Shown here: piece by piece, positions 1-64,000 of the stretch | Numbering within the stretch: position 1 is the stretch's first letter | Layout of the letters: each line of letters opens with the position of its first letter | Origin: Escherichia coli | GTDB taxonomy: Bacteria; Pseudomonadota; Gammaproteobacteria; Enterobacterales; Enterobacteriaceae | Strand: one strand, 5' to 3' | Length of the DNA: 64,000 nt | Assembly: GCF_013122565.1 (NCBI RefSeq) | Contig: NZ_CP053258.1 | The notes under the pieces: generated by a model | What the model was told of the DNA's origin: nothing | Seen by the model: only the letters and a program-made list of their open reading frames with translations | Databases searched by the model: none | Made by a program: the position numbers and the translations under genes

Positions 1-1
1 G

Positions 2-907
2 ATTCGTTGCCATCCGTACGTGCTGGAAGAGATGGAAGCGGCGAAGAACAATGACGTCAACGCGTTCGATAAACTGTTGTTCAAACATATCGGTCACGTC
101 GGTAGCAACAAAGTTCGCAGCTTCTGGCTGGGCCTGACGCGCGGTTTAACCAGCAGCACGCCAACCGGCGATGCCACTAAACGCTACTATCAGCACCTGA
201 ACCGCCTGAGCGCCAACCTCGCCCTGCTTTCTGATGTCTCGATGGCAGTGCTGGGCGGCAGCCTGAAACGTCGTGAGCGTATCTCGGCACGTCTGGGTGA
301 TATTTTAAGCCAGCTTTACCTCGCCTCTGCCGTTCTGAAGCGTTATGACGACGAAGGCCGTAATGAAGCCGATCTGCCGCTGGTGCACTGGGGCGTACAG
401 GATGCGCTGTATCAGGCAGAACAGGCGATGGACGATTTACTGCAAAACTTCCCGAACCGCGTGGTTGCCGGGCTGCTGAATGTGGTGATCTTCCCGACCG
501 GACGTCATTATCTGGCACCGTCTGACAAGCTGGATCATAAAGTGGCGAAGATTTTACAAGTGCCGAATGCCACCCGTTCACGTATTGGTCGCGGTCAGTA
601 CCTGACGCCAAGCGAGCATAACCCGGTTGGTTTACTGGAAGAGGCGCTGGTGGATGTAATTGCCGCCGACCCAATTCATCAGCGGATCTGTAAAGAGCTG
701 GGTAAAAACCTGCCGTTTACCCGTCTGGATGAACTGGCGCACAACGCGCTGGCGAAGGGGCTGATTGATAAAGATGAAGCCGCTATTCTGGTGAAAGCTG
801 AAGAAAGCCGTCTGCGCAGTATTAACGTTGATGACTTTGATCCGGAAGAGCTGGCGACGAAGCCGGTAAAGTTGCCGGAGAAAGTGCGGAAAGTTGAAGC
901 CGCGTAA
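2..907 (+). CDS. fadE: acyl-CoA dehydrogenase FadE, C-terminal part (gene starts upstream of window)
   Basis: ORF 20..907 frame is open to the window edge; translation recalled as FadE C-terminus; synteny with ivy and yafV. Confidence 0.85.
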
Positions 908-949
908 TTGAATAACGGAGCCGAAAGGCTCCGTTTCTTTATCGGCTAA

Positions 950-1423
950 TTATTTAAAATTAAAGCCATCCGGATGGTTTTCCAGGCTGCCGGTCAACGC
1001 CGCGAACAGCACCGTTTTACCATCAATCGAAAGCGCATCGTTCACATTCAACCAGGTGAGTTTCTCTTGCGACGTTTTCTCATCAATAGTCGAGAACAGC
1101 CCCGTCATCTGATTAGATTTCTCGGACCACATCACAGCGATACGTTGCGAGCCACAGTCATGCGGTTTGCACGCGCTCATCACCTGATACGTCTCATCTC
1201 CCAACGTTACGGTTTGTGCGGGAGTATAAGTACCGCCTTTCATCACCCAGGCAGGCAGCTTATGCCCTTGCACCATCTGATTAAACGCAGCTTTGGTGGT
1301 TTCGCCCTTTGCAAGGCTGCTAATGGTTAAATCATCCTGCGCCATTGCACTGGTGGCGATGACCAGAGCGGCGACTGTCGTTATTGCCTTAAACATCATT
1401 CCTCCCGGGCTTATCCTGCCCAT
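950..1423 (-). CDS. ivy: inhibitor of vertebrate lysozyme Ivy, periplasmic
   Basis: 157 aa ORF with N-terminal signal peptide; sequence recalled as Ivy; conserved position next to fadE. Confidence 0.9.
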   Translation of the reverse strand: MGRISPGGMMFKAITTVAALVIATSAMAQDDLTISSLAKGETTKAAFNQMVQGHKLPAWVMKGGTYTPAQTVTLGDETYQVMSACKPHDCGSQRIAVMWSEKSNQMTGLFSTIDEKTSQEKLTWLNVNDALSIDGKTVLFAALTGSLENHPDGFNFK

Positions 1424-1567
1424 GTTATTAACCTCCTAAAGCCTGGCGATAACACGATAATTTGCAAATCAGATATTTCCAATATCAGCATTTGTTATCA
1501 ATTTATTCTGCGCTAAGGCAACTGCCTGATAAGGTGTTAAAGTTATAAAACCCTTCGCATAAAGGAG

Positions 1568-2347
1568 TTGTACACCGTGCCTGGTTTGAAGATTACGCTT
1601 TTGCAGCAACCACTGGTGTGGATGGATGGTCCTGCCAACCTGCGCCATTTTGATCGTCAACTGGAAGGTATTACCGGGCGCGATGTGATCGTTCTACCGG
1701 AGATGTTTACCAGCGGCTTTGCCATGGAAGCGGCAGCTTCGTCGCTAGCACAAGATGACGTAGTGAACTGGATGACAGCTAAGGCGCAGCAGTGCAATGC
1801 GCTGATTGCAGGCAGTGTTGCATTACAAACGGAGTCTGGTTCGGTTAACCGCTTTTTGCTGGTTGAGCCGGGCGGCACGGTACATTTTTATGATAAGCGT
1901 CATCTGTTCCGCATGGCAGATGAGCATCTACATTATAAAGCGGGCAATGCGCGAGTGATTGTGGAATGGCGCGGCTGGCGTATTTTGCCGTTGGTGTGCT
2001 ACGACTTACGTTTTCCGGTGTGGTCGCGCAATCTCAACGATTATGACCTCGCCATCTACGTTGCCAACTGGCCTGCTCCGCGCTCTCTGCACTGGCAGGC
2101 CTTGCTGACAGCCCGCGCGATTGAGAATCAGGCGTATGTGGCGGGATGCAATCGCGTCGGCAGCGATGGCAACGGCTGCCATTATCGCGGTGACAGCCGG
2201 GTGATTAACCCGCAGGGCGAGATTATCGCTACTGCCGACGCGCATCAGGCAACACGCATTGATGCGGAGCTGTCGATGGTGGCATTGCGGGAATATAGAG
2301 AAAAGTTTCCGGCATGGCGGGATGCGGATGAGTTTAGGTTGTGGTGA
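1568..2347 (+). CDS. yafV: nitrilase-family omega-amidase YafV (2-oxoglutaramate amidase)
   Basis: 259 aa ORF; true start may be the GTG at 1577 (VPGLKITLLQQ); carbon-nitrogen hydrolase family; K-12 synteny. Confidence 0.85.
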   Translation: MYTVPGLKITLLQQPLVWMDGPANLRHFDRQLEGITGRDVIVLPEMFTSGFAMEAAASSLAQDDVVNWMTAKAQQCNALIAGSVALQTESGSVNRFLLVEPGGTVHFYDKRHLFRMADEHLHYKAGNARVIVEWRGWRILPLVCYDLRFPVWSRNLNDYDLAIYVANWPAPRSLHWQALLTARAIENQAYVAGCNRVGSDGNGCHYRGDSRVINPQGEIIATADAHQATRIDAELSMVALREYREKFPAWRDADEFRLW

Positions 2348-2449
2348 GTGGGTGTTGTGTTTAAGGCCGGGGAAGACTACGAAAGCCCCTAACTTAAACA
2401 CAATATTACGCCAGAAGTCACCATTTCCAAAACACAGCGCCGCTGTACC

Positions 2450-2683
2450 GTGGGTTATCTGCCCAACCGCAGCGACACGCCGGTGATCAAAATCAGCGCC
2501 AAATGGCTGAGAGAAGCGGGATTTGCGATCGGCACGGGCGTTACCGTGAGGATCTCGGAAGGCTGCCTGATCCTGCTTGCGGATAACAACGAAGTACAGG
2601 AACTGCGCAGGGAACTTTATCAGGTTAAACAGTCAGTTAAGGGGATGCGTGACGGGATGTTTAGTGTGCTGAACGAGAGTTAA
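2450..2683 (+). pseudogene. SymE-like (AbrB-fold type I toxin family) gene lacking an ATG start; possible GTG start at 2450
   Basis: Translation ...VIKISAKWLREAGFAIGTGVTVRISEGCLILLAD resembles the SymE C-terminal core; in-frame stop at 2396 and no ATG upstream. Confidence 0.5.
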
Positions 2684-2690
2684 ATAATAA

Positions 2691-2724
2691 AAAGCCGGGA
2701 AGATTTTATTTCCTACCCGGCTTT
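2691..2724. terminator. bidirectional hairpin between convergent SymE-like gene and immunity gene
   Basis: aaagccggg ... cccggcttt inverted repeat flanked by A and T runs. Confidence 0.45.
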
Positions 2725-2729
2725 TAACA

Positions 2730-3179
2730 TTAATGCTTCAAGGGGAATGACTTCATCAGTAATTCTTCTAAAGAAGAATATAAAAATTCCATTTCATAAG
2801 AGTCATGCAGAAAAACAAATATCTTACCATCTGTATTCATAAGAATAGGGTTTCCGCAGCCATCATCTGAAATAGCATAAAATGAATTCAATATATTTTT
2901 ATCAAGATCTTTATATATTTCCCTAAACTTCAGAGTAAGATCAACTACAGAAGCCTTTCCTACTAAGGAACCATTTTTAAAGGCATGTATAGCTATGCCA
3001 CCAAAGGCCCCACCAAATTTCTTAATAAACTCAATATATTGTATATTGAATTTAATATTTAATATTTTTTCAGCCTGAATGATCTCCTCATCAGAAGCTG
3101 GTATACCATATAGGACCATATCTTGGTCAGATGTTATCTCATCTCTGACTCTTGCTAGCAATTCTTCATTCATACGCAA
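2730..3179 (-). CDS. putative immunity protein (SMI1/KNR4, SUKH-like) for orphan rhs module 4
   Basis: 149 aa AT-rich ORF directly downstream of and overlapping the rhs tip; SUKH-like pattern. Confidence 0.55.
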   Translation of the reverse strand: MRMNEELLARVRDEITSDQDMVLYGIPASDEEIIQAEKILNIKFNIQYIEFIKKFGGAFGGIAIHAFKNGSLVGKASVVDLTLKFREIYKDLDKNILNSFYAISDDGCGNPILMNTDGKIFVFLHDSYEMEFLYSSLEELLMKSFPLKH

Positions 3180-4297
3180 CCGCCCCCTCTATTGCTTAAA
3201 ACTTTTTCAGCTTGTGATTTCCAGAATTCTTTTTTCCACAGGTTAAATTCTTGACGATTATTTATACCTGAACCTTTTTTATTTCCATTTGGGTGCTGAC
3301 CAGCGTTATTTGTACTTGAACCATGATGTTTATCTGGCATAGCAGTAATTGGCCCTTGTGATTGCTGCCTGTCATGGTGCAATACTATTACATTCCCTTG
3401 CCTATCGCTCGGAGATAAACCAAATGGATGAGGAGCATCATCACTGTTCATAAAAATAATTCTATTAAGCTCGGAATCACTTAAGTGACTTAAATCCGTG
3501 TAACCTGATACATCTAAAGTTAATCCTCTGCTATCAGTAAAAGTAACAGTTAAACCCAGAGGATCGATCCAACTTATTGGATTAGGCGCATATTGGTATA
3601 AGTTTATCCCACCCGCCAGCCCTATCGGGTCCTGACTGATAAACCTCCCGCACTCCGGCGCATAATACCTGAACAGATTGTAATGCAGTCCCGTCTCTTC
3701 ATCATAATACTGCCCCGGCAGCCGCAGCGGTTGCTCAAAGTACGCCCCGCTGTTGCTGATGTCGCCCCGGTTTTCACCAAATCCCGCCTGATAGCCCGCC
3801 CACACCAGCGTCCCGTCCGCCGCGGTCACCTCCTGTACCGTGCCCGTCAGGTCCGTGTGGTAATACCAGATTTTTTGACTCTCTCCGCGCCCGGTGATGG
3901 CGGCCACCGGCGTGTACGGCTGTTCCGCGTCGTACAGGTATGTCCGCTTTCCCTGCCACGTTGTCTCCTGCAACAGCCGGAACCCTTCCCACACAAACGT
4001 TGTCCGGCTTCGTTCTCCCCGGTCGGTATGGAGATTGCTGGTCGCCTTGCTGATGCGCCTGCCCAGCGCATCATACTGATACCGCGTCTCGCTGTTGCTG
4101 CTGATGACCCGCGTTAACTGACCCTGCGCGTTCCACTCCAGCTGTTGGTCCCTGCGCTCTGTCAGTTCGCCCCATTCGTTATAGCGGTAACGGTCACGCC
4201 CGTAGCCCGGCAGGCGGTTATCCGGCACCGCTCCCTGATGCTCATCCGTCAGCAGGTTGCCCGCTTTGTCGTAATAATAATGGTCATGGTCGTACAT
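3170..4297 (-). CDS. orphan Rhs C-terminal fragment 4: core repeat, DPLGL, His-rich HNH-like tip
   Basis: About 0.75 kb near-identical to the 3' core of the main rhs (homology to ~4335), then a divergent tip with VLHHDRQQSQGP...KHHG; no N-terminus of its own. Confidence 0.7.
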   Translation of the reverse strand: MYDHDHYYYDKAGNLLTDEHQGAVPDNRLPGYGRDRYRYNEWGELTERRDQQLEWNAQGQLTRVISSNSETRYQYDALGRRISKATSNLHTDRGERSRTTFVWEGFRLLQETTWQGKRTYLYDAEQPYTPVAAITGRGESQKIWYYHTDLTGTVQEVTAADGTLVWAGYQAGFGENRGDISNSGAYFEQPLRLPGQYYDEETGLHYNLFRYYAPECGRFISQDPIGLAGGINLYQYAPNPISWIDPLGLTVTFTDSRGLTLDVSGYTDLSHLSDSELNRIIFMNSDDAPHPFGLSPSDRQGNVIVLHHDRQQSQGPITAMPDKHHGSSTNNAGQHPNGNKKGSGINNRQEFNLWKKEFWKSQAEKVLSNRGGGCV

Positions 4298-4376
4298 CTG
4301 CCCCGTGCGACTGGTCAGCCAGCCGCTGCGATCATACGCAAAATGCCCCCATCCGCATGCAAGCAGTATTTATCCT

Positions 4377-4682
4377 TTAGGAAAAGAGATTTATAGCTTT
4401 CTCTTGAAGTTCTATACCTATATCCTCAAGTTTGATCAGCTCGTCCTTACTGTACATTCCCTCCCGAAAAGAAAACATTCCATATACATCCATTAGTGCC
4501 AATCCTAAAACTTTTGGAACCATAATTTCATCAGCATATATTTCCGCCAAAAAATCCAGCGCCTTATATAATTCTTCAATTTCATTATCAAAAAAATCTT
4601 TCTTGAGTCTTAATCTAACAGGTATTGAATCATCTCCTAATAATTTATCGACCACTATTTTCAATGCAATCTCTTTATCCAT
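4377..4682 (-). CDS. putative immunity protein for orphan rhs module 3
   Basis: 101 aa AT-rich ORF immediately downstream of the orphan toxin tip. Confidence 0.45.
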   Translation of the reverse strand: MDKEIALKIVVDKLLGDDSIPVRLRLKKDFFDNEIEELYKALDFLAEIYADEIMVPKVLGLALMDVYGMFSFREGMYSKDELIKLEDIGIELQEKAINLFS

Positions 4683-4698
4683 ATATCATTTCCTGTCT

Positions 4699-6315
4699 TT
4701 AACAAGATCTAATAGCATTTGATGGGACATGGCCTTCCACAAGTACTTCTCCAGAACTAACTGCATAGTTACGGGCTGGTCCTTTTAATCCAGCATCCGT
4801 TGCTTTCTCTACCGTGGATAAGTCAATAATATTCCGATTACCTTTAACATCAGGAATAACATCGTCAGTATCAAATGTAACTGTAGTTTGGCCTGGTTCA
4901 CGGTATCGTACTGCTACATATTCATTTACGGTAGTTGAAATGAATTGTGAGCCTTTAAACGAATCATTACTACCATTTCTAACATGACCAGCAGCGCTCA
5001 TTCCTCGCCCCGGGTTCTTTGCAGATAGCCCCTCACTAATAGATTCATCCGCACGAATATTTCGAAATACCTTGATTAAGCCAAGAGGATCAATCCAGCT
5101 AATCGGATTCGGCGCATACCTGTAAAGATTCAGACCGCCACGGATCGAAATCGGATCCTGACTGATAAACCTCCCGCACTCCGGCGCATAATACCTGAAC
5201 AGATTGTAATGCAGCCCCGTCTCTTCATCATAATACTGCCCCGGCAGCCGCAGTGGTTGCTCAAAGTACGCCCCGCTGTTGCTGATGTCGCCCCGGTTTT
5301 CGCCAAATCCCGCCTGGTAGCCCGCCCACACCAGCGTCCCGTCCGGCGCGGTCACCTCCTGTACCGTGCCCGTCAGGTCCGTGTGGTAATACCAGATTTT
5401 TTGACTCTCTCCGCGCCCCGTGATGGCTGCCACCGGCGTGTACGGCTGTTCCGCGTCGTACAGGTATGTCCGCTTCCCCTGCCACGTTGTCTCCTGTAAC
5501 AGCCGGAACCCTTCCCACACAAACGTCGTCTGCCGCTGTTCCCTCTGGTCCGTATGGCGGCCATATGTCGCCTTGCTGATGCGCCTGCCCAGCGCATCAT
5601 ACTGATACCGCGTCTCGCTGTTGCTGCTGATGACCCGCGTTAACTGGCCCTGCGCGTTCCACTCCAGTTGCTGGTCCCTGCGCTCTGTCAGTTCGCCCCA
5701 TTCGTTATAGCGGTAGCGGTCACGCCCGTAGCCCGGCAGGCGGTTATCCGGCACCGCTCCCTGATGCTCATCCGTCAGCAGATTGCCCGCTTTGTCGTAA
5801 TAATAATGGTCATGGTCGTACATCTGACCCGTGCGACTGGTCAGCCAGCCGCTGCGGTCATAGCTGAACACCAGGCAACCGCGCAGTTTGTCATTGATGC
5901 CGCCGACTTCACCGTCTGCGTTCCAGATATAATCCCGCGCTGTCACGCTGTCTTTCTGCGCCGGGGGGTTACCGGCCTGCTGCGGATTCTGGCTGCCGCC
6001 TGGCAGGCTGCGCTGCCAGCTTAACCGGTTATCGGCGTTGTAGCCGCTGAACGTCGCCAGTTTCCCCTGGGTGCGCATCACCTGACGGTGCAGGCTGTCA
6101 CGCTCATATTCACTGACCGTGATACCGTCCAGTGCCGTCTGGAGCAGATGCCCGCTGCCGTAGTAAAGATGGCTGAGATGCTGCCCGTCCGGCAGGGTAA
6201 TGCCGGTGGGATTGCCCAGCGCGTCACGCTGATATTTTATGCTGCCGTGCACGCTGTGCTCTGCCGTCAGCCAGCCGCTGCGGTCATACGCAAAACGCAC
6301 CGTGTCCGCCTGCAA
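4699..6315 (-). CDS. orphan Rhs C-terminal fragment 3: core repeat, DPLGL, ADP-ribosyltransferase-like tip
   Basis: About 1.4 kb rhs core homology; tip has VFRNIRAD...SQFISTT...GEVLVEG, resembling the pertussis-toxin S1 R / STS / E pattern. Confidence 0.7.
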   Translation of the reverse strand: MQADTVRFAYDRSGWLTAEHSVHGSIKYQRDALGNPTGITLPDGQHLSHLYYGSGHLLQTALDGITVSEYERDSLHRQVMRTQGKLATFSGYNADNRLSWQRSLPGGSQNPQQAGNPPAQKDSVTARDYIWNADGEVGGINDKLRGCLVFSYDRSGWLTSRTGQMYDHDHYYYDKAGNLLTDEHQGAVPDNRLPGYGRDRYRYNEWGELTERRDQQLEWNAQGQLTRVISSNSETRYQYDALGRRISKATYGRHTDQREQRQTTFVWEGFRLLQETTWQGKRTYLYDAEQPYTPVAAITGRGESQKIWYYHTDLTGTVQEVTAPDGTLVWAGYQAGFGENRGDISNSGAYFEQPLRLPGQYYDEETGLHYNLFRYYAPECGRFISQDPISIRGGLNLYRYAPNPISWIDPLGLIKVFRNIRADESISEGLSAKNPGRGMSAAGHVRNGSNDSFKGSQFISTTVNEYVAVRYREPGQTTVTFDTDDVIPDVKGNRNIIDLSTVEKATDAGLKGPARNYAVSSGEVLVEGHVPSNAIRSC

Positions 6316-6488
6316 CTAGCTGTTCAGATGGTGAATTTAACTACACCTTCTGGTTATCACCGTATTCAAGTGCCGCGATGCAACTACTGGGAAACTACAC
6401 TCATTCTCTTATTATTTTTAGAAATTTTCATCTATTAAATAATACACATGACCGATATTATTTAACCCTGCTGGGTATAACTGAAAAA

Positions 6489-7340
6489 TTATTTATTTTT
6501 AATTAAATTCATTAAATCCCAAACATTGCTATCATAATGATTGAAACCTTGAATCACAAGATAAGACAATGCTTTCATATCCAACAAAAATCTGATTTTC
6601 CCGTCTATAATTTTTGTATTTTCCGTTATAAACAATCGTTCCAATTTAACAAGATTACTTATTTTAGCTACGCTTGGAATATCACCCATTTTTGAAAAAG
6701 ATATTTTTTTAATTGAAGGTAATTTACTTACATCTTCAATGATTGACACTGCCATTTTTTTGCATAAAGATAAAGACACTTCTTCTATATTTTTCAAACC
6801 ATCTAAAAAAGTCGTGTCCGAAGCCTTAGATAATCCAGATAACTTGATGCTCCTTAAAGTCTTGATAGATGATAAATTAGGGATTGTTTGAATATTGCTA
6901 TTTTTTATCTCTAATGATTGCAAGAATGATCTCCCCGCAACATGCTCTTTTTTTTCTTTAAAATCTATCAATGTTATTTTTTCCAGAGTTCTGTGATTAA
7001 ACAAATTATCAATTCCATTTCGACCTATTAATACAGCCTCTTTTAAAAATGGGAAATATGATAAATCAAGTCTCATTTTATCATCATTCAAAAGATGGAT
7101 GAGTTGTATTTTTTTCAACGAATACAGTTGTGATATATCCTTTATTTTATTGCCTGTGATATATATTTCATTAATGAAATTAATTTCATCAAGAAATGAT
7201 AAATCAGTTATAAGCGGTGACAAAACCAACCCGTTAACTTTCTTTTCCTTCATCGTGTCAACAATATGACTTGTATCGTCATGCTTTTCATACACAAGGA
7301 CACGACTTCCCCGTACACCATAATTTTCCACTAGTCTCAT
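6489..7340 (-). CDS. putative immunity protein, leucine-rich-repeat-like, for orphan rhs module 2
   Basis: 283 aa AT-rich ORF with repeated L-rich segments, directly downstream of the orphan tip. Confidence 0.45.
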   Translation of the reverse strand: MRLVENYGVRGSRVLVYEKHDDTSHIVDTMKEKKVNGLVLSPLITDLSFLDEINFINEIYITGNKIKDISQLYSLKKIQLIHLLNDDKMRLDLSYFPFLKEAVLIGRNGIDNLFNHRTLEKITLIDFKEKKEHVAGRSFLQSLEIKNSNIQTIPNLSSIKTLRSIKLSGLSKASDTTFLDGLKNIEEVSLSLCKKMAVSIIEDVSKLPSIKKISFSKMGDIPSVAKISNLVKLERLFITENTKIIDGKIRFLLDMKALSYLVIQGFNHYDSNVWDLMNLIKNK

Positions 7341-7359
7341 ATATTTCCCCTTAAATAAA

Positions 7360-8820
7360 TCAACACTCCCCCTTCACTCTAAAATCTTGATCTGAAACAT
7401 TTCCTGTATTTGGTGGTCGTTTTTCATTACTGGTTACTCCTCTTCCTCCATTTTTAGCTATTTTCATTGCCTCTAAATTATTTAGCCATTGTTTACTAAT
7501 TCCAGCATATTTATCAAAATTCAACGAATCCAACATTGCCTGAGTTAACTTTCCACTTCGGGCATGTTGCAACATTCTCTGATATAGATTTTTTGTTTGA
7601 CCTGCATACATTTTACCCGCACCTTCATCAAAAAACTCATAAATTGCTTGCCCTTTATATTTTGCAGTAACATCTCTTATTTGTTCTAAAAAATCACTAG
7701 CGAGTCTTACTAATCCCCAAGGATCAATCCACCTCAGCGGATTCGGCGCATACCTGTAAAGATTCAGCCCACCCCGGATCGAAATCGGGTCCTGGCTTAT
7801 GAACCTTCCGCACTCCGGCGCATAATACCTGAACAGATTGTAATGCAGCCCCGTCTCTTCATCATAATACTGCCCCGGCAGCCGCAGCGGTTGCTCAAAG
7901 TACGCCCCGCTGTTGCTGATGTCGCCCCGATTTTCTCCAAATCCCGCCTGGTAGCCCGCCCACACCAGCCTCCCGTCCGGCGCGGTCACCTCCTGTACCG
8001 TGCCCGTCAGGTCCGTGTGGTAATACCAGATTTTTTGACTCTCTCCGCGCCCGGTGATGGCCGCCACTGGCGTGTACGGCTGTTCCGCGTCGTACAGGTA
8101 TGTCCGCTTTCCCTGCCACGTTGTCTCCTGCAACAGCCGGAACCCTTCCCACACAAACGTCGTCCGCCGCTGTTCCCTCTGGACCGTATGGCGGCCATAT
8201 GTCGCCTTGCTGATGCGCCTGCCCAGCGCATCATACTGATACCGCGTCTCGCTGTTGCTGCTGATGACCCGCGTTAACTGGCCCTGCGCGTTCCACTCCA
8301 GTTGCTGGTCCCTGCGCTCTGTCAGTTCGCCCCATTCGTTATAGCGGTAACGGTCACGCCCGTAGCCCGGCAGGCGGTTATCCATCACCGCGCTCTGATA
8401 CTCGTCCGTCAGCAGATTGCCCGCTTTGTCGTAATAATAATGGTCATGGTCGTACATCTGCCCCGTGCGGCTGGTCAGCCAGCCGCTGCGGTCATACGCA
8501 AAGCGCACCGTGTCCGCCTGCATGTGGTGCAGCCGTTCCCCTTCTTTCGTCGGGGTGAGCGTCACTTCCGTTATCTGGTCAAGACGGTTGTAGCTGAAGG
8601 TCCGTGTACTGTGCTGCGTGTCACTGCGCAACAGGCGGCCCAGCGCATCACGCTCCTGCCGCTCATTACGCCCCCCGCCTTCTGTACCCTGCGTCTGGAT
8701 GATGACCGGATACCCGCCCGCATTCAGCGCCAAATGGCTGAGAGAAGCGGGATTTGAGATCGGCACGGGCGTTACCGTGAAGATCTCGGAGGGATGTCTG
8801 ATCCTGCTTGCGGATAACAA
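7360..8820 (-). CDS. orphan Rhs C-terminal fragment 2: core repeat, DPWGL, GIY-YIG-like tip
   Basis: About 1.1 kb rhs core homology; tip has AIYEFFDEGAGKMYAGQTKNLYQRMLQH; the first ~30 codons are antisense to the SymE-like remnant. Confidence 0.7.
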   Translation of the reverse strand: MLSASRIRHPSEIFTVTPVPISNPASLSHLALNAGGYPVIIQTQGTEGGGRNERQERDALGRLLRSDTQHSTRTFSYNRLDQITEVTLTPTKEGERLHHMQADTVRFAYDRSGWLTSRTGQMYDHDHYYYDKAGNLLTDEYQSAVMDNRLPGYGRDRYRYNEWGELTERRDQQLEWNAQGQLTRVISSNSETRYQYDALGRRISKATYGRHTVQREQRRTTFVWEGFRLLQETTWQGKRTYLYDAEQPYTPVAAITGRGESQKIWYYHTDLTGTVQEVTAPDGRLVWAGYQAGFGENRGDISNSGAYFEQPLRLPGQYYDEETGLHYNLFRYYAPECGRFISQDPISIRGGLNLYRYAPNPLRWIDPWGLVRLASDFLEQIRDVTAKYKGQAIYEFFDEGAGKMYAGQTKNLYQRMLQHARSGKLTQAMLDSLNFDKYAGISKQWLNNLEAMKIAKNGGRGVTSNEKRPPNTGNVSDQDFRVKGEC

Positions 8821-8914
8821 CGAAGTACAGGAACTGCGCAGGGAGCTTTATCAGGTTAAACAGGCAGTTAAGGGGATGCGGGACGGGATGTTTAGTGTGC
8901 TGAACGAAAGTTAA
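8729..8914 (+). pseudogene. SymE-like 3' remnant (last ~62 codons) fused to an rhs-fragment boundary
   Basis: Near-identical to 2497..2683; homology to the first copy starts abruptly at the junction with rhs-core sequence (~8728). Confidence 0.45.
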
Positions 8915-8922
8915 ATAATAAA

Positions 8923-8955
8923 AAAGCCGGGAAGGTAAATAAGCTTCCCGGCTTT
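8923..8955. terminator. bidirectional intrinsic terminator hairpin
   Basis: 12 bp perfect stem aaagccgggaag / cttcccggcttt with 9 nt loop, flanked by A-run and T-run. Confidence 0.6.
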
Positions 8956-8975
8956 CCACAACAATTTTAACTTAA

Positions 8976-9464
8976 TTAATCATAAGCATCGCCGTAATTT
9001 TCATATTTCCAATAAATATATTTACCACCTGAGCTATATAATTTATGCAATAATTCTGTAAAAGTCATTGCAATAATTGGACAACTACCTACAACGCCAT
9101 GTATCTCATAATTGCTATCATAACAGCGTCCATTTCTTTCTGTAGAAAAATCAATGGATAAATAATCATTATTATCGGTCCTGCAAATTAAGTACCATGA
9201 AGATGATATATCATCCTCACATGGCTCACCAACTATAAATTTATTTGCCTGTAATATTTCATTATTTTTCAAAATAGTGAAGGAGATTTCCTGCTCTTCA
9301 GAGCAAAACAATTTTATTCCATTACATATTTTGTAAAAACGAACAACATCATCAGGATATTTTAAATAATCAGATGGTAATAAAGGCAAATTACCATCTG
9401 GTGGAATAACTTCACATCTGTTATCATTTTTTATCAAGTCAAGTAATTCATCAATGCCATTCAT
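8976..9464 (-). CDS. putative immunity protein (SUKH-like) for orphan rhs module 1
   Basis: 162 aa AT-rich ORF downstream of the orphan tip; LLPSDYLKY...FYKICNG pattern. Confidence 0.5.
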   Translation of the reverse strand: MNGIDELLDLIKNDNRCEVIPPDGNLPLLPSDYLKYPDDVVRFYKICNGIKLFCSEEQEISFTILKNNEILQANKFIVGEPCEDDISSSWYLICRTDNNDYLSIDFSTERNGRCYDSNYEIHGVVGSCPIIAMTFTELLHKLYSSGGKYIYWKYENYGDAYD

Positions 9465-9473
9465 ATTACCACC

Positions 9474-11312
9474 TTAAAAAATAACAGTATCAAACTTCCC
9501 AGAGTATATAAACTGGTTCAATGCCCGGTAATATGCTTCCCTACTGGCAACAGGAACATTTGCGGCATCAAACATTCGTTCAGTAAGATCTTTCATTTCT
9601 CTGCTACTTACTGTTGTCCAATCCACTTTCCCACCAACTCTTCTTCCGGTTTTCTGCTCTAACCAATCTCTATATACTTTTTTTGTTGCAGCATGATTAG
9701 CCTCGGATAATGCAATTGTTGGTGACTTTGAAGGATATTTCCCTCCATAAGATGGCACATTCTTAGACATCCAAATATCAAGCACACCATGATGGTTTTC
9801 TAAAGAGGAATTAATTGGTCGATAAGGAACAACATCAAACTCTTTAACTTCACCGCACTTAAGTCCAAGGGGATCTATCCACCCCAGCGGATTCGGCGCA
9901 TAAGCATACTGGTTCAGCCCACCCGCCAGCCCTATCGGGTCCTGGCTTACGAACCGCCCGCACTCCGGCGCATAATACCTGAACAGATTATAGTGCAGCC
10001 CCGTCTCTTCATCATAATACTGCCCCGGCAGCCGCAGCGGCTGTTCAAAGTACGCCCCGCTGTTGCTGATATCGCCCCGGTTTTCGCCAAATCCCGCCTG
10101 GTAGCCCGCCCACACCAGCGTCCCGTCCGCCGCGGTCACCTCCTGTACCGTGCCCGTCAGGTCCGTGTGGTAATACCAGATTTTTTGACTCTCTCCGCGC
10201 CCCGTGATGGCGGCCACCGGCGTGTACGGCTGTTCCGCGTCGTACAGGTATGTCCGCTTTCCCTGCCACGTTGTCTCCTGCAACAGCCGGAACCCTTCCC
10301 ACACAAACGTTGTCCGGCTTCGTTCTCCCCGGTCCGTATGGCGGCCATATGTCGCCTTGCTGATGCGCCTGCCCAGCGCATCATACTGATACCGCGTCTC
10401 GCTGTTGCTGCTGATGACCCGCGTTAACTGGCCCTGCGCGTTCCACTCCAGCTGCTGGTCCCTGCGCTCTGTCAGTTCGCCCCATTCGTTATAGCGGTAG
10501 CGGTCACGCCCGTAGCCCGGCAGGCGGTTATCCATCACCGCTCCCTGATATTCATCCGTCAGCAGGTTGCCCGCTTTATCGTAATAATAATGGTCATGGT
10601 CATACATCTGCCCCGTGCGGCTGGTCAGCCAGCCGCTGCGGTCATAGCTGAACACCAGGCAACCGCGCAGTTTGTCATTGATGCCGCCGACTTCACCGTC
10701 TGCGTTCCAGATATAGTCCCGCGCTGTCACGCTGTCGCTGTGTGACGGGGGTGTGGCTGTCTGCTGTGGGTTCTGGCTGCCGCCTGGCAGGCTGCGCTGC
10801 CAGCTTAACCGGTTGTCGGCGTTGTAGCCGCTGAACGTCGCCAGTTTCCCCTGGGTGCGCATCACCTGACGGTGCAGACTGTCACGCTCATATTCACTGA
10901 CCGTGATACCGTCCAGTGCCGTCTGGAGCAGATGTCCGCTGCCGTAGTAAAGATGGCTGAGGTGCTGCCCGTTCGGTAACGTGATGTCGGTGGGATTGCC
11001 CAGCGCGTCACGCTGATATTTTATGCTGCCGTGCACGCTGTGCTCTGCCGTCAGCCACCCGCTGCGGTCATACGCAAAGCGCACCGTGTCCGCCTGCATG
11101 TGGTGCAGCCGTTCCCCTTCTTTCGTCGGGGTGAGCGTCACTTCCGTTATCTGGTCAAGACGGTTGTAGCTGAAGGTCCGTGTACTGTGCTGCGTGTCAC
11201 TGCGCAACAGGCGGCCCAGCGCATCACGCTCCTGTCGCTCATTACGCACCCCGCCTTCTGTACCCTGCGTCTGGATGATGACCGGATACCCGCCCGCATT
11301 CAGCACAAACAT
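9474..11312 (-). CDS. orphan Rhs C-terminal fragment 1: core repeat, DPLGL, unassigned toxin tip
   Basis: About 1.6 kb homologous to main rhs (to ~11476, where an in-frame stop precedes it); first ATG at 11312; tip ~130 aa with no recognizable motif. Confidence 0.7.
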   Translation of the reverse strand: MFVLNAGGYPVIIQTQGTEGGVRNERQERDALGRLLRSDTQHSTRTFSYNRLDQITEVTLTPTKEGERLHHMQADTVRFAYDRSGWLTAEHSVHGSIKYQRDALGNPTDITLPNGQHLSHLYYGSGHLLQTALDGITVSEYERDSLHRQVMRTQGKLATFSGYNADNRLSWQRSLPGGSQNPQQTATPPSHSDSVTARDYIWNADGEVGGINDKLRGCLVFSYDRSGWLTSRTGQMYDHDHYYYDKAGNLLTDEYQGAVMDNRLPGYGRDRYRYNEWGELTERRDQQLEWNAQGQLTRVISSNSETRYQYDALGRRISKATYGRHTDRGERSRTTFVWEGFRLLQETTWQGKRTYLYDAEQPYTPVAAITGRGESQKIWYYHTDLTGTVQEVTAADGTLVWAGYQAGFGENRGDISNSGAYFEQPLRLPGQYYDEETGLHYNLFRYYAPECGRFVSQDPIGLAGGLNQYAYAPNPLGWIDPLGLKCGEVKEFDVVPYRPINSSLENHHGVLDIWMSKNVPSYGGKYPSKSPTIALSEANHAATKKVYRDWLEQKTGRRVGGKVDWTTVSSREMKDLTERMFDAANVPVASREAYYRALNQFIYSGKFDTVIF

Positions 11313-11517
11313 CCGTATCAGACCGTCCGGGCGCTGTTCTCCCGTCAGCCGTCCGTCCGCATCGTGACTGAACCGGTAAAGCGCTCCGTTGCCGTTGCTC
11401 AGACTGGCAATCCATCCCTCCGCGGTATAATGCCAGCGCGTCTCCCGTTTCTCTTCATCCGTGTGGCACGCCAGTTAACATACGTCTACTGACAAAACCA
11501 TTAGTCCAAACAAAATC

Positions 11518-16474
<4,957 letters not shown>

Positions 16475-16497
16475 AGAAAAATTCCTTTTATATTTTT

Positions 16498-18711
16498 TTA
16501 TTCAGAAACGTCCGGGGTAGGTAACGGGGCAATATCATCCGCAGTCATGGCTGTGCCGCCATCCGGATTCATATCAATGCCACTGCCAATGAGTTGCATA
16601 ACATCGCTGGTGTGCAGTAAAAGTTGTTTTCCGCAAAACTCAATCGAGCCATCCTTGTGTAATACAAGCGCTGCATTGCCGCAACGAAGGGTAAATTGAT
16701 CGCCAACATCCAGACGATATGTCGTTCCGACATTGATGGTTTGAGCCAGTTTGACGGAAAGACCATCATTTTTTGTGATGGTGGCATTACGGTCTTCTCC
16801 CACGCTGATGGTTTCATTTTTGACAATGGTTTTTATGCGATCGACCATGACCGTGTGGGTTTCATTGTTTTTTACCGTGGTATTGAGGTCTTTTTCCGCA
16901 TGGAACTTCACCTCTTCTGCCCCCGTTTTATCGTCAAAGCGCAGCATGTTTCCGTTGGTCGGCCCGCCATACAGCGAGTGGCTGAATATCCCGCTCTGCG
17001 AGGCCATACCCGGCAGTCCCCACGGCGGCATGGTGTCCTGGTTATAGGTGCGCCCTACAATGATCGGTAAATCCGGGTCGCCGTTTTTGAAATCCACCAG
17101 CACTTCCTGACCGATGCGCGGGATCTGGATCATGCCGAATCCTTTCCCTGCCCACGGATAGCTGACGCGGATCCAGCAGGAGCTGTTTTCGTCATTATTA
17201 CCGTAACGATCCCAGCCAAACTGCACCTTCACCCGTCCATATTTGTCCGTCCAGATTTCCTGCCCCGCCGGGCCGGTGACGATGGCGCTCTGCGGGCCTT
17301 TGGTGTGGGGTTTGCTCAGGGTTCGCTGTGGGCGGTAAACTTCGCTGGTTGGGTGCAGTTCAAACGTGGTGACATAGGTAAAATGCTGATCCTGGCCGCT
17401 GTGCTGCGCATTGTCCCGTAAAAACAGCGTGGTCTGTACCAGCAGGTATTCCTGATTAATTTCTGCCGTCGGGTGATTCATCAATGTAAAGGTGTACCCG
17501 GTCATGAGGGTACGGATATGACCGGCCCCATGTGCCCGGCTGCCTGGGCTACGCTGCGCTTCCATACGAATACGCGTCAACATCTCGCCTTCGCCCGTAG
17601 TGAAGTAATCACCAGGCCATTCGTAATGCTCGTATTCAGCATGACCGGTATCACGCGGACTGGCCACGGTACTTTTAAGCAGCGAACGAGGCTTCATAAA
17701 ATCAAAATCGTCCATCACCCACTTTCCAGTACGCAGCCTCTCACTGGCCGTAATGGTGTGAATAAATTCCTTATCCAGTTTCAGCCCTTCCTGGTGCCAC
17801 TCCACCAGTGGCGAGTCAGGGCACGCTTTATGACCATTGATGGCATCCGCCAGCACCAGCGTGTGGCTGTTCTCGCTGTGCTCAAACCACCAGTAAATTC
17901 CCCACTCCTGCATCAGGCGCTGGATGAAATCAAAATCCGTTTCACCGTACTGTACCTGCCAGGCACGAGGTGGATAATTTTCCACCAGCCGTTTTTCCAC
18001 CGGAAAGGAATATTCATCCAGTACTTCATCGAGAATATCCACCACGGTTTTATTCTGGAACGCTTTGTAGTCGCTGGTGTGGGTCAGCAGTTTCAGCCAC
18101 GGTTCAATGCGTAATTCATACGTTACCGAGCGGCCCTCATGGCCCACCACCCGCGCCGCTGTCACCAGCCCGCTGATATGCCGTTTGCCGCCGCCGTCCA
18201 GTTCGATATTGACGCACAGATCTTTGCCCACCATGGGCTGAAGCGGCAGGTTAGCAGCGGGGGAAACGTACCCCAGGTTCAGGGCGTCCGGCGTTTTAAG
18301 CTGTACTGTGTAGGAAAACAGATTCCCAAGCCCTTCCGAACCATTCATGCCTGCAAACAAAAGCATCTGCGGCGGCACCGCACTACCACTTACTGTGACG
18401 TTATGCGCCCCCGGACCACCTGCAGCAAGCGACGCCGCCGCATCCTGAACTGCACCAGCCATATCCGATATCCCTGCTGCGGCGGCTGCGGCTTGCGCAG
18501 CAGCTACTGCGGCTTTAACCAGACCTGACGGTTCCGGCAACGCACCAAACAGGTCCGCCGCTGCCTGTTCTACCATCTGCTCGGCTGCATCAGCTACATC
18601 GGTTGCGGCTGAACCAGGGCTTATACCACCACTTTCGCCAGCTATTGGTGGTGTGGTGATGACGGGTCCACCGTTTCCAACTGGTTTATTACCCGTAGAT
18701 ACAAAACTCAT
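16498..18711 (-). CDS. vgrG: VgrG spike protein (TssI) with ~95 aa Ala/Gly/Pro-rich N-terminal extension
   Basis: gp27/gp5-like motifs ([39 protein letters not shown]); AAGGAG RBS 7 nt before ATG at 18711. Confidence 0.9.
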
Positions 18712-18735
18712 GATATTTGCTCCTTTAATACCGGA

Positions 18736-19122
18736 TTAAAATCTAGCCCCTGGTGGCCAAAAAATATAAGTAATAACTCTCCATTGCCCGTCTTTATAAT
18801 GAAACCAACATGTCAGATTCAAATCCCCCTGCAAATTCCAGAACATTTCCTTAATAGGAACATCTTGAAATTCAGGATCTGTTATGCGATAAGTTTGATT
18901 CAAGCCGATATAATACTCACCAACAAATTTATATCGTGGCCTCACGAACTCATGAGCAGGCGGCCCATATTTTTTCATAAAAAAGATGTCATTACTTCCA
19001 TCATGTATATCATTTTCTTCATAATATTTGGTGGATTGAGCAACTGCAGAAGGCTTGAAAACATTCACTGTAGTTATGTAAGTTATTGAAAGAAAAATCA
19101 CTATAATGCAGAAAAATTTCAT
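18736..19122 (-). CDS. putative secreted immunity protein for HExxH effector 1
   Basis: 128 aa with N-terminal signal peptide; paralog of 20819..21181; overlaps effector stop. Confidence 0.5.
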   Translation of the reverse strand: MKFFCIIVIFLSITYITTVNVFKPSAVAQSTKYYEENDIHDGSNDIFFMKKYGPPAHEFVRPRYKFVGEYYIGLNQTYRITDPEFQDVPIKEMFWNLQGDLNLTCWFHYKDGQWRVITYIFWPPGARF

Positions 19123-19820
19123 TTGGTTACATTCAATAAAGTAAATTTAGTTTCAGGCATTATGACATTCAACGTTATAGTTGCGTTTTTAAGGTATCGT
19201 TCCCGAAGCTCCATTCCCACATTCATCAACCCACTAATATCTCCAACATACGGAGACGAAGAATCATAATCATCATCTAAGTAACCAAGTACATGTCCGG
19301 CTTCATGAGGTATATTTACTTGCAACGTATTGTTACAGTTAATACATTTCGCTACTTTTTCCAGGTCCGCTGAATCAACATGAACCGTACTGTTTTTAAA
19401 ATCAACATATGTTCTTAAATCAGCACCAGGCAAAACCTTTGTTGCAATAACCAACCAGTCTTCATTCTGAGATGCAGAAATTATTCTTACATCAAAAGGC
19501 AAAGCTTTACCCTGAAATTTTTTAGCGAACTCAGATTCACCGGAAACAGAATAAGTTATTTTCCCATTCCATGCCTGCTGAACAGATAAATATATCGCTC
19601 GCATAAAAATAGCTTTTTCCCATATAGTCCAGTCATCTGTAACGGTATTATCCTTATACCACTCATACTTCCATCTTATCACAGCCGTAATCGAACCAGT
19701 ATTTTGATTTAATAAATACGTCCTCCTACCATCCTTATGTATAATGATATCGCCATCAATATTTGTTTTTTCATAGTATTCGGCCAGCAAACTATTCTCA
19801 TCATATTTAAGCTTGGTCAT
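19119..19820 (-). CDS. putative T6SS effector 1, HExxH zinc-metallopeptidase-like
   Basis: 233 aa, no signal peptide; HEAGHVLGYLDDDY motif; paralog of 21178..21984 (shared ALMNVGMELRERYL). Confidence 0.55.
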   Translation of the reverse strand: MTKLKYDENSLLAEYYEKTNIDGDIIIHKDGRRTYLLNQNTGSITAVIRWKYEWYKDNTVTDDWTIWEKAIFMRAIYLSVQQAWNGKITYSVSGESEFAKKFQGKALPFDVRIISASQNEDWLVIATKVLPGADLRTYVDFKNSTVHVDSADLEKVAKCINCNNTLQVNIPHEAGHVLGYLDDDYDSSSPYVGDISGLMNVGMELRERYLKNATITLNVIMPETKFTLLNVTK

Positions 19821-19879
19821 TTTACTCTCATTAAATAATAATTATTTGTATCGAAAATATTATTTTATATATTACGAGT

Positions 19880-19905
19880 ATTGCCCCTTCAGCCGCAGCG
19901 CATCC
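19880..19905. repeat. short remnant of the tagF 3' coding end
   Basis: cagccgcagcgcatccacataccg matches tagF 3' end at ~23275..23300. Confidence 0.5.
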
Positions 19906-20032
19906 ACATACCGTCCTTCACTGCAGGGCAAGATTACGAAAGCCCGCCCCCCGCAAGGACTGACGCGAGGTAGTTTCTGTCCATGGCTGCTTTTCTCATC
20001 TTACGTCTTAACCCTGCCTTGGTTTCGCCGTA

Positions 20033-20794
20033 CTACACCTGCCAGGCGCGGGGGGGATAATTTTCCACCAGCCGTTTTTCCACCGGAAAGGAATATTCAT
20101 CCAGTACTTCATCGAGAATATCCACCACGGTTTTATTCTGGAATGCTTTGTAGTCGCTGGTATGGGTCAGCAGCTTCAGCCATGGCTCAATGCGTAATTC
20201 ATACGTTACCGAACGGCCCTCATGGCCGACCACCCTCGCCGCCGTCACCAGCCCGCTGATATACCGTTTTCCGCCACCGTCCAGTTCAATGTTGACGCAC
20301 AGGTCTTTGCCCACCATGGGCTGAAGCGGCAGGTTAGCAGCGGGGGAAACGTACCCCAGGTTCAGGGCGTCCGGCGTTTTAAGCTGTACTGTGTAGGAAA
20401 ACAGATTCCCAAGCCCTTCCGAACCATTCATGCCTGCAAACAAAAGCAGCTGCGGCGGCACCGCACTACCACTTACTGTGACGTTATGCGCCCCCGGTCC
20501 ACCGGCAGCAATCGACGCCGCCGCATCCTGAACTGCACCAGCCATATCCGATATCCCTGCTGCGGCGGCTGCGGCTTGCGCAGCAGCTACTGCGGCTTTA
20601 ACCAGACCTGACGGTTCCGGCAACGCACCAAACAGGTCCGCCGCTGCCTGTTCTACCATCTGCTCGGCTGCATCAGCGACATCGGTTGCGGCTGAACCAG
20701 GGCTTATACCACCACTTTCGCCAGCTATTGGTGGTGTGGTGATGACGGGTCCACCGTTTCCAACTGGTTTATTACCCGTAGATACAAAACTCAT
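20033..20794 (-). pseudogene. truncated vgrG 5' duplicate (first ~253 codons with identical RBS and start)
   Basis: Near-identical to 17950..18711 including the Ala-rich extension; homology ends ~20025. Confidence 0.7.
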
Positions 20795-20818
20795 GATATT
20801 TGCTCCTTTAATACCGGA

Positions 20819-21181
20819 TTAAAATTTGGATCCTGGCGGCCAATAAACTCGGGATATAACTATCCATTTACCATTTTTATAATGAAGCCAACATGTTAAA
20901 TTTAGATCTTTATTAACATTCCAAAACATCTCCTTAATAGGAACATCTTTAAATTCAGGATTATTTGAAGGGTAAGTCCGTTCTATGCCACCATAATAAA
21001 TACCTACAAAATCATGCCTTGGGTTTATAAAATAATGTTCAGGAGAACCATATTTTCTCACTAGTGAATCTTCATCATCCCCCCACTGAACATCTTTGTT
21101 ATGCATCTCACTGGCAAAAATATCTAGAGTTACAAGCAATATCAATAACGTAAAAAATAGAGCGATTTTCTTCTGGATCAT
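20819..21181 (-). CDS. putative secreted immunity protein for HExxH effector 2
   Basis: 120 aa with signal peptide; C-terminal region paralogous to 18736..19122. Confidence 0.5.
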   Translation of the reverse strand: MIQKKIALFFTLLILLVTLDIFASEMHNKDVQWGDDEDSLVRKYGSPEHYFINPRHDFVGIYYGGIERTYPSNNPEFKDVPIKEMFWNVNKDLNLTCWLHYKNGKWIVISRVYWPPGSKF

Positions 21182-21984
21182 TTTATTACACTCGCAACAG
21201 AAAACGTAGTTAAGGGATATACTAAATTCAAGTCAATACAGACACCTTCCAGGTAGCGTTCCCGAAGTTCCATCCCAACATTCATTAACGCGGCAGTATC
21301 TATTTTATATTTAGACACAGGCTTACCAAACTTATCAAGTTCATATTCATCCTCCAGATAACGAATCATATGTCCAATTTCATGAACTATATTTACCTGA
21401 TAAAAACCACATATTGACTGATTCTCTGGAGCACATTTTTCTGATAACGAAGTATCTTTAAAATAAAAATGAGCAAACCGATTTTTCCAGTTAACATAAG
21501 GCCTGCCATCATCATTACCAGGAACGGTTCTTAATACGTCTACATTCCAGTGTTCTTTTTGATGGACCGGAATCATATTTATGCTGAAAGGCAATCTTTT
21601 ACTCTTGAATTTCTCAGCAAAATCAGAGTCCCCTGAGACAGATAAAAATATCTTATCATTCCATCCATAACAGATTGCAGAAAATGATTCATATATAAAA
21701 CTAACTTCATCCAGGTATGTCCAGTTATCTCCTACATTGTTCTGATTCACCCAGTTAAATTTCCATCTCATTAATAATGCAATGTCGCCTGTATCACTAT
21801 TCAGGATATATTCGCCATGTTCTGTATTCATCCTGAGACACTTCCCATCTTCTACGGTGTCAGGGCAAAACTTATGCATGAGTTTAATAAAGAATTCATG
21901 CGATAGATTTATTTTACTCTCTCCAACAACACCATCTACATGTGTTGTGAGCGAACCAGATTTATTCCCTGAAGAAGAACTCAT
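21178..21984 (-). CDS. putative T6SS effector 2, HExxH zinc-metallopeptidase-like
   Basis: 268 aa; HEIGHMIRYLEDEY motif; paralog of 19119..19820. Confidence 0.55.
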   Translation of the reverse strand: MSSSSGNKSGSLTTHVDGVVGESKINLSHEFFIKLMHKFCPDTVEDGKCLRMNTEHGEYILNSDTGDIALLMRWKFNWVNQNNVGDNWTYLDEVSFIYESFSAICYGWNDKIFLSVSGDSDFAEKFKSKRLPFSINMIPVHQKEHWNVDVLRTVPGNDDGRPYVNWKNRFAHFYFKDTSLSEKCAPENQSICGFYQVNIVHEIGHMIRYLEDEYELDKFGKPVSKYKIDTAALMNVGMELRERYLEGVCIDLNLVYPLTTFSVASVIK

Positions 21985-22180
21985 GCTATTGACTCCTTTA
22001 ATACTGGGGTAGAGATTTAGCCCACGACAGTCGTATTCCTGTTTTTTACATCCAATAAAATAGAATATTAATAAATTAGGATAATATTTTTACTTTACTC
22101 ACTCTACTTTCAATCTGAGTTCTCCGTACAATCGGGTTCTGACATTGAACCTTCCGACTGAAATACACCACTCCCCCCTC

Positions 22181-22294
22181 TATCCAGTCGCAACGCATCC
22201 ACATACCGCCCCCTTGCTGTTCTGCTGCCAGAACCATCCATGCCCCTGCTGCGCCTGCGTTAACATTTTTGCTAGCCAGCACGGTCACGGCAGG
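22181..22294. repeat. ~115 bp duplicate of the tagF 3' coding end
   Basis: Near-identical to 23271..23385; lies between the Tge/Tgi pair and HExxH effector 2. Confidence 0.6.
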
Positions 22295-22311
22295 CAATTC
22301 CATGACATGTA

Positions 22312-22773
22312 CTACTCATCCGTACAACCCAGCCCCCGGCGCTGAACCACTTCACTGGCAAACGTTGCTCCGGTTTTTTTCATTATTCCCTGCTGGATTT
22401 TTTGTAACTCCGGGTATACAACCCGCTCACATTCATTTATTTCCCATATGTCACCCGTCTTAGGACTAACCGAAAACAACCCTAAATAGTCTGTTGCTCC
22501 AGCAGTCGGCGTATCATAGCCAAGACTAAAATCATAATATCCGGGATGAGGCGCATTGCCCTGACCATCCTGTAAATCTCCATCAATAAAAATCCCTTCC
22601 AGCGATAAATTATACTTTTGGTGCCTGAGTACAATAATAAGCAGTTTTTCCGCCTGTGCTTTCGTCATCCCTTCGCGGTTTATATCTGATAAATTAAATT
22701 CAGACGTATTCCCCTGAACGTAGCAAACCGCAGAGGCAAGAAGAAAAAAAACAAATATTATTTTACGGGGCAC
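22312..22773 (-). CDS. putative secreted immunity protein (Tgi-like)
   Basis: 153 aa with signal peptide; immediately downstream of and overlapping the glucosaminidase-like gene. Confidence 0.5.
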   Translation of the reverse strand: MPRKIIFVFFLLASAVCYVQGNTSEFNLSDINREGMTKAQAEKLLIIVLRHQKYNLSLEGIFIDGDLQDGQGNAPHPGYYDFSLGYDTPTAGATDYLGLFSVSPKTGDIWEINECERVVYPELQKIQQGIMKKTGATFASEVVQRRGLGCTDE

Positions 22774-23228
22774 GCCATTCTCCTTCCGACCATAATAATA
22801 ATGTCAGCAGTTTTTTTGGCATAATTATCTGTTCCGCCTGTGCTACTATCTCCAGAATTAAATCCGGCCTTTACCAGAGCATCACAGAAAGCCAAAGCAT
22901 CCTTTATGTCTCTGGCTGCATTACCATATTTTATTGCAAAAGATCGTGCACAGATTGAAAAAGACGGAAAAGTAGCCACCCGGGTTTTCTTGTTACCGTG
23001 CGGACGGATTTCGCCTGACTGAAATGATGCAGGGGCATGCAGGGAGAAATAGTTGTTATATTCCCTGGCAATACGGCCTGTACCATACTGGCTCTCCGCC
23101 GCGGCAAGCCCCAGAATATTTTCCACAGGAACATTAAGTTGTTTAGCGATTAATTCACATTCTTTCAGATGCTGCTGAACAAACCTTACTGCATTAACAT
23201 CATTACAGGCTTTGTCATAAGACCCCAT
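22758..23228 (-). CDS. putative peptidoglycan glycoside-hydrolase effector (FlgJ/GH73 glucosaminidase-like, Tge-like)
   Basis: 156 aa, no signal peptide; ILGLAAAESQYG and NNYFSL resemble the FlgJ glucosaminidase motifs. Confidence 0.55.
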   Translation of the reverse strand: MGSYDKACNDVNAVRFVQQHLKECELIAKQLNVPVENILGLAAAESQYGTGRIAREYNNYFSLHAPASFQSGEIRPHGNKKTRVATFPSFSICARSFAIKYGNAARDIKDALAFCDALVKAGFNSGDSSTGGTDNYAKKTADIIIMVGRRMACPVK

Positions 23229-23255
23229 GATCCACTACTCCTTATCTGATTATTT

Positions 23256-24029
23256 TTAATGCTGCCGGATATCCAGCCGCAACGCATCCACATACCGCCC
23301 CTCGCTGTTCTGCTGCCAGAACCAGCCCTGCCCCTGCTGCGCCTGCGTCAGCATTTTGTCCGGCCAGCCCGGCCACGGCAGGTGGCGCACACCGGGCAGT
23401 TCCACTACCGGCACGTCCGGCAGGCCGGTGAGTTCCCGGCTACGCTGCGGTACACGTCGTAAGCCGCGTAGCCACTGCGCCCAGCGCGGCCCCGGTCGCC
23501 ACATCGCCCAGAGCTGGTCTGTCTGCTCCGCCAGTCGACCGCAGCGTTCTGTCTGTGGTGAGACATGAGCTGCCGTCAACTGCGCCAGCCAGTACAGCCA
23601 GCCCTTTGTGTCATCCAGGCTCTCTTCCAGCCATTCCCGCCCGGCACGCTGGTAAATCACCAGTGGCCACGACCTGCCCGTACTGTCACGTGAGGCGGTC
23701 AGCACCCCGGTCAGCCACTCATCGCGCCCGCCAATGGGGAGAAATCCCGGCGATAATACAAAGCTCCACGGTAGCGGATGGTGTTCCGGCACCTCCGTTT
23801 TCTCGCGCGGTGACAGGTGCATCCAACCGTCATTTACTCCGGTTTTCGCAGCATCCGTTCCTTCCGGCAGAACAATATGCCGCCCCTGTCCCAGCCACGT
23901 CTGCTGGTTCAGCCACGCCTGCCACACCTGCCCATCGTTCGCGCTCACCCGCCAGCGCACGTAGTCCCGCTGATCCGGCAGTCTGCCGAACATCGCCGGA
24001 ACCGATACCACCGCAGCCCGGCGCATCAC
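23256..24029 (-). CDS. tagF: type VI secretion-associated protein TagF (DUF2094)
   Basis: 257 aa; FGRLPDQRDYV N-terminal motif; overlaps tssM stop. Confidence 0.75.
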   Translation of the reverse strand: MMRRAAVVSVPAMFGRLPDQRDYVRWRVSANDGQVWQAWLNQQTWLGQGRHIVLPEGTDAAKTGVNDGWMHLSPREKTEVPEHHPLPWSFVLSPGFLPIGGRDEWLTGVLTASRDSTGRSWPLVIYQRAGREWLEESLDDTKGWLYWLAQLTAAHVSPQTERCGRLAEQTDQLWAMWRPGPRWAQWLRGLRRVPQRSRELTGLPDVPVVELPGVRHLPWPGWPDKMLTQAQQGQGWFWQQNSEGRYVDALRLDIRQH

Positions 24030-27000
24030 AGCGCTCGCTCCGGGCAGGCGAAGCGTTGCAGTAGCCCACGGTTCACCGGGTCAAAATCCCGTCCTGCGGT
24101 GATTTCCAGCACCACCCGCCGCCCGTCAAAGCTATATTCAACCTGCTGTGTTCCCCGTACCGCCGTCTCCTGCGCGTTACCCGCATCCAGCAGGTGAAAC
24201 AGCGCCCACGGTCCGTTAGTCAGCAGCGTCGAGGTGTCCTGGCGGATGCGCGGGCTGGCGGTGATTTCCGCCATTGAGCCGTTGCGCGGCCCCGGCCAGT
24301 TCACTTTCAGCGGTCTGACCGGGCCGTGAGCGTAACGCAGCACCTGACCGTCGATATCAATCACCAGTTCAGTGATTGCAGGGTCCATATCCACGACGCG
24401 GACCTGCATCGCCCAGGAAAACTTTTTCCCGCCTTCACCGTTAAAAAAAACGCTGCGGATCTGTTTCGCCTCCTGAAACGGCGTCAGGTCCGGCCCCTGT
24501 AAGGTCATGTTGCCTTCGGTCGGTTTGTAGCGCCACGGGTTGCTGGCGGTGTCCGCCAGCGGGGCCAGTTGCTTCGTCCAGAACGCATCCAGCACACCGC
24601 CGCTGGCAAAGATATGGTTAAAATCGTCCGCGCTGACCTCCTGCGGGCTGTCGGTAAAGGGGTAGCGCCCGTCAATAGCATCACGGCACTCATCGCCAAT
24701 CACCGCTTCCATCTGCGCGTTCAGCACTTCACCGGTGCCGGCGTTGATTTTGCGCGTTCCCTGCTGCGTGAGATCCAGCAAAATATTTTTCAGCGGTGCG
24801 GGCAGTTTTGCCGCCTCCAGTTGCAGTTTATCCGCCGCCGAAATACGGCCAGGTAATGTGCTCGCTGCCAGCGCGCTGTCGGCGATGGTGAGCTGGGTGT
24901 AATATTCATTGAGCATTGTCAGCAGCGAATTTAACTGCGGCGCGCCACCAGTCTGCCCGCTGTCTGTCCGCCCGGAAACCACTTCCCGCAAGGCGGCGAA
25001 ACGGTCATCCACCAGTGATTTCTCCAGCCGCTCTTCCGGGTGGATGTCCTGTAACAGCTTTGCCGTCTGCCCCGCTTTTCCCACATTGCCGGAGAGCCGG
25101 TCCTGCGCACGCTGGGCCATCTGCTTTTGTCTGGCCTGCGCATCCAGCGGCGGCACCAGCGTGGTCTGCTCCACCACCGCTTTACTCAGGCGCATCAGCG
25201 GGGAATCCGGCGAGGCCAGGGTACGCAGCACCTGAAGGTCATACGCCAGCCCGGGACTGCCGTCTTCCCCGGCACTGTTGATGCTGTGAATACTTGCCAG
25301 AAAATCCTGCCAGCGGCGGGCATATTCAGCCAGGTACAGGCGGCGTACCTCACGGGTAACCGGGAGTTCCTGCCCCGGCAACTGGCTCATCACAATATCC
25401 GTTGTTTTTTTTTGCGCGTTTTCCCGGCCCATCACCCAGGCATCGTCCGCTGATGCGGCTGCGACAAACTCCGACAGCCGTTTGTCGAACAGTTCCCGGT
25501 AGCCTTCGCGAGTGAAGATGCCGGGCACGCCCCTATCCAGCGGCGCGCCATCCGTGCGGACAAAAACCGTTCCCGCATCCGCGCCCACAGCGCGAACCAG
25601 CGAAAACTCCTGCGGTGCTTCGCTCTCCATGGAAGCCAGGGCTCGAGTGTAGATACGCTCGGTGCTGGTATGGCCGTCAAGGAAGGCTCGCGCCTGGCGG
25701 ATCAGCCCCTCATCTTTTTCCCAGGGCGAATGCACCACGCGGCTGCCGTCAAACAGGGCATCGATATGCTCCAGCACGGCGGCGCGACCGCCGAACTCCG
25801 CCACGCTGTCGCGGTTGTCCAGGTCGTTCAGCACCCAGGCGTGGATCTCCGCCGCGTTGTATTTATCCTCGTGGTCCTTATCGAGGTTCAGCAACAGATA
25901 AACATGCAGGGCGTCATAGGCGGCTTTGCTGTCCTGACGCGCAATCGCATCCGAAAGCACGTATTCCATGCGTTTCACCAGCGGTGGCAGCAGTAACTGG
26001 TCCAGCAGGCGGTCATACAGGGATGCGACGCTCTCCATCACCGGCGGAACGCTGTAAAGACCATAACGCCAGGCCAGCGGCGGCGAGTCCGGGTCCAGTC
26101 CCGGCCAGGCAGAGAGCGCCCGTGCCTGGTTCAGCAGGGCCGGAACAGGCTGCATAGCAGGTTTTCCGGTATAGGCTTTGACATCACCATCCAGTTGGGT
26201 CGTCCGGCTGGCGATTTCATTCAGATAACCGCTGTTACCCTGCTGGCTGCCCTGCATTCCCTGCCACAACCAGAAAGCCAGCGCCAGTACCAGCAGATGC
26301 CCGCCAGTGCGCAGCAGGCGGTAACGCCAGGCCCACTGAAGGTTCGGCTCCACCAGGTGCGCTTCGCGGAAGATAAACTGCGTCAGTAGATCGTGCAGGA
26401 AATAGCTGCGGTTGCCGTCCGGCAGGGTATGGGATGGGGAATCAGCCTTCCCTTTGATAGCACGGACAAAACGCTGCCAGATGCCCGTCTTGTCAGCCAC
26501 GGCGTCTGCCTGCGCCTGCGCGGCGCTGGTAAAAAATACGCCGCGCAGGGTGTTGTTAAGCTGGGTGGCGTCAAATTTTGAATCGAGGAAAATCTGCTCA
26601 ATGGCTTCCAGCAGCGGCGCACCCAGCGCGGCAAATTCACGCGGGAAGCGATAGAGCCGCTGGCGGCTTTTAAGGTCGTACTCTTCCTGCAACCGGGTAT
26701 CCAGCCCCTGATCCAGCCGCAGGGTCAGGTTTGCCAGTTCCTGGCTACAGAGCGCATGCAGCGACTGCGGATCGCTGGCGTGACGCCTGCGGCTGTATGG
26801 CAGAGTAAAGCCCCAGACCTGGGCGCGCAGGTGGCTGGTCAGCCCGTGGAAATACTCCGTAAAGCCCGGCAGCAGATCCATCTTGGTGACAACCAGATAG
26901 ACCGGAAAACGAATACCCAGCGTCTCCCGCAGTTCCGCCAGCCGCGCACGCAGGGCCGCACAGGCAGCCAGCCGTTCCGCCGGGGACTGCGCAGTCAGAT

Positions 27001-27892
27001 CCGCCACGTTCAGCGTCAGGATCACGCCGTTGAGCGGTGCGCCGGGGCGGTGTTTACGCAGCAGTCCCAGAAACCCGTGCCACTCCCCGGCGTTGCGCTG
27101 GGTCGCGCTGATTTCGCCACCGTCATCGTGACGGGCATAGCGCCCGGCGGTGTCAATAAGCACTGCTTCGTTGGTAAACCACCAGTCGCAATGCAGCGTT
27201 CCGCCGCCCGGCACGGTGAGGATATGCGCGGTTTGCTCCATCTGCTCCGCCAGCGGAAACTGCAATCCGGTGTTGAGCAGTGCTGTGGTTTTACCGTCGC
27301 CGGGGCTACCGATAACCATGAACCAAGGCAGTTCGTACAGAAAACGTTTTCCTTCCAGTACGTTACGCCAGCCCGGCAGGTCTACGCGCAGCTGTTTCAG
27401 TTGCCGAATAGCGCGAGTGACAATATGGCTGACGGTGCGTAAGTCGGCTTTAATTTCCCCGGCCACCGGTACGTCTTCCCCGCGCGGATGCAGGAAACGG
27501 CGCAGCAGTTGTTCGTCCAGACGCAGCGCCCGCCACAGCCGGTACAGGCCATACAGCGCATAAGACAGAAGGATCAGGCCGATAAGCGTCAGACGCAGCC
27601 ACAGCGGCGCAAATGGATGAACATCACCGAAAGCCAGCAACGGTGAGACAAAGCCGATAACCAGGCACAGAACCGTAACGCCAATGATGCTCATAGACCA
27701 GTTAACCAGCCACAGTGCGAGGAACATCAGTAACAGAACGATGGTGACTAACCGACTTCCCACGGACGCGAGTGGATGCAGGGTGTCAAACGCGACCAGC
27801 GGCCCAATAAACCAGACCAGCAACGCCAGCATTACCAGGCCAACAATGGCCAGCGCGCGGCGGGAAAACAGCATACTGAGAAATTTTTGCAT
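24026..27892 (-). CDS. tssM: T6SS membrane-complex protein TssM (IcmF)
   Basis: 1288 aa; N-terminal transmembrane helices, Walker A GSPGDGKTT, large periplasmic domain. Confidence 0.9.
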   Translation of the reverse strand: MQKFLSMLFSRRALAIVGLVMLALLVWFIGPLVAFDTLHPLASVGSRLVTIVLLLMFLALWLVNWSMSIIGVTVLCLVIGFVSPLLAFGDVHPFAPLWLRLTLIGLILLSYALYGLYRLWRALRLDEQLLRRFLHPRGEDVPVAGEIKADLRTVSHIVTRAIRQLKQLRVDLPGWRNVLEGKRFLYELPWFMVIGSPGDGKTTALLNTGLQFPLAEQMEQTAHILTVPGGGTLHCDWWFTNEAVLIDTAGRYARHDDGGEISATQRNAGEWHGFLGLLRKHRPGAPLNGVILTLNVADLTAQSPAERLAACAALRARLAELRETLGIRFPVYLVVTKMDLLPGFTEYFHGLTSHLRAQVWGFTLPYSRRRHASDPQSLHALCSQELANLTLRLDQGLDTRLQEEYDLKSRQRLYRFPREFAALGAPLLEAIEQIFLDSKFDATQLNNTLRGVFFTSAAQAQADAVADKTGIWQRFVRAIKGKADSPSHTLPDGNRSYFLHDLLTQFIFREAHLVEPNLQWAWRYRLLRTGGHLLVLALAFWLWQGMQGSQQGNSGYLNEIASRTTQLDGDVKAYTGKPAMQPVPALLNQARALSAWPGLDPDSPPLAWRYGLYSVPPVMESVASLYDRLLDQLLLPPLVKRMEYVLSDAIARQDSKAAYDALHVYLLLNLDKDHEDKYNAAEIHAWVLNDLDNRDSVAEFGGRAAVLEHIDALFDGSRVVHSPWEKDEGLIRQARAFLDGHTSTERIYTRALASMESEAPQEFSLVRAVGADAGTVFVRTDGAPLDRGVPGIFTREGYRELFDKRLSEFVAAASADDAWVMGRENAQKKTTDIVMSQLPGQELPVTREVRRLYLAEYARRWQDFLASIHSINSAGEDGSPGLAYDLQVLRTLASPDSPLMRLSKAVVEQTTLVPPLDAQARQKQMAQRAQDRLSGNVGKAGQTAKLLQDIHPEERLEKSLVDDRFAALREVVSGRTDSGQTGGAPQLNSLLTMLNEYYTQLTIADSALAASTLPGRISAADKLQLEAAKLPAPLKNILLDLTQQGTRKINAGTGEVLNAQMEAVIGDECRDAIDGRYPFTDSPQEVSADDFNHIFASGGVLDAFWTKQLAPLADTASNPWRYKPTEGNMTLQGPDLTPFQEAKQIRSVFFNGEGGKKFSWAMQVRVVDMDPAITELVIDIDGQVLRYAHGPVRPLKVNWPGPRNGSMAEITASPRIRQDTSTLLTNGPWALFHLLDAGNAQETAVRGTQQVEYSFDGRRVVLEITAGRDFDPVNRGLLQRFACPERAL

Positions 27893-28179
27893 TATTGTTC
27901 AGAACTCCATGCGATAATCAGTAATAGCAAAATGCCGCAAGCTGAAAAAATCCTTCCAGTACGGGCTACTGAAAGAAAATAAAGAGCAATCTGAACAATT
28001 ATCAAAATAAAATAAATCAACATTTTGATTATTTCTCTGTTCCCATTTCCCTGAGGCAACGTTGTCATTGAAGGATCCATATCCTGCATCCATTGATACT
28101 CATTCCCGGAAAAAAGCATGATGATGATCAGACCCATAATGAATAACAACCATCCTGATATCTGAATTATTCTTCTCAC
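27892..28179 (-). CDS. small polytopic membrane protein, unknown function
   Basis: 95 aa with about three hydrophobic helices; between the SLT-like gene and tssM. Confidence 0.4.
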   Translation of the reverse strand: MRRIIQISGWLLFIMGLIIIMLFSGNEYQWMQDMDPSMTTLPQGNGNREIIKMLIYFILIIVQIALYFLSVARTGRIFSACGILLLLIIAWSSEQ

Positions 28180-28187
28180 GAAGACTC

Positions 28188-28871
28188 CTAATGGGCGATG
28201 AGTAAATTAGAGAAATGCAACCAGTTGTTGACAATAAAATTGCCATAGCTGGTATCTTCCTTTATTTTCTCCAGAGTAAGCGACATACCCCGGTTATAAC
28301 GGGCACCAATAATTCTTATCTGCTCTTTCGTCAGGTGTGGTAAGGAGGACTGAAATTCATCTCTTTCAGCTAATTTATAAATATGTCTGGCCACAAGTTG
28401 AATATTAAAAATATCATGCTGGAGGCAATTTGCCAGTTCACGCAATTGAGAGGTATCCATTTTTGACTCATCAAGCCCAAGCGTTCTGGCTGCGGTTCGC
28501 AATTGCATACTCACTGCACCAAAAGATGTTTTTTCTGGTCTCGAAGTTATTGTGATATGTTCATCAATCCACTCAGGCCCACTCCAGTCAATAGTCCGAG
28601 CATCAAATGCCAGCATATCTACAATACTGGGATCCCCCCCGACTTCTATCCAACACACACCTGCCAGTAAAGGTGCTGGCAAATTATATGTATTGGCAGC
28701 CGACGTTATCAGAAGATGGTTATGTTTTACCCAGCCATCTTTGAAATAACGCCCAAACGGTACACCACCGCCCCATTTTTTTGGCGCTAATTTCCAGAAA
28801 AGAAATTCGGTCACGCCCCATACCGGTGAATGATTCGATGCATTGCAGTCCAGATTATTCATTTTTCTCAC
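28188..28871 (-). CDS. lytic-transglycosylase (SLT)-like protein, T6SS-associated
   Basis: 227 aa, no signal peptide; LAGVCWIEVGGDP and FGAVSMQLRTAARTLGLD resemble the SLT Glu and GLMQ motifs. Confidence 0.45.
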   Translation of the reverse strand: MRKMNNLDCNASNHSPVWGVTEFLFWKLAPKKWGGGVPFGRYFKDGWVKHNHLLITSAANTYNLPAPLLAGVCWIEVGGDPSIVDMLAFDARTIDWSGPEWIDEHITITSRPEKTSFGAVSMQLRTAARTLGLDESKMDTSQLRELANCLQHDIFNIQLVARHIYKLAERDEFQSSLPHLTKEQIRIIGARYNRGMSLTLEKIKEDTSYGNFIVNNWLHFSNLLIAH

Positions 28872-30184
28872 TCCACCACCAGAATTTCCACCCGACGGTT
28901 CTGCGCCCGTCCGGTTTTAGTGCTGTTATCGGCCACCGGTACGGTATCTCCTTTCCCGACGACCCGAATCCGGCTGACCGGAACACCACCGGACGTCAGC
29001 AGTGAAGCCACTTCCGTCGCCCGTTTTTCCGACAACACCTGGTTGGAGGGGAATTCAGCGGAGTGGATCGGCTGACTGTCGGTGTGTCCGGTCACCGTCA
29101 CCGCGCCGCCCACACGCGCAATCTCTCGCGCGGCCTTATCAATCACCGGGCTTAGCGCATCATTCACGGTTTTCTGCCCTGGTATAAACATCGTATCGCC
29201 ACGAAAGATTACACGGCTGTGATGGTCATCTTCCTCCACCGTCAGCAGGCCACGGGCGATTTCGTTCGCCAGCAGGATTTTCAGCCGCAGTTTATGCACT
29301 GGAACGGGTGGCGGCGGTAGATTTTTACCAATGGCGTCGATACGCTGTTGTACGGTTTCGGTAGCGAGGTTCATCCGGTGGCTGTAAAGGCCAAACAGCG
29401 TCAGCATCACCAGCAGAGCGATTCCGGCGCTCAGCCAGACCGGCACCCGGCGCATCCGCCGCATTCGCCCACTGACGGCACCGGCAAAACCCGGCGAGAG
29501 CATCGGCGTGATTGGATCGCGACGCTGGACCAGTTGAGTCAGCAGTTGCTGACGGATATCGTCCAGTTGCTTACGCCCGTCAGGCCGTACACTGTAGCGG
29601 CCTTCAAAACCCAGCCCCAGAATGTGGTAGATGATCTCCAGTACATCGTTGTGCTCCTGGAAGCTTGCGGCCAGACGCCCAATTATCTGAAACAGCTTGA
29701 TGCCGCCTTCACTTTCGCCATGAAAAGTGACCAGCAGGCTTTTTCCAGCCCAGACACCGCGCCGTCCCCAGGTGGTGTTGTTGGCGGCTTCGTCCAGCGA
29801 AGTGCATAGGCAATAACGCACAGCCAGCACATGTTCGCGGCGAAGGTTTGCTTGATCGCATAACGTCTGATATCGACGAACTTCACGCTCCAGTAGGGCG
29901 CGATAATGTTCGACAAAACCAGGGGATAGTTCACGGGGCATTTGCGCCAGCGCGCATAACAGAGGGCTGGCCGCCGCCAGGAGAGGATTCACAGCACCAG
30001 TGATCTCAGCCAAACGGAGCTTCAAATCTGGCCCGTCTTCAACCACCACCTTTATATCTTCCCTGCGAAGGCTGTCCTGGATGAGCGTATCGTAACCTTC
30101 ATTATCAGGCGACCTTGTTCCCTTCATTGAAGTCTGTAATGGCAGAGTATTCACCGCAGGTTGCGTCAGAATATCGTCGGTCAT
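28868..30184 (-). CDS. tssL: TssL (DotU) with C-terminal OmpA-like peptidoglycan-binding extension
   Basis: 438 aa; central transmembrane helix; C-terminus ...NRRVEILVVE typical of OmpA/MotB domains. Confidence 0.85.
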   Translation of the reverse strand: MTDDILTQPAVNTLPLQTSMKGTRSPDNEGYDTLIQDSLRREDIKVVVEDGPDLKLRLAEITGAVNPLLAAASPLLCALAQMPRELSPGFVEHYRALLEREVRRYQTLCDQANLRREHVLAVRYCLCTSLDEAANNTTWGRRGVWAGKSLLVTFHGESEGGIKLFQIIGRLAASFQEHNDVLEIIYHILGLGFEGRYSVRPDGRKQLDDIRQQLLTQLVQRRDPITPMLSPGFAGAVSGRMRRMRRVPVWLSAGIALLVMLTLFGLYSHRMNLATETVQQRIDAIGKNLPPPPVPVHKLRLKILLANEIARGLLTVEEDDHHSRVIFRGDTMFIPGQKTVNDALSPVIDKAAREIARVGGAVTVTGHTDSQPIHSAEFPSNQVLSEKRATEVASLLTSGGVPVSRIRVVGKGDTVPVADNSTKTGRAQNRRVEILVVE

Positions 30185-31524
30185 TTATCGCGAACTCCCC
30201 ACAGCTCCAGCTCCAGGCCTGGAAACTCTCCGGCGGTATGCATTGCCATACCGCCATAGCGGGCGATATGTTCCCACAACACGCCGTCGCGGCGGATGTC
30301 GTAATAGATGTAACCGGACTGAAACGGGATCTGACGCGGTGGCACTGGCAGCACCTGTAGAACAAGACCAGGAAGGTGCGAGCGAATTAGTTCCGGCAGG
30401 CGTTCTGACGGCCCTATTTTGGTCTGAGCCGAAAAATGTTGTAGTAAGGTGTCGGCGGACATCTGTGCCTTCACCGCCAATACTAACGAGCTGAAATCTG
30501 ACAGTTCGGTAGGTTCAACCACCGCATTGAGAATACCGTAAATTCCCTCTTCCAGAGGGATTCGCTGCGCCCCACGTATTAGCACAGCATTCAGCAGATA
30601 CTGAACCTCGTCCACTACCGATTTCAGCCCGGCATAGGGCGTCAAATGCTTATATTCTTTATATTCTTCCGGACGGCGTGTTTGCGGGCGCACGTAGGTA
30701 GAGAGTTCTCCGGCAAGTGCGCAGAGGTTACGATACAGCACCTCAGGCGACAGCGGTGTTTTCGACATATGGATCAGTAAGGGGCCGAAACGATTAAGAA
30801 CTTGCAGAAGCAGGTAATCAGACACTTCCGCCGCTTCATGACCGTGTTTGTCGCTCCCCGTCAATCGTTCCGCCAGTGAATTTGCACGCATTTTTATCAG
30901 ATCGTTAATCCACGATAGCCAGGTACATATCAGCGTACTGGCCTGGTAGTTCGCCACTGGCGGGATCAACTCTTTGTCTATATCGACCCGACCATCGGGA
31001 TGCAGCGCCGTGATGCGTGTCAGCGGCAGGCCGATCCACGCGTCTGTCACCGCCTTTTCCGGTAATAGTCGCAAGCGTAGGTGGCTAAGTTGCAGCAGTT
31101 GCGCGCCGCGCCCTAGCGAATTGGCATCACGGATTTCATTTTCATGCACCGAAAAGCGTGCCAGTGATTCAGGGTTATTGTCGAAGCTTGTTTCTTCACT
31201 GTTCGGCGTACGTATTGGCACAGCCAGATAAATCAACTGGTTAAGATGTTCTGGAAGGATGGTCAGAGGCGGCGGGAGTGGTGTGTGACCCGGCGCATTA
31301 AAAGGAGTACCGTCAGCAAATACTCCGGAAGCCTTTGTAAGTACCAGTTTTCCGATGTTCAGCGCCTCACTACCAATTCCATACTCATTGAACCCCCAGA
31401 AAAAAGGTGAAAGAGGCAAACTGCGATAATGAATGACATGTTCCAGATAGCGTTCCTGCTGCTGAAACATCTGTGGCAGCAAAAATTGTCCTTCACTCCA
31501 GACCACCCGGTTATTCCAACTCAT
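30181..31524 (-). CDS. tssK: T6SS baseplate protein TssK
   Basis: 447 aa; N-terminus MSWNNRVVWSEGQFLLPQMFQQQERYLE typical of TssK. Confidence 0.9.
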   Translation of the reverse strand: MSWNNRVVWSEGQFLLPQMFQQQERYLEHVIHYRSLPLSPFFWGFNEYGIGSEALNIGKLVLTKASGVFADGTPFNAPGHTPLPPPLTILPEHLNQLIYLAVPIRTPNSEETSFDNNPESLARFSVHENEIRDANSLGRGAQLLQLSHLRLRLLPEKAVTDAWIGLPLTRITALHPDGRVDIDKELIPPVANYQASTLICTWLSWINDLIKMRANSLAERLTGSDKHGHEAAEVSDYLLLQVLNRFGPLLIHMSKTPLSPEVLYRNLCALAGELSTYVRPQTRRPEEYKEYKHLTPYAGLKSVVDEVQYLLNAVLIRGAQRIPLEEGIYGILNAVVEPTELSDFSSLVLAVKAQMSADTLLQHFSAQTKIGPSERLPELIRSHLPGLVLQVLPVPPRQIPFQSGYIYYDIRRDGVLWEHIARYGGMAMHTAGEFPGLELELWGVRDK

Positions 31525-31527
31525 AAT

Positions 31528-32061
31528 TTACTCATCCCGTTCTTTAATCACTATGGCGCTTTGCTCTATGCCAGCATCCAGTTCGACTTTTTTCTTCGGC
31601 ATAAAGCGGCTGTACCAACTTTTTTCCGGTGGCTCAGGAATTTTATATGTAGCCCGCCAGACCGATTTTCCCAGATTGCGGTATCCGGCGAGGATCCCCA
31701 GCGTGGTGGTTTCCTTATTGAGGGCGCGGCGCAATTTTTTCTCCTCGCCCGGACGCAGGATAAAGCTGTCGCGGTGGAGTAAATCATCAGCAAGAACAGC
31801 CTTGTCATTGTCCTGAAGGGACCACCAGTCCGCCGCCGTGAAAGCTGCATCATTTTTCAGTTCATAAACGCGTATCTCTATGGGCGCGGCTTTTTTCTGA
31901 TTGTCAGGATTCACCTTATCGGAAGCCTTAATCACCAGATCGAGTCTTTGTGACATCAGGTCCGGCACGTCGTCGCTGTCAATGCTGCACCCGGAAAGCA
32001 GGCAGACAAAAGACAAAGCTACCGCACATAACCACCCACCGGGGTTACGCCATTTATTCAC
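31528..32061 (-). CDS. tssJ: T6SS outer-membrane lipoprotein TssJ (start moved to GTG at 32061)
   Basis: Lipobox LLSGCS after a signal peptide; GTG with AAGGAA RBS 8 nt upstream; the longer ORF would overlap hcp. Confidence 0.75.
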   Translation of the reverse strand: MNKWRNPGGWLCAVALSFVCLLSGCSIDSDDVPDLMSQRLDLVIKASDKVNPDNQKKAAPIEIRVYELKNDAAFTAADWWSLQDNDKAVLADDLLHRDSFILRPGEEKKLRRALNKETTTLGILAGYRNLGKSVWRATYKIPEPPEKSWYSRFMPKKKVELDAGIEQSAIVIKERDE

Positions 32062-32087
32062 TGTAATTTCCTTTAAACTCAAATAAT

Positions 32088-32120
32088 AAAAACCGGCCTG
32101 GCTATTTGCCGGGCCGGAAA
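32088..32120 (-). terminator. hairpin plus U-run downstream of hcp (terminator or attenuator)
   Basis: ccggcc ... ggccgg stem followed by ttttt on the transcribed strand, between hcp stop and tssJ start. Confidence 0.4.
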
Positions 32121-32128
32121 AGTACTGC

Positions 32129-32614
32129 TTAAATTTCTTTATTGGCCTTGAAGTCGTAGCCTGCGGTGATGGTGCCGCCGCTGCCACCTTGCTGGTTCTG
32201 CACCACGTATTCCTGCTTCACGGTGCTGAAAGAGAGTTCGACCATTTCACGGGAGGCAATCTCCCCTTCCTTGCTGCCACTGGGAGATACAACAGCCACA
32301 ATAAGGTCAGTGAAGGTATATTTGAGATATTCCAGCGGATTGCCGCCTGCTTTACGCATGGTCAGCACAGCTTTCGGAATGTGTTTGCCGGAGGCGCAGT
32401 ATTTGAACAGGTTAGGACTGGCACGATCGATATAGTGGTCAAAGTCCAGGTTGGTCACGGAGACTTTACCGGATCCCAGGCCACTGCCCGCGTGCATGGT
32501 GGACTCCTGGTGAATATTCCAGCGCCAGCTCAGCACCTCAATTTCATTTTTATGTTTGTCATCCATTGACTCGCCGTCAATGCCGTCAATTTTCAGAAAA
32601 ATGTCATAAGCCAT
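32129..32614 (-). CDS. hcp: Hcp tube protein (TssD)
   Basis: 161 aa from the second ATG (RBS spacing favors it); MAYDIFLKIDGIDGES, typical Hcp. Confidence 0.9.
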   Translation of the reverse strand: MAYDIFLKIDGIDGESMDDKHKNEIEVLSWRWNIHQESTMHAGSGLGSGKVSVTNLDFDHYIDRASPNLFKYCASGKHIPKAVLTMRKAGGNPLEYLKYTFTDLIVAVVSPSGSKEGEIASREMVELSFSTVKQEYVVQNQQGGSGGTITAGYDFKANKEI

Positions 32615-32831
32615 TTTCATTTCCTTATTAAGAATTACTTAAAATAATCTCTGGTTTATCTTCGCATCTGAATTCAGGTAAACCATAGCCGTACAGAACC
32701 TCCTCTCCTTAATTTAAGAAGAACAGAAGGCTCTATATTTTTCAGAACTTAAGTACCAGACAGAAAATCATTCACGAAATAAATGTTTATCAATTATATA
32801 TAGTTAACTGATAACATATTCTACTGGACTT

Positions 32832-33287
32832 TCATTCACATATTAAAGATACGGGTTTCTCCCTTGGTGGTTCATCGAAATAAAGAGTCTTACAGGAATG
32901 AGTATTTACAGGTACTGGCTGAGATAACCAGACCAGTCCGTAGCTATAAATACAGGAAAACCAGTATCTGTCGCTCTCTTTCGCTGTCGCGCCTTCTGTA
33001 TTCCATATCAACCATGTTTCCTGTTTTATTTTTTTCATCTCTGGCTTCTGATCGCCAAAATTTTCCGGTTTATCCTGTGTGACACTAATATGCGTTAACC
33101 ACTGACGAGGCTCCTGCCGTGGGGAAACTCTCCATTGCGGCTGGACAAATGATTTCAGAACCGCGGTGTAAGGCTCCGTTTCAACAAAAACAGGACAAGT
33201 AACTTCCCATGCCGACACATTTTGTGCATAAAACAAGGCAACACCAGAAAGAAGCAATACAGGAAAGCGCATCATCGTACCTTCCAT
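32832..33287 (-). CDS. putative secreted immunity protein (Tai-like)
   Basis: 151 aa with signal peptide, directly downstream of the amidase-like gene. Confidence 0.5.
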   Translation of the reverse strand: MEGTMMRFPVLLLSGVALFYAQNVSAWEVTCPVFVETEPYTAVLKSFVQPQWRVSPRQEPRQWLTHISVTQDKPENFGDQKPEMKKIKQETWLIWNTEGATAKESDRYWFSCIYSYGLVWLSQPVPVNTHSCKTLYFDEPPREKPVSLICE

Positions 33288-33670
33288 TATTCAATTACAT
33301 AAAATGCTTCAGCATTACTGCTGGCGCTGGGATACGAACCGTCAGAGTTTGCTCCGCCTTTCGGTCTGAGTTGATGTTTTTCGATTCTGATCTGCGTTCT
33401 CCACTGATCCATAACCCAGATCCCTCGTTTATCCTGCCCCAGATAGAATGCAGCATGATTACCTGAACTCCTGCCAGGCCATCGCCCATTAAAAAAAGTG
33501 GCAATAGCGGTACCTTTTGGAATGGTGGTGTCCCCCCACACTTTCTTACCCGCACGCCATGTTGCTGTGGAGCCAAGATGTGCATACCTTTTAACCAGAG
33601 TTACACACTCACCATCCCCCACTAATGGCTGCCCCTGTAATAAATCCACTGATTCATAAACTCGCGACAT
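33287..33670 (-). CDS. putative Cys/His papain-fold peptidoglycan amidase effector (Tae-like)
   Basis: 127 aa; candidate catalytic Cys (GECVTLVKRY) and His (NHAAFY) about 60 residues apart; sits between tssC and hcp where SPI-6-type islands carry tae/tai. Confidence 0.5.
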   Translation of the reverse strand: MSRVYESVDLLQGQPLVGDGECVTLVKRYAHLGSTATWRAGKKVWGDTTIPKGTAIATFFNGRWPGRSSGNHAAFYLGQDKRGIWVMDQWRTQIRIEKHQLRPKGGANSDGSYPSASSNAEAFYVIE

Positions 33671-33709
33671 GTTATTGCCCTCTGATGTTACGCAGAATCC
33701 TTAGATGTA

Positions 33710-35224
33710 TCAGGCATTACCCTGTTTTACCGACGGCAGTTTTGTGACCAGACGCAGTGATCCTGTTAACCCTTCAAGCTGAAAATGCGGGCGCAGGAAG
33801 AATTTGGCATCGTAATAACCCGGATTACCTTCCACCTCTTCCACCACCACTTCGGCTGCTGCTAGTGGGCGACGAGCTTTGGTTTCCTGTGAGGAGTTCA
33901 CCGGATCGGCATCGACGTAGTTCATGATCCACTCATTGAGCCAGCGCTGCATATCTTCACGCTCTTTGAACGAGCCGATCTTGTCGCGCACGATACATTT
34001 GAGGAAGTGCGCAAACCGTGAACAGGCGAAAAGATATGGCAAACGAGCTGAGAGATTAGCGTTGGCCGTAGCGTCCGGATCGTAATATTCCTGCGGTTTT
34101 TGCAGCGACTGTGCGCCAATAAAGGCGGCATAATCGGAGTTTTTGCGGTGGATCAGCGGGATAAAACCGTTTTTGGCCAGTTCAGCTTCACGGCGATCAG
34201 AGATGGCAATTTCCGTCGGGCATTTCATATCCACGCCGCCGTCATCGGTCGGGAAGGTATGACAGGGTAGATTTTCCACCGCGCCACCAGATTCAACACC
34301 ACGGATCAACGTACACCAACCGTAATGTTTGAAAGAACGGTTGATATTTACACCCATTGCATAGGCGGCATTGCTCCAGACATATTTGCTGTGATCTGCG
34401 CCATCCGCATCTTCTTCAAAATCAAACTCATCTACAGGGTTTGTTTTCGCACCATAAGGCAAACGGGAGAGGAAACGTGGCATCGTCAGGCCAATGTAGC
34501 GAGAATCCTCACTTTTCCGCAGCGAGTTCCACGGTGCGTATTCGAGGTTTTGGGTCACAATTTTGGTCAAATCACGCGGGTTAGCCAGTTCCTGCCAGGA
34601 GTCCATCTGCAACACTGACGGAGAGGCCCCGGCAATAAACGGCGCATGGGCTGAGGCTGCTACTTTGGCAATGGAACCGAGCAGATCCACATCCGGTGGC
34701 GTGTGATCAAAATAATAATCCGCAATAATACAACCGTAAGGTTCTCCACCTAACTGTCCATATTCAGCTTCATACAGCTTTTTGAACATGGGGCTTTGAT
34801 CCCAGGCTATCCCTTTGTAACGTTTCATATTTTTCCGCAATTCATCCTTCGAAAGGTTCATAAAGCGGATTTTTAATTTTTCATCGGTTTCAGTGTTGTA
34901 AACCAAATGTTCCATCCCACGCCAGGAGGACTCCAGTTTCTGAAATTCCGGATGACTCAGGATGAGTTTGATCTGCTCGGTTAATTTGAAATCAATCTGC
35001 TCAATAATCGCAGCAATACTTTTATAAGCGTCGTCACTGACGGTGACGGTATTTGTCAGAGCCTGTTGGGCCAGCGTCTGAACTGCTGCCTCAACAGCCT
35101 TTGCTGCCTGAGGTGTCTTGGGACGGAAGGCTTTATCCAGGAGCGAATCAAATTCAGTGTCCTGATAGGCAGTGGTTTGCGCAGCAGAGAGATCGCCAGT
35201 CGCCAGAAGAGTATCGTTTACCAT
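33710..35224 (-). CDS. tssC: T6SS sheath large subunit TssC (VipB)
   Basis: 504 aa; conserved TssC sequence. Confidence 0.92.
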   Translation of the reverse strand: MVNDTLLATGDLSAAQTTAYQDTEFDSLLDKAFRPKTPQAAKAVEAAVQTLAQQALTNTVTVSDDAYKSIAAIIEQIDFKLTEQIKLILSHPEFQKLESSWRGMEHLVYNTETDEKLKIRFMNLSKDELRKNMKRYKGIAWDQSPMFKKLYEAEYGQLGGEPYGCIIADYYFDHTPPDVDLLGSIAKVAASAHAPFIAGASPSVLQMDSWQELANPRDLTKIVTQNLEYAPWNSLRKSEDSRYIGLTMPRFLSRLPYGAKTNPVDEFDFEEDADGADHSKYVWSNAAYAMGVNINRSFKHYGWCTLIRGVESGGAVENLPCHTFPTDDGGVDMKCPTEIAISDRREAELAKNGFIPLIHRKNSDYAAFIGAQSLQKPQEYYDPDATANANLSARLPYLFACSRFAHFLKCIVRDKIGSFKEREDMQRWLNEWIMNYVDADPVNSSQETKARRPLAAAEVVVEEVEGNPGYYDAKFFLRPHFQLEGLTGSLRLVTKLPSVKQGNA

Positions 35225-35248
35225 GAAAGTTCCTTAATAAAATCGCAG

Positions 35249-35794
35249 TTAGTCTGCTGTTCCCGTTTCACCTGATAAGACACTTTCCTGTTGAGCGACA
35301 GGTTTTGGCGCACTGGCCAGAGCTTTCAGTAACGTAGGGTCTTGTAATAGTTTGTTGATAAGATTTTCTGCTCCCGCTTTACCATCCATATACGTTTGTA
35401 GGTTGGCAAGCTGAGTACGCGCTTCCAGCAGCTGGTTCAGGGCATCCACCTTACGGGCAATCTGCGCAGGCGAAAAATCGTCCATATTCTCCAGCGTGAT
35501 ATCGACCATTAACTGCCCTTCGCCCGTCAGCGTATTGGGGACAGCAAACGCCACGCGCGGCGCAATGGCTTTCATCCGCTCGTTGAAGTTATCGATATCA
35601 ATATCAAGGAATTTACGATCGGTGACCGGTGGCAGCTCTTCGCGAGGTTTACCGGCCAGATCGGCCAGCACCGCCATGACAAACGGCAGTTCGATTTTTT
35701 TCTCGGAGCCGTAAATCTCAACGTCATACTCAATCTGCACGCGGGGCGCACGGTTGCGGGCAATAAACTTCTGCGCGCTATTGTTGATAGCCAT
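35249..35794 (-). CDS. tssB: T6SS sheath small subunit TssB (VipA)
   Basis: 181 aa; ...APRVQIEYDVEIYGSEKKIELPFVMAVLADL typical of TssB. Confidence 0.92.
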   Translation of the reverse strand: MAINNSAQKFIARNRAPRVQIEYDVEIYGSEKKIELPFVMAVLADLAGKPREELPPVTDRKFLDIDIDNFNERMKAIAPRVAFAVPNTLTGEGQLMVDITLENMDDFSPAQIARKVDALNQLLEARTQLANLQTYMDGKAGAENLINKLLQDPTLLKALASAPKPVAQQESVLSGETGTAD

Positions 35795-35855
35795 AATCCT
35801 TCATTTCCTTATCAGTCAGCCGACGACCACCTGGGGAGTGGCCCGACGGTACAGT

Positions 35856-36146
35856 TTAAAAATCATACGCAGAGAGTATTTTTATAATCTCTTTGTTTTC
35901 TTTGTACTTTTCCCGCAGCACAGGGAGTGATTTCTTCGCTGGAGGACACCAGGTATCAACCCCCTTTTCGATGTCTCTTTTATCCTTCTCTGGTAAAGAA
36001 CTGTCCCATTCACCAGCAAGATGCTGGCACATTTCCGCATTACTCAGAAAATGCTGCACATCCTGTGGTAAAGACGGTTCCCCCTGAGCACAGAAAGCGA
36101 ACATCATTAACAGGAATGTCCACAACACCGGATAACGAAATGTCAT
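35856..36146 (-). CDS. small secreted protein of unknown function
   Basis: 96 aa with signal peptide; between clpV and tssB. Confidence 0.4.
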   Translation of the reverse strand: MTFRYPVLWTFLLMMFAFCAQGEPSLPQDVQHFLSNAEMCQHLAGEWDSSLPEKDKRDIEKGVDTWCPPAKKSLPVLREKYKENKEIIKILSAYDF

Positions 36147-36364
36147 ACTTAATGTCCATCAATTGACCAGTGCATGAGATATGCTCTAGCGGGAGGGCGA
36201 TATGTTGCAGAGATACTGACCCTTGCACGCGCATTACCAAGCGCGCGCAAAAAATTATCTACCGATACACGAAAAGTCCCCTGCAAATCATTGGTGGAAG
36301 AACTTCCAGGAAAGCGACTGACCCACAGCGCGCCACTTAATTCTTTTTCCATAAGGATGCTCCA

Positions 36365-38998
36365 TTAATCCGTTTCAAAAATAATCTGTTCATCCTCATC
36401 AACACGAATGCGGATTTGCGTGATGGCCGTTTTCTCTGTCATCGCCTGCAACCAGTAACGGGACAGTTGTGGGAGGATATGTTGTTCGATATAGCCGATG
36501 AGCAAACGAGCGCCGGTTTCGTGCATCGGGCAGCGCGACACAATATGCGTAATCAATTCATCGCCATACACCAGTGAAACGCCATGCTGCTCCGCCATCC
36601 GATCCATCAATCTGCCAAGATGCAGGCGGGCAATAACACCACGCGCGGTCTCATCCAGCGGTAAATAAGGAATAACCGTCACACGCCCCAGGAAAGCCGC
36701 CGGGAAGTGTTTACGTAACTCCGGCATTAACGCCTCTTTTAATCCTGCCGAATCAGGCATCAGCGCCGGATCCTCACAGAGCTGGCTGATAAGTTCCGCT
36801 CCCGCGTTAGTAGTCAACAACAGCGTGGTATTTTTGAAATCGATGTGGACACCTTCGCCATCTTCCATCGCCCCCTTATCAAACACCTGGAAGAACAGCT
36901 CGTGGACGTCGTGATGGGCTTTTTCAATTTCATCCAGCAATACCACGCTCCAGGGATGGCGGCGTACCGCTTCTGTCAACACGCCGCCTTCGCCATAACC
37001 CACGTAGCCGGGCGGTGCGCCTTTCAGCGTGGAAACGGTGTGGGACTCCTGAAACTCGCTCATGTTGATGGTGATCAGGTTCTGCTCACCGCCATAGATA
37101 GCCTCTGCCAGCGCCAGAGCGGTCTCAGTCTTGCCAACACCGGACGGCCCGGCCAGCAAAAAGACGCCCACAGGCTTACGCGGGTCACCTAAACCCGCCC
37201 GCGCGGTCTGGATACGCTCGCCAATCTGCGCCAGCGCGTCCCTCTGCCCGGTAACACGCTGCGCCAGACGGGCGGGCAGTTCCAGGATCTGACTGGCCTC
37301 ATCTTTCACCATGCGTCCGGCGGGAATACCGGTCCAGTCGGAGACAATCTCTGCCACCACGGTTGCACTGACTTCCGGGTACACGACGGGGTTTTCACCC
37401 TGCCAACCTCTTAATGCCGTTTCTGCCTGTTGTAGAGTGATTTCGTCGCGCTCGCCGGGCTCTGCGCCGCGTTGCTCGTGTAAACTGCGAACCAACTCCA
37501 GTTCCTGCTGCCACCGCGCTTCGGTGTCAGAAAGATCGGCATTCAGCGATATAATCCGCGCCGCCAGTACATCGCCCCGCTCCGAGCGGATACCCATTTT
37601 TTCCTGCTTTAATAACAACTCCTGCTCCAGTTCGGCAGCGTTGAGCTGCTGGCGCAGATACTGGACTCTCGCAGGCGGGGTATGCAGCGACAGCGCTACA
37701 CGGGCCGCCGCCGTATCCAGCAGGCTGATGGCCTTATCCGGTAGTTGCCGGGACGGAATGTACCGGTGAGAAAGCTGTACCGCGGCGCGCACGGCCTCAT
37801 CAAGGATCAGGACGTCATGGTGTTTTTCAAGCGTGGTGACTAACCCGCGTACCATCTCAACAGCCGCAACCTCTTCTGGCTCAGCAACCTGCAATACCTG
37901 AAAACGCCGGGTCAGCGCCGGATCCTTTTCGATATGGCGTTTGTACTCGCTCCAGGTAGTTGCGCCGATGGTGCGCAGGGTTCCACGCGCCAGCGCCGGT
38001 TTCAGCAGGTTGGCAGCATCCCCCGTACCGGATGTACCACCAGCGCCCACCAGCGTGTGAACTTCATCAACAAAAAGGATCACCGGCTGCGGCGAGCGCG
38101 CGGCCTCTTCCAACAACGCTTTCAGGCGGGATTCAAATTCACCCTTCATGGACGCCCCTGCCAGCAGCGCTCCAACATCCAGTGACAGCAACCGCACGTT
38201 ACGCAGTGAAGGCGGTACTTCCCCCCCGGCAATCGCCAGCGCGAATCCTTCCACCACTGCCGTTTTCCCGACTCCCGCCTCGCCGGTCAGCAGCGGGTTG
38301 TTCTGGCGACGGCGCAGCAGAATATCCGTCATAGTACGGATCTCGTGTTCGCGACCGGTGACCGGATCGATATTGCCTTCACGGGCCAGCGCAGTCATGT
38401 CCTGGCAGTATTTCGCCAGCGCGGATTTGCTTCCGGTTGATTCGCCGGCAAAGACCTGGCTAGCTTCCCCCGGTACTGCAGAATTTAAATCCGAGCCGTC
38501 ATAAGGCATTTCTGTTAATTCAGGAGATGAAGTGATTAAAGACGGAAGAATATCTAATAGTTCATCTACCGGTAGCTCTGCCAATGGCGCACAAATATTT
38601 TTTAACACCCGACACAATTCTGGCGTGGTTAACCAGGCAAGTAATAACCATCCACTACGAATTTTTTGATCGCCAAAGCGGATACTTGCCAACATCCAGG
38701 CTTTTTCAACAGAAAGATCGATATGATGGGAAAAATCGTTAATTACACTCGCTCCGGCAGGCAATATATTCAATTGCTGAATTAACGCCTTCTCAACATC
38801 AGCAGATGTTATTTGATAATGTCGAAGCACATTGTGAATGTCATTCTCTGGTTGTTGTATTAACTGATGCAACCAATGTGTCAGTTCGACATAAGGATTA
38901 GCGCGTAATTTACAGAACGTTGTCGCAGATTCCAAAGATCTAAACAAAGATTTGGTTAGCTTTCCATATAGTGCACTGCGCGAAACAGGAGTGTCCAT
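36365..38998 (-). CDS. clpV: T6SS AAA+ ATPase ClpV (TssH)
   Basis: 877 aa; two Walker A motifs (GEAGVGKTAVVEG, GPSGVGKTETA); Clp N-domain. Confidence 0.92.
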   Translation of the reverse strand: MDTPVSRSALYGKLTKSLFRSLESATTFCKLRANPYVELTHWLHQLIQQPENDIHNVLRHYQITSADVEKALIQQLNILPAGASVINDFSHHIDLSVEKAWMLASIRFGDQKIRSGWLLLAWLTTPELCRVLKNICAPLAELPVDELLDILPSLITSSPELTEMPYDGSDLNSAVPGEASQVFAGESTGSKSALAKYCQDMTALAREGNIDPVTGREHEIRTMTDILLRRRQNNPLLTGEAGVGKTAVVEGFALAIAGGEVPPSLRNVRLLSLDVGALLAGASMKGEFESRLKALLEEAARSPQPVILFVDEVHTLVGAGGTSGTGDAANLLKPALARGTLRTIGATTWSEYKRHIEKDPALTRRFQVLQVAEPEEVAAVEMVRGLVTTLEKHHDVLILDEAVRAAVQLSHRYIPSRQLPDKAISLLDTAAARVALSLHTPPARVQYLRQQLNAAELEQELLLKQEKMGIRSERGDVLAARIISLNADLSDTEARWQQELELVRSLHEQRGAEPGERDEITLQQAETALRGWQGENPVVYPEVSATVVAEIVSDWTGIPAGRMVKDEASQILELPARLAQRVTGQRDALAQIGERIQTARAGLGDPRKPVGVFLLAGPSGVGKTETALALAEAIYGGEQNLITINMSEFQESHTVSTLKGAPPGYVGYGEGGVLTEAVRRHPWSVVLLDEIEKAHHDVHELFFQVFDKGAMEDGEGVHIDFKNTTLLLTTNAGAELISQLCEDPALMPDSAGLKEALMPELRKHFPAAFLGRVTVIPYLPLDETARGVIARLHLGRLMDRMAEQHGVSLVYGDELITHIVSRCPMHETGARLLIGYIEQHILPQLSRYWLQAMTEKTAITQIRIRVDEDEQIIFETD

Positions 38999-39330
38999 CT
39001 GTTACACCTGATGATGTAAGAACATATAAATGATACATAAACATAACTGTACCGATTAAAACTTCTAATTAATAGAATTATCAAAAAGGCAGAATGAAAC
39101 AATGATGCATATCACAGAACCCAATGTAATATAGCAGGTAGTATCGTTTTTATGGTGATATTCAATAGCGTAAGCCAATTTCATACAAGCCATGAATATA
39201 TTAAATTGAAAATCGCCAATATATATTTCTGTAAAAACTTATATTGATAAAGCAAATTGATCAGCATTGCTTATCTAAAAATTTAGAAAACTTATTCTTT
39301 TGAAAGAAACACTCTACACAGTGATACACA
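38999..39330. promoter_or_regulatory. AT-rich divergent intergenic region between the two T6SS operons
   Basis: 332 bp non-coding; contains imperfect palindrome aagcaaattgatcagcattgctt centred on a GATC site. Confidence 0.4.
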
Positions 39331-40245
39331 ATGAAACAAAATATTACGTGGGGACTCCAAAAAAAACAGGCGCACGGGATCGCCGATAACACAATTTACG
39401 CGACTGAAGGAACACAAATTATCTTTACCGTTACCTCTCCCTGGATTCCTGTTTTTGAGGTGAATGATGATGTAAAGATTGCCCTCAGTCTGACCCGCCA
39501 CGAAGAAGCATGGTGGATTATTAATCAGTCTACCGAATATTGCTGTACGGTAAACGACCAGATTGTGGAACCTCATCACCGTATGCGTCTGAATGAAGGC
39601 GATCAGATAGAATGGGGGTTATCTTCATGGTGCCTTGTGCATGGCACCCCATCATCTCCGGACATGAGCGCAGTAAAAACAATATCGCAGACTGCCATCA
39701 CGTCGGAAACAATAACCGAATATCTGGATCTGGATTGGTTCAGGCAGCAGCATCTGACATCACAAAATCCATTCGATATCATTCCTGTTCATGGAGCCTC
39801 CTCCACCGGAGAAGATGCGGAAAAAGAAAATGCCCTGACCCGACTTTATCAGGAATACCGCGAGGCGTTGTTATCTCCCGAAGAAGATCTTCATCGCCAT
39901 GCTGATCCTTTTCCCTTTAACGAAGAGCCCTCCTCGCAGGATCTGGATTCATTGCGTGACCTGGTCACCGAAGCCGATACATTGCAGGATATGGTCACTG
40001 GTGGGTTAAGCATTGACGCTATTCTCAATGTACTGGATGCCACCGGCGAAGATGAAACTATCTGGCCTGTCGAAAAGACTCCCCCTGATATCCTGCATTT
40101 ACTTTCCCCGGAATACGCCCCGGAAACAGCGCATAACACCGTACTGCCAGATCTGACACGCAAAGAGCACCGCATTATCGGCATTGACAGCCATTACCGG
40201 ATAAACCCGGCACAACACGGAGATATCTCTCATGACAAACAATAA
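39331..40245 (+). CDS. FHA-domain T6SS-associated protein (TagH-like)
   Basis: 304 aa; N-terminal FHA-like signature (SLTRHEEAWWIIN, STEYCCTVNDQ, RLNEGDQIEWG); first gene of the + operon. Confidence 0.55.
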   Translation: MKQNITWGLQKKQAHGIADNTIYATEGTQIIFTVTSPWIPVFEVNDDVKIALSLTRHEEAWWIINQSTEYCCTVNDQIVEPHHRMRLNEGDQIEWGLSSWCLVHGTPSSPDMSAVKTISQTAITSETITEYLDLDWFRQQHLTSQNPFDIIPVHGASSTGEDAEKENALTRLYQEYREALLSPEEDLHRHADPFPFNEEPSSQDLDSLRDLVTEADTLQDMVTGGLSIDAILNVLDATGEDETIWPVEKTPPDILHLLSPEYAPETAHNTVLPDLTRKEHRIIGIDSHYRINPAQHGDISHDKQ

Positions 40246-41062
40246 CGTGCTACCGGCTACCCTGTCGGCGCTGCTGCGGGATTATTCCGTGGCGGAGGGC
40301 ATTCAGATGGCAGAGCAGCAGGTCAGGATGCACCCAGCGCAGGCCTCCCGCCGCCACAGCCTGTTTCAGTTACTGTGCGTGGCAGGCGACTGGTCGCGGG
40401 CGCTGCAACAGATCCAGCTGTGCGACCGGATGGACGCAAATTATACCCGCGAAGCGCAGGTATTTGGCGAGCTGATCCGCTGTGAGATATACCGCCACGC
40501 CTGCTTTCAGGGGGAACAGCGGCCCGGTTTTATTCTCCCGCCGCCCGCCTGGATGGAGGATCTACTGGCTGCTCTCGCCTGTAACGCCCGTAGTGAAGCG
40601 CAGGAAGCTGATGTCCACCGCAGCCGCGCGCTTGAGGCCATAACAGACACTTCTGGGCAGTGGAATGGCGGCGCGTTTGACTGGATTAGCGACAGCGACT
40701 CCCGTACCGGTCCGGTACTCGAACTGATCGCAGGCGGGGTGTATATCTGGCTGCCATTCTCACAAATTCGCTCACTGAAATCGCCGCAGCCTGCGCATCT
40801 GACCGATTTGCTCTGGAAACCCGTCAACGTCACCCTGCACAACGGTGACACGCACAGTGCCTGGCTGTTTCCCCGCTACAGCGGCTCTGAAAAGGCCGCC
40901 GACTCCCTGCGTCTGTGCCGGGAAACGGTCTGGCAGGACGGGCCGGGAGAGACGCTGGTACAGGCGCTGGGTCAGAGGGTGTGGCTCACCAGCCAGGGCG
41001 ATATCAGCCTGCTGGATTTGTCCACCTGTACCTTTAATACCTCCGAAGGAAGCGACGCGTGA
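40232..41062 (+). CDS. tagJ: T6SS accessory protein TagJ (ImpE family)
   Basis: 276 aa; position between FHA gene and tssE; ImpE-like. Confidence 0.65.
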   Translation: MTNNNVLPATLSALLRDYSVAEGIQMAEQQVRMHPAQASRRHSLFQLLCVAGDWSRALQQIQLCDRMDANYTREAQVFGELIRCEIYRHACFQGEQRPGFILPPPAWMEDLLAALACNARSEAQEADVHRSRALEAITDTSGQWNGGAFDWISDSDSRTGPVLELIAGGVYIWLPFSQIRSLKSPQPAHLTDLLWKPVNVTLHNGDTHSAWLFPRYSGSEKAADSLRLCRETVWQDGPGETLVQALGQRVWLTSQGDISLLDLSTCTFNTSEGSDA

Positions 41063-41553
41063 GCACCTCCCGCCAGCGTCCGGGCAGCCACCTGCTGCCC
41101 ACACTGTTTGACCGTCTGTGCGATGACGCCCCAGACCAGAAGCGCGACCACGATATCAGCGTCAGCCCGGTTCAGCTTAAGGAGATCATCCGCCGGGACT
41201 TGTCGTTTCTGCTCAACACCGTCAGCCATGAAGATGATATTGATGCCGCACGTTACCCACACGCGGCAGCATCTGTACTGAACTACGGCCTGCCGCCACT
41301 GGCGGGCAGCTTTCTGTATGAACACAAGTGGGACGATATCCGCAGGGCCATTTTGCGTACCATCACCCGGTTTGAACCCCGGCTGAAAGCGTCCACCCTG
41401 CAAATCATCCCACTTCAGGATGAGCGCCGCCAGAGTGGCCATAACACATTACAGTTTGAAATTCGCGGCGAGATCCTCACGCAGCCTTACCCGACGGCAT
41501 TCCGGGTACGCAGCGCGCTGGATATGGAACAAAGCCGCATTACGTTTTTTTAA
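41059..41553 (+). CDS. tssE: T6SS baseplate protein TssE (gp25-like)
   Basis: 164 aa; conserved TssE N-terminal region (LLPTLFDRL, DLSFLLNT). Confidence 0.85.
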   Translation: MSTSRQRPGSHLLPTLFDRLCDDAPDQKRDHDISVSPVQLKEIIRRDLSFLLNTVSHEDDIDAARYPHAAASVLNYGLPPLAGSFLYEHKWDDIRRAILRTITRFEPRLKASTLQIIPLQDERRQSGHNTLQFEIRGEILTQPYPTAFRVRSALDMEQSRITFF

Positions 41554-41568
41554 TTCAGAGAGAAACCG

Positions 41569-43452
41569 ATGGATCCACGGCTACTGGAATACTACAACCG
41601 CGAACTGAGCTATCTGCGGGAAACGGGAGCCGAATTTGCCGCCCGTCATCCCAAAGTCGCCGCCCGGCTGGGCATGCAGGGAACGGATATTGCCGATCCG
41701 TATGTGGAGCGGATGGTCGAAGCCTTCAGCTTCCTGACCGCCCGCACGCAGCTAAAAATTGACGCTGAATTCCCTCGTTTCACCCAGCGCCTGCTGGAAG
41801 TGGTCAGCCCCAATTACGTCACACCCACGCCCTCAATGAGCGTGGCGCAGTTGCATCCCGATACGGAAGAAGGCGATCTGGCAAAAGGATTTACCGTCCC
41901 GCGCGACACGGCCTTTTTCTCCGCCATTCCGGAAGGCGAAAGCACTGCCTGCCAGTTTCGCAGCAGCCAGGATGTAACGCTGTGGCCGCTCGCCATCGAA
42001 GAGGCGCGACTGACCGCCGCGCCGCCGGATATGCCTGCCCTGCACCGCTACCTGCCGGCCAACATTCACGTCGCCGGGGCGCTGCGTATTACCCTGCGCA
42101 CCTTTGGTGAACTAACGTTCAGTCAGCTTGCCGGACTGGACAGGCTGCCGTTTTATCTCTGCGGCGAGGAGCGTACGGCCTCACACCTGTTCGAACTTCT
42201 ACATACCAGCGCCATCGCGACCCTGGCTGGCATTCCGGGACATTTTGACGGCGCGTTGGATGTGAATCTGCAACAGCCCGTTATGTACGAAGGCCTGGAG
42301 CCGGATCAGGGGCTGCTGCCGCTGGCGTGGAACGTGTTTCACGGTCATAACCTGCTGCATGAATATTTTGCCTGTCCGGAACGCTTCTATTTTTTCACCC
42401 CGACAGGCCTGTCTGCCGGATTACAGAAAATTGACGGTGGCGTGGCGGAGATTGTTATCCTGCTGAACCGCCTGCCGCCGGACTGGCTGATCCACCAGAC
42501 AAATACGGCACAGTTCAGCCTGTTCTGTACCCCGGTTATCAACCTGTTTCCCCGCGTCACCGCCCGGATCGATGTCACGCACAGCACGACGGAACAGCAT
42601 CTGGTGGTGGACAGAACCCATCCGCTGGATTATGAGGTGTTCTCGGTCCAGGAAGTGGAAGGGCTGGAAACCGACACCACACGGAAGATGGCCTTTCGCC
42701 CGCTCTACCACACCCGCAATAACGATGAAGGCAATCACGGGCGTTATTTTTCCCTGCGCCGGGAGCCGCGCCGCTTATCAGAAAACGCCCGCCGTTACGG
42801 TACCCGTACTCCCTATACGGGATCAGAAGTGTTCCTGTCGCTGGTTGACCAGTATGAAGCGCCGTACCCGGAAAATCTGCGCCACATCACCATCACGGCC
42901 ATGATCACTAACCGCGATCTGCCCTGTCTTATTGCCCGCAATGGCCGGGACGATCTAACCGTGGATGCGGCCATCCCGGTGGCGGGCGTAGGGCTTATCC
43001 GCCCGCCACGCTCGCCGCAGCCCCCGCTGGCTGAACGTGAGATGGCATGGCGGTTGATCCGCCAGTTATCTTTTAATTATCTGCCGCTGGCCGATCTGGA
43101 TCACCGTACCGGCGGCCAGGCGTTGCGAGATCTGCTGAACCTGTTTATTCCTGCTCATGACAGTCCGCAATCGCGCCAGGTGCGCAGCCTGATTGGTTGT
43201 AAAACGACCCCGGTCACCCGCCGTCTGCCCGGTTCCGGACTACTGGTCTATGGGCGTGGCGTCAGTTGTGAACTGACGGTGGATGAAGAAGGTTTTTCCG
43301 GCATCAGTCCGTATCTGTTCGGCCTGGTGCTGGAACACTATATCGCCCGCCATGTTTCCATTAATACCTTCTCGCAGATGACGCTGCACAGCATGCAGCG
43401 TGGCAAAATTATGACCTGGCCTGTCAGGGCGGGACAGCGGGGAAGCGTATGA
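41569..43452 (+). CDS. tssF: T6SS baseplate protein TssF
   Basis: 627 aa; N-terminus MDPRLLEYYNRELSYLRETGAEFAARHPKVAARLG typical of TssF. Confidence 0.9.
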   Translation: MDPRLLEYYNRELSYLRETGAEFAARHPKVAARLGMQGTDIADPYVERMVEAFSFLTARTQLKIDAEFPRFTQRLLEVVSPNYVTPTPSMSVAQLHPDTEEGDLAKGFTVPRDTAFFSAIPEGESTACQFRSSQDVTLWPLAIEEARLTAAPPDMPALHRYLPANIHVAGALRITLRTFGELTFSQLAGLDRLPFYLCGEERTASHLFELLHTSAIATLAGIPGHFDGALDVNLQQPVMYEGLEPDQGLLPLAWNVFHGHNLLHEYFACPERFYFFTPTGLSAGLQKIDGGVAEIVILLNRLPPDWLIHQTNTAQFSLFCTPVINLFPRVTARIDVTHSTTEQHLVVDRTHPLDYEVFSVQEVEGLETDTTRKMAFRPLYHTRNNDEGNHGRYFSLRREPRRLSENARRYGTRTPYTGSEVFLSLVDQYEAPYPENLRHITITAMITNRDLPCLIARNGRDDLTVDAAIPVAGVGLIRPPRSPQPPLAEREMAWRLIRQLSFNYLPLADLDHRTGGQALRDLLNLFIPAHDSPQSRQVRSLIGCKTTPVTRRLPGSGLLVYGRGVSCELTVDEEGFSGISPYLFGLVLEHYIARHVSINTFSQMTLHSMQRGKIMTWPVRAGQRGSV

Positions 43453-44444
43453 GCAACGATTTCACTCAGGCGCAGGAAACCCCCTGGCGTTACGGTTTTC
43501 TGAACCTGATGCGCCGCGTTGATGTGCAGTTGTGTACCGTTCCGGCGGACAACACCTGGCAACCACGGATGGAAAAATTTCGCCTCGGACAAACGCCCAC
43601 GCTGACCTTTGCGCCACGGGAAATCGCCAGTGTGAGCTGGCAGGAAGGACGCCTGCATATCAGCCTGTACAGTCTCGGGCTGTGGGGGCCGAACGGTCCG
43701 TTGCCGCTGCACTACACCGAACTGGCGCGCAACCGGACCGAAAGCCGACGCGATCCGACGCTGACCCGTTTTTCCGATCTTTTTCATCACCGCTGGCTGA
43801 CGCAGTTTTACCAGGCATGGCGCAGCGCCCAGTCAGCCGGGGGCGGTCTGGATAAACCGCAGCATGACCGCTTTGCCTTTTATATCGCCAGCCTCAGCGG
43901 GCAGGATTTAAGGGAGAGCGCCGACAGCCCGTTGCCGGATCACGTTCGCCTGGCGGCATCGGCGCATCTGGTGCGTGAGTCCCGCAATCCGGACGGTCTG
44001 GCCGCCACGCTGGCGCACTATTTTGGCGTACCTTTCCGGATACAGGAGTATGTCCTGCACTGGATAGCCGTGGCGGAGGATGAGATCACCCGGCTGGGGA
44101 TGCCTGCCCCCTCTTCCGTTATTGGCAATGGTGCACTCATCGGCCAGGCCGTGCCGGACATGCAGTATAAGTTCCGGCTGGTTATCGGCCCGCTGACGCT
44201 GGAGGATTACCGACGTTTTCTGCCTGGCGGCAATAACCTGCCCGTCCTGACAGAACTGGTCCGCGCCTTTAGTGGTTTTGAATACTGCTGGGAAATTGAG
44301 CTACAACTAAAGCCCCACGCCGCCCCTCCGGCTGTTACCGGTGGTCCGTACCAACTGGGTTGGACCGCATGGGCGGGTAAAGCCATGCACGACAACCCGG
44401 TGACGGGCATGATTTTCGAACCAGAACACTACCTGGCGCACTGA
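43449..44444 (+). CDS. tssG: T6SS baseplate protein TssG
   Basis: 331 aa; overlaps tssF stop; typical TssG. Confidence 0.85.
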   Translation: MSNDFTQAQETPWRYGFLNLMRRVDVQLCTVPADNTWQPRMEKFRLGQTPTLTFAPREIASVSWQEGRLHISLYSLGLWGPNGPLPLHYTELARNRTESRRDPTLTRFSDLFHHRWLTQFYQAWRSAQSAGGGLDKPQHDRFAFYIASLSGQDLRESADSPLPDHVRLAASAHLVRESRNPDGLAATLAHYFGVPFRIQEYVLHWIAVAEDEITRLGMPAPSSVIGNGALIGQAVPDMQYKFRLVIGPLTLEDYRRFLPGGNNLPVLTELVRAFSGFEYCWEIELQLKPHAAPPAVTGGPYQLGWTAWAGKAMHDNPVTGMIFEPEHYLAH

Positions 44445-44454
44445 GGATAATTAA

Positions 44455-45501
44455 ATGGAAATATTCCTGTCTGACCCAATTTCGGCGGAATGTCCCTGCG
44501 GCCCGGATCTGGAGTACGATCCGGAATACCTGCTACTGTTCACTCGCGCCGCACCGCGTGAAGAAGCGCAATACGGCGATTTTGTCAGTACGCCGGAAAC
44601 CATTAACTGGGCGGAGCTTGAGCGGGACGCCCATCGTCTGCTGATGCGCAGCAAAGATATCCGCATTCTGGTTGTCCTGCTGCGCTGCCGTATCCAGCAG
44701 GCCGGCGCACAGGGACTGGCAGACGCGCTCGCGTTGCTGGAAACGTTGTGCGCCACGTACCCGGACGCCATCCATCCGCAACTGCTCGCGACTGAAGATA
44801 TCACCGCCGAAGAGGCGGCAGTGGCACGTAGTAACGCGCTGGCGGCGTTGCTGGACCACGAAGGAGTAATGGCGGATATTCGTGGCATTACACTGTCAAA
44901 TAATGTCGCCATGTGCCTTCAGGTTCGCGATGTGGAGCGTTCGCTGTCAGCATCACGCCCGGCGGATGCGCTGGCACCGGAATCAGTACGCCAGCAACTG
45001 GCCGACCTGGAAGCGCGCGGCACATTGCCGCTGGATGCCTTTCGCCAGGCCGCAGAGACCACTGAACGGCTGCAACGCCATGCGCGTGAAACGCTGAATG
45101 ACCAGGCACCGGACTTCTCCCGTCTGACGCAACTGCTGGCCCTGTTACCGGGAGCAGTGCAGAGCACCACGCCGGAGATCCTGCCACAACCACAGGCTGA
45201 ACAGCCGGAGAATGCCACCATCGATAATACTGAAAAGATGCAGGCAGAGCAGATTGCGCTAGCGGTGCATATCGCGGAGGAAATATCACCGATATCCGGC
45301 GCAGAACCTCGGCAGATCCGCGACCGGAACGATGCGCTGGAACGCCTGCGTGTCATCCGTCGCTGGTTTGAGCACAGCGAACCGAGCAGCCCGACCATTC
45401 CTTTGCTGCTCCAGGCAGAACGCCTGGTCGGAAAACGCTTCTCTGAGGTAATAAATGAAATTCCAGTAGAACTGCTGGAGAAATGGGATGCGCTGGAGTA
45501 A
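44455..45501 (+). CDS. tssA: TssA-family protein (ImpA N-terminal domain)
   Basis: 348 aa; N-terminal PISAECPCGPDLEYDPEY motif. Confidence 0.75.
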   Translation: MEIFLSDPISAECPCGPDLEYDPEYLLLFTRAAPREEAQYGDFVSTPETINWAELERDAHRLLMRSKDIRILVVLLRCRIQQAGAQGLADALALLETLCATYPDAIHPQLLATEDITAEEAAVARSNALAALLDHEGVMADIRGITLSNNVAMCLQVRDVERSLSASRPADALAPESVRQQLADLEARGTLPLDAFRQAAETTERLQRHARETLNDQAPDFSRLTQLLALLPGAVQSTTPEILPQPQAEQPENATIDNTEKMQAEQIALAVHIAEEISPISGAEPRQIRDRNDALERLRVIRRWFEHSEPSSPTIPLLLQAERLVGKRFSEVINEIPVELLEKWDALE

Positions 45502-45593
45502 CAGAAGTGGTCAGAATTTATAATGTCTGGCCATTTTTAAATCATATCGTTTTACTTCCGGAGTGAAAAATTCTCACTTCACCAAAACGACGA

Positions 45594-45625
45594 AAGCCCG
45601 AATCATTGCTGATTCGGGCTTTCTG
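45594..45625 (-). terminator. intrinsic terminator downstream of aspV
   Basis: aagcccgaatc ... gattcgggctt hairpin followed by U-run on the tRNA strand. Confidence 0.6.
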
Positions 45626-45630
45626 AATAT

Positions 45631-45707
45631 TGGCGGAACGGACGGGACTCGAACCCGCGACCCCCTGCGTGACAGGCAGGTATTCTAACCGACTGAACTA
45701 CCGCTCC
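45631..45707 (-). tRNA. aspV: tRNA-Asp (GUC)
   Basis: Exact 77 nt match to the E. coli tRNA-Asp sequence including CCA (reverse complement). Confidence 0.97.
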
Positions 45708-45839
45708 GCGTTGTGTTCCGTTGGGAACGAGGCGAATATTACGGATTGCCTCACCCTTCGTCAACGGTTTTTCTCATCCTTTGAATCGTTTGCTGCAAAA
45801 ATCGCCCAAGTCGCTATTTTTAGCGCCTTTTACATGTAT

Positions 45840-46571
45840 TTATGCCCGCCAGAGGCAGCTTCCGCCCTTTTTCTGCACCAGATCGAGACGGGCTTCATGT
45901 GCTGCAAGCTCTTCATCTGTCGCAAAAACAACGCGTAACTTACTTGCCTGACGTACAAGGCGCTGGATTGTTGCTTCACCTTGTTGCTGTTGTGTCTCTC
46001 CTTCCATCGCAAAAGCCATCGACGTTTGACCACCGGTCATCGCCAGATAAACTTCCGCAAGGATCTGGGCATCGAGTAATGCCCCGTGCAGCGTTCGTTT
46101 ACTGTTATCTATTTCGTAGCGAGCACATAACGCATCGAGGCTGTTGCGCTTACCGGGAAACATTTTCCTCGCCACCGCAAGGCTATCGGTGACCTTACAG
46201 AAGGTATTGGTCTTCGGAATATCGCGCTTAAGCAACGAAAACTCGTAGTCCATAAAGCCGATATCGAACGCTGCGTTATGGATCACCAACTCCGCGCCGC
46301 GGATATAGTCCATGAACTCATCGGCTACTTCGGCAAACGTGGGCTTATCGAGCAAAAATTCATCGGCAATACCATGTACGCCAAAGGCTTCAGGATCCAC
46401 CAGCCGATCGGGTTTGAGATAAACATGGAAGTTATTGCCCGTCAGGCGACGGTTCACCACTTCAACGGCACCAATCTCAATGATCTTGTGGCCTTCATAG
46501 TGCGCACCAATCTGGTTCATACCGGTGGTTTCGGTATCGAGAACGATCTGGCGTGTAATTGCAGTGCTCAT
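45840..46571 (-). CDS. dnaQ: DNA polymerase III epsilon subunit (3'-5' proofreading exonuclease)
   Basis: 243 aa from [17 protein letters not shown]; conserved synteny with rnhA. Confidence 0.95.
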
Positions 46572-46635
46572 AGCGGTCATTTATGTCAGACTTGTCGTTT
46601 TACAGTTCGATTCAATTACAGGAAGTCTACCAGAG

Positions 46636-47103
46636 ATGCTTAAACAGGTAGAAATTTTCACCGATGGTTCGTGTCTGGGTAATCCTGGACCTGGGGGTTA
46701 CGGCGCTATTTTACGCTATCGCGGACGCGAGAAAACCTTTAGCGCAGGCTACACCCGCACCACCAACAACCGTATGGAGTTGATGGCCGCTATTGTCGCG
46801 CTGGAGGCGTTAAAAGAACATTGCGAAGTCATTTTGAGTACCGACAGCCAGTATGTACGCCAGGGTATCACCCAGTGGATCCATAACTGGAAAAAACGTG
46901 GCTGGAAAACCGCAGACAAAAAACCAGTAAAAAATGTCGATCTCTGGCAACGTCTTGATGCTGCGCTGGGGCAACATCAAATCAAATGGGAATGGGTTAA
47001 AGGCCATGCCGGACACCCGGAAAACGAACGCTGTGATGAACTGGCTCGTGCTGCGGCGATGAATCCCACACTGGAAGATACGGGCTATCAAGTCGAAGTT
47101 TAA
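46636..47103 (+). CDS. rnhA: ribonuclease HI
   Basis: 155 aa from [23 protein letters not shown]; divergent from dnaQ. Confidence 0.95.
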
Positions 47104-47840
47104 GCCTGTGGTTTACGACATTGCCGGGTGGCTCCAACCGCCTGGCGAATTCGTGGCTTGTTTTTACTCTGTTTCATCTGATTTAGCGTTAAAGGAATAG
47201 TCCGTTTCCGGGCAACAATAAGTTGTAAGCAACCAAGCGCAGGAATATGCGCATTCAATAGTTTTCCTCCGTGTTTGTTCCACGGGAGAACGTGGAAACG
47301 GCTGGCGTGTAGCACTTCAAAATTCAACAAAGAGAGCCAATCCAGTTGCCGCATCAGAGTAAACATCCGGCTATTATAGGGCGAGGTTTTGCGCAATACC
47401 GGTACAAGTTTGCGTAATCCCATTAAACTGATGGGATTGAAGCCACTAATGACCAGCCAGCCATCATCAATCAATACCCGATCGGCCTCACGCAATAAAC
47501 GATGTGGATCGGTGCACCACGGCAATGTATGTGCCAGTAGACAAACATCAACGGATTTATCGGCAAAAGGAAGATGAAGTGGGTCCGCCTGTACCTGGAC
47601 GGGCATTCCTTGCGCAGAAACATTCACTTGATGAGAAACCGCGCACGCTTCGCAATTGATTTCTGCGCTTAAATTGCCAATCTTAAGCAGATGAAAACCA
47701 TACATTTTAGTGAACCACGGGTTGAGCTGGCGCTCCAGCGCCTTGCGATAAAGCTCTCCCCAGGGCAAATCGCCCCAGCAATCAGGAGCCACGACAGTTT
47801 GAGGGACTCTTGCCGGTTTCATCACAACCTTCCGTTTCAC
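47100..47840 (-). CDS. yafS: SAM-dependent methyltransferase YafS
   Basis: 246 aa ORF (true start may be the internal MKPARV at 47822); K-12 synteny. Confidence 0.8.
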
Positions 47841-47852
47841 ACTGAGAGGTAA

Positions 47853-48611
<759 letters not shown>

Positions 48612-48682
48612 TAAAACTTTCTTGTCATCGGCTCCATTCGCCGTTATGATCGGTCGTCTTTTAAGCAACTATTGACACACAC

Positions 48683-50041
48683 ATGAAGGCAAAAGCGATA
48701 TTACTCGCCTCTGTCCTGCTCGTGGGTTGCCAGAGTACCGGCAACGTTCAACAGCACGCACAGAGCCTTTCTGCAGCTGGTCAAGGGGAAGCAGCAAAGT
48801 TTACAAGTCAGGCACGATGGATGGACGATGGGACGTCTATCGCGCCAGATGGTGACTTGTGGGCTTTCATTGGCGACGAGCTAAAGATGGGAATTCCGGA
48901 AAATGACCGGATTCGCGAACAGAAACAGAAATATTTACGCAATAAGAGCTATCTCCACGATGTAACTTTACGGGCAGAGCCGTATATGTACTGGATAGCC
49001 GGGCAAGTTAAAAAACGTAACATGCCTATGGAACTGGTACTACTACCCATAGTGGAGAGCGCTTTTGATCCTCACGCAACGTCTGGCGCCAATGCCGCAG
49101 GCATCTGGCAGATCATTCCGAGCACGGGGCGCAATTATGGTTTGAAACAGACCCGCAATTATGACGCGCGTCGCGATGTTGTTGCTTCCACAACTGCCGC
49201 GCTGAACATGATGCAGCGTCTGAACAAGATGTTTGACGGCGACTGGCTTCTGACCGTAGCGGCTTATAACAGCGGCGAAGGTCGGGTCATGAAGGCAATT
49301 AAAACGAACAAAGCGCGTGGGAAATCCACGGACTTCTGGTCGTTACCGTTGCCGCAGGAAACGAAGCAGTACGTGCCTAAAATGCTGGCATTGAGTGATA
49401 TTCTCAAAAACAGCAAGCGTTATGGCGTACGTCTGCCAACGACCGATGAAAGCCGTGCTCTGGCGCGTGTGCACCTGAGCAGCCCGGTTGAAATGGCGAA
49501 GGTTGCAGATATGGCGGGGATTTCCGTCAGCAAGCTGAAGACATTCAACGCTGGCGTGAAAGGCTCCACGCTGGGCGCAAGTGGTCCGCAGTACGTGATG
49601 GTGCCAAAGAAGCATGCAGATCAACTGCGTGAATCTCTGGCTTCAGGTGAAATTGCTGCTGTACAGTCGACGCTGGTTGCCGACAATACGCCGCTTAACA
49701 GCCGTGTTTACACCGTACGCTCTGGCGACACGCTTTCAAGTATCGCTTCACGTCTCGGCGTAAGCACCAAAGATTTGCAGCAGTGGAACAAACTGCGCGG
49801 ATCTAAGCTGAAGCCAGGCCAAAGTTTGACGGTTGGTGCAGGCAGTAGCGCACAGCGGTTGGCAAACAACAGCGATAGCATTACGTATCGTGTGCGCAAA
49901 GGCGATTCGCTTTCAAGCATTGCTAAACGCCACGGCGTGAACATCAAAGATGTGATGCGCTGGAACAGCGACACTGCGAATCTGCAACCAGGCGATAAGC
50001 TGACGTTGTTTGTGAAAAACAACAACATGCCAGATTCCTGA
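48683..50041 (+). CDS. mltD: membrane-bound lytic murein transglycosylase D
   Basis: 452 aa; lipoprotein signal (LLVGCQS), SLT domain, C-terminal LysM repeats. Confidence 0.93.
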   Translation: MKAKAILLASVLLVGCQSTGNVQQHAQSLSAAGQGEAAKFTSQARWMDDGTSIAPDGDLWAFIGDELKMGIPENDRIREQKQKYLRNKSYLHDVTLRAEPYMYWIAGQVKKRNMPMELVLLPIVESAFDPHATSGANAAGIWQIIPSTGRNYGLKQTRNYDARRDVVASTTAALNMMQRLNKMFDGDWLLTVAAYNSGEGRVMKAIKTNKARGKSTDFWSLPLPQETKQYVPKMLALSDILKNSKRYGVRLPTTDESRALARVHLSSPVEMAKVADMAGISVSKLKTFNAGVKGSTLGASGPQYVMVPKKHADQLRESLASGEIAAVQSTLVADNTPLNSRVYTVRSGDTLSSIASRLGVSTKDLQQWNKLRGSKLKPGQSLTVGAGSSAQRLANNSDSITYRVRKGDSLSSIAKRHGVNIKDVMRWNSDTANLQPGDKLTLFVKNNNMPDS

Positions 50042-50088
50042 CAAACCAGATAATAAAAAGGCACCGATTCCCCCGGTGCCTTTTTTAT

Positions 50089-50859
50089 TTATGCCGCTTT
50101 ATGTGCTTCTACCATGATGATATCACTGGTGAAAGAGCCATCATTCTGCAAGGAAAAATACGTTCTCACCTCTGTCGATGCGCTCTGTTGGTAAATGCGA
50201 ATAGCGTCTACTAACGCTTCTGGCGTACGCATTCTCACGACCCATGAAGAAAATTCCAGCGGTAACTTATCTGTAATTAAATTATCAACTATCAGATTGG
50301 CTTCATTGATTAACGTCAACCACTCACCGCTGGCGTAGTTTCGTACGTGAGAGGTATCGCGTAATGCTTCTACCGTCTGTAACCAGATGTCGCGCACTGG
50401 GTGGCCCGGAGACATTACGTCCATCACAATCAGCCTACCGCCAGGTTTCAATATCCTATTCACTTCACGCAGTGCTGCACCAACATCATGCCAGTGATGG
50501 GCAGAATAACGGCTGATAACAATATCAAATGCGTTATCGGCAAATGGCAGACTTTCGGCATAACCCTGGCGGGTGGTGATATTTTTCAGTTGCCGGGCTT
50601 CGGCAGCTTGTGCCACGACATCCAGCATTTGGGCAGATAAGTCATACGCCACCACCGTGCTCACGTTTTGCGCAGCGACAAAGCTGGCATGCCCTGCTCC
50701 GCAGCCCATATCAAGTACACTTGCATCAGGATAATCAGCCAGACACACCGCCAGGCGCTGTAAATCTCGTCCGGATGCATGTACGGTACTGGTCAGATAT
50801 TCGCTGGCTTGAGAGCTAAACTGCTTTTCTACGTGGTCATGGTGGGATTGTGTTGTCAT
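50089..50859 (-). CDS. yafE: SAM-dependent methyltransferase YafE
   Basis: 256 aa; methyltransferase motif LDMGCGAGH. Confidence 0.85.
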   Translation of the reverse strand: MTTQSHHDHVEKQFSSQASEYLTSTVHASGRDLQRLAVCLADYPDASVLDMGCGAGHASFVAAQNVSTVVAYDLSAQMLDVVAQAAEARQLKNITTRQGYAESLPFADNAFDIVISRYSAHHWHDVGAALREVNRILKPGGRLIVMDVMSPGHPVRDIWLQTVEALRDTSHVRNYASGEWLTLINEANLIVDNLITDKLPLEFSSWVVRMRTPEALVDAIRIYQQSASTEVRTYFSLQNDGSFTSDIIMVEAHKAA

Positions 50860-50936
50860 TGCGCTGTCCTTTTGTTGTTTGAGTATAAAAGGGCAGCGCC
50901 AAACGTTGGTCTGCCCTGTGGCAGACCTGACATACC

Positions 50937-51788
<852 letters not shown>

Positions 51789-51977
51789 CTACTGTTATAG
51801 GGATTTTAGCTCACTCTTTCAACGAGCAATTGTATATTGTTATGTAAGCAAGTGCTTACACCGGTCAGAATTTTGCTCATTATTGAGAACATTAAATCGG
51901 ATGACATATCACGCATCCTGATGGTTTAATGACAAATAAATTCAAAATATCTCTTCTATTTTGCAACAGGAGCAAAA

Positions 51978-52892
51978 ATGAAAGCCACGTCGGAAGAACT
52001 CGCCATTTTTGTTTCGGTCGTCGAAAGCGGCAGCTTTAGCCGGGCAGCGGAACAATTAGGGCAAGCAAACTCAGCGGTAAGCCGGGCGGTGAAAAAGCTG
52101 GAGATGAAACTTGGCGTTAGCCTGCTTAATCGGACCACGCGACAACTTAGCCTGACGGAAGAAGGCGAGCGTTATTTTCGTCGCGTACAGTCAATTTTGC
52201 AGGAGATGGCAGCGGCAGAATCAGAAATTATGGAGACGCGTAATACACCGCGTGGACTGTTACGGATCGATGCCGCAACTCCAGTGGTGCTGCACTTTCT
52301 AATGCCGTTAATTAAGCCTTTCCGTGAACGCTATCCGGAAGTCACTTTATCGCTAGTCTCCTCCGAAACGATTATTAATTTGATCGAAAGAAAAGTGGAT
52401 GTCGCGATACGCGCCGGTACGTTAACGGATTCCAGCTTACGTGCCAGACCGTTATTTAACAGTTATCGAAAAATTATCGCCTCCCCCGATTATATTTCCC
52501 GCTACGGGAAGCCAGAAACGATCGACGATTTAAAGCAACATGTTTGCCTGGGATTCACTGAACCCGCTTCCCTCAATACCTGGCCGATAGCCTGTAGTGA
52601 TGGACAATTACATGAGGTGAAGTACGGTTTGTCATCCAATAGTGGGGAAACACTGAAACAGCTTTGCCTGAGTGGCAACGGGATTGCGTGTTTGTCCGAC
52701 TACATGATCGACAAAGAAATCGCTCGCGGAGAATTGGTGGAGTTAATGGCAGATAAAGTGTTGCCAGTGGAAATGCCATTCAGTGCAGTCTATTACAGCG
52801 ACCGTGCGGTAAGTACGCGCATCCGGGCTTTTATCGATTTCCTTAGCGAGCATGTAAAAACAGCTCCCGGAGGAGCTGTCAGAGAGGCTTAA
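51978..52892 (+). CDS. yafC: LysR-family transcriptional regulator YafC
   Basis: 304 aa; N-terminal helix-turn-helix and LysR substrate-binding domain. Confidence 0.85.
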
Positions 52893-53692
52893 TCCCATTC
52901 AGGAGCCAGACCTTCCGGACTAACCAGGCGGTCGTTGCAATCCAGTGCGGCGATCGCTTTTTTATCTTCGACATCAAGCTGTAAATTTTGTGCCTTAAGA
53001 TTACTCTCCAGGTTTTCACGTTTAGTAGAAGAAGGAATTACTGAGTAACCTTCCCCCATAGCCCACGCCAGAATCACTTGTGCCGGAGTCGCATTGTGTT
53101 TAGCTGCGATACGAGCAATAACCTCATCTTTCAGGGCCTTACCATACGCCAGCGTCATATAGGAAGTAATATGGATGCCGTGCTGTTTAGCCCAGGCAAC
53201 CACTTTACGGTTTTGCAGATAAGGAGAGAGTTCAATCTGGTTAGTAGCGATGTTTTCAGCGCCAACAGCAGCAATCGCTTTTTCCATCAACGGGATCGTG
53301 AAGTTGGAAATACCGATCTCACGCGTCAGCCCTTGTTTTTTGGCTTCCCGCAGCGCCTGCATAAACTCTTCAACAGAGACTTCATCGTTTGGTGACGGCC
53401 AGTGGATTAGCGTCAGATCAACATAATCGGTACGCAATTTTTGCAGGCTCTCTTTTAGACTCGGGATCAATTTGTCTTTGCTGAGATTTTCAATCCAGAT
53501 TTTAGTGGTGATGTAGAGTTCATGACGTGGCACGCCACTTTCTGCAATCGCCTGACCTACTGCGGCTTCGTTATCATAGATTTGTGCGGTATCAATTGCG
53601 CGATAACCAAGTTCAAGCGCCGTTTTCACAGATGAAATAACAACGTCGTCTTTCAGACGGAAAGTACCTAAACCAAATGCAGGGATAGCCAT
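52889..53692 (-). CDS. dkgB: 2,5-diketo-D-gluconate reductase B (aldo-keto reductase)
   Basis: 267 aa; aldo-keto reductase family; position next to aspU. Confidence 0.9.
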
Positions 53693-53854
53693 AATATGCC
53701 TCTTTTAATGCTATTTTCGTTAACTGAGGTGATTATGGGCTTCAGACTGTTGCGGAAAAAGAGCGTAAAACGCAGAGGATTTTTGCGATTCTGGCAATAA
53801 TAGATATCCAGACGAAAAAAAACCTCGAGCATTAACTCGAGGCTTCTTAATAAG

Positions 53855-53931
53855 TGGCGGAACGGACGGGACTCGAACCCGCGACCCCCTGCGTGACAGG
53901 CAGGTATTCTAACCGACTGAACTACCGCTCC
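53855..53931 (-). tRNA. aspU: tRNA-Asp (GUC)
   Basis: Identical 77 nt tRNA-Asp sequence, downstream of 5S rRNA. Confidence 0.97.
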
Positions 53932-54122
53932 ACCGAATTCTTTTACAACCACCGGTTTTATGACCGGCTTACTGCTTAATTTGATGCCTGGCAGTTTATG
54001 AATCACTTCGTGATTCACCCTTCGGGCCGTTGCTTCGCAACGTTCAAAAGCTTTCGCTTTTGTCCTACTCTCTTATCGAGTAGTGAACTGCCTTAAAGGT
54101 CAGTGCCATTCTTCGTAATTTG

Positions 54123-54242
54123 ATGCCTGGCAGTTCCCTACTCTCGCATGGGGAGACCCCACACTACCATCGGCGCTACGGCGTTTCACTTCTGAGTTCG
54201 GCATGGGGTCAGGTGGGACCACCGCGCTAAGGCCGCCAGGCA
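54123..54242 (-). rRNA. rrfH: 5S ribosomal RNA
   Basis: 120 nt match to E. coli 5S rRNA (reverse complement). Confidence 0.95.
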
Positions 54243-54335
54243 AATTCTGTTTCATCAGACCGCTTCTGCGTTCTGATTTAATCTGTATCAGGCTGAAAAT
54301 CTTCTCTCAATCCGCCAAAACATCTTCGGCGTTGT

Positions 54336-57239
<2,904 letters not shown>

Positions 57240-57422
57240 TCACAACCCGAAGATGTTTCTTTCGACTCATCATCGTGTTGCGAAAATTTGAGAGACTCAC
57301 GAACAACTCTCGTTGTTCAGTGTTTCAATTTTCAGCTTGATCCAGATTTTTAAAGAGCAAAACTTCGCAGTGAACCTTTGCAGGTACACTCTGAAGTATT
57401 TTTTATTTAATCACTACAGAGA

Positions 57423-57498
57423 TGGTGGAGCTATGCGGGATCGAACCGCAGACCTCCTGCGTGCAAAGCAGGCGCTCTCCCAGCTGAGCTATAGCCCC
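57423..57498 (-). tRNA. alaV: tRNA-Ala (UGC)
   Basis: 76 nt match to tRNA-Ala in the 16S-23S spacer. Confidence 0.95.
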
Positions 57499-57540
57499 AT
57501 AACATGTAGTTAAAACCTCTTCAAATTTGCGGTGCAAATT

Positions 57541-57617
<77 letters not shown>

Positions 57618-57685
57618 GTAGAGGTTTTACTGCTCATTTTCATCAGACAATCTGTGTGAGCACTACAAAGAACGCTTCTTTAAGG

Positions 57686-59227
<1,542 letters not shown>

Positions 59228-59360
59228 AAAAGTTTGATGCTCAAAGAATTAAACTTCGTAATGAATTACGTGTTCACTCTTGAGACTTGGTATTCATTTT
59301 TCGTCTTGCGACGTTAAGAATCCGTATCTTCGAGTGCCCACACAGATTGTCTGATAAATT

Positions 59361-59380
59361 GTTAAAGAGCAGTTGCGACG
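59361..59380 (-). promoter_or_regulatory. rrn leader boxA antitermination element
   Basis: tgctctttaacaatttatca on the transcribed strand. Confidence 0.7.
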
Positions 59381-59404
59381 CGGCTTTCAGCTCACTGTCG
59401 CGAG

Positions 59405-59440
59405 GTGGCGTATATTACGCTTTCCTCTTTCAGAGTCAAC
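59405..59440 (-). promoter_or_regulatory. rrnH P2 promoter
   Basis: TTGACT - 16 nt - TAATAT on the transcribed strand. Confidence 0.65.
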
Positions 59441-59521
59441 CCTGAATTTCAGGATTTTTTCTCTTCAACCGAACCGGCTGTTTGTGTGAAGTGATTCACA
59501 TCCGCCGTGTCGATGGAGGCG

Positions 59522-59555
59522 CATTATAGGGAGTCGTCTCAGGAAGACAAGCGGA
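59522..59555 (-). promoter_or_regulatory. rrnH P1 promoter
   Basis: TTGTCT - 16 nt - TATAATG on the transcribed strand, AT-rich upstream region. Confidence 0.7.
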
Positions 59556-59593
59556 AAAATGCATTTTTATTTCAACCGCTCATCTTTTAATCA

Positions 59594-60166
59594 TTACGCC
59601 GGTTTTTGCTGCTTTTTTATCGCTTGCGGCAGGTCTGCCAGGCTATTTAACACCCAATCCGCCGCGTTTTCTGCTTCAGGCGTAATAGGTTTACCCGTAC
59701 GCACCAGCACTTTTGTTCCCACGTTCGCCGCAGCCGCTGCCTGCATATCTTCTAATTTATCGCCCACCATATAAGAAGCGGCCATATCAATATGCAAATA
59801 ATCGCGTGCTGACAAAAGCATCCCCGGATGTGGTTTGCGGCAGTCGCAGACCTGGCGAAACTCTTCAACACTACCCTGCGGATGATGCGGGCAATAATAG
59901 ATACCATCCAGATCGACATCGCGGTCCGCCAGCGACCAGTCCATCCACTCGGTCAGCGTTTCAAACTGTGCTTCAGTAAATTTACCGCGAGCAATGCCAG
60001 ACTGGTTGGTTACTACCACCAGCGCAAAGCCCATTTTTTTTAGCTCGCGCATGGCGTCAATAACACCGTCGATAAATTCAAAGTTGTCGATCTCATGGAC
60101 ATAGCCGTGATCGACATTAATGGTGCCATCACGGTCAAGAAAAATTGCGGGTACGCTCTTCGCCAC
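59594..60166 (-). CDS. gmhB: D-glycero-beta-D-manno-heptose-1,7-bisphosphate 7-phosphatase
   Basis: 190 aa; HAD motif FLDRDGTIN; conserved position upstream of rrnH. Confidence 0.92.
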
Positions 60167-60249
60167 CTTTATAGCTCCTTAATAAGGCATGTGACGCTAG
60201 TATCGCATGTTTCGACCTGCAAGAAAGTGCTCTTCGCATAAACCTGATT

Positions 60250-60270
60250 GATTTAGACGTCTGGATGCCT
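60250..60270. promoter_or_regulatory. MetJ operator (met boxes) in the metN promoter region
   Basis: agacgtctggatgcct: perfect met box AGACGTCT followed by a degenerate copy. Confidence 0.6.
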
Positions 60271-60352
60271 TAACATCCATTTCATTGACGGCGTTGCCCG
60301 TTTCAGGCATTCGAAATGCCACGACTAACTTAATGACGATAATAAATAATCA

Positions 60353-61384
60353 ATGATAAAACTTTCGAATATCACCAAAGTGTTCCACCAGGGCACCCGC
60401 ACCATCCAGGCGTTGAACAACGTCAGCCTGCATGTGCCAGCTGGACAAATTTATGGCGTTATCGGTGCCTCAGGCGCGGGTAAGAGTACGCTTATACGTT
60501 GTGTAAACCTGCTGGAGCGCCCAACCGAGGGTAGCGTGCTGGTCGATGGCCAGGAACTGACCACGCTGTCAGAATCCGAGTTGACCAAAGCTCGCCGCCA
60601 GATTGGTATGATTTTCCAGCATTTTAACCTGCTCTCTTCGCGTACTGTTTTTGGCAACGTGGCTCTGCCGCTGGAGCTGGACAATACACCGAAAGACGAG
60701 ATCAAACGTCGCGTGACGGAATTGCTGTCATTGGTTGGTCTTGGCGATAAGCATGATAGCTACCCGTCGAATCTTTCCGGTGGGCAGAAACAACGTGTGG
60801 CGATTGCCCGTGCACTAGCCAGCAATCCCAAAGTATTGCTGTGTGATGAAGCCACCAGCGCGCTGGACCCGGCAACGACACGTTCTATTCTCGAACTGCT
60901 GAAAGACATCAACCGCCGTCTGGGTTTGACGATTCTGTTGATCACTCACGAAATGGACGTTGTGAAGCGCATTTGTGATTGCGTGGCGGTTATCAGTAAT
61001 GGCGAACTGATCGAGCAGGACACGGTAAGTGAAGTGTTCTCGCATCCGAAAACGCCGCTGGCGCAGAAGTTTATTCAGTCGACCCTGCATCTGGATATCC
61101 CGGAAGATTACCAGGAACGTCTGCAAGCGGAGCCATTTACTGACTGCGTGCCGATGCTGCGTCTGGAGTTTACCGGTCAATCGGTCGATGCCCCACTGCT
61201 TTCTGAAACCGCGCGTCGTTTCAACGTCAACAACAACATTATTAGCGCGCAGATGGATTACGCCGGTGGCGTTAAGTTCGGCATCATGCTGACTGAAATG
61301 CACGGCACACAACAAGATACGCAAGCCGCCATTGCCTGGCTGCAGGAACACCATGTAAAAGTAGAGGTACTGGGTTATGTCTGA
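60353..61384 (+). CDS. metN: methionine ABC transporter ATP-binding protein
   Basis: 343 aa; Walker [13 protein letters not shown] signature LSGGQKQR. Confidence 0.95.
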
Positions 61385-62030
61385 GCCGATGATGTGGCTG
61401 CTGGTTCGTGGCGTATGGGAAACGCTGGCAATGACCTTCGTATCCGGTTTTTTTGGCTTTGTGATTGGTCTGCCGGTTGGCGTTCTGCTTTATGTCACGC
61501 GTCCGGGGCAAATTATTGCTAACGCGAAGCTGTATCGTACCGTTTCTGCAATTGTGAACATTTTCCGTTCCATCCCGTTCATTATCTTGCTGGTATGGAT
61601 GATTCCGTTTACCCGAGTTATTGTCGGTACATCGATTGGTTTGCAGGCAGCGATTGTTCCGTTAACCGTTGGCGCAGCGCCGTTTATTGCCCGTATGGTC
61701 GAAAACGCTCTTCTGGAGATCCCAACCGGGTTAATTGAAGCTTCCCGCGCAATGGGTGCCACGCCGATGCAGATCGTCCGTAAGGTGCTGTTACCGGAAG
61801 CGCTGCCGGGTCTGGTGAATGCGGCAACTATCACCCTGATTACCCTGGTCGGTTATTCCGCGATGGGTGGTGCAGTCGGTGCCGGTGGTTTAGGTCAGAT
61901 TGGCTATCAGTATGGCTACATCGGCTACAACGCGACGGTGATGAATACGGTACTGGTATTGCTGGTCATTCTGGTTTATTTAATTCAGTTCGCAGGCGAC
62001 CGCATCGTCCGGGCTGTCACTCGCAAGTAA
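61377..62030 (+). CDS. metI: methionine ABC transporter permease
   Basis: 217 aa polytopic membrane protein overlapping metN stop. Confidence 0.95.
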
Positions 62031-62069
62031 CGTTCAACACAACATAAATAATTGAAGAAGGAATAAGGT

Positions 62070-62885
62070 ATGGCGTTCAAATTCAAAACCTTTGCGGCAG
62101 TGGGAGCCCTGATTGGATCACTGGCACTGGTAGGCTGCGGTCAGGATGAAAAAGATCCAAACCACATTAAAGTCGGCGTGATTGTTGGTGCCGAACAGCA
62201 GGTTGCAGAAGTCGCGCAGAAAGTTGCGAAAGACAAATATGGCCTGGACGTTGAACTGGTAACCTTCAACGACTATGTTCTGCCAAACGAAGCATTGAGC
62301 AAAGGCGATATCGACGCCAACGCCTTCCAGCATAAACCGTACCTTGATCAGCAACTGAAAGATCGTGGCTACAAACTGGTCGCAGTAGGCAACACTTTTG
62401 TTTATCCGATTGCTGGTTACTCCAAGAAAATCAAATCACTGGATGAACTGCAGGATGGTTCGCAGGTTGCCGTGCCAAACGACCCAACTAACCTTGGTCG
62501 TTCACTGCTGCTGCTGCAAAAAGTGGGCTTGATCAAACTGAAAGATGGCGTTGGCCTGCTACCAACCGTTCTGGACGTCACCGAGAACCCGAAAAACCTG
62601 AAAATTGTTGAGCTGGAAGCGCCGCAACTGCCGCGTTCTCTGGACGACGCCCAGATTGCTCTGGCAGTTATCAACACCACCTACGCCAGCCAGATTGGCC
62701 TGACTCCGGCGAAAGACGGTATCTTCGTGGAAGATAAAGACTCCCCGTACGTAAACCTGATCGTAACCCGTGAAGATAACAAAGACGCAGAGAACGTGAA
62801 GAAATTCGTCCAGGCTTATCAATCTGACGAAGTCTATGAAGCAGCAAACAAAGTATTTAACGGTGGCGCAGTTAAAGGCTGGTAA
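62070..62885 (+). CDS. metQ: methionine-binding lipoprotein
   Basis: 271 aa; lipobox LALVGCG; NlpA family. Confidence 0.95.
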   Translation: MAFKFKTFAAVGALIGSLALVGCGQDEKDPNHIKVGVIVGAEQQVAEVAQKVAKDKYGLDVELVTFNDYVLPNEALSKGDIDANAFQHKPYLDQQLKDRGYKLVAVGNTFVYPIAGYSKKIKSLDELQDGSQVAVPNDPTNLGRSLLLLQKVGLIKLKDGVGLLPTVLDVTENPKNLKIVELEAPQLPRSLDDAQIALAVINTTYASQIGLTPAKDGIFVEDKDSPYVNLIVTREDNKDAENVKKFVQAYQSDEVYEAANKVFNGGAVKGW

Positions 62886-63002
62886 TTTTTAGGCTGTTTC
62901 CACAATTTGTAATATCATTCAGGACGGGCGCTTGCCCGTCTTGTCATTTTTACAAGCTCCTGATTCAATATTGACGTTTTGATCATACATTGAGGAAATA
63001 CT

Positions 63003-63407
63003 ATGCGTGCTTTACCGATCTGTTTAGTAGCACTCATGCTAAGCGGCTGTTCCATGTTAAGCAGATCCCCTGTCGAACCCGTTCAAAGCACTGCACCCCA
63101 GCCGAAAGCGGAGCCTGCAAAACCGAAAGCGCCGCGCGCCACGCCGGTCCGAATTTATACCAATGCAGAAGAATTAGTCGGCAAACCGTTCCGCGATCTC
63201 GGTGAAGTCAGTGGCGACTCTTGCCAGGCCTCTAATCAGGACTCTCCGCCGAGCATTCCAACCGCACGTAAGCGGATGCAAATCAACGCCTCTAAAATGA
63301 AAGCCAATGCTGTATTACTGCATAGCTGCGAAGTCACCAGCGGTACGCCAGGCTGCTATCGTCAGGCTGTATGTATCGGTTCTGCGCTTAACATTACGGC
63401 GAAATGA
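63003..63407 (+). CDS. rcsF: Rcs phosphorelay outer-membrane lipoprotein sensor RcsF
   Basis: 134 aa; lipobox MLSGCS, Pro-rich linker, conserved Cys residues. Confidence 0.93.
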   Translation: MRALPICLVALMLSGCSMLSRSPVEPVQSTAPQPKAEPAKPKAPRATPVRIYTNAEELVGKPFRDLGEVSGDSCQASNQDSPPSIPTARKRMQINASKMKANAVLLHSCEVTSGTPGCYRQAVCIGSALNITAK

Positions 63408-64000
63408 GCAGTTTCCAGTTCGAGCAAATAGGCGTTATTCGCTCGCCCTATAAAGAAAAGTTCGCCGTTCCGCGCCAGCCAGGTCTGGTAAAAAGCGCCA
63501 ACGGCGAACTGCATCTCATTGCTCCCTACAACCAGGCCGACGCCGTTCGCGGCCTGGAAGCGTTCAGCCATTTATGGATCCTTTTCGTCTTTCATCAAAC
63601 GATGGAAGGCGGCTGGCGTCCGACTGTGCGTCCACCGCGCCTCGGCGGTAACGCCAGAATGGGGGTTTTCGCAACACGCTCTACTTTCCGCCCTAACCCA
63701 ATTGGCATGTCGCTGGTAGAGCTGAAAGAGGTTGTTTGCCATAAAGACAGCGTGATTCTGAAGCTCGGCAGTCTGGATCTGGTCGATGGTACGCCGGTAG
63801 TGGATATCAAACCGTATCTCCCCTTTGCCGAATCGCTTCCCGATGCCAGTGCCAGCTATGCGCAAAGTGCGCCAGCTGCAGAGATGGCGGTGAGTTTTAC
63901 CGCAGAGGTCGAAAAGCAGCTTTTGACGCTGGAGAAGCGTTATCCGCAGTTAACGCTGTTTATCCGCGAAGTACTGGCGCAGGACCCGCGCCCGGCCTAT
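63404..64000 (+). CDS. tsaA: tRNA (adenine37-N6)-methyltransferase TsaA (YaeB), 5' part (continues past window end)
   Basis: ATG overlaps rcsF stop; MSSFQFEQIGVIRSPYKEKFAVPRQPG typical of YaeB. Confidence 0.85.
   Translation, partial: MSSFQFEQIGVIRSPYKEKFAVPRQPGLVKSANGELHLIAPYNQADAVRGLEAFSHLWILFVFHQTMEGGWRPTVRPPRLGGNARMGVFATRSTFRPNPIGMSLVELKEVVCHKDSVILKLGSLDLVDGTPVVDIKPYLPFAESLPDASASYAQSAPAAEMAVSFTAEVEKQLLTLEKRYPQLTLFIREVLAQDPRPAY

What the first reader, a model, noticed from the sequence alone, without database searches (positions are those of the whole stretch)
16498..18711. VgrG with a ~95 aa low-complexity N-terminal extension
The conserved VgrG N-terminus begins near [19 protein letters not shown], but the ORF continues in frame ~95 codons upstream through an Ala/Gly/Pro-rich segment to an ATG at 18711 with a strong AAGGAG RBS 7 nt away. 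The same RBS, start and extension are preserved in the truncated duplicate at 20033..20794. VgrG proteins normally start at the gp27-like domain, so this may be a cargo-adaptor or regulatory segment.
Basis: seen in the sequence. Interest (0 to 1): 0.6.

Follow-up and report, generated by a model that had tools for sequence, protein, structure and literature searches.

The report
VgrG spike with conserved N-terminal tail
The extra ~100 amino acids at the front of this E. coli type VI secretion spike protein are real, translated and under selection. The same tail is already annotated, and was noted as "predicted disorder", in the Salmonella orthologue VgrS, and its function has never been tested.

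Summary
ORF 16498-18711(-) encodes a 737-aa VgrG whose gp27-like domain starts near residue 103. An ATG at 18711 and an AAGGAG (8-nt spacer) precede a ~100-aa Ala/Gly/Pro-rich segment. The truncated copy at 20033-20794 repeats all of this.

The window is an E. coli SPI-6-type (subtype i3) T6SS locus. The protein is 86-91% identical, over its full length, to Salmonella VgrS/STM0289 (729 aa).

The tail is translated:
- The start codon and Shine-Dalgarno site are kept in 12 loci, even where the upstream gene is unrelated.
- All indels are in frame.
- dN/dS is 0.10-0.39 with near-saturated dS.
- [16 protein letters not shown] is almost invariant.

The tail occurs only in Escherichia, Salmonella and Citrobacter. 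It is not tied to the HExxH genes. Closely related VgrGs manage with 18 aa (E. coli orphan island, often in the same genome) or 38 aa (C. farmeri).

A 2025 preprint deleted residues 1-80 of VgrS as "predicted disorder" to crystallise it. So the feature is known but uncharacterised.

My best reading, which is inferred, is a flexible tail at the Hcp-facing base of the spike that presents a docking motif to a conserved partner. Interest is moderate to low.

The parts
16498..18711 (-). Full-length vgrG/tssI (737 aa + stop). Orthologue of Salmonella VgrS/STM0289.
   Evidence: ORF. TIGR03361 E=2e-166; Pfam Phage_GPD, Phage_base_V and Gp5_trimer_C. 86-91% identity at 100% coverage to 725-738-aa Salmonella VgrG clusters. 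PDB 9MLP, the VgrS 81-729 construct, aligns to query residues 90-732.
18720..18725 (-). Shine-Dalgarno AAGGAG, 8 nt before the ATG.
   Evidence: Sequence. An SD at the same spacing is kept in 12 loci, including two where the upstream sequence is unrelated (AGAAGGA / AAAAGGA).
18406..18711 (-). N-terminal extension, codons 1-102. Ala/Gly/Pro-rich, acidic, predicted disordered with transient helices.
   Evidence: dN/dS 0.10-0.39 with dS 0.4-1.6. The third codon position varies in 87/102 codons, against 45 and 39 for positions 1 and 2. Length is 88-106 aa in 120 cluster representatives. AF2 pLDDT about 25-52, with low-confidence helices at about 33-55, 63-78 and 84-96.
18505..18552 (-). Conserved core motif [16 protein letters not shown] (residues 54-69).
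   Evidence: L54, G56, L58, P59, E60, P61, S62, G63, L64, V65, K66, A67, A68 and V69 are invariant in 31 full-length orthologues from E. coli, Salmonella and Citrobacter. Segment 36-72 has dN/dS 0.03-0.26, apart from one near-identical E. coli pair with only one synonymous difference.
18646..18657 (-). Invariant TTPP (residues 19-22) within the N-terminal part of the extension.
   Evidence: T19, T20, P21 and P22 are invariant in alignment A3.
17410..18336 (-). gp27-like hub domain (Pfam Phage_GPD, residues 126-434).
   Evidence: E=2.7e-101.
16672..17247 (-). gp5-like OB fold and beta-helix (Phage_base_V residues 489-556; Gp5_trimer_C residues 573-680).
20033..20794 (-). Truncated vgrG duplicate (253 codons) with identical SD (20803-20808), start and extension.
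   Evidence: The equivalent copy in E. coli AR_0077 is annotated by PGAP as a pseudogene, 'phage late control D family protein, missing C-terminus'.
18736..19820 (-). Upstream cassette 1: HExxH protein (233 aa, 19119-19820) plus a small protein with a signal-peptide-like N-terminus (128 aa, 18736-19122). Context only, not part of the extension.
   Evidence: No Pfam or NCBIfam match. GC 32-38% against 60% for the extension.
20819..21984 (-). Upstream cassette 2: HExxH protein (268 aa) plus small protein (120 aa), preceding the truncated vgrG.
   Evidence: 39% identity to cassette 1.
11871..16474 (-). Downstream partners: DcrB/DUF1795 Eag-type chaperone gene (16031-16474) and PAAR-Rhs effector gene (11871-16010).
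   Evidence: Orthologous loci are annotated as DcrB-related protein plus RHS core protein, with prePAAR_I and PAAR Pfam hits.

Best explanation
What it is (well supported). This is the cluster-encoded VgrG spike protein of an E. coli SPI-6-type (subtype i3) type VI secretion system, an orthologue of Salmonella VgrS. Translation starts at the ATG at 18711. The first ~100 residues are a genuine N-terminal tail kept by purifying selection. The tail has four parts:
- a conserved MSFVST...TTPP head;
- a variable acidic Gly/Ser/Ala stretch;
- a nearly invariant motif, [16 protein letters not shown];
- an Ala-rich linker of variable length that joins the first beta-strand of the gp27-like hub (HNVTVSG).

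How it most likely works (inferred). The gp27 hub is the end of the spike that sits on the Hcp tube. By homology with tube-fold proteins, its N-terminus lies at the Hcp-facing base. The three tails of a trimer would then act as flexible tethers at, or inside, the gp27 cup / Hcp interface. Each would present the invariant motif to a partner that is itself conserved. Candidates are Hcp, the inner face of the gp27 cup, or a baseplate subunit.

This would tune spike-tube or spike-baseplate assembly. It is not an essential structural element, and it is not an adaptor for one particular cargo.
For: Translated and selected:
- SD plus ATG are kept at the same position in 12 loci, even with unrelated upstream genes.
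- ATG1 is the only start-type codon present in all 11 full-length sequences. Residue 46 is a start-type codon in 9/11 and residue 84 in 7/11.
- Every length difference among these sequences leaves the frame open. The extension is 88-106 aa in 120 cluster representatives, and 118 of them begin MSFVST.
- dN/dS is 0.10-0.39 with dS about 0.4-1.6. The core 36-72 is at 0.03-0.26.
- Variation is dominated by the third codon position.
- PGAP annotates the same start.
- Sachar et al. treat VgrS as 729 aa.

A conserved partner rather than variable cargo:
- The motif is invariant across E. coli, Salmonella and Citrobacter loci that carry different upstream cassettes or none.

Flexible tether:
- The linker after the motif carries most of the in-frame indels and a tandem duplication.
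- AF2 gives only low-confidence helices.
- Residues 1-80 were called predicted disorder.

Compatible experimental hints from the preprint:
- Full-length VgrS was insoluble.
- VgrS lacking residues 1-80 crystallised with an unusually open, domain-swapped gp27 base and did not bind Hcp2 in gel filtration.

Belongs to vgrG, not to the cassette:
- The extension is 60% GC like the rest of vgrG, while the upstream cassettes are 32-38% GC.
Against: - No partner has been identified, and nothing here tests binding.
- The position of the N-terminus at the Hcp-facing or inner side of gp27 rests on fold homology and my recollection, not on coordinates examined here.
- Close relatives work, or at least persist intact, without the motif. 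The E. coli orphan vgrG (665 aa, 18 residues before HNVT) is in 226 of 5426 complete genomes, and at least 19 of these also carry the long form. Citrobacter farmeri has a cluster-encoded VgrG with a 38-aa tail lacking the motif. So the tail cannot be needed for basic spike function.
- The open conformation and lack of Hcp2 binding have other explanations, which the authors themselves offer.
- The tail is restricted to three genera.
Confidence: 0.5

Rival explanations
1. Cargo adaptor. The tail recruits effectors encoded in the variable cassettes immediately upstream of vgrG, such as the HExxH proteins, for loading on or in the spike.
For: - vgrG lies directly downstream of exchangeable cassettes that look like effector/immunity pairs. 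The first ~760 nt of vgrG is duplicated together with a cassette.
- N-terminus type tracks cassette type. Cassette families A and B, or no cassette, go with the long tail. Cassette family C goes with the short N-termini of C. farmeri and the E. coli orphan island.
- Sachar et al. suggest the gp27 cavity could hold cargo.
Against: - The core motif is invariant while the cassettes differ: 39% identity between two HExxH variants, an unrelated 233-aa protein, or no cassette in the S. Typhimurium type.
- The cassette/N-terminus correlation is what physical linkage predicts. Between two Salmonella alleles, dS is 0.98 in the extension but 0.13 in gp27, which places a recombination breakpoint near the junction.
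- The small partner proteins have signal-peptide-like N-termini, so the HExxH proteins look like ordinary periplasm-acting cargo. For such cargo Hcp-lumen or C-terminal VgrG loading is the known route (established knowledge, not tested here).
Confidence: 0.15
2. Largely non-functional low-complexity expansion. An Ala/Gly-rich tail grew by slippage on a short ancestral N-terminus and is merely tolerated.
For: - Low complexity and low AF2 confidence.
- Frequent in-frame indels and a tandem duplication in the Ala-rich linker.
- Natural short forms of 18 and 38 aa in close relatives.
- Narrow taxonomic range.
- Removing residues 1-80 gave a folded trimer.
Against: - dN/dS is well below 1 with saturated synonymous change.
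- A 16-residue block is invariant between genera whose synonymous sites in the same segment have diverged to dS >= 1.
- Tandem Repeats Finder finds no repeat in this copy.
- The length stays within 88-106 aa in 120 cluster representatives.
Confidence: 0.2
3. The conservation reflects a nucleic-acid role. The 5' end of vgrG would serve as a homology anchor for cassette exchange, or as a translational or mRNA regulatory element, rather than a protein function.
For: - The duplicated segment, from the SD to about codon 253, is about 99% identical between the two copies in the window.
- There is a mosaic dS pattern between Salmonella alleles.
- Relics keeping only the first 71 nt occur in at least 11 E. 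coli genomes.
Against: - Between genera the DNA is heavily diverged at synonymous sites (dS about 1 or more) while the amino-acid motif is kept. That is the signature of selection on the protein.
- The recombination tract in the window runs far into gp27, so it does not single out the extension.
Confidence: 0.05
4. Mis-called start. Translation begins at an internal codon near the gp27 domain and the upstream frame is open by chance.
For: - In-frame ATGs exist at codons 46 and 84 in the window, and there is a weak AGGGA 9 nt before codon 84.
- The region is GC-rich, and GC-rich sequence tends to stay open.
Against: - Codon 84 is ATG in only 7/11 orthologues and codon 46 in 9/11. ATG1 with its SD is kept in all.
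- The frame stays open and shows a coding substitution pattern across three genera.
- The short-form relatives start with the same MSF residues at an equivalent SD plus ATG.
Confidence: 0.03

Closest known systems
Salmonella enterica serovar Typhimurium VgrS (VgrG of the SPI-6 T6SS; STM0289 / SL1344_0284; PDB 9MLP)
   Same: - 86-91% identical over the full length, including the extension, in the Salmonella VgrG clusters. PDB 9MLP, the VgrS 81-729 construct, aligns to query residues 90-732.
- The Salmonella alleles start with the same MSFVST and carry the same [16 protein letters not shown] motif.
- Same gene order at the Salmonella loci sampled: tagF, variable cassettes, vgrG, eag (DcrB), PAAR-Rhs.
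- Residues 1-80 are described as a region of predicted disorder and were removed for crystallography.
   Different: - The host is E. coli, with the locus next to yafV-ivy-fadE.
- The linker is a few residues longer (737 against 729 aa).
- The window has HExxH cassettes and a truncated duplicate upstream. The S. Typhimurium-type locus has DUF2195 plus a 173-aa gene and a ~400-nt gap.
Canonical VgrG/TssI spikes with solved structures (P. aeruginosa VgrG1 4MTK/4UHV, P. protegens VgrG1 7Q5P, E. coli c3393 2P5Z, EAEC VgrG 6SJL)
   Same: Same gp27-like hub, OB fold and gp5-like beta-helix. E-values range from 2e-132 to 3e-23, aligned from query residue ~99-122 onward.
   Different: They start 1-36 residues before the aligned point and have no counterpart of residues 1-97. 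Of 529 plasmid records with a VgrG homologue, only three, at 80-90% identity, are close relatives. The one listed, from Salmonella, covers the whole query. The other listed hits begin at query residue 103 or later.
E. coli orphan vgrG-eag-rhs island next to yncE/ansP (664-665-aa VgrG) and Citrobacter farmeri cluster VgrG (674 aa)
   Same: About 82-91% identical in the gp27 region to the short-tail query used. Same MSF start at an equivalent SD plus ATG. Same downstream DcrB-type chaperone and Rhs.
   Different: Only 18 or 38 residues precede HNVT, and the LPEPSGLVK motif is absent. The upstream cassette belongs to a different family. The orphan form coexists with the long form in at least 19 complete E. 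coli genomes.
'Evolved' (specialised) VgrGs with effector or adaptor-binding extensions
   Same: A VgrG core carrying an extra segment that might mediate a lineage-specific function.
   Different: In the papers consulted here, evolved VgrGs and VgrG-mediated cargo loading are described as involving the C-terminal end. The named examples I have in mind (ACD, DUF2345/TTR, pyocin-like nuclease) are from my own knowledge. Here the segment is N-terminal, at the opposite (Hcp) end. It is ~100 aa, disordered, and has no detectable domain.

Membership tests
TssI/VgrG type VI secretion spike | gp27-like hub domain (Phage_GPD / TIGR03361) | tested here: met
   TIGR03361 scores 554.6 bits against a cut-off of 186; Phage_GPD E=2.7e-101.
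TssI/VgrG type VI secretion spike | gp5-like OB fold followed by a trimeric beta-helix | tested here: met
   Phage_base_V at residues 489-556 and Gp5_trimer_C at 573-680. Full-length alignment to solved VgrGs.
TssI/VgrG type VI secretion spike | Encoded in a T6SS locus with core genes | tested here: met
   In the window, TssE, TssA, TagF, TagK and Hcp match NCBIfam models. Orthologous E. coli loci are annotated tssJ, K, L, M, C and hcp.
TssI/VgrG type VI secretion spike | Forms a trimer that caps the Hcp tube and is secreted | not testable with these tools
   Shown for the Salmonella orthologue as a crystallographic trimer. Not tested for this protein.
VgrS-type (SPI-6 / subtype i3 cluster-encoded) VgrG with long N-terminal tail | Tail of 88-106 aa before HNVTVSG, starting MSFVST | tested here: met
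   102 aa in the window. 118 of 120 cluster representatives start MSFVST.
VgrS-type (SPI-6 / subtype i3 cluster-encoded) VgrG with long N-terminal tail | Invariant [16 protein letters not shown] motif | tested here: met
   Residues 54-69.
VgrS-type (SPI-6 / subtype i3 cluster-encoded) VgrG with long N-terminal tail | Position between tagF / variable cassettes and the eag (DcrB) - PAAR-Rhs pair | tested here: met
Evolved / specialised VgrG effector | C-terminal extension carrying a toxin or adaptor-binding domain beyond the beta-helix | tested here: not met
   Only about 57 residues follow Gp5_trimer_C and no extra domain is detected. Sachar et al. describe the VgrS C-terminal tail (711-729) as short.
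   The long tail occurs with cassette families A and B or with none. The short tails occur with family C. Linkage by recombination explains this equally well.
   No multimer modelling or binding assay is available here, and no report was found in the literature.

The most novel reading that the evidence does not exclude
The three N-terminal tails lie inside the gp27 cup or the first Hcp ring. Their invariant LPEPSGLVK motif acts as a built-in latch that closes the gp27 base and licenses Hcp docking. That would explain why VgrS lacking residues 1-80 is open, domain-swapped and unable to bind Hcp2. It would amount to a lineage-specific, spike-encoded checkpoint for tube initiation, distinguishing the cluster-encoded VgrG from the tail-less orphan VgrG in the same cell.
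Probability: 0.15. Interest if true: 0.6.

Novelty: already known. Interest (0 to 1): 0.35.

Why it matters
Known VgrG decorations sit at the C-terminal, target-facing end of the spike. A conserved segment at the N-terminal, Hcp-facing end is unusual. It lies where spike, tube and baseplate meet, a step of T6SS assembly that is still poorly understood.

If the invariant motif binds Hcp, the gp27 cup or a baseplate subunit, three things would follow:
- It would give a handle on how tube polymerisation is initiated.
- It might explain how a cell discriminates between a cluster-encoded and an orphan spike.
- It would qualify the only structure of this protein, because that structure was solved without the tail.

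If the tail is merely tolerated, the finding is a routine annotation detail. Either way the start-codon call is confirmed, for this gene and for its truncated duplicate.

Tried and rejected
- **AlphaFold2, full length.** A 31-sequence alignment of close orthologues gave mean pLDDT 30. The model is unusable, so no fold search was run.
- **AlphaFold2, residues 1-127.** pLDDT about 49, with only low-confidence helices. The tool returns no coordinates or PAE and models single chains only. I could not locate the N-terminus relative to the cup, and could not co-fold with Hcp.
- **phmmer of the extension against 1.84 billion representatives.** Only 26 hits, all short VgrG N-terminal fragments or pseudogene pieces. 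No other protein context for the motif turned up.
- **Genome-collection scan.** It used a single peptide pattern, LPEPSGLVK, and confirmed only two species. It therefore under-samples diverged tails.
- **Extension against all ORFs of the window.** Only the two vgrG copies matched.
- **Domain searches on the extension.** Pfam gave only a chance Peptidase_S21 hit at E=5.6, and NCBIfam gave nothing.
- **Thr-phosphorylation / FHA idea for the invariant TTPP(I/V).** I found no TagH/FHA, PpkA or PppA among the T6SS genes checked in the window, so I dropped it.
- **Transmembrane idea.** The maximum 19-residue Kyte-Doolittle mean is 1.15, so I rejected it.
- **Tandem-repeat origin.** TRF finds nothing in this copy.
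- **HExxH proteins.** No Pfam or NCBIfam family. A Salmonella effector survey mentions a Tox-HopH1 metallopeptidase, but I could not test identity with it.
- **Literature searches.** Searches for a described VgrG N-terminal extension found only the one-line mention in the VgrS preprint.
Full report
**Observation.** The ORF at 16498-18711 on the minus strand is 737 codons and starts with ATG. The curated VgrG model TIGR03361 begins to match at residue 112 (model position 7), and Pfam Phage_GPD at residue 126. Phage_base_V (489-556) and Gp5_trimer_C (573-680) follow. The 102 residues before HNVTVSG are 28% Ala, 15% Gly and 8% Pro, with net charge about -7 and no Arg, His, Trp, Tyr or Cys. The 253-codon ORF at 20033-20794 repeats the Shine-Dalgarno site, start and extension. 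It is about 99% identical in DNA from 25 nt upstream of the ATG to about nt 760, then diverges.

**Where the window comes from.** The gene matches E. coli chromosomes at up to 96.9% identity. In those genomes it lies in a T6SS cluster (hcp, tssJ, K, L, M, tagF, variable small genes, vgrG, a DcrB-related Eag chaperone, PAAR-Rhs) next to yafV-ivy-fadE. PGAP annotates the same 737-aa reading frame. NCBIfam finds TagK, TssE, TssA, TagF, Hcp and an STY0301-family protein elsewhere in the window. The best protein matches outside E. coli are 725-738-aa VgrGs of Salmonella enterica, at 86-91% identity and 100% coverage. One solved structure, 9MLP, aligns to residues 90-732. It is the S. Typhimurium SPI-6 spike VgrS (STM0289), described in preprint 10.1101/2024.12.20.629533. 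A Salmonella effector survey places this kind of cluster in T6SS subtype i3.

**Is the extension translated?** Four lines of evidence say yes.
- I extracted vgrG with its upstream 60 nt from 12 loci: E. coli, an unnamed Escherichia species, three Salmonella alleles and Citrobacter amalonaticus. All have ATG-AGT-TTT at the same place, with an SD 7-8 nt upstream. That includes two loci whose upstream gene, and therefore upstream sequence, is unrelated.
- The first ATG is the only start-type codon present in all 11 full-length sequences. Residue 46 is a start-type codon in 9 and residue 84 in 7. The reading frame has no stops in any orthologue, while the other two frames have 2-6.
- Nei-Gojobori estimates give dN/dS of 0.10-0.39 for codons 1-102, with dS of 0.4-1.6. 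The gp27 region is at 0.03-0.13, and the central segment 36-72 is as low as 0.03-0.06 in several pairs. Third positions vary in 87 of 102 codons, against 45 and 39 for first and second positions.
- In 120 protein-cluster representatives the tail is 88-106 aa and always in frame, and 118 begin MSFVST.

A mis-called start is therefore very unlikely.

**Anatomy of the tail.** Alignments show four parts:
- a conserved head, MSFVSTxNK;
- an invariant TTPP, followed by a variable acidic Gly/Ser/Ala stretch;
- a helix-prone AEQxxEQA, followed by the almost invariant [16 protein letters not shown] (residues 54-69 in the window, 18505-18552);
- an Ala-rich linker that carries most of the indels and, in one Salmonella allele, a tandem duplication (AAGMAQAAAAAGMAQ).

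AlphaFold2 gave no confident structure. The full-length run failed outright on a shallow alignment (pLDDT 30). Residues 1-127 alone reached pLDDT about 49, with low-confidence helices near 37-55, 64-78 and 87-96. This agrees with the preprint, which calls residues 1-80 a region of predicted disorder. There is no transmembrane-grade hydrophobic stretch, no tandem DNA repeat, no Pfam or NCBIfam domain, and no similar sequence elsewhere in the window.

**Distribution.**
- A phmmer search of the tail against 1.84 billion cluster representatives found only 26 proteins. All are short N-terminal VgrG fragments. Those that carry names are Salmonella.
- A scan of one genome per species with the LPEPSGLVK pattern confirmed only Escherichia sp. 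E1V33 and Citrobacter amalonaticus.
- Of 529 plasmid records with a VgrG homologue, only three, at 80-90% identity, are close relatives. The one listed, from Salmonella, covers the whole query. The other listed hits begin at query residue 103 or later.
- Solved VgrGs from Pseudomonas and E. coli align their first 1-36 residues to query residues 99-122.
- The tail DNA is present in 144 of 5426 complete E. coli genomes, 113 of them full length.

This tail is a clade-specific feature of Escherichia, Salmonella and Citrobacter.

**Natural short forms.** A diverged fragment led to a VgrG with only 38 residues before HNVT: MSFASTDNKSGKAESPAINSLPIAVVKAAQAAVASGLGA|HNVT. Searching with it found the 674-aa cluster-encoded VgrG of Citrobacter farmeri. 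It also found a large group of 664-665-aa E. coli VgrGs with only 18 residues: MSFAATDYPSGALTGSGT|HNVT. The E. coli form lies in an orphan vgrG-eag-rhs island beside yncE/ansP, with its own SD and an AT-rich non-coding region upstream. The C. farmeri form lies in a main cluster. The orphan's 5' end is in 226 of 5426 genomes. At least 19 complete genomes appear in both the long-form and short-form hit lists. The C. farmeri tail reads like an internal deletion of the long form: head and VKAA...G.GAHN are retained. VgrGs about 82-91% identical in the hub thus exist without the motif, so the tail cannot be required for basic spike function.

**Relation to the HExxH genes.** The long tail is found downstream of four different contexts:
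- HExxH proteins of 233-268 aa, which are only 39% identical between the two copies in the window;
- an unrelated 233-aa protein, in one Salmonella and one E. coli allele;
- in the S. Typhimurium-type locus, a DUF2195 gene and a 173-aa gene;
- in that same locus, a ~400-nt gap that still ends in a short stretch resembling the sequence just upstream of vgrG in the cassette-bearing loci.

The motif is identical in all of them, which argues against a cassette-specific adaptor. The two short-tail VgrGs both follow a third, different cassette family (no similarity to the first). So there is a correlation between N-terminus type and cassette.

That correlation is what linkage predicts. The window's own duplication carries cassette plus the first ~760 nt of vgrG as a unit. 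Two Salmonella alleles differ by dS 0.98 in the tail but only 0.13 in gp27, which puts a recombination breakpoint near the junction. Compositionally the tail (60% GC) belongs with vgrG (52-59%), not with the cassettes (32-38%).

**What is known.** The only mention I found is in the VgrS preprint. Full-length VgrS (729 aa) was insoluble. A construct of residues 81-729, which removes the predicted disorder, was soluble and crystallised. It showed an unusually open, domain-swapped gp27 base and did not bind Hcp2 by gel filtration. The authors do not discuss the N-terminal region further. Searches for VgrG N-terminal extensions returned papers about PAAR, Rhs or IglG extensions instead. A recent Salmonella T6SS review does not mention it. 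An N-terminal His tag on Serratia VgrG1 is tolerated, so small N-terminal additions need not block assembly.

**Mechanism.** Shown: the tail is made, is under purifying selection, has an invariant linear motif on a flexible linker of variable length, and is dispensable in close relatives. Inferred: the rest.
- The gp27 hub is the end of the spike that meets Hcp. This is established knowledge and is restated. Its first strand belongs to a tube-like domain.
- In Hcp itself, residue 3 lines the inner rim of the ring, as used for the inner measurement.
- I therefore think the three tails emerge at the Hcp-facing base, plausibly toward the lumen. There they would present the motif to a partner that is conserved across these genera: Hcp, the cup itself or a baseplate subunit. 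That would modulate spike-tube or spike-baseplate assembly.

I put about one chance in three on this specific mechanism, and about 0.95 on the identity and translation of the segment. The rivals, in order, are: a tolerated low-complexity expansion (0.2), a general cargo adaptor (0.15), a DNA- or RNA-level role (0.05) and a wrong start (0.03).

**Verdict.** The segment is unusual for VgrGs in general, but it is the already annotated tail of the VgrS-type spike, briefly noted in the literature. The suggested link to the HExxH proteins is not favoured. It remains a small, testable open question rather than a new kind of system.

Noticed in passing
window 18736-21984 (-): Two tandem units, each made of an HExxH protein (233 or 268 aa; 39% identical), a small protein with a signal-peptide-like N-terminus (128 or 120 aa), and the 5' end of vgrG. 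The layout looks like cassette displacement by recombination, leaving a 253-codon vgrG remnant with an intact SD and start. The HExxH proteins match no Pfam or NCBIfam family. They are probably an uncharacterised periplasm-acting metallopeptidase effector family with its immunity proteins.
   Followed up: partly
L014:8001-9998 (E. coli orphan island by yncE/ansP); L016:6001-8025 (Citrobacter farmeri): Close VgrG relatives with only 18 or 38 residues before the gp27 domain. Both follow a third cassette family (133/197-aa HExxH-containing protein plus a 118/108-aa protein). The orphan form is in 226 of 5426 complete E. coli genomes, and at least 19 of these also carry the long-tail cluster VgrG.
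   Followed up: partly
E. coli genomes H197-H207; L013:541-3380; P0145: At least 11 complete E. coli genomes keep only the first 71 nt of vgrG ([23 protein letters not shown]...) fused to an Rhs fragment. These look like scars of deletions that removed vgrG, eag and the 5' end of rhs.
   Followed up: no
L005 vs L006 (Salmonella alleles P0059 and P0060): Synonymous divergence is 0.98 in the tail but 0.13 in gp27 and 0.08 in gp5. This implies a recombination breakpoint near the tail/gp27 junction. The 5' end of vgrG appears to be exchanged together with the upstream cassette.
   Followed up: partly
P0143 / P0155 (Salmonella, 161 aa): A protein with the first ~35 residues of the VgrG tail, joined to a sequence resembling the VgrG C-terminal tail (…LTADEVAPPPP) and an unrelated charged domain. 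It is probably an internal vgrG deletion that creates a new fusion.
   Followed up: no
window 18139-18528 (+) and 20222-20611 (+): 129-aa antisense ORFs lie exactly over the Ala-rich part of both vgrG copies. They are most likely a by-product of GCN-rich codons on the coding strand, not genes.
   Followed up: no
window 9474-11312 (-) and further downstream of rhs: A 612-aa ORF matches only the C-terminal RHS core, YD repeats and Rhs-associated core domain. It is an orphan Rhs C-terminal fragment downstream of the main rhs gene, as is usual in Rhs arrays.
   Followed up: no
window 22312-23228 (-): A glucosaminidase-domain protein (156 aa) and an overlapping 153-aa gene lie between tagF and the HExxH cassettes. 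The orthologous pair in Salmonella loci hits Pfam Glucosaminidase and T6SS_Tgi2PP, which suggests a peptidoglycan-hydrolase effector/immunity pair.
   Followed up: no

Follow-up and report, generated by a model that had tools for sequence, protein, structure and literature searches.

What do two HExxH proteins encoded in tandem between tagF and vgrG of an Escherichia coli type VI secretion (T6SS) cluster do, and how did the tandem come about? The window, a stretch of 64,000 nucleotides from E. coli contig NZ_CP053258.1 (assembly GCF_013122565.1), holds a complete T6SS cluster (TssB, C, Hcp, J, K, L, M, TagF, ClpV, TagK, TssF, VgrG and PAAR-Rhs). An initial annotation had described the two proteins as candidate effectors, each followed by a candidate immunity gene and a vgrG start, in what looked like a duplicated unit. 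Here the two enzymes are denoted E1 and E2, their partners I1 and I2, and the respective families E and I.

Organization of the tagF-vgrG interval

All features of the array lie on the minus strand. The conserved upstream flank of the variable region is tagF (23256..24029; TIGR03373 TagF, E = 5e-10), annotated in related E. coli genomes as TagF domain protein. The first cassette begins with a Tge2-like, glucosaminidase-type effector candidate of 156 aa (22758..23228), which matches FlgJ/glucosaminidase models of NCBIfam weakly and bears the RefSeq name 'glucosaminidase domain-containing protein'; at the equivalent position in Salmonella the partner has the Pfam domain T6SS_Tgi2PP. Overlapping this gene is its candidate immunity gene (22312..22773), an ORF of 153 aa with an N-terminal hydrophobic leader, for which the NCBIfam search gave no family match. 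A 114-bp remnant of the tagF 3' end follows (22181..22294), 89% identical to the real one (blastn E = 3e-37) and annotated in related strains as an N-terminally truncated pseudogene.

The next gene, E2 (21178..21984), encodes a metzincin-like zinc peptidase candidate effector of 268 aa with HEIGH at residues 201-205, D212-E-Y214 and LMNVG at 233-237. It overlaps by 4 bp the gene of its candidate cognate immunity protein I2, a signal-peptide protein of 120 aa (20819..21181). Behind I2 lies the second copy of a repeat (20022..20818), composed of the I-vgrG spacer and a 5' fragment of vgrG with an ORF of 253 codons (20033-20794). After 98 bp of filler (19924..20021) comes another tagF 3' remnant of 34 bp (19890..19923; 88% identical, blastn E = 2e-8), encoding EGRYVDALRL, which matches the TagF C-terminus. 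E1 (19119..19820), a candidate effector of the same type with 233 aa, carries HEAGH at 172-176, D183-D-Y185 and LMNVG at 198-202, and again overlaps by 4 bp the gene of a signal-peptide protein and candidate cognate immunity, I1 (128 aa; 18736..19122). The full-length vgrG (16498..18711; 737 aa; TIGR03361, E = 2e-166) starts 24 bp beyond the end of I. It is followed by a DcrB/DUF1795-type (Eag-like) chaperone gene (16031..16474; RefSeq 'DcrB-related protein', Pfam DcrB in the Salmonella equivalent) for the PAAR-Rhs toxin downstream. This PAAR-Rhs effector of 1379 aa (11871..16010) is cargo genetically tied to the full vgrG; RefSeq names it 'RHS repeat-associated core domain-containing protein' and its Salmonella equivalent has prePAAR, PAAR and RHS Pfam domains. 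Downstream of vgrG the window also contains four orphan Rhs C-terminal modules. A scan of positions 18600-23300 gave fewer promoter-like sites than expected by chance and terminator-like sites at chance level.

Much of the initial annotation was borne out by this layout: the HExxH pair is present, E1 and E2 are paralogous (39% identical, E = 3e-55) and neither has a hydrophobic N-terminus, the signal-peptide partners behind them are paralogous as well (44% identical, E = 8e-42), and the first vgrG is cut at 253 codons while the second is full length. The string said to be common to both enzymes is present as LMNVGMELRERYL (13 aa), the residue before it, A in E2 and G in E1, being no part of it.

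Origin of the tandem array

The initial reading, that a unit was duplicated and its effector and immunity genes then diverged, was not supported. The two vgrG repeats form a shared block of 797 bp (17939-18735 and 20022-20818) and are 96.7% identical, whereas the E and I genes are 55-59% identical at the DNA level between cassettes. Duplication in place is also contradicted by tagF 3' remnants before both cassettes and by the existence of strains with a single cassette, and we rejected it on these three grounds. The block does extend across the vgrG ribosome-binding site and start, as had been noted, and it begins a few codons before the immunity stop codon rather than at it. Its first copy comprises the 5' 773 bp of the full vgrG and the upstream spacer; of the mismatches, 5 fall within the first 500 nt and 21 within the final 297 nt. 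The fragment ends where TAG replaces CAG (Gln254), and its homology to the full vgrG runs 12 nt past TAG, to 20022. It holds the first 140 residues of the gp27-like domain only (TIGR03361 positions 7-139 of 513) and is an incomplete pseudogene in the annotation of related strains.

The ribosome-binding site and start codon of vgrG occur a third time, in diverged form, at 21978-22004 (a 27-mer with 3 mismatches; 0 expected from 100 shuffles), where they now form the start of E2, and the E2 N-terminus, MSSSSGNK, resembles MSFVSTGNK of VgrG. The cassettes have a GC content of 33-36%, and on account of this low value we regard them as foreign. One strain (L001) carries the E2 unit alone, and another (L010) carries an E1-type unit alone, directly after tagF. 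Homology of the window to L010 extends from vgrG through E1 and ends at 19923, where L010 runs on into tagF; the 98-bp filler between the vgrG breakpoint and the tagF remnant lies outside it. In strains that have E2 as their sole such cassette, directly upstream of a full vgrG, the gene matches that of the window at 99.9% identity.

The identity gap, the tagF remnants and the single-cassette strains together indicate that the array arose when recombination introduced a second allele that was different from the outset, and that the vgrG fragment, as judged by comparison of these sequences, is a by-product of that event. The exchange would have taken place at a tagF-vgrG hotspot between strains with different cassettes, with one crossover in shared flanking sequence and one illegitimate, so that the incoming cassette was added, not swapped; the vgrG 5' fragment and the tagF 3' remnants would be the scars of this exchange. 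Earlier work in Salmonella called the tagF-vgrG region variable without explanation; the present locus shows how such a region gains cassettes by additive recombination.

E1 and E2 are very probably zinc metallopeptidases

The predicted fold, the extended motif and the conservation within the family make it very probable that E1 and E2 are zinc metallopeptidases. The H, E and H of HExxH are invariant in 120 family sequences, and G175, D183, E184, Y185, D194, G202, R206 and R208 are at least 90% conserved in the same set. The Asp of the DEY motif stands 7 residues past the second His in both E1 and E2; among 117 scored family sequences the first acidic residue of [DE][DE]Y is at +6 in 33 and at +7 in 17, most of the others having loop insertions between HExxH and [DE][DE]Y. 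The motif S[I/L]MNxG is conserved 16 residues after DEY: MNxG is present in 86 of the 120 sequences, and in 57 family sequences it has this spacing. In a minority of the family, L, I or Q takes the place of the Met in the putative Met-turn. Gly at +3 from the second His, found in E1 and in the family consensus HEFGHxxGN, is Arg in E2. The E2 gene is intact and every conserved catalytic residue is kept.

The catalytic domain of E is predicted to consist of a five-stranded sheet, a backing helix, an active-site helix and a C-terminal helix, as in metzincins. Fold neighbours of the model are metzincins, not thermolysin-like enzymes, and the model of E2 gave the same result. The family profile matches HEFGHxxGxxxDEY, the igalysin motif present in 3p1v and in the Thomasclavelia ramosa IgA protease, and matches to Reprolysin and to the M64 motif are weak. 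A Pfam search with E1, E2 and I2 returned no match even at E <=10, searches of NCBIfam, PADLOC and PHROGs no match for E or I, and a PDB sequence search with single sequences no match; VgrG2b was hit neither in that search nor by the family profile. Both genes of the E1 cassette are under purifying selection, with dN/dS of 0.11 for E1 and 0.18 for I1.

The E-I pair is conserved across phyla

A word-indexed search for homologues recovered 6 relatives of E2 only, and an exhaustive profile search was required to see the family, which comprises 551 clusters at 50% identity (E below 1e-3) from Proteobacteria, Bacteroidota, Myxococcota and Planctomycetota, all members being uncharacterised. Free-living marine and soil bacteria are among the carriers. 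Some relatives have extra domains: N-terminal LysM in at least three, PG_binding_1 in one and a C-terminal OmpA-like domain in one. Fusions of this kind suggest that the enzymes act at the cell wall; the PG_binding_1 fusion is ambiguous, because this domain is also found in the pro-domains of MMPs.

As judged by eye, E1 and E2 have no N-terminal export signal and their partners do: the N-termini of I1 and I2 show a typical n-h-c signal sequence, MKFFCIIVIFLSITYITTVNVFKPSAVA ahead of QS and MIQKKIALFFTLLILLVTLDIFA ahead of SE. Targeted searches identified a homologue of I1/I2 as the overlapping gene downstream of E in 5 of 5 distant loci (E = 1e-11 to 6e-6), each with an N-terminal signal, lipoprotein or transmembrane segment, again by eye. 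Phe is the last residue in each of the 20 immunity sequences inspected, which range from Enterobacteria to Flavobacteria and Alphaproteobacteria-like contigs. Sequence comparison thus supports the view that the I partners are exported proteins co-occurring with E across phyla, in agreement with the initial proposal that the T6SS cluster encodes effector/immunity-type pairs.

In E. coli and Salmonella, all E-I copies examined (the window, L001, L002, L008, L009 and L010) are inside the T6SS cluster, and in Salmonella SPI-6 the pair occupies the equivalent locus, likewise in tandem. A Flavobacterium locus has tssD-E-I with vgrG 3 kb off and a weak DUF4280 (PAAR-like) match 7 kb off, and a further locus (L003) has DUF2169, Tox-PAAR-like and TsiV near E-I; three independent lineages in all place the pair beside hcp, vgrG, DUF2169 or PAAR-like genes. 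No T6SS gene was found within 6-10 kb of E-I in five distant contexts (L004, L011, L012, L013 and a JGI contig). Among 5426 complete E. coli genomes, E1-I1 occurs in 34 and E2-I2 in 3, and about half match the vgrG region.

Proposed mechanism and alternative explanations

The pair displays the sequence features of T6SS cargo: linkage to T6SS genes, a signal-less effector with an exported partner, and co-occurrence of the two across lineages. We propose that E1/I1 and E2/I2 are two alleles of one antibacterial T6SS effector/immunity family, and we assign a probability of about 0.7 to this reading taken jointly with the recombination origin and the following mechanism. E would be made in the cytoplasm as a minimal metzincin-type zinc endopeptidase with a core of ~210 aa, its zinc held by both His of HExxH and the Asp of DEY, the HExxH Glu acting as general base, the DEY Tyr as a likely 'tyrosine switch', and the conserved S[I/L]MN ~16 residues past DEY forming the likely Met-turn. 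Travelling as cargo on the Hcp/VgrG projectile, it would enter a neighbouring cell's periplasm and there cut stem peptides of peptidoglycan or an envelope protein tethered to the peptidoglycan. I would be exported by Sec to the producer's periplasm, where it would bind and block incoming E, perhaps by plugging the active site with its strictly conserved C-terminal Phe. Because the vgrG fragment behind E2/I2 is dead, delivery of E2 may require either Hcp or the distal vgrG, or else this pair may be retained mainly for immunity.

The latter possibility can be taken further, with E2-I2 and its truncated vgrG, which contains an internal TAG, as a fossil: once the second cassette had arrived, E2 would have lost its delivery partner, and the unit would be kept solely for I2 as orphan immunity against neighbours armed with E2. 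Loci of this type typically carry stacks of orphan modules, the four Rhs fragments downstream being an example. We hold this to be unlikely, since E2 retains its full set of conserved catalytic residues, is nearly identical to the copy that precedes a full vgrG in the strains described above, and would need no VgrG if it were Hcp-dependent; the vgrG 5' ends being nearly identical, a VgrG-dependent E2 could use the distal VgrG. Quite improbable, in our estimate, is that E-I forms a real toxin/immunity module that is not T6SS cargo, with exit by lysis, vesicles or other secretion and a recombination hotspot as its address here. The five modules remote from T6SS genes stand alone among housekeeping genes, and one of them lies between ftsZ and ftsA, which favours this explanation; the three T6SS-linked lineages and the uniform placement of the E. 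coli and Salmonella copies argue against it, and cargo effectors are often unlinked to T6SS genes, as are Tse1-3 of P. aeruginosa.

A role for E in the producer itself, as a cell-wall remodeller aiding T6SS passage through its own peptidoglycan with I as regulator, would recall TagX and recruited MltE, peptidoglycan enzymes of T6SS assembly. The position of E beside tagF and tssM and the peptidoglycan-binding domains of relatives agree with such a role, but it is E that lacks the export signal and I that has one, the genes are rare accessory genes in E. coli, their alleles are highly polymorphic and of low GC, and the pair is also a mobile two-gene module distant from any T6SS. We consider this role very improbable, and an assembly hydrolase was rejected on rarity, polymorphism and pairing with an exported partner. 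Least probable of all is an anti-eukaryotic metzincin effector acting on host proteins: a co-conserved exported partner is what marks out antibacterial effectors, the extra domains of relatives bind the peptidoglycan of bacteria, and free-living bacteria from marine and soil habitats also carry the family.

Returning to the antibacterial effector/immunity reading, a bolder extension, which we offer tentatively and think rather doubtful, is that the phylum-spanning family consists of minimal metzincins that serve as interbacterial toxins against the cell wall or its tethered proteins, and that I inserts its C-terminal Phe-carboxylate tail into the active site. To our knowledge, no metzincin is known to cleave peptidoglycan. 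If the extension were true, E would be the first metzincin-type cell-envelope toxin, and inhibition by a Phe tail would be a product mimic akin to carboxypeptidase inhibitors, new for T6SS immunity. Periplasm-acting T6SS toxins are mostly cysteine amidases, glycoside hydrolases and lipases, with one gluzincin family; confirmation would add a metzincin-type protease with a widely conserved inhibitor family. For annotation, the 'hypothetical proteins' of 233, 244 and 268 aa in E. coli, Shigella and Salmonella could be named candidate T6SS metallopeptidase effectors and the proteins paired with them candidate immunity proteins.

Comparison with known systems

The initial annotation considered a position upstream of vgrG unusual for effectors; the tssM/tagF-to-vgrG interval is, however, the known variable region 2 (VR2) of Salmonella SPI-6, for which periplasm-acting effector/immunity pairs including Tge2/Tgi2 and Tlde1/Tldi1 have been reported (PMC10469887). 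A position upstream of vgrG is normal for effectors at this locus, and the same interval in the window also holds a Tge2-like pair. Two VR2 candidates with predicted immunity genes, SESEF3709_03438 ('Reprolysin_4') and NCTC7411_03656 ('Peptidase_M64') (Blondel et al. 2023, PMC10469887), resemble E1 and E2 in lying downstream of tssM/tagF and upstream of tssI/vgrG and in being bicistronic with a small signal-peptide or transmembrane protein. Their length of 243 aa is that of two homologues from Salmonella Okatie (56% identical to E2), and the remote-homology labels agree; the likeness is drawn from locus, length and labels. They were proposed from HHpred alone and termed 'amidases', and that study does not contain experiments on them, an analysis of their fold, family or immunity, the E. 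coli alleles, the tandem with vgrG/tagF scars or the phylum-wide E-I family (PMC10469887). Searching the literature for metzincin effectors of T6SS, or for accounts of the E/I genes in E. coli, we found none, and this candidate list is the only relevant prior mention found.

The closest functional parallel is Tpe/Tpi, represented by the C-terminal metallopeptidase of VgrG2b with PA0261 in P. aeruginosa and by Tpe1/Tpi1 in A. baylyi (Wood et al. 2019, PMC6899460). Tpe is a T6SS-delivered HExxH zinc peptidase, toxic solely in the periplasm, with periplasm-exposed immunity encoded just downstream, and its candidate substrates are peptidoglycan-machinery proteins and lipoproteins (PMC6899460). The E/I pair resembles it as a predicted HExxH zinc peptidase with a candidate periplasmic immunity gene directly downstream. 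However, Tpe is a thermolysin-like gluzincin of MA(E) with a distant Glu (E983) as third ligand, whereas the fold neighbours of E are metzincins of MA(M) and its likely third ligand is the DEY Asp; the immunity families are unrelated. Membership in Tpe/Tpi was rejected on the fold neighbours and on the lack of a PDB sequence match to VgrG2b.

With igalysins (MEROPS M64: T. ramosa IgA protease, Bacteroides 3P1V and 4DF9), E shares HExxH followed by DEY and a putative Met-turn of the x-I-M-x type. In the T. ramosa enzyme the DEY Asp serves as third zinc ligand, and the Tyr has been proposed to act as a switch (PMC12237041). The catalytic domain is ~210 aa in E as against 270-313 aa in igalysins, the structural second zinc site of Cys is absent, and in its biology E differs as a cytoplasmically made candidate toxin with an immunity partner. 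The Pfam M64 model does not match, and M64 membership was rejected for failure of a defining feature.

The locus is of an ordinary type, and the enzyme family within it is uncharacterised. As in the orphan toxin/immunity arrays of Rhs, CdiA and T6SS auxiliary loci, recombination in conserved flanks left truncated 5' or 3' fragments by displaced cassettes. In the present array such fragments derive from the 5' part of vgrG and from the 3' end of tagF, and the displaced E-I cassette keeps a complete effector gene, whereas arrays of the Rhs/CdiA type keep just the toxin tip.

Gene order at the T6SS locus

The window holds an E. coli chromosomal T6SS cluster, with genes for TssB, TssC, Hcp, TssJ, TssK, TssL, TssM, TagF, ClpV, TagK, TssF and VgrG, as well as a DcrB/DUF1795 chaperone and a PAAR-Rhs toxin. 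On the minus strand, tssM (24026-27892) is followed by tagF (23256-24029) and a first cassette of a glucosaminidase-type gene (22758-23228, 156 aa) and its signal-peptide partner (22312-22773, 153 aa). Downstream are the candidate effector E2 (21178-21984, 268 aa) with I2 (20819-21181, 120 aa), a vgrG 5' fragment (20033-20794), E1 (19119-19820, 233 aa) with I1 (18736-19122, 128 aa), and the full vgrG (16498-18711), after which come the chaperone gene and PAAR-Rhs.

The paired effector/immunity-type cassettes proposed by the initial annotation are real and correctly placed. E1 and E2 are paralogous (39% identity, E 3e-55), both carry HExxH and neither has a hydrophobic N-terminus; I1 and I2 are likewise paralogous (44% identity, E 8e-42), each with an N-terminal signal sequence. 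In both cassettes the E and I genes overlap by 4 bp, and 24 bp separate the I stop from the vgrG start. The shared vgrG block is a 797-bp repeat (17939-18735 and 20022-20818; 96.7% identity). As the paralogy, the HExxH motifs, the signal sequences and the repeat were all recovered, the observation holds with small corrections. One concerns the peptide common to E1 and E2: the sharing stands, and the string is LMNVGMELRERYL, not ALMNVGMELRERYL.

Of 5,426 complete E. coli genomes, about half gave partial matches to 18000-23300, mostly to its vgrG part; none had the window's exact arrangement over at least 80% of this stretch. Both pairs are rare in this set (E1-I1 in 34 genomes, E2-I2 in 3), and no genome carries the two together. 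The GC content of the cassettes is 33-36%, versus 54-65% for the core genes.

The window contains further effector modules. The glucosaminidase cassette (22312-23228) is probably a Tge2/Tgi2-type pair, because the Salmonella gene at the equivalent position matches Pfam T6SS_Tgi2PP. This cassette diverges among E. coli strains, with no megablast match over 22404-23104 in the E. coli loci L002 or L009. A small effector/immunity-type pair that may be Tae2/Tai2-like lies between tssC and hcp (32832-33670, minus); its first gene encodes a 127-aa BPSL0067-family protein (E 7e-48) and its second a 151-aa protein of the STY0301 family. The full PAAR-Rhs is followed by an orphan Rhs array of the classic type (2730-11877, minus), made up of four N-terminally truncated C-terminal fragments of 612, 486, 538 and 375 aa that all contain the Rhs core motif; the small unannotated ORFs between them are presumably immunity genes. 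Read by eye, the C-terminal tip of PAAR-Rhs (1379 aa; 11871-12100) has a stretch resembling the HAE...CxxC zinc motif of a nucleotide deaminase toxin. VgrG itself has an Ala/Gly/Pro-rich N-terminal extension of ~110 residues ahead of its gp27-like domain (18380-18711; fragment copy 20463-20794), the TIGR03361 match beginning at residue 112.

Origin of the tandem array

The initial annotation read the array as a duplicated unit whose cargo then diverged. At the nucleotide level, however, the vgrG repeats share 96.7% identity versus 55% for E1/E2 and 59% for I1/I2. This gap, together with remnants of tagF and the arrangements in other strains, contradicts the duplicated unit. A 114-bp tagF 3' remnant (22181-22294; 89% identical, E 3e-37) lies 5' of E2 and a 34-bp one (19890-19923; 88% identical, E 2e-8) 5' of E1. 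Strain 06-00048 has the simple order tagF, E1-type gene, I1-type gene, vgrG, and its match to the window covers vgrG through E1, ending exactly at 19923, the point at which 06-00048 continues into tagF. Strain VE-T9 corresponds to the window minus a 2,083-bp unit. Two further strains share the vgrG-fragment-to-E1 junction, with a third allele, E3/I3 (244 and 123 aa), replacing E2/I2. The remnants and strain comparisons indicate that each cassette came flanked by part of tagF on one side and by vgrG on the other. Recombination in these flanks adds or swaps cassettes, and the vgrG fragment is its scar. Additive recombination at a variable region that is already known should thus take the place of the duplication reading.

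Repeat mismatches are unevenly spread: the first 500 nt hold 5, the remaining 297 nt hold 21. The frame of the vgrG fragment stops at a TAG in place of Gln254, and homology extends 12 nt beyond. Of the 98 bp between the vgrG breakpoint and the tagF remnant (19924-20021), part is annotated in related strains as an incomplete hypothetical pseudogene. The vgrG ribosome-binding site and start occur a third time, in diverged form, as the start of E2 (27-mer, 3 mismatches; none expected by chance), and the N-terminus of E2, MSSSSGNK, resembles the MSFVSTGNK of VgrG (21910-22004). Since, in addition, the first ~24 residues of E2, predicted to be disordered, are missing from E1 and the Salmonella homologue, the E2 N-terminus appears to have been gained from a tiny vgrG remnant.

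A comparable stack of two cassettes occupies the same place in Salmonella enterica serovar Okatie. Its SPI-6 locus (L008:6709-11091) reads Tgi2PP-family gene, 243-aa E, I, gap, another 243-aa E with 56% identity to E2, I, gap, and then DcrB and PAAR-Rhs. No vgrG gene is called in the 1.5-2 kb gaps of this stack, which may hold vgrG fragments or pseudogenes.

A probable metzincin-like enzyme family

Neither E nor I had a match in Pfam, NCBIfam, PADLOC, PHROGs or single-sequence PDB searches. Searching 1.84 billion representative proteins with a profile retrieved 551 clusters at E <=1e-3, 242 of them at E <=1e-10; most are stand-alone proteins of ~215 aa with HEFGH and without a signal peptide. 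In the family alignment H172, E173 and H176 (E1 numbering) are invariant, and conservation is 90% or higher at G175, D183, E184, Y185, D194, G202, R206 and R208. The Asp of the D-E-Y motif lies at +7 from the second His in E1 and E2. Among 117 scored sequences the motif match has its first acidic residue at +6 in 33 and at +7 in 17, and loop insertions displace the motif in most of the remainder. S[I/L]MNxG comes after D-E-Y, typically by 16 residues.

The family profile weakly matched igalysins (MEROPS M64) at the motif region, namely 3P1V (E 0.009) and the Thomasclavelia ramosa IgA protease, with HEFGHxxGxxxDEY aligned. In the solved IgA protease the motif Asp serves as third zinc ligand, a tyrosine-switch role has been proposed for the Tyr, and the Met-turn has the sequence C-I-M-R (PMC12237041).

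Pairing, T6SS linkage and site of action

Eight family loci outside E. coli were examined, one from Salmonella and seven from more distant lineages. The downstream gene was checked in five distant loci with readable DNA: Flavobacterium sp. 1355 and four contigs whose enzymes are fused to LysM or PG_binding_1 or are unfused. Targeted profile searches found an I1/I2 homologue overlapping the 3' end of the enzyme gene in all five (E 1e-11 to 6e-6), each with an N-terminal signal peptide, lipobox or TM segment. Such constant pairing of an enzyme that lacks a signal with an exported partner is the hallmark of a toxin that acts in the periplasm and of its immunity protein. Both genes are under purifying selection (dN/dS 0.11 for E1 and 0.18 for I1, against an 88%-identical allele).

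Linkage to T6SS genes was seen in three lineages. E. coli and Salmonella have the pair within the tagF-vgrG interval. The Flavobacterium pair comes immediately after tssD (hcp), with vgrG 3 kb and a weak DUF4280 (PAAR-like) match 7 kb downstream, and the pair on another contig comes after DUF2169 and has Tox-PAAR-like and TsiV genes close by. In five other contexts no T6SS gene was seen within 6-10 kb; cargo effectors are commonly distant from T6SS genes, but T6SS dependence may not extend to the wider family.

In relatives the catalytic domain is joined to peptidoglycan-binding modules of three unrelated kinds, differing by relative: N-terminal LysM (at least three relatives at E <=0.001), N-terminal PG_binding_1 and a C-terminal OmpA-like domain. 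LysM on a protein without an export signal makes sense only with non-Sec entry into a periplasm and, together, these features point to the cell wall as the site of action. The pro-domains of MMPs also carry PG_binding_1, and we know of no metzincin that cuts peptidoglycan. The scissile bond may lie in a peptidoglycan stem peptide or a wall-tethered protein. In locus L012 (10001-11217; GCA_043553855.1, CP121336.1) a LysM-fused member and an immunity homologue sit between ftsZ and ftsA, on the opposite strand to the cell-division (dcw) cluster, a striking site for a putative cell-wall toxin.

Across phyla, Phe is the C-terminal residue in 20 of 20 immunity-family sequences inspected, among them I1 (codon 18736-18738), I2 (20819-20821), those of loci L004, L007, L011, L012 and L013, and P0182-P0191. 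Enterobacterial members have a conserved W-x-W...W-P-x-G-like segment before it. Because Phe ends all 20, the family suggests an immunity tail that may enter the enzyme active site.

We consider it likely (probability about 0.7) that the E proteins are metzincin-like zinc peptidases which the T6SS delivers and which act in the periplasm, the I proteins being their cognate periplasmic immunity proteins; this is the best explanation of these data.

Comparison with known systems

The T6SS locus itself is ordinary. Its cassette interval, downstream of tssM/tagF, is the same as variable region 2 of Salmonella SPI-6, which is known to contain Tge2/Tgi2 and Tlde1/Tldi1 (PMC10469887); effectors upstream of vgrG, which the initial annotation called unusual, are normal here. 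Two 243-aa candidates from this region appear in a bioinformatic survey of 2023 under the labels Reprolysin_4 and Peptidase_M64, both with a periplasm-targeted partner (PMC10469887). They agree in locus, length and labels, the features by which they were matched, with the Salmonella members found here, and very probably belong to the same family as E1/E2. The literature searched yielded no experimental work on these candidates and no report of a metzincin-type T6SS effector. The enzyme/inhibitor family is uncharacterised and widespread, its Salmonella members having been flagged earlier as candidates. By analogy, the functional counterpart of E/I would be the Tpe/Tpi family (VgrG2b C-terminal metallopeptidase/PA0261), in which an HExxH toxin likewise acts in the periplasm and is paired with an exported immunity protein (PMC6899460). 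Tpe, however, belongs to the gluzincins, uses a distal Glu as ligand and is unrelated to E in sequence (PMC6899460), so E would work like Tpe without being a member of its family.

Follow-up and report, generated by a model that had tools for sequence, protein, structure and literature searches.

Growth of effector-immunity arrays in the T6SS auxiliary clusters of Vibrio cholerae has been attributed to homology-facilitated illegitimate recombination, in a model of sequential displacement (Kirchberger et al, 2017; PMC5361080). The Escherichia coli locus described here appears to have much in common with these arrays: a fixed site beside conserved T6SS genes takes up modules from other strains, which would be attached by homology at one end and illegitimately at the other, and the arrays then pass between strains by homologous recombination (PMC5361080). 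In V. cholerae, however, the old effector is lost, only orphan immunity genes accumulate and the scars are pieces of effectors, whereas both older effectors of the present locus are intact ORFs and its scars are pieces of flanking structural genes (the 3′ end of tagF and the 5′ end of vgrG) plus the end of an insertion sequence (IS). In Salmonella, variable region 2 (VR2) of SPI-6 lies downstream of tssM and carries Tge2/Tgi2P and Tlde1; no mobile elements were found around VR1-2, and the idea of a hotspot was left open (Blondel, Amaya et al, 2023; PMC10469887). The kind of island (aspV-linked here), the position downstream of tssM and the cargo classes (Tge2/Tgi2P-type glucosaminidase plus other predicted cell-wall effectors) are shared; unlike what was reported for VR1-2, the Escherichia counterpart bears overt scars, with an IS relic, where its cassettes meet. 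Orphan toxin arrays of Rhs/CDI systems grow by C-terminal displacement (Jackson et al, 2009, as cited within PMC5361080). They likewise consist of tandem toxin-immunity modules, each behind a conserved fragment acting as a homology arm, but there it is the conserved core of the toxin gene itself that is repeated, whereas here the fragment stems from neighboring non-toxin genes.

Organization of the locus

The window (the whole stretch of 64,000 nucleotides from E. coli contig NZ_CP053258.1) contains the aspV-linked Escherichia T6SS. On the minus strand, the order is tssM, tagF, Tge-Tgi, tagF′, eff2-imm2, vgrG′ (773 bp), a 98-bp end of ISEc1, tagF″, eff1-imm1, vgrG, EagR and Rhs (Table 1), with three effector-immunity cassettes in tandem in the tagF-vgrG slot. 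GC content is 33-46% for the cargo and 52-65% for the core genes. The tssM stop overlaps the tagF start; the slot between these two genes, which holds Tae4/Tai4 in loci L003, L004 and L006, is therefore empty here. The intact TagF scored 39.6 bits against TIGR03373, slightly below the cut-off of 41.2; its homologues bear PF09867 (TagF_N), and RefSeq labels its orthologues TagF domain-containing proteins. Downstream of vgrG, the window has an Rhs array of the orphan-toxin kind, which comprises a main rhs gene and four orphan modules, with internal repeats detected.

Table 1. Features of the T6SS locus in window coordinates.
Feature	Coordinates	Strand	Size	Basis and remarks
PAAR-Rhs effector	11871..16010	-		First gene in downstream Rhs array; ORF, RefSeq annotation of relatives
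DcrB/EagR-type adaptor	16031..16474	-	147 aa	Orthologues DcrB-related, with PF08786
vgrG, full-length	16498..18711	-	737 aa	TIGR03361, E 2e-166
imm1, candidate immunity gene	18736..19122	-	128 aa	ORF; hydrophobic N-terminus consistent with signal peptide
eff1, HExxH candidate effector	19119..19820	-	233 aa	ORF
eff1-type tagF tail (...KGQYS*) and spacer before eff1	19821..19889	-		Collinear with intact tagF-eff1 interval of E. coli 06-00048
tagF″ (copy 3)	19890..19923	-	34 bp	Relic of tagF 3′ end, directly abutting ISEc1 terminus
ISEc1 terminus (ISAs1 family, H-repeat)	19924..20021	-	98 bp	Between vgrG′ and tagF″
vgrG′	20022..20818	-		773-bp 5′ fragment of vgrG and 24-nt upstream spacer
imm2, candidate immunity gene	20819..21181	-	120 aa	ORF; hydrophobic N-terminus consistent with signal peptide
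eff2, HExxH candidate effector	21178..21984	-	268 aa	Intact ORF
vgrG-start relic	21961..22023	-		Immunity-gene 3′ end, imm-vgrG spacer with RBS, first ~10 vgrG codons
eff2-type tagF tail and spacer	22024..22180	-		Matches L001-type loci only
tagF′ (copy 2)	22181..22294	-	114 bp	Pseudogene relic of tagF 3′ end, 1-nt frameshift
Tgi stop/tagF′ junction	22295..22311	-	17 nt	Locus comparison
Tgi-like immunity gene	22312..22773	-	153 aa	ORF; hydrophobic N-terminus consistent with signal peptide
Tge-like glycoside-hydrolase effector	22758..23228	-	156 aa	Pfam Glucosaminidase PF01832, E 1.2e-9
Tge-type tagF tail (...DIRQH*) and 27-nt spacer	23229..23269	-		Last codons; alignment of 21 tagF ends
Conserved 3′ end of intact tagF (copy 1)	23270..23382	-		Repeat scan, alignment, BLAST
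tagF, intact	23256..24029	-	257 aa	Profile match, annotated orthologues
tssM	24026..27892	-	1288 aa	T6SS membrane-complex core gene; ORF, tssM-annotated orthologues

The effector and immunity roles of the cassette genes are predicted. Orthologues of the Tge-like protein are annotated as glucosaminidase domain-containing proteins, and Tgi alleles in L007 and L024 were annotated or scored as Tgi2PP (PF21576). Eff1 and Eff2 share 39% amino-acid identity, Imm1 and Imm2 about 44% (tblastn), and an HExxH motif and a C-terminal LMNxGxELRxRY motif are invariant across the effector family. Neither effector had a sequence match in Pfam, NCBIfam or the PDB, and every Eff1 homologue from E. coli, Citrobacter and Enterobacter carries the label 'hypothetical protein'; for the AF2 model of Eff1 (pLDDT 72.9), the best PDB fold matches were metzincins, which were weak (E ~0.06). 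imm1 is kept beside eff1 in 34 genomes, and imm2 is 100% identical to the L001 copy.

Copies of the tagF end

The end of the intact tagF (23270-23382) and tagF′ (22181-22294) are identical at 101 of 114 alignment columns (88.6%), with one 1-nt indel (E 4e-37 when a 145-nt query was run with BLAST on the 64-kb window), and a repeat scan of the window recovered the same pair (D2/D3). This recurrence had been noticed in a sequence-only reading of the window, with coordinates accurate to within 1-3 nt. The same reading had placed about 25 bp of the tagF end at 19880..19905, upstream of the first HExxH effector; the repeat is real and does precede eff1 (whose start codon, at 19820, follows after 69 nt), but it measures 34 bp, spans 19890-19923 and was thus misplaced by 10-18 bp. 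Aligned without gaps to 23274-23307, it is identical at 30 of 34 positions (E 3e-7). Chance similarity or an assembly artefact, to which only the shortness of this third copy would lend itself, has practically no probability: both E-values refute it, the same junctions recur in dozens of independent complete genomes, and from 19923 to 19795 the window is collinear (114/144) with a segment of E. coli 06-00048 that covers the end of tagF, its stop codon, the intergenic spacer and the beginning of eff1; tagF is intact in this strain, with eff1 directly behind it.

Alignment of 21 tagF ends revealed that the last TagF codons and the spacer are specific to the type of cassette that follows, and the relics bear the tail of the cassette behind them. 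Each relic is therefore the end of a tagF that formerly stood immediately before its present downstream cassette, so that the early view of the short copies as tagF remnants holds. The Tge-type tail and spacer occurred only in loci with Tge behind tagF, the 27-nt spacer being 92-100% conserved across all Tge-carrying loci. An eff2-type tail was not found behind an intact tagF, the eff2 cassette being present in 3 of 5426 genomes.

It is unlikely that the remnants are neutral scars in appearance only and are kept for a function, as promoter, translation start or RNA element for the downstream effector. The vgrG-start relic (50/66 identical to 18685-18749, E 1.7e-7 in a 7.7-kb region; repeat D4) does now supply the RBS, the start codon and the N-terminus (MSSSSGNK...) of eff2, tagF′ is 93.3-100% identical among its 12 carriers, and a short ORF passes through it. 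However, recent common descent accounts for this conservation, and tagF′ is frameshifted and called a partial TagF or a pseudogene by RefSeq in relatives. Furthermore, a promoter/terminator scan gave fewer promoter-like sites than shuffled sequence, the sole hit of any kind within the relics being one weak promoter-like site (9/12, 22113-22086), and in loci without relics the same cassettes are expressed from right behind tagF.

The Tgi/tagF′ junction does not vary among the Escherichia loci with Tge/Tgi that were compared (100% identity in L001, L002, L005, L007, L010 and L016), and inspection of its 17 nt turned up neither an IS nor a recombinase site nor clear microhomology. In a first event, a Tge-Tgi cassette that brought along a tagF end of its own would have been joined illegitimately at position -114 of the resident tagF, which would have left tagF′ before the older HExxH cassette.

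The ISEc1 junction

H-repeats have long been associated with Rhs elements. As in ISEc1/H-repeat rearrangements at E. coli Rhs loci, an ISAs1-family element, whose terminal repeat is CAGGG(C/A)AAGAT, is found here where rearranged segments of an Rhs/T6SS island meet; unlike in those cases, it is a 98-bp stump in the tagF-vgrG slot that marks a cassette join, not an insertion in or next to rhs. The stump consists of the last 29 transposase codons and the intact terminal inverted repeat and is truncated internally where it joins vgrG′; ISEc1 copies from more than 5200 genomes match it at 95.9-96.9% identity (terminus defined from three copies in different contexts), and the window contains no further ISEc1 sequence. 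In Escherichia sp. E1V33 (L016), a complete ISEc1 of 1291 bp occupies the same right junction, next to tagF″, whereas its left junction differs (vgrG nt ~337); this copy has no target-site duplication. On the other side of the stump, vgrG′ (20022-20794) duplicates the vgrG 5′ end (17939-18711) with 96.6% identity and has acquired a nonsense codon (CAG>TAG) close to its end; in relatives it is annotated 'phage late control D family protein, partial'. The sequence-only reading had linked neither this duplicate nor the ISEc1 terminus to the tagF repeats.

Because tagF″ abuts an intact ISEc1 terminus, and because the IS is complete at the E1V33 junction, tagF″ is the leftover of another tagF gene on the right-hand side of the ISEc1 insertion site. 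Cargo insertion, proposed in the sequence-only reading, did not make it, and its pairing with the 773-bp vgrG duplicate indicates that the event joined two alternative tagF-eff-imm-vgrG versions in tandem. An IS was demonstrably involved in this second event. We infer the order of its steps, because a tagF split by a complete ISEc1, the predicted primary state, was not found in 5426 genomes and the IS of L016 lacks a target-site duplication: ISEc1 would have entered the 3′ end of the tagF preceding eff1-imm1, and a rearrangement or deletion would then have fused it to a vgrG 5′ fragment of another version of the interval, resulting in vgrG′-IS-tagF″-eff1-imm1-vgrG. In the lineage of the window, ISEc1 would later have decayed to 98 bp.

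Distribution and descent of the junctions

Among 5426 complete E. coli genomes, the Tgi/tagF′ junction was present in 12 and the vgrG′/IS/tagF″ junction in 33 (33 of the 34 E. coli eff1 cassettes), with identical breakpoints in all carriers of each. This argues for two rare one-off events that later spread, not for recurrent insertion, and contradicts the initial idea of repeated acquisitions that each duplicated part of the tagF end; on the sequence evidence, each junction is identical by descent. The tagF-vgrG interval as a variable cargo region was borne out, since the slot holds differing cassettes in related loci of Escherichia, Citrobacter, Enterobacter and Pseudenterobacter. Each HExxH cassette is also found alone in some loci: tagF-eff1-imm1-vgrG in L004, tagF-effX-imm-vgrG in L006, L008 and L009, and Tge-Tgi-tagF′-eff2-imm2-vgrG, lacking the second unit, in L001. 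An empty junction was not among the relatives examined, an HExxH cassette always being present. Orphan-immunity states occurred in Enterobacter (L017) and Pseudenterobacter (L022).

In Citrobacter amalonaticus, the order is tagF, an unrelated cassette, vgrG′ (105 bp), tagF″ (46 bp), HExxH effector, immunity gene and vgrG; its breakpoints differ from those of the window, and these scars of another genus are, by sequence, independent. A tagF relic of independent origin in the corresponding slot of a second genus, the two tagF-end copies standing in the same orientation before two cassettes, and an interval that varies in every relative examined would all fit a dedicated or strongly favored insertion at the tagF-vgrG junction, each event copying part of the tagF end in the way that long target-site duplications or integron-like attachment sites would. 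Nevertheless, this explanation is improbable. The relics are unequal in length (114, 34 and 46 bp), no motif is common to the junctions, and the breakpoints are the same in every carrier. Moreover, tagF″ ends at an IS terminus and not at a cassette end, its pairing with the vgrG duplicate is not predicted, and the ORF list of the window contains no unassigned ORF large enough for a recombinase between Rhs and tssM.

Doubling in place of a 2083-bp unit (tagF end, effector, immunity gene and vgrG 5′ end), with eff1/imm1 and eff2/imm2 as diverged paralogues, is even less probable, despite the start-to-start spacing of 2083 bp and weak DNA similarity inside the effector genes (repeat families D1 and D4-D7). 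It is contradicted by the contrast between flanks and cargo (96.6% identity of the vgrG 5′ copies versus 39% for Eff1/Eff2) and by the loci in which each cassette occurs alone (L001 and L004); in addition, the first cassette in front of the window's second unit is another one (effX) in L002, L003 and L010, and the boundary between the units holds an IS stump.

Probably, the tagF-vgrG interval is a variable cargo slot, the counterpart of SPI-6 VR2, in which cassettes were joined in tandem; of the three tagF-end copies, one would be the end of the working gene and two recombination scars of single origin, spread by recombination. Each junction would have arisen once and then moved or recombined behind other cassettes via ordinary homologous recombination, with crossovers both in conserved flanking sequence and within the scars. 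As cassettes are added and not swapped, the cell retains several toxin-immunity pairs, and the window is a clear but ordinary case of the known growth of toxin arsenals by displacement and stacking.

The arrangement of the window is itself recombinant, as judged from its mosaic of lineages. Between 20055 and 23300, only 4 of 3246 positions differ from L001, SNP density rises sharply within tagF at 23301, and up to nt 720 of vgrG′ the window matches VE-T9-like strains at 99.9% identity. The full vgrG 5′ copy is a mosaic as well. For the last recombination, no right-hand crossover could be mapped, and the two vgrG 5′ copies may have exchanged sequence by gene conversion. The lineage switch maps within vgrG′, which is L001-like to nt 720 and of the fragment lineage from nt 744, and the remnant thus acted as a homology arm.

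Organization of the cargo slot

Three tandem effector-immunity modules (Tge-Tgi, eff2-imm2, and eff1-imm1) lie between tagF and vgrG. The features are listed in the table in the direction of transcription; their order and assignments are based on ORF calls and family searches. A tRNA-Asp gene (45631-45707) adjoins an ORF that occupies the place where dnaQ is annotated in two collinear E. coli loci (strains L73 and LR-31), and the island is therefore the aspV-linked T6SS. The tagF product scored 39.6 bits with the TIGR03373 TagF model, which is under the cut-off of 41.2; homologues at 70-93% identity have PF09867 among their precomputed matches and are named TagF domain-containing proteins in RefSeq. 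The GC content was 33-38% in the two HExxH cassettes (eff1-imm1 and eff2-imm2), 40-46% in Tge-Tgi, and 52-65% in tagF, tssM, and both 5′ copies of vgrG.

Features of the cargo slot and its flanks. tagF′ and tagF″ are partial copies of the tagF end; vgrG′ is a partial copy of the vgrG start.
Feature	Coordinates	Strand	Remarks
tssM	27892-24026	minus	
tagF	24029-23256	minus	
Tge-like glucosaminidase	23228-22758	minus	PF01832, E 1.2e-9
Tgi-like immunity gene	22773-22312	minus	
17-nt joint	22311-22295	minus	
tagF′	22294-22181	minus	
Spacer after tagF′	22180-22024	minus	
eff2 (HExxH, 268 aa)	21984-21178	minus	intact ORF
imm2	21181-20819	minus	
vgrG′	20794-20022	minus	773-bp 5′ fragment, 96.6% identical to real vgrG start
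98-bp ISEc1 end	20021-19924	minus	
tagF″	19923-19890	minus	
Spacer before eff1	19889-19821	minus	
eff1 (HExxH, 233 aa)	19820-19119	minus	intact ORF
imm1	19122-18736	minus	
vgrG	18711-16498	minus	TIGR03361, E 2e-166
DcrB/EagR adaptor	16474-16031	minus	
PAAR-Rhs	16010-11871	minus	

A second slot, between tssM and tagF, is empty in the window, as the two genes overlap by 4 nt; three of the compared loci (L003, L004, and L006) hold a Tae4-Tai4 (Rap1a-family) cassette there. A 253-codon ORF in the vgrG′ region has an RBS and a start of its own, and a CAG>TAG change creates a stop close to its end; a truncated VgrG N-terminus could be expressed from it. When 18600-24100 was scanned for promoters and terminators, promoter-like sites were fewer than in shuffles, and none was found in the relics apart from one weak 9/12 site (22113-22086). 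Positions 1-16010 form a classical Rhs displacement array, in which four orphan modules come after PAAR-rhs; every module opens with 0.8-1.6 kb copied from the end of the rhs core (3550-4336, 5076-6314, 7710-8496, and 9859-11474; 91-97% identical to 12255-13871). A 94-nt tRNA-His called by ARAGORN at 43235-43328, within a long ORF of the T6SS cluster (41569-43452), is probably a false positive.

Provenance of the tagF relics

The sequence-only reading had claimed that the end of tagF recurs at 22181-22294, and this was borne out: pairwise alignment with 23270-23382 gave 101 identical columns out of 114, with one 1-nt indel, and a 145-nt query detected the copy in the whole window by BLAST (E 4e-37). 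A third copy, placed by that reading at 19880-19905 upstream of effector 1, does lie 69 nt upstream of eff1, at a slightly different position and length (19890-19923; 30/34 identical to 23274-23307; BLAST E 3e-7). A repeat scan of the window found the same tagF-end family, and also a second repeat with a spacing of 2083 bp, the duplicated 5′ end of vgrG, which the sequence-only reading had left out. The partial flank duplicates present at the junctions (tagF′, 114 bp; tagF″, 34 bp; vgrG′, 773 bp) are consistent with one homologous and one illegitimate end.

When 21 tagF ends, intact and relic, were aligned, homology ended at one point, after ...YVDALRL, ∼10-16 nt before the stop codon. Beyond it, the last tagF codons and the spacer vary with the cassette that follows, with separate versions before Tge, effX (a 735-bp HExxH type in relatives), eff1, and eff2, and in locus L009. 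The relics bear the tail type of the cassette downstream of them, which indicates that this cassette once followed a tagF gene, whose end is the relic. For eff1 the evidence is direct: E. coli 06-00048 has an intact tagF followed by eff1, and its sequence from the tagF end across the stop codon and spacer into the start of eff1 is collinear (114/144) with 19923 to 19795 of the window. The tail types and this collinearity support the core idea of the sequence-only reading, namely that the relics are tagF ends which once preceded cassettes.

Parts of the region, which matches the E. coli chromosome, are held by 2692 of 5426 complete genomes; the whole arrangement is present in none of the 5426, and the best place covers 85% of it. 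From ten annotated E. coli loci, a series of states was built. One consists of tagF, an HExxH effector, its immunity gene, and vgrG, with differing cassette types (eff1 type in L004, effX in L006 and L008, another type in L009). Another consists of tagF, Tge, Tgi, tagF′, one HExxH cassette, and vgrG (eff2 in strain VE-T9, L001; effX in L005 and L007). In the last, the preceding state or a Tae4/Tai4 variant of it is followed by vgrG′, the IS stump, tagF″, eff1, imm1, and vgrG (L002, L003, and L010). Modules thus occur at the same slot without the rest of the array (eff1-imm1 alone in L004, effX alone in L006 and L008, eff2-imm2 without the eff1 unit in L001), and in no examined locus does tagF directly adjoin vgrG. 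The T6SS island is decayed in at least two (strains L73 and LR-31) of the 33 E. coli genomes that carry the eff1 unit, with deletion joints connecting vgrG′, a tssM fragment, and a tssA fragment beside aspV, and with eff1-imm1 kept; 22 of the 33 matches listed show the feature annotation of these two loci.

The junction of Tgi, the 17-nt joint, and tagF′ was found with the same breakpoints in 12 of the 5426 genomes; the Tgi/tagF′ junction also occurs in two non-coli Escherichia (strain E1V33, L016, and locus L024), and lies behind at least three Tge-Tgi alleles and ahead of two different HExxH cassettes. The junction of vgrG′, the IS, and tagF″, again with the same breakpoints, was found in 33 of the 5426 genomes and accompanies 33 of the 34 eff1 cassettes of E. 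coli; the remaining one follows an intact tagF and has an eff1 allele that is divergent (87% identical). The eff2 cassette was present in three genomes only, all of them with tagF′, and was not found behind an intact tagF among the genomes searched. Judged by the sequences, the tagF relics are the record of two rare, single-origin events and of no recurrent process. Of the proposal that cassettes were acquired at the tagF-vgrG junction, each insertion duplicating the tagF end, the part that stands is that the cargo slot is variable and that the copies were left behind when cassettes were joined there; a repeated insertion mechanism does not, the two events being rare and single in origin and one of them IS-associated and paired with the vgrG duplicate. 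Integron-like or site-specific insertion of cassettes was also considered and found no support: a recombinase candidate, in the form of a large unassigned ORF, was not found beside the array between Rhs and tssM, and an attachment motif at the cassette boundaries was not shared among the three junction sequences.

The ISEc1 stump at the second junction

Counterparts of the 98-bp segment between vgrG′ and tagF″ were found in more than 5200 E. coli genomes (95.9-96.9% identity), in each case at the 3′ end of a transposase gene of the ISAs1 family (ISEc1, H-repeat), for example yhhI or ydcC. The terminus of ISEc1, as defined from three copies in unrelated contexts, is CAGGGCAAGATTACG; in the window, the terminus and its inverted repeat are intact, and the terminus starts at 19924 and abuts tagF″ at 19923. 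On the opposite side of the stump, an internal IS position is fused to vgrG nt 773, and microhomology is not obvious there. The rest of the window was searched for ISEc1 sequence, and none was found beyond the stump.

Escherichia sp. E1V33 has the gene order of the window, with a complete ISEc1 of 1291 bp (12439-13722; 94.5% identity with the ISEc1 of L012, a strain derived from BL21(DE3)) before the same 34-bp tagF″. Its vgrG′ is shorter and ends near nt 337, so that the right junction (IS terminus/tagF″) is common to the two loci, whereas the left junctions differ. The simplest reading is that the IS was present before the second junction formed. ISEc1 would have entered the 3′ end of a tagF preceding eff1, this tagF::ISEc1-eff1 version would then have been joined to a copy of the interval bearing vgrG, and two separate deletions would have followed: in E1V33, one would have stopped precisely where the IS ends, and the other, seen in the window and in the 33 E. 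coli genomes, would have taken away most of the element. The order of these steps is inferential: a tagF split by a complete ISEc1 was found in 0 of 5426 genomes (probed with a synthetic left-junction query), and the ISEc1 of E1V33 lacks a target-site duplication, its flanks (vgrG nt ∼337 and tagF″) being neither contiguous nor repeated.

Reuse of the relics, possible older scars, and known systems

Between 20055 and 23300, that is, from vgrG′ nt 720 through imm2, eff2, tagF′, Tgi, and Tge to the last 45 nt of tagF, the window differs from VE-T9 at 4 of 3246 positions; from 23301, inside tagF, SNP density rises to about 9%. Diagnostic sites in vgrG′ are VE-T9-like up to nt 720 and fragment-like from nt 744, with a marker at nt 768 that is exclusive to fragments. 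This switch of lineage within vgrG′ indicates that the window is a recombinant of a VE-T9-like locus and a locus with the eff1 unit, with the crossover inside the vgrG relic. Relics of flanking core genes are, as this locus shows, reused later as recombination (homology) arms. The longest exact runs are 165 bp between the vgrG 5′ copies and 24 bp between tagF and tagF′, from which recombinational loss of the eff1 unit should be much easier than loss of Tge-Tgi. A Campbell-type model, in which the 2083-bp eff1 unit is excised as a circle and integrated by a single crossover, had first been suggested by both lineage switches seeming to fall at vgrG nt 652-740; it was rejected when, site by site, the full vgrG 5′ copy proved to be a mosaic, mostly VE-T9-like.

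Older scars may be present as well. The start of eff2 (22023-21961) resembles the end of an immunity gene, the RBS spacer, and the first ∼10 codons of vgrG (50/66, E 1.7e-7), and its N-terminus, MSSSSGNK, resembles that of VgrG, MSFVSTGNK. eff2 thus appears to owe its RBS, its start codon, and its first ∼10 codons to an immunity-end/vgrG-start junction, which suggests that a comparable join had taken place earlier. When both intergenic regions were searched at the protein level for relics of older effectors or immunity genes, only pieces of tagF and vgrG turned up. Cross-genus sampling was thin: a TagF scan of genome contigs gave 4 loci, and the Salmonella contigs reached through TagF homologues end shortly past tagF, before variable region 2 of SPI-6. 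In Citrobacter amalonaticus (L019), the order is tagF, an unrelated effector (282 aa) together with a small membrane immunity protein, a vgrG relic (start, 105 bp), a tagF relic (end, 46 bp), an HExxH cassette, and vgrG; the logic of the layout is that of the window, but the breakpoints are different. The slot holds a second, unrelated cargo type at L019 9783-10881 and in Enterobacter sp. ENT03 (L017, 11508-12705), consisting of a protein of 282-315 aa with a conserved NNCTTHS motif and, after it, a membrane protein of ∼90 aa. In L017, a further tagF relic may occupy a different slot: about 2.7 kb upstream of tssM, a 77-bp segment (2391-2464) is 83% identical to the 3′ end of the tagF of that locus.

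For effector-immunity arrays of V. cholerae, a model has been proposed in which one end is homologous and the other illegitimate, and arrays then spread by homologous recombination (PMC5361080). The pattern in the window fits this displacement and stacking model, except that loss of the effector with retention of the immunity gene, a feature of the model, is absent in the window, where eff1 and eff2 are intact; it is present in ENT03 and in Pseudenterobacter (L022), in which HExxH effectors are truncated and immunity genes kept. The cassette scars also resemble Rhs C-terminal displacement, which occurs in the same window downstream of vgrG. The slot has a counterpart in variable region 2 of Salmonella SPI-6, which lies downstream of tssM and holds Tge2/Tgi2P; VR1-2 have been viewed as possible recombination hotspots without visible mobile elements (PMC10469887), whereas the Escherichia counterpart has a mobile-element trace. 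Particular to the window are that the scars are pieces of neighbouring structural genes, that one junction keeps an IS relic, and that the older effectors are intact.

A tentative reading, which we consider rather unlikely as a whole, is that a tagF piece in front and a vgrG piece behind make each effector-immunity pair a self-contained plug-in, so that homologous recombination could add, not just swap, or remove a pair in any strain with this T6SS; more generally, rare IS-associated or illegitimate events that create portable arms would drive cargo stacking of the SPI-6 type. The window holds one instance of such use, the crossover inside vgrG′. If true, the reading would explain why the region behaves as a hotspot without visible mobile elements. 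The toxin repertoires of T6SSs decide which strains coexist, and the mode by which repertoires grow therefore matters. The phenomenon is already known, and what is gained is detail rather than principle: the locus is a worked example, with breakpoints, IS relic, and population counts, of a tagF-vgrG slot gaining cassettes without losing old ones.

A separate lead is the HExxH candidate effector family, which is restricted to Enterobacteriaceae. Searches of Pfam, NCBIfam, and PDB sequences with eff1 and eff2 returned no matches, and database homologues are annotated as hypothetical proteins only. The HExxH motif (H172-E173-x-x-H176) is invariant in 10 homologues, and eff1, eff2, and their homologues combine it with a C-terminal LMNxGxELRxRY motif. 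With an AF2 model (pLDDT 72.9), the top seven folds retrieved from the PDB by Foldseek were catalytic domains of MMPs or karilysin, at non-significant E-values of 0.06-0.1 and TM-scores of 0.25-0.35; "metallopeptidase effector" remains a prediction for eff1 and eff2. The hydrophobic N-termini of imm1 and imm2, which are consistent with signal peptides, suggest a periplasmic target.

Follow-up and report, generated by a model that had tools for sequence, protein, structure and literature searches.

A short minus-strand gene in the 64,000-nucleotide stretch of Escherichia coli DNA analysed here (the window) encodes a protein with the motifs of a peptidoglycan hydrolase, and it overlaps a gene for a secreted protein within a group of T6SS genes. 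Is this pair an effector with its immunity protein, or a wall-remodelling enzyme of another kind lying beside an unrelated gene? The initial annotation had favoured the former, naming a FlgJ-like glucosaminidase effector candidate followed by a secreted immunity protein. We find that the two genes are very probably a Tge2/Tgi2 effector–immunity module of an E. coli T6SS of the Salmonella SPI-6 type, the activity of the effector being assigned by homology. The evidence that carries this reading is the membership of both proteins in the respective families, the fold of the effector, its conserved catalytic Glu, the presence of a signal peptide on only one of the two partners, and the gene order tssM-tagF-tge2-tgi2. 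The Tge2/Tgi2 family itself is already known: it is named, its structure is solved, it is annotated in databases and it has a canonical genomic position. Whitney and co-workers reportedly described the family, together with its structure and the way in which immunity works, in the Journal of Biological Chemistry in 2013 (288:26616). Table 1 lists the features of the locus.

Table 1. Features of the tge2-tgi2 locus and selected T6SS genes around it (positions are those of the window)
Feature	Position	Strand	Description	Basis
tge2	22758..23228	-	ATG start; 156 aa, 17 kDa; predicted GH73-like T6SS peptidoglycan glycoside hydrolase effector	ORF and homology
Ribosome-binding site of tge2	23238..23243	-	AAGGAG, 9 nt 5' of the tge2 ATG	Read from sequence
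Glu45 codon of tge2	23094..23096	-	GAG; predicted catalytic general acid	Invariant in 44 homologues; FlgJ alignment
tgi2	22312..22773	-	GTG start; 153 aa; Tgi2 family immunity protein (predicted periplasmic)	ORF and homology
Predicted Tgi2 signal peptide	22708..22773	-	Residues 1–22, MPRKIIFVFFLLASAVCYVQG, followed by N	Inspection, hydropathy and alignment
tagF 3'-end remnant	22181..22294	-	Directly downstream of tgi2	blastn, 114 nt, 88.6% identity; 85-nt repeat at 87%
tagF	23256..24029	-	T6SS accessory gene directly 5' of tge2	TIGR03373, E = 5e-10; RefSeq annotation of a 98%-identical locus
tssM (IcmF)	24026..27892	-	T6SS membrane-complex core gene 5' of tagF	RefSeq homologous locus; same order in Salmonella
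hcp (TssD)	32129..32620	-	Tube protein, same cluster	TIGR03344, E = 3e-16

Family membership and fold of the effector

The 156 aa protein without a signal peptide that had been proposed is present as an ORF at the expected place, and its N-terminus is polar (the highest Kyte-Doolittle mean of any 12-residue stretch in the first ~40 residues is 0.73); by inspection and hydropathy a signal peptide is absent from Tge2 and present on Tgi2. The two sequence motifs that had drawn attention to the protein are real as well and lie at residues 38–49 (ILGLAAAESQYG) and 58–63 (NNYFSL). The gene is probably co-transcribed with the upstream tagF, since it begins 27 nt past the tagF stop codon.

The closest relative of known structure was found by phmmer to be chain A of PDB entry 4KT3 (4kt3_A, E = 9.3e-49, residues 6–153 aligned), which a profile of the Tge2 family also recovered from the PDB with E = 2e-77. 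Entry 4KT3 is the 1:1 complex of Tge2PP and Tgi2PP of Pseudomonas protegens, a T6SS-delivered antibacterial effector and its immunity protein (PMC4832377; PMC11114119). The profile search against GH73 that had been put forward as a check gave a match to Pfam Glucosaminidase/GH73 (PF01832) with E = 1.2e-9 that extends over residues 27–144 and model positions 7–118 of 123, and in a large protein collection this family is precomputed on every full-length Tge2 homologue. An AlphaFold (AF2) model built on an alignment of 44 homologues from that collection has a pLDDT of 89.9 and a pTM of 0.85. When the model was compared with the PDB by Foldseek, the best match was again 4kt3_A (TM 0.85/0.94), and nearly all of the next-best matches were GH73 enzymes, namely Sphingomonas FlgJ (2zyc and 3k3t), Salmonella FlgJ (5dn4/5dn5), Listeria Auto (3fi7), a Thermotoga protein (4qdn), AtlA and LytB. 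Membership in T6SS glycoside hydrolase effector family 2 is thus supported by both the sequence comparisons and the predicted fold.

Could the protein nevertheless be a housekeeping or flagellar autolysin of the FlgJ type, or the remnant of a phage endolysin, near a T6SS and followed by a gene for an unrelated secreted protein? An NCBIfam scan, in which no model dedicated to Tge2 or Tgi2 was found, did return sub-threshold matches to FlgJ, Bax and GsmA (FlgJ and Bax with E = 4e-4 to 2e-3), and some metagenome annotators label Tge2 homologues ‘flagellum-specific peptidoglycan hydrolase FlgJ’. The scores are far from the cut-offs, however, at 20.2 bits versus 193 for TIGR02541 and 12.9 versus 595 for NF009358; only the catalytic-domain segment aligns, and at a mere 156 aa the protein has no N-terminal rod-binding domain. 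The proposed likeness to FlgJ therefore holds for the catalytic domain, in which Glu45 aligns with FlgJ E185 (below), and fails for the protein as a whole. Furthermore, tge2 encodes no signal peptide and has neither a holin gene nor phage genes nearby, the protein encoded downstream belongs to the Tgi2 family, for which a complex with the effector has been solved, and both Salmonella and E. coli have kept the synteny with tssM-tagF. We consider this explanation extremely improbable: FlgJ or another autolysin is ruled out by the domain architecture and by scores below the cut-offs, together with the synteny and the presence of a cognate immunity protein, and a phage endolysin by the lack of a phage context.

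Predicted catalytic residue and the bond that is cut

Glu45, in the stretch AAAESQYG, is invariant across the 44 Tge2 homologues, as are E36, N37, N59, F61, S62 and the terminal cysteines C8 and C153, and all 34 of the 34 family-invariant residues are kept in this Tge2. In the profile search of the PDB the family sequence ‘laaqEsqyG’ aligns with ‘aaLEtgWG’ of wild-type FlgJ (2zyc), and the Glu45 column corresponds to the engineered Ala of 3k3t (‘aaLAtgWG’), an entry titled ‘E185A mutant’. Because it lines up with E in 2zyc and with the substituted Ala in the E185A structure, we take Glu45 to correspond to the catalytic Glu of FlgJ; the profile alignment and Foldseek both place the general-acid Glu equivalent to FlgJ E185 and Auto E122 at this residue.

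Other parts of the GH73 active site are not kept. FlgJ ‘gYATDp’, which contains the GH73 YATD motif, aligns with ‘gFNSGd’ (F123-N124-S125-G126), other Tge2 members having F or Y at the position of the YATD Tyr, and no invariant Asp or Glu was found at residues 64–100, the beta-hairpin lobe, when the 44 homologues were aligned. As both YATD and an invariant second carboxylate are absent, we count Tge2 as a divergent GH73-like hydrolase whose mechanistic details may differ. With the GH73 hydrolases (the FlgJ C-terminal domain, Listeria Auto, pneumococcal LytB and enterococcal AtlA) it shares the fold, A-x-E-S/T-x-x-G and N-N-x-F at 15–24% identity, but it differs from them in having FNSG in place of YATD, no Sec signal and no carrier, rod-binding or cell-wall-binding domains. 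By analogy with its characterized relative, and unlike those enzymes, Tge2 would be a T6SS-delivered weapon with a dedicated inhibitor.

These differences bear on which glycosidic bond might be cut. Salmonella papers speak of Tge2 as a ‘predicted’ or ‘hypothesized’ N-acetylglucosaminidase, and a review groups Tge1–3 as ‘glycoside hydrolase (muramidase) effectors’ (PMC4832377). Should the latter term apply, the module would be the same and Tge2 would be a muramidase or lytic transglycosylase that cuts MurNAc-beta-1,4-GlcNAc like Tse3/Tge1, and the lack of YATD and of an invariant second carboxylate, together with a weak match of Pfam SLT_2 around the catalytic Glu (E = 0.018), would be in keeping with this. 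Yet all of the significant sequence and fold matches besides Tge2PP belong to the GH73 glucosaminidase family, whereas none of the matches to lysozymes or SLT reaches significance (in Foldseek, g-type lysozymes and SltB occur solely among hits with E of 0.46 and above). A muramidase or lytic transglycosylase is therefore unlikely in our judgement, and from the sequence and the model we consider a glucosaminidase the probable identity of Tge2.

The immunity gene and its product

The gene that follows tge2 had been said to encode a signal peptide, and inspection of its product agrees: the N-terminus reads MPRK, IIFVFFLLASAV and CYVQG before the N at which the mature protein would begin, hydropathy reaches its maximum of 3.02 at residue 5, and the whole looks like a typical Sec signal, in which V-x-G would be a plausible site of cleavage. 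The 16 nt by which tgi2 and tge2 overlap suggest that the two are translationally coupled. RefSeq calls the same tgi2 ORF in E. coli. The protein matches chain B of 4KT3 (Tgi2PP) with E = 1.4e-44 and the Pfam family T6SS_Tgi2PP (PF21576) with E = 1.9e-17; a match to PorU in NCBIfam was judged spurious. As the two neighbouring proteins match the two chains of one effector–immunity complex, the pairing put forward in the initial annotation is upheld, and all of the checks it had suggested that can be made by computation came out in its favour.

The crystallised Tgi2PP aligns with Tgi2 only from residue 29 onward, and chain B carries the name ‘putative lipoprotein’ in the PDB. In an alignment of four Tgi2 proteins Cys17 is conserved, and two cysteines of the mature domain (C115 and C150) are common to 4/4. 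Pseudomonas Tgi2 has a good lipobox, LALAC, but the enterobacterial proteins do not: the residue at -1 relative to Cys17, Val in this protein, is replaced by Phe in the Salmonella protein and by Asn in that of a second E. coli allele (below), and none of the three fits a lipobox. Cleavage by signal peptidase I between VQG and N appears equally plausible to lipoprotein anchoring for Tgi2.

Comparison of the E. coli pair with Tge2PP-Tgi2PP shows homology of both proteins over nearly their whole length, with 53–55% identity between the effectors (52% in the Foldseek structural alignment). The P. protegens effector likewise has a GH73-like fold and the same catalytic Glu, its gene precedes and overlaps that of the immunity protein, and of the two proteins only the latter has a signal peptide. 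The surroundings differ, in that the Pseudomonas genes form an orphan bicistron located far from T6SS genes and the E. coli pair lies inside the cluster, directly after tagF.

The T6SS cluster around tge2-tgi2

The window is E. coli chromosome, as judged by a yafC-mltD-gloB flank that is 99.3% identical to, and present in, 5,424 of 5,426 E. coli genomes. In addition to the T6SS genes of Table 1 it encodes TssL, TssK, TssJ, TssC, TssB, ClpV, TagK, TssF, VgrG, a DcrB/Eag-like protein and a PAAR-Rhs toxin, so that the T6SS cluster around tge2-tgi2 is apparently complete; Tae2/Tai2 occupy the position equivalent to VR1.

An intact module need not be in use, and the pair could be a genomic fossil that is unexpressed or undeliverable, with Tgi2 alone being useful against Tge2-armed neighbours. 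The pair is rare (below), gene remnants and a truncated vgrG make the surrounding region a patchwork, and tssK and tssL are pseudogenes in VE-T9, the E. coli genome closest to this one, so the tge2-tgi2 module is not always found in a working T6SS. In this window, on the other hand, tssK, tssL, tssM, hcp, tssB/C, clpV and vgrG each form a full-length ORF that scores strongly against its family, and tge2 keeps its ribosome-binding site as well as the catalytic Glu and the full set of family-invariant residues. We therefore regard a fossil as improbable for this strain and retain a Tge2/Tgi2 module of an apparently complete cluster as the preferred reading.

tagF remnants and neighbouring modules

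The tge2-tgi2 cassette is compositionally foreign, its GC content being 43.6% versus 64.9% for tagF, 60.7% for tssM and 58.8% for the tagF remnant downstream of tgi2. This remnant and the end of the real tagF form a direct repeat that flanks the cassette, and in other strains RefSeq annotates the remnant as a partial TagF pseudogene.

There is a second tagF remnant of 34 nt at 19890–19923, just before a gene for a 233-aa protein. Between the remnants lie two paralogous low-GC modules, each with a gene for an HExxH protein followed by one for a small secreted protein, and between the modules stands a truncated copy of the vgrG 5' end, at 20022–20896, that is 94.9% identical to the real vgrG. 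tagF remnants are also present in the Salmonella locus and with the second E. coli allele, and are absent in a strain without tge2.

The two HExxH proteins (268 and 233 aa) have no Pfam or NCBIfam match, even at E ≤ 10. They are candidate metallopeptidases on the strength of the HExxH motif and of 46–50% identity to a 243-aa Salmonella VR2 protein, whose size is that of two Salmonella VR2 candidates called Reprolysin_4 or M64 in the published work.

That low-GC cassettes are bounded by tagF 3' remnants suggests homology-driven stacking, which is the one mildly new point of this analysis. A broader proposal, based on four loci, is that the region after tssM-tagF grows and is swapped by homologous recombination on tagF 3' (and sometimes vgrG 5') anchors, with Salmonella and E. 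coli also exchanging cassettes in this way, and that the E. coli alleles are separate immunity-specificity groups. We put this forward tentatively, as an idea with somewhat less than even chances of being right.

Distribution and relation to the Salmonella module

The pair occurs in 12 of 5,426 complete E. coli genomes (0.2%). Three of these carriers have the allele described here (99.7% identity) and nine have the second allele, which is ~74% identical to it in nucleotide sequence and 62% (effector) and 58% (immunity) identical in protein sequence. Genomes labelled Salmonella have, in the same place, an allele 96% identical to that of the window. RefSeq names the E. coli effector ‘glucosaminidase domain-containing protein’ and the immunity protein of the second allele ‘Tgi2PP family T6SS immunity protein’.

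In Salmonella, by contrast, the module is widespread, and published analyses catalogue Tge2/Tgi2 in variable region 2 of SPI-6, downstream of tssM, in 150–240 serotypes; according to the published SPI-6 analysis the Salmonella pair is known from bioinformatics only. The arrangement there is identical, tssM-tagF-tge2 (156 aa)-tgi2 (153 aa) with a 16-nt overlap too, and the Salmonella and E. coli proteins are 77% (effector) and 79% (immunity) identical. After tgi2 the Salmonella locus continues, as here, with a tagF remnant, a metallopeptidase-like module (ORFs of 243 aa and 144 aa before vgrG), vgrG, a DcrB/Eag gene and PAAR-Rhs.

Proposed function and implications

The known route of small T6SS cargo effectors is the basis for giving Hcp a carrier role here. 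As homology indicates, Tge2, which lacks a signal peptide, would be synthesised in the cytoplasm, loaded as small cargo, most likely in the lumen of the Hcp tube, and fired into the periplasm of Gram-negative neighbours. There its GH73-type, lysozyme-like domain is expected to cut the glycan strands of peptidoglycan with Glu45 as general acid, probably at the GlcNAc-beta-1,4-MurNAc bond, and this cutting would weaken the wall and lead to lysis of the target. Tgi2, presumably co-translated with the effector, would be exported by Sec to the periplasm of the producer, where it would bind incoming Tge2 1:1 and plug its active site, so protecting sister cells. Secretion, toxicity and neutralisation have been demonstrated for P. 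protegens Tge2 only (PMC4832377; PMC11114119) and are transferred to the E. coli proteins by homology.

The logic resembles that of another pair, although the proteins do not. Tse3, a muramidase, is much larger than Tge2, and Tse3/Tge1 appears unrelated to Tge2, with no match in either the Tge2 sequence search or the profile search of the PDB. Tse3/Tge1-Tsi3 of P. aeruginosa is nonetheless also a T6SS-delivered periplasmic glycan-strand hydrolase with a periplasmic immunity protein (PMC4832377).

For the family as such the locus adds little new biology, as Salmonella SPI-6 has the same module in the same position and the E. coli genes already carry labels in RefSeq. Its value lies more with E. 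coli, in which Tge2 would be a rare accessory weapon of use for annotation and strain typing. The published analysis of Salmonella SPI-6 noted that the region looks like a hot spot, yet found no mobile elements in it and left the cause open; if the anchor proposal is true, recombination on tagF and vgrG may explain a hot spot without mobile-element genes. The SPI-6-like T6SS of this E. coli has an armament of at least five modules directed at the wall or the cell, namely Tae2, Tge2, the two metallopeptidase-like candidates and PAAR-Rhs.

Effector pairs and the Rhs array of the cluster

The 156-aa glycoside hydrolase effector Tge2, encoded at 22758-23228, has two cysteines close to its N- and C-terminus, C8 and C153, that are invariant in all 44 homologues; judged from sequence, they might be joined by a disulfide that would close only once Tge2 is in the target cell's oxidising periplasm. 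The closest complete genome with exactly this tge2-tgi2 allele is that of E. coli VE-T9, which differs from the window in that RefSeq annotates its tssL as frameshifted and its tssK as carrying an internal stop (15870-18525 of its locus, L001), whereas both are full-length ORFs in the window.

The tssC-hcp interval of the window, its counterpart of variable region 1 (VR1) of Salmonella SPI-6, houses a second peptidoglycan-targeting pair. Its 127-aa protein belongs to the BPSL0067 family of NCBIfam and hits 6WIN in the PDB (E = 1.5e-33), an entry named "Type 6 secretion amidase effector 2" (Tae2); the STY0301-family protein that follows is presumed to be Tai2. The region at 3170-16474 of the minus strand is a typical displaced-toxin/immunity array, in which a DcrB/Eag-like gene is followed by PAAR-Rhs with its small ORF and then by four orphan Rhs C-terminal fragments, every one with a small ORF downstream.

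Coordinates of features (in the window unless a comparison locus is named)
Feature	Coordinates	Strand	Remarks
Tae2-type 127-aa protein	33287-33670	minus	PDB 6WIN match
STY0301-family protein, presumed Tai2	32832-33287	minus	
tagF 3'-end remnants	22181-22294 and 19890-19923		
tagF 3'-end remnants, L003	6956-7014 and 8630-8734		
tagF 3'-end remnants, L007	2873-2983 and 644-677		
Module 1, 268-aa and 120-aa genes	21178-21984 and 20819-21181	minus	
Truncated duplicate of vgrG 5' end	20022-20896	minus	ORF 20033-20794, 253 aa
Module 2, 233-aa and 128-aa genes	19119-19820 and 18736-19122	minus	
DcrB/Eag-like gene	16031-16474	minus	
PAAR-Rhs toxin	11871-16010	minus	small ORF downstream
Orphan Rhs C-terminal fragments (four)	9474-11312, 7360-8820, 4699-6315, 3170-4297	minus	

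Cassettes between tagF and vgrG

Two paralogous metallopeptidase-like modules of 33-36% GC are stacked in the window, separated by a truncated vgrG copy that is 94.9% identical to the full vgrG (17939-18813) across 875 nt. Their 268-aa and 233-aa proteins are 39% identical and carry the HExxH-type motifs HEIGHMIRYLE and HEAGHVLGYLD, respectively; neither had a match in Pfam or NCBIfam. The second genes (120 and 128 aa) both encode a signal peptide, and their products are 44% identical. A 243-aa protein of Salmonella variable region 2 (VR2) is 46-50% identical to the 268-aa and 233-aa proteins and equals in size two VR2 candidates listed in one paper as Reprolysin_4 or M64 peptidase effectors.

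At the 3' end of tgi2 (22312-22400), the final ~22-30 residues of Tgi2 (…KKTGATFASEVVQRRGLGCTDE) are the same in the window, Salmonella and second E. coli alleles. Since this identity holds despite the second E. coli allele being otherwise only 58% identical, it hints at a recombination breakpoint within the tgi2 3' end.

In both E. coli and Salmonella, the edges of the low-GC effector/immunity cassettes in the tagF-vgrG interval are repeatedly marked by tagF 3'-end remnants, which are 34-114 nt long and 85-91% identical in the window and in the comparison loci L003 and L007 (one of them from Salmonella, the other carrying the second E. coli allele); the locus of a strain without tge2 (L002) has no such remnant, only the genuine tagF end. 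Because the remnants recur at cassette edges and L002 has the genuine end only, these sequence comparisons suggest that cassettes between tagF and vgrG are inserted or stacked in a manner anchored by homology.

Follow-up and report, generated by a model that had tools for sequence, protein, structure and literature searches.

The tssL–tssM junction

The window—the whole stretch of Escherichia coli DNA that was analysed, 64,000 nucleotides in length—carries a T6SS island that is complete and SPI-6-like. Two short genes occupy the junction between tssL and tssM in this island:

28868..30184, minus strand: tssL, long form, with an OmpA-like peptidoglycan-binding domain (NCBIfam PRK08126, 650 bits; TIGR03349; TIGR03350)
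28188..28862, minus strand: candidate effector gene, 224 aa from the ATG at 28862, without a signal peptide; predicted to be a toxin of lysozyme/SLT fold that cleaves the glycan of peptidoglycan
27892..28179, minus strand: candidate immunity gene, for an inner-membrane protein of 95 aa; three transmembrane (TM) helices, approximately residues 7–24, 51–71 and 77–91
24026..27892, minus strand: tssM (NCBIfam TIGR03348, 1058 bits)

An earlier note on this DNA had described a 227-aa protein without a signal peptide and a 95-aa polytopic membrane protein lying between tssL and tssM, and on each of these points it holds. NCBIfam matches confirm both flanks; the open reading frame (ORF) 28188–28871 on the minus strand is present and has no N-terminal hydrophobic segment; and the minus-strand ORF 27892–28179 contains three hydrophobic segments. 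The tssL stop codon lies 5 nt ahead of the effector ATG, and the TAA stop codon of the small gene overlaps the tssM ATG (TAATG). The GC content of the cassette is 0.36–0.43, versus 0.57–0.61 in the tssL and tssM flanks. A Tge2-like pair occurs elsewhere in the window, at 22312–23228, and the Hcp of the cluster is encoded at 32129–32620.

The tssL–tssM slot is a swappable cargo site. Among 115 E. coli genomes that share the same tssL, 98 have the cassette described here and 15 have Tlde1 and a partner gene. The T6SS machinery of the Tlde1-allele genomes shows 93–96% identity, and homology between the two alleles breaks off exactly at the tssL stop codon on one side and, on the other, at a point 57 nt into the small gene.

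The longest ORF for the effector begins with a GTG at 28871 and encodes 227 aa; for consistency, residue numbers throughout follow this version. The start codon used is probably the ATG at 28862 (224 aa), which is preceded by GGAG 9 nt to its 5' side, and which we prefer because it agrees with RefSeq WP_032283000.1 and with the N-termini of homologues. The sequence of the window protein contains neither a Sec signal nor a lipobox. Its N-terminus has no hydrophobic stretch, and the peak 19-residue Kyte–Doolittle mean is 1.17. Homologues of the effector number 316 at E <= 1e-3 in a word-seeded search, and 448 in an exhaustive profile search, and it follows that this ORF and that of its partner are real genes rather than chance ORFs. 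The family extends over E. coli, Salmonella, Yersinia, Cronobacter, the Pseudomonas syringae group, the Burkholderia cepacia complex, Paracidovorax and Snodgrassella, from the bee gut. It is unnamed in Pfam and NCBIfam, and RefSeq labels the protein ‘hypothetical’. In the literature, we found no paper that mentions the RefSeq accessions, DUF2645 or the PHROG identifier (discussed later) in this connection, and no experimental work on the family.

Motifs and predicted fold of the effector

The hallmark residues of SLT enzymes have been defined for Tse3 (PMC3792639), and the effector has a counterpart of each motif:

28629..28652, minus strand: SLT motif 1, W74-I-E76-V-G-G-D-P81, paired with its counterpart in Tse3 by motif definition
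28503..28529, minus strand: SLT motif 2, T115-S-F-G-x-V-S-x-Q123, counterpart of the SLT motif GLMQ and of Tse3 Gly276/Gln280
28287..28307, minus strand: SLT motif 3, G189-A-R-Y192-N-R-G195, counterpart of the SLT motif AYNxG and of Tse3 Tyr376

We gauged the conservation of these motifs in two alignments, A1, of 40 close relatives, and A2, of 42 distant, long fusion proteins. E76, G79, D80 and P81 of motif 1 are invariant in A1, and E76 is invariant in A2 as well. E76 (codon 28644–28646) is the predicted catalytic acid; V72 lies four residues before it, in the manner of Ile246 and Glu250 of Tse3. In motif 2, T115, S116, F117, G118, V120, S121 and Q123 are invariant in A1, and the serine and glutamine in A2. 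The SLT-like motifs quoted in the earlier note are thus real: WIEVGGDP corresponds to residues 74–81 and FGAVSMQLRTAARTLGLD to residues 117–134, and both fall in the best-conserved stretches of the alignment. Motif 3, which that note did not include, is invariant in A1 at G189, R191, Y192, N193, R194 and G195.

Whether profile and structure searches would uphold a relationship to SLT enzymes depends on which of the two is consulted. Structure does. The effector is predicted to adopt an all-alpha, lysozyme-like/SLT (GH23-type) fold with a substrate groove, comparable to known structures of SLT enzymes and g-type lysozymes, and when this model is compared with known structures by Foldseek, the top five matches are all Tse3. 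MltE and EtgA are also among the matches, and the closest folds all belong to proteins that act on polymeric peptidoglycan. Sequence profiles do not. Pfam gives no match for the effector even at E <= 10, SLT (PF01464) included, and neither do NCBIfam and PADLOC give any. Searches of PDB sequences, by phmmer and by hmmsearch with the family profile, return only chance matches at E <= 10, with no SLT and no Tse3 chain among them. Alignment of the family to E. coli MltD by hhalign pairs motif 3 with AAYNSG at a probability of 0.6%, which is not significant; and among the 42 distant relatives, only three have Pfam SLT matches, all weak (best E 8.8e-3). Because sequence profiles leave the effector outside SLT, its enzymatic assignment rests on the predicted fold and on the logic of the motifs. 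The effector is predicted to be a glycan-cleaving toxin and, with regard to the bond that it would cut, may be either a hydrolytic muramidase or a lytic transglycosylase.

The partner protein

The better start codon for the partner is the GTG at 28179, which has AGGAG 6 nt upstream. RefSeq calls a protein of 81 aa that lacks most of TM1, and its start appears to be too far downstream. The partner matches DUF2645 weakly (E 0.016). Its charged residues follow a pattern that places the first loop in the periplasm: over the aligned partners, lysine plus arginine averages 2.0 in the N-terminus and 2.1 in loop 2, and aspartate plus glutamate averages 5.0 in loop 1. The N-terminus is accordingly predicted to be cytoplasmic and loop 1, of approximately 28 residues, to be periplasmic. 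One conserved element stands out in this loop:

28072..28104, minus strand: conserved juxtamembrane periplasmic motif, N26-E-Y28-Q-W30-M31-Q-D-M-D35-P36, with its conservation gauged in 49 aligned partners

Y28 is conserved in 48 of the 49, W30 in 37, M31 in 36, D35 in 37 and P36 in 33, and across the family the motif takes the form (N/D)xYxWM...DP. We propose, from sequence conservation, that this N-x-Y-x-W-M...D-P loop may be the site that contacts the effector.

The partner gene travels with the enzyme gene. Of 55 genome loci open to analysis, 43 have a partner-type ORF of 79–115 aa just 3' of the effector gene. These ORFs are predicted to encode TM segments, most of them three, and their overlap with the effector gene is often 4 nt. 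The partner evolves the faster of the two, with a mean identity of 22% versus 51% for the enzyme, and the divergences of the two proteins are correlated (r 0.60; none of 2000 Mantel permutations was as high). E. coli E69 has a frameshifted enzyme gene and an intact partner gene. When enzyme and partner are joined by a linker and modelled by AlphaFold as a single chain, the pTM is 0.77; a chain joined in this way does not amount to a genuine multimer prediction, and it was built on another alignment than the stand-alone model, so that as support for the pairing it is suggestive. A word-seeded search with the partner itself returned 32 matches, from E. coli and Salmonella only. The narrow distribution that this implied was overturned by the ORFs found directly 3' of each enzyme homologue, and the partner is as widespread as the enzyme.

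Neighbourhoods and fusions of the relatives

The pair is not tied to one position in T6SS clusters. In Salmonella it leads a train of effectors, and is followed by Rap1a/Tae4, Glucosaminidase/Tgi2PP, DUF2195 and Tlde1, up to VgrG. In Snodgrassella it comes just after tagF, and in Pseudomonas caricapapayae hcp is followed by the effector gene and then by the small gene. Four further loci have Hcp within approximately 0.5 kb, and two have VgrG nearby; in all, Hcp or VgrG adjoins the pair at seven loci besides those of the window and of Salmonella. In Rhodanobacter, Burkholderia and Yersinia, the pair stands alone amid housekeeping genes. Overall, a T6SS or Rhs gene was detected within 10 kb in only 10 of 58 genome loci, a figure that under-counts distant T6SS genes since the scan consisted of tblastn with E. 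coli core proteins across 10 kb around each locus.

The effector domain also serves as the tip of polymorphic toxins. It forms the C-terminus of proteins with eCIS_core (9), PAAR (1), DUF4280 (1) or WXG100 (1) domains, and of Rhs-core proteins. Long relatives carry, in addition, OmpA and PG_binding_1 domains, which point to peptidoglycan as the target. The partner accompanies such fusions: one locus comprises VgrG, a PAAR fusion and a three-helix ORF with the sequence VNEYDGM, and another an Rhs-core fusion followed by a three-helix ORF of 96 aa. The two genes are co-inherited, then, whatever the delivery module.

These observations bear on what the pair does for the cell that makes it. One proposal in the earlier note was that of a dedicated transglycosylase, which would open the producer's own peptidoglycan for insertion of the TssJLM membrane complex, while the small protein exports, anchors or restrains it. 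There are parallels for such an arrangement in MltE of the EAEC Sci-1 system, VirB1 of type IV systems and EtgA of type III systems, and the structure search with the SLT-type fold recovered two of these, MltE and EtgA. The pair lies exactly between two genes for the inner-membrane complex, moreover, and is translationally coupled to tssM; and a membrane partner could, in principle, tether the enzyme at the site of assembly. But the enzyme has no signal peptide or lipobox, and hence no known route into the periplasm of the producer, and in 15 E. coli genomes the same machinery has Tlde1 and its partner in the slot instead. The changing positions in Salmonella and Snodgrassella, the solitary pairs of Rhodanobacter, Burkholderia and Yersinia, and the preponderance of homologues with no T6SS gene detected in the surrounding 10 kb all sit badly with an assembly factor, as do the pseudogene in E. 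coli E69 and the use of the domain in fusions with delivery modules (PAAR, Rhs, eCIS and WXG100). We consider this proposal very improbable, and set it aside.

Equally improbable, in our estimation, is a role independent of the T6SS, in which the pair would act in export or lysis as holin and endolysin do, the three-helix protein forming the lesion through which the muramidase reaches the wall. Phage lambda S/R and Serratia ChiW/ChiX are the models for this. A signal-less wall-glycan enzyme beside a three-helix protein of approximately 95 aa, the size of a class I holin, is what one would look for; there is a strong match to PHROG 11932, a family without an annotated function; and at most of the loci T6SS genes were not detected in the surrounding 10 kb. 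However, there was no tblastn match among 50,697 phage genomes, and the loci that were examined contain housekeeping or T6SS genes, and no lysis cassettes or secreted cargo. The enzyme gene comes first, and the partner does not end, as holins typically do, in a charged cytoplasmic tail, and is conserved in its periplasmic loop rather than in its helices. The same partner also follows PAAR- and Rhs-fused versions of the enzyme, which are clearly delivered in another way.

Proposed mode of action

The reading that best accounts for the evidence, and one that we regard as highly likely, is that the pair is a cargo effector–immunity module of the surrounding T6SS, a cleaver of peptidoglycan glycan together with a membrane immunity protein. 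An effector/immunity pair was the other proposal of the earlier note, and comparative genomics supports it strongly: the slot is swappable, the domain occurs at the tips of toxins, and the partner is co-inherited. The enzyme has no Sec signal, and the target predicted from its fold is extracytoplasmic.

We infer that the 224-aa protein, having no signal peptide, would stay in the cytoplasm after its synthesis, away from peptidoglycan. It would then be loaded onto the T6SS and carried inside the Hcp tube, a route that is suggested by its small size and by its placement directly after hcp in other species, and be injected into Gram-negative neighbours, arriving in their periplasm. There, a groove of the lysozyme/SLT type, in which Glu76 would serve as catalytic acid, would cut the MurNAc–GlcNAc backbone and weaken the wall. 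Sister cells would be shielded by the 95-aa protein, the conserved acidic loop of which, just outside TM1, may bind and block the incoming toxin.

Some features count against this account. T6SS or Rhs genes were detected within 10 kb at only 10 of 58 genome loci, and sequence profiles leave the enzyme outside SLT. Nor do soluble glycosidases of the periplasm usually have a polytopic immunity protein with a loop of approximately 28 residues; both Tsi3 and Tgi2 are rich in beta structure and are soluble proteins or lipoproteins. Membrane-embedded immunity proteins usually go with effectors that act at the membrane, and the choice of a membrane-integral immunity protein, with its juxtamembrane loop, would be explained if the effector of the pair acted on the periplasmic face of the inner membrane, upon lipid II or nascent undecaprenyl-linked strands, or upon some other glycan. 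The conserved motif does begin at the periplasmic end of TM1, and the effector has approximately 17 more residues than Tse3 between motifs 1 and 2, an insertion that could give the groove another shape. A colicin M-like effector paired with DUF943 is a possible example of membrane immunity (PMC11148199). The relatives point elsewhere: their OmpA-like and PG_binding_1 domains are binders of mature peptidoglycan, and, again, the closest folds act on the polymer. We judge a target other than mature sacculus glycan unlikely, although less so than the alternatives discussed above, and prefer the module that cleaves peptidoglycan glycan.

A further possibility is that the pair is the founding case of glycan-cleaving effectors that work at the membrane face, upon lipid-linked or nascent strands rather than the mature sacculus, and have minimal, polytopic immunity proteins, in which case the loop would be a new and very small inhibitor of an SLT fold. 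The same toxin–immunity pair would then appear to be common to T6SS, eCIS and type VII delivery. We put this forward tentatively, as rather doubtful.

Comparison with known systems

The closest known system, by fold, is Tse3 (Tge1)/Tsi3 of the Pseudomonas aeruginosa H1-T6SS, the source of the top Foldseek matches; homology at the level of sequence was not detected. The window effector, of 224 aa, consists of one domain, whereas Tse3, of 408 aa, has an N-terminal domain and a linker. Motifs 1 and 2 are 47 residues apart in the window effector and 30 in Tse3. Their immunity proteins differ altogether, being a three-helix inner-membrane protein here and a periplasmic beta-sandwich in the case of Tsi3.

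The Family 1 lytic transglycosylases (Slt70, MltE, MltC and MltF; SLT PF01464, GH23) are housekeeping enzymes, and have a Sec signal or a lipobox and no immunity partner; the window effector, in contrast, has no export signal and no Pfam SLT match, and its family has a partner gene at most loci (43/55). MltE (in EAEC Sci-1), VirB1, EtgA and IpgF are tied to secretion machines, being Sec-exported to the periplasm of the producer for assembly and conserved with, or recruited by, their machine. The window effector differs from these: it carries no signal for export, an unrelated effector can take its place, and its domain is found as the toxin tip of delivery proteins.

Two further systems resemble the pair in setting or in class. 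Tlde1/Tldi1 (Salmonella SPI-6) is likewise a two-gene, peptidoglycan-targeting cassette and occupies the identical tssL–tssM slot in other E. coli, where a 147-aa gene follows Tlde1; its fold and chemistry are unrelated (L,D-transpeptidase-like and YkuD-like, acting on peptide stems). Tge2/Tgi2 belongs to the same functional class, the T6SS effectors that are peptidoglycan glycoside hydrolases, and adjoins the homologous pair in Salmonella. Tge2 matches Pfam Glucosaminidase and has an immunity family of its own, the periplasmic T6SS_Tgi2PP; the window effector matches neither.

Two candidates were rejected as relatives: the T6SS muramidase PseM/PA0990, a protein with a signal peptide whose novel fold is built around a beta-sheet core (PMC12494544), and the SleB-like T6EC3, which has a different fold (PMC11148199). 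In the dataset of the latter study, cluster 517 is annotated as ‘Transglycosylase SLT domain-containing protein’ and might correspond to the family of the window effector.

Significance

T6SS effectors that degrade peptidoglycan are a well-known kind. If the proposed reading is true, this family would be the fourth sequence family of the glycan-cleaving effectors, and its partner would be a compact, membrane-anchored inhibitor of an SLT-fold enzyme. The tssL–tssM junction would be a cargo hot spot in SPI-6-like clusters, in addition to the three variable regions that have been described in Salmonella (PMC10469887). And the 95-aa gene, together with its orphan copies, could be annotated as an immunity determinant, of relevance to competition between strains in the gut.

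Locus and gene starts

The window is a segment of an E. coli chromosome, 99.9% identical across 1.6 kb to many RefSeq genomes. It holds a complete SPI-6-like T6SS island that adjoins tRNA-Asp and comprises TssA, B, C, E, F, G, H, J, K, L and M, Hcp, VgrG, PAAR-Rhs, TagF and TagK. (ARAGORN also calls a 94-nt tRNA-His within the tssF coding region, at 43235-43328 on the plus strand, probably a false positive.) Two ORFs lie between tssL and tssM, exactly as the earlier note described:

Genes of the tssL–tssM slot
28868-30184, minus strand: tssL, upstream neighbour of the pair
28188-28862, minus strand: the enzyme, a candidate effector
27892-28179, minus strand: the small membrane protein, its candidate immunity partner
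24026-27892, minus strand: tssM, downstream neighbour of the pair

The enzyme ATG (28862), preceded by GGAG, sits 5 nt past the tssL stop; the enzyme ORF ends in TAG, followed by AGGAG and the GTG (28179) of the small gene, whose TAA overlaps the tssM ATG. RefSeq annotates both products as ‘hypothetical protein’, of 224 and 81 aa. Its start for the small gene, ATG 28137, loses most of the first transmembrane helix (TM1); GTG 28179, with AGGAG 6 nt upstream, gives a 95-aa form like that of the homologues (28137-28179). The homologues favour lengths of 224 aa for the enzyme and 95 aa for the small protein. Residue numbers used here follow a 227-aa form of the enzyme beginning at GTG 28871. The GC content of the two-gene cassette is 36–43%, versus 57–61% in the surrounding genes.

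Family and fold of the enzyme

Sequence searches with the enzyme against Pfam, NCBIfam, PADLOC and the PDB gave no match. A word-seeded search found 316 homologous proteins, mostly of ~220 aa and 50–60% identical, from Rhodanobacter, Burkholderia, Yersinia, Cronobacter, Paracidovorax, Methylobacter and Massilia, and an exhaustive profile search yielded 448 cluster representatives. The invariant residues fall into three blocks, of which the first two had been noted earlier as SLT-like and the third had been missed.

Invariant residues in a 40-sequence alignment of the enzyme family
Block 1: C73-W-x-E76-V-x-G-D-P
Block 2: T115-S-F-G-x-V-S-x-Q123
Block 3: G189-x-R-Y192-N-R-G195, counterpart of the SLT AYNxG motif

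Structural matches to the enzyme include, in this order, P. aeruginosa Slt (9.6), MltE (9.3), MltF (9.0), MltC (8.8), Slt70 (8.7) and g-type lysozyme (8.2); Foldseek ranks the matches alike, its first five being Tse3. Five residues of Tse3 are common to the SLT-type fold: Ile246, Glu250, Gly276, Gln280 and Tyr376 (PMC3792639). Their counterparts in the enzyme family are V72, E76, G118, Q123 and Y192, with ~17 additional residues separating motifs 1 and 2 relative to Tse3; from this motif correspondence, E76 is the predicted counterpart of Glu250. The label ‘SLT-like’ thus holds for fold and active-site logic, but the enzyme belongs neither to Pfam SLT nor to the Tse3 sequence family. Cys9, Cys73 and Cys149 (codons 28845-28847, 28653-28655 and 28425-28427) show little or no variation among close relatives; Cys73, three residues ahead of the predicted catalytic Glu, is Ala in distant fusion proteins. 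As pure speculation, the three cysteines might pair as disulfides after the toxin reaches the periplasm.

Functionally, the enzyme is nearest to the Tge class of T6SS effectors (Tse3/Tge1, Tge2 and Tge3), but it lacks sequence homology to the Tse3 family, consists of a single domain, and has a different immunity architecture. PseM/PA0990 and the SleB-like T6EC3 were considered as relatives and rejected, their folds being unrelated. Our literature search found no description of, or experiment on, the enzyme domain or its three-helix partner. A structural-bioinformatics catalogue of T6SS toxin tips does list a cluster annotated ‘Transglycosylase SLT domain-containing protein’ (PMC11148199), and so the domain may already be catalogued in bulk.

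The earlier note proposed either a transglycosylase that opens peptidoglycan for assembly of the T6SS membrane complex, or an effector–immunity pair. It had also reported that the enzyme has no signal peptide, and this is confirmed; a lipobox is absent too. These absences count against assembly, since, to our knowledge, known assembly transglycosylases all carry one or the other.

The slot as a cargo site

Of 5,426 complete E. coli genomes, 115 have the tssL variant of the window. The present cassette accompanies it in 98 of these; in 15 others, a Tlde1-domain protein and a 147-aa gene fill the same slot, an occupancy that argues against an assembly role for the enzyme. Tlde1 is a SPI-6 effector established by experiment, according to work cited in PMC10469887. 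Homology between the two alleles ends exactly at the tssL stop codon and restarts within the small gene, 57 nt from its 3′ end (27892-27948 in the window; 4764-4820 in L002, an E. coli locus with the Tlde1 cassette), so that Tlde1 strains keep a remnant of that gene upstream of tssM; these breakpoints suggest that the Tlde1 cassette displaced the present one. At the level of sequence, the slot is a cargo site. The related T6SS cluster of the bee-gut symbiont Snodgrassella alvi has an extra 174-aa ORF between tssL and tssM (4674-5198 of its locus), and so the junction may serve as a cargo site in further genera.

Other contexts and delivery fusions

Salmonella enterica has a pair, 80% identical, at the head of a row of genes for known effectors against the cell wall and their immunity proteins (Rap1a/Tae4, Glucosaminidase/T6SS_Tgi2PP, DUF2195 and a Tlde1-like gene), with vgrG at its end, and in S. 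alvi the pair directly follows tagF. Both are cargo positions other than the present slot, which again speaks against assembly. Unrelated housekeeping genes surround the pair in Rhodanobacter, Burkholderia ambifaria and Yersinia pseudotuberculosis, a setting in which an assembly factor would make no sense; judged by gene context, many copies are orphan two-gene modules. Such modules are common for T6SS cargo effectors. Among 58 loci surveyed, one genome per species, 10 lie within 10 kb of T6SS or Rhs genes. Pseudomonas caricapapayae has the order hcp, enzyme gene, small gene; hcp lies within ~0.5 kb of the enzyme gene in three other Pseudomonas and one Burkholderiaceae MAG, and VgrG is close to it in two loci.

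The exhaustive profile search also found the enzyme domain as the C-terminus of many relatives of 300–1,088 aa. Their N-terminal parts include eCIS_core/DUF4157 (9/42), PAAR, DUF4280 and WXG100 (1/42 each) and Rhs-associated core; AFDB matches add further PAAR, RHS, WXG100 and eCIS proteins, and one PAAR fusion gene directly follows vgrG. By these architectures, the domain is used as a polymorphic-toxin tip, a use that does not fit an assembly enzyme. OmpA-like and PG_binding_1 domains, also present in fusions, indicate peptidoglycan as the substrate. No homologue was found in 50,697 phage genomes, which argues against an endolysin family.

The partner membrane protein

A word-seeded search with the small protein matched only E. 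coli and Salmonella, a limit of the search method rather than the real distribution. When the DNA downstream of each enzyme homologue was read instead, 43 of 55 analysable genome loci had an ORF of 79–115 aa (mostly 92–115 aa), usually starting a few bases from the enzyme stop, frequently with a 4-nt overlap, and most often carrying three hydrophobic segments. Metagenome and genome look-ups added three loci so arranged. An alignment of 49 partners has a basic N-terminus, TM1, the motif (N/D)-(K/R)-Y-x-W-M-x-(E/D)-x-D-P, an acidic loop, and then TM2 and TM3 separated by a short basic loop, with Tyr28 in 48 of the 49. Given the charges (K+R 2.0 at the N-terminus and 2.1 in loop 2; D+E 5.0 in loop 1), the positive-inside rule predicts that conserved loop 1 is periplasmic.

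The PAAR-fused toxin is followed by the same kind of partner (shortened by the gene caller; the full ORF has VNEYDGM), and the Rhs-core-fused toxin likewise by a three-helix partner. Immunity genes of polymorphic toxin systems likewise remain with their toxin domain when the delivery module differs. Partner sequences change more quickly than those of the enzyme (mean pairwise identity 22% versus 51%), and their divergences are correlated (r = 0.60, a value reached in 0 of 2,000 permutations). The enzyme gene of E. coli E69 (77% identical) is frameshifted into 40-aa and 184-aa pieces (10001-10972 of its locus) with substitutions at conserved G79 and G189, and the partner ORF is intact, which fits the decay expected after toxin loss. 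An AlphaFold single-chain model (enzyme, 30-residue Gly-Ser linker and partner, from a paired alignment) has a pTM of 0.77 even though the linker is disordered, and enzyme residues 81–120 rise from pLDDT 63–73 alone to ~90, between models whose alignments differ. This is compatible with a defined complex, and suggestive only. By its genomic company, the small protein behaves as a cognate immunity protein.

Other candidate effector regions in the window

Regions on the minus strand
32832-33670: BPSL0067-family protein (127 aa), then STY0301-family protein (151 aa, hydrophobic N-terminus), between tssC and hcp
22312-23228: 156-aa glucosaminidase-like protein (weak FlgJ match) overlapping a 153-aa ORF, downstream of tagF
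19119-21984: 253-aa VgrG N-terminal fragment (20033-20794), flanked by ORFs of 268 and 233 aa without family match, partly 34–37% GC
4699-16010: full PAAR-Rhs protein (1,379 aa), then ORFs of 612, 486 and 538 aa, each retaining only YD repeats, Rhs core and a distinct C-terminal tip

The first looks like another allelic effector–immunity slot with a little-studied pair; the near-identical island of strain Res13-Lact-ER01-35 has Tae4/Tai4 there. The second is probably a Tge2/Tgi2 pair, because its Salmonella equivalents are annotated Glucosaminidase and T6SS_Tgi2PP. The third is possibly what is left of a vgrG, accompanied by unknown cargo genes, and the fourth resembles a series of orphan Rhs toxin tips.

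Proposed mechanism

Slot, tip use and co-inheritance support the effector–immunity reading well, and we hold it to be probably correct; a role in T6SS assembly is not supported. Fold, motif conservation, cargo-slot behaviour, toxin-tip use, and the co-inheritance and topology of the partner were seen in the analysis; the secretion, toxicity, bond specificity and binding that follow, we infer. The enzyme would be made in the cytoplasm, where its substrate is absent, and exported by the T6SS, presumably inside the Hcp tube given its size (~25 kDa) and the hcp-linked operons. In the recipient periplasm, Glu76, in an SLT-type groove, would cut the peptidoglycan glycan backbone, by either hydrolysis or lytic transglycosylation. 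The inner-membrane partner would protect kin cells, its periplasmic loop binding the enzyme. A polytopic membrane immunity protein is unusual for an apparently soluble glycosidase, and the enzyme could conceivably act at the membrane face, on a lipid-linked glycan for instance, though we think this rather unlikely. The enzyme family is new and uncharacterised within a known kind of system, and its immunity protein is atypical.
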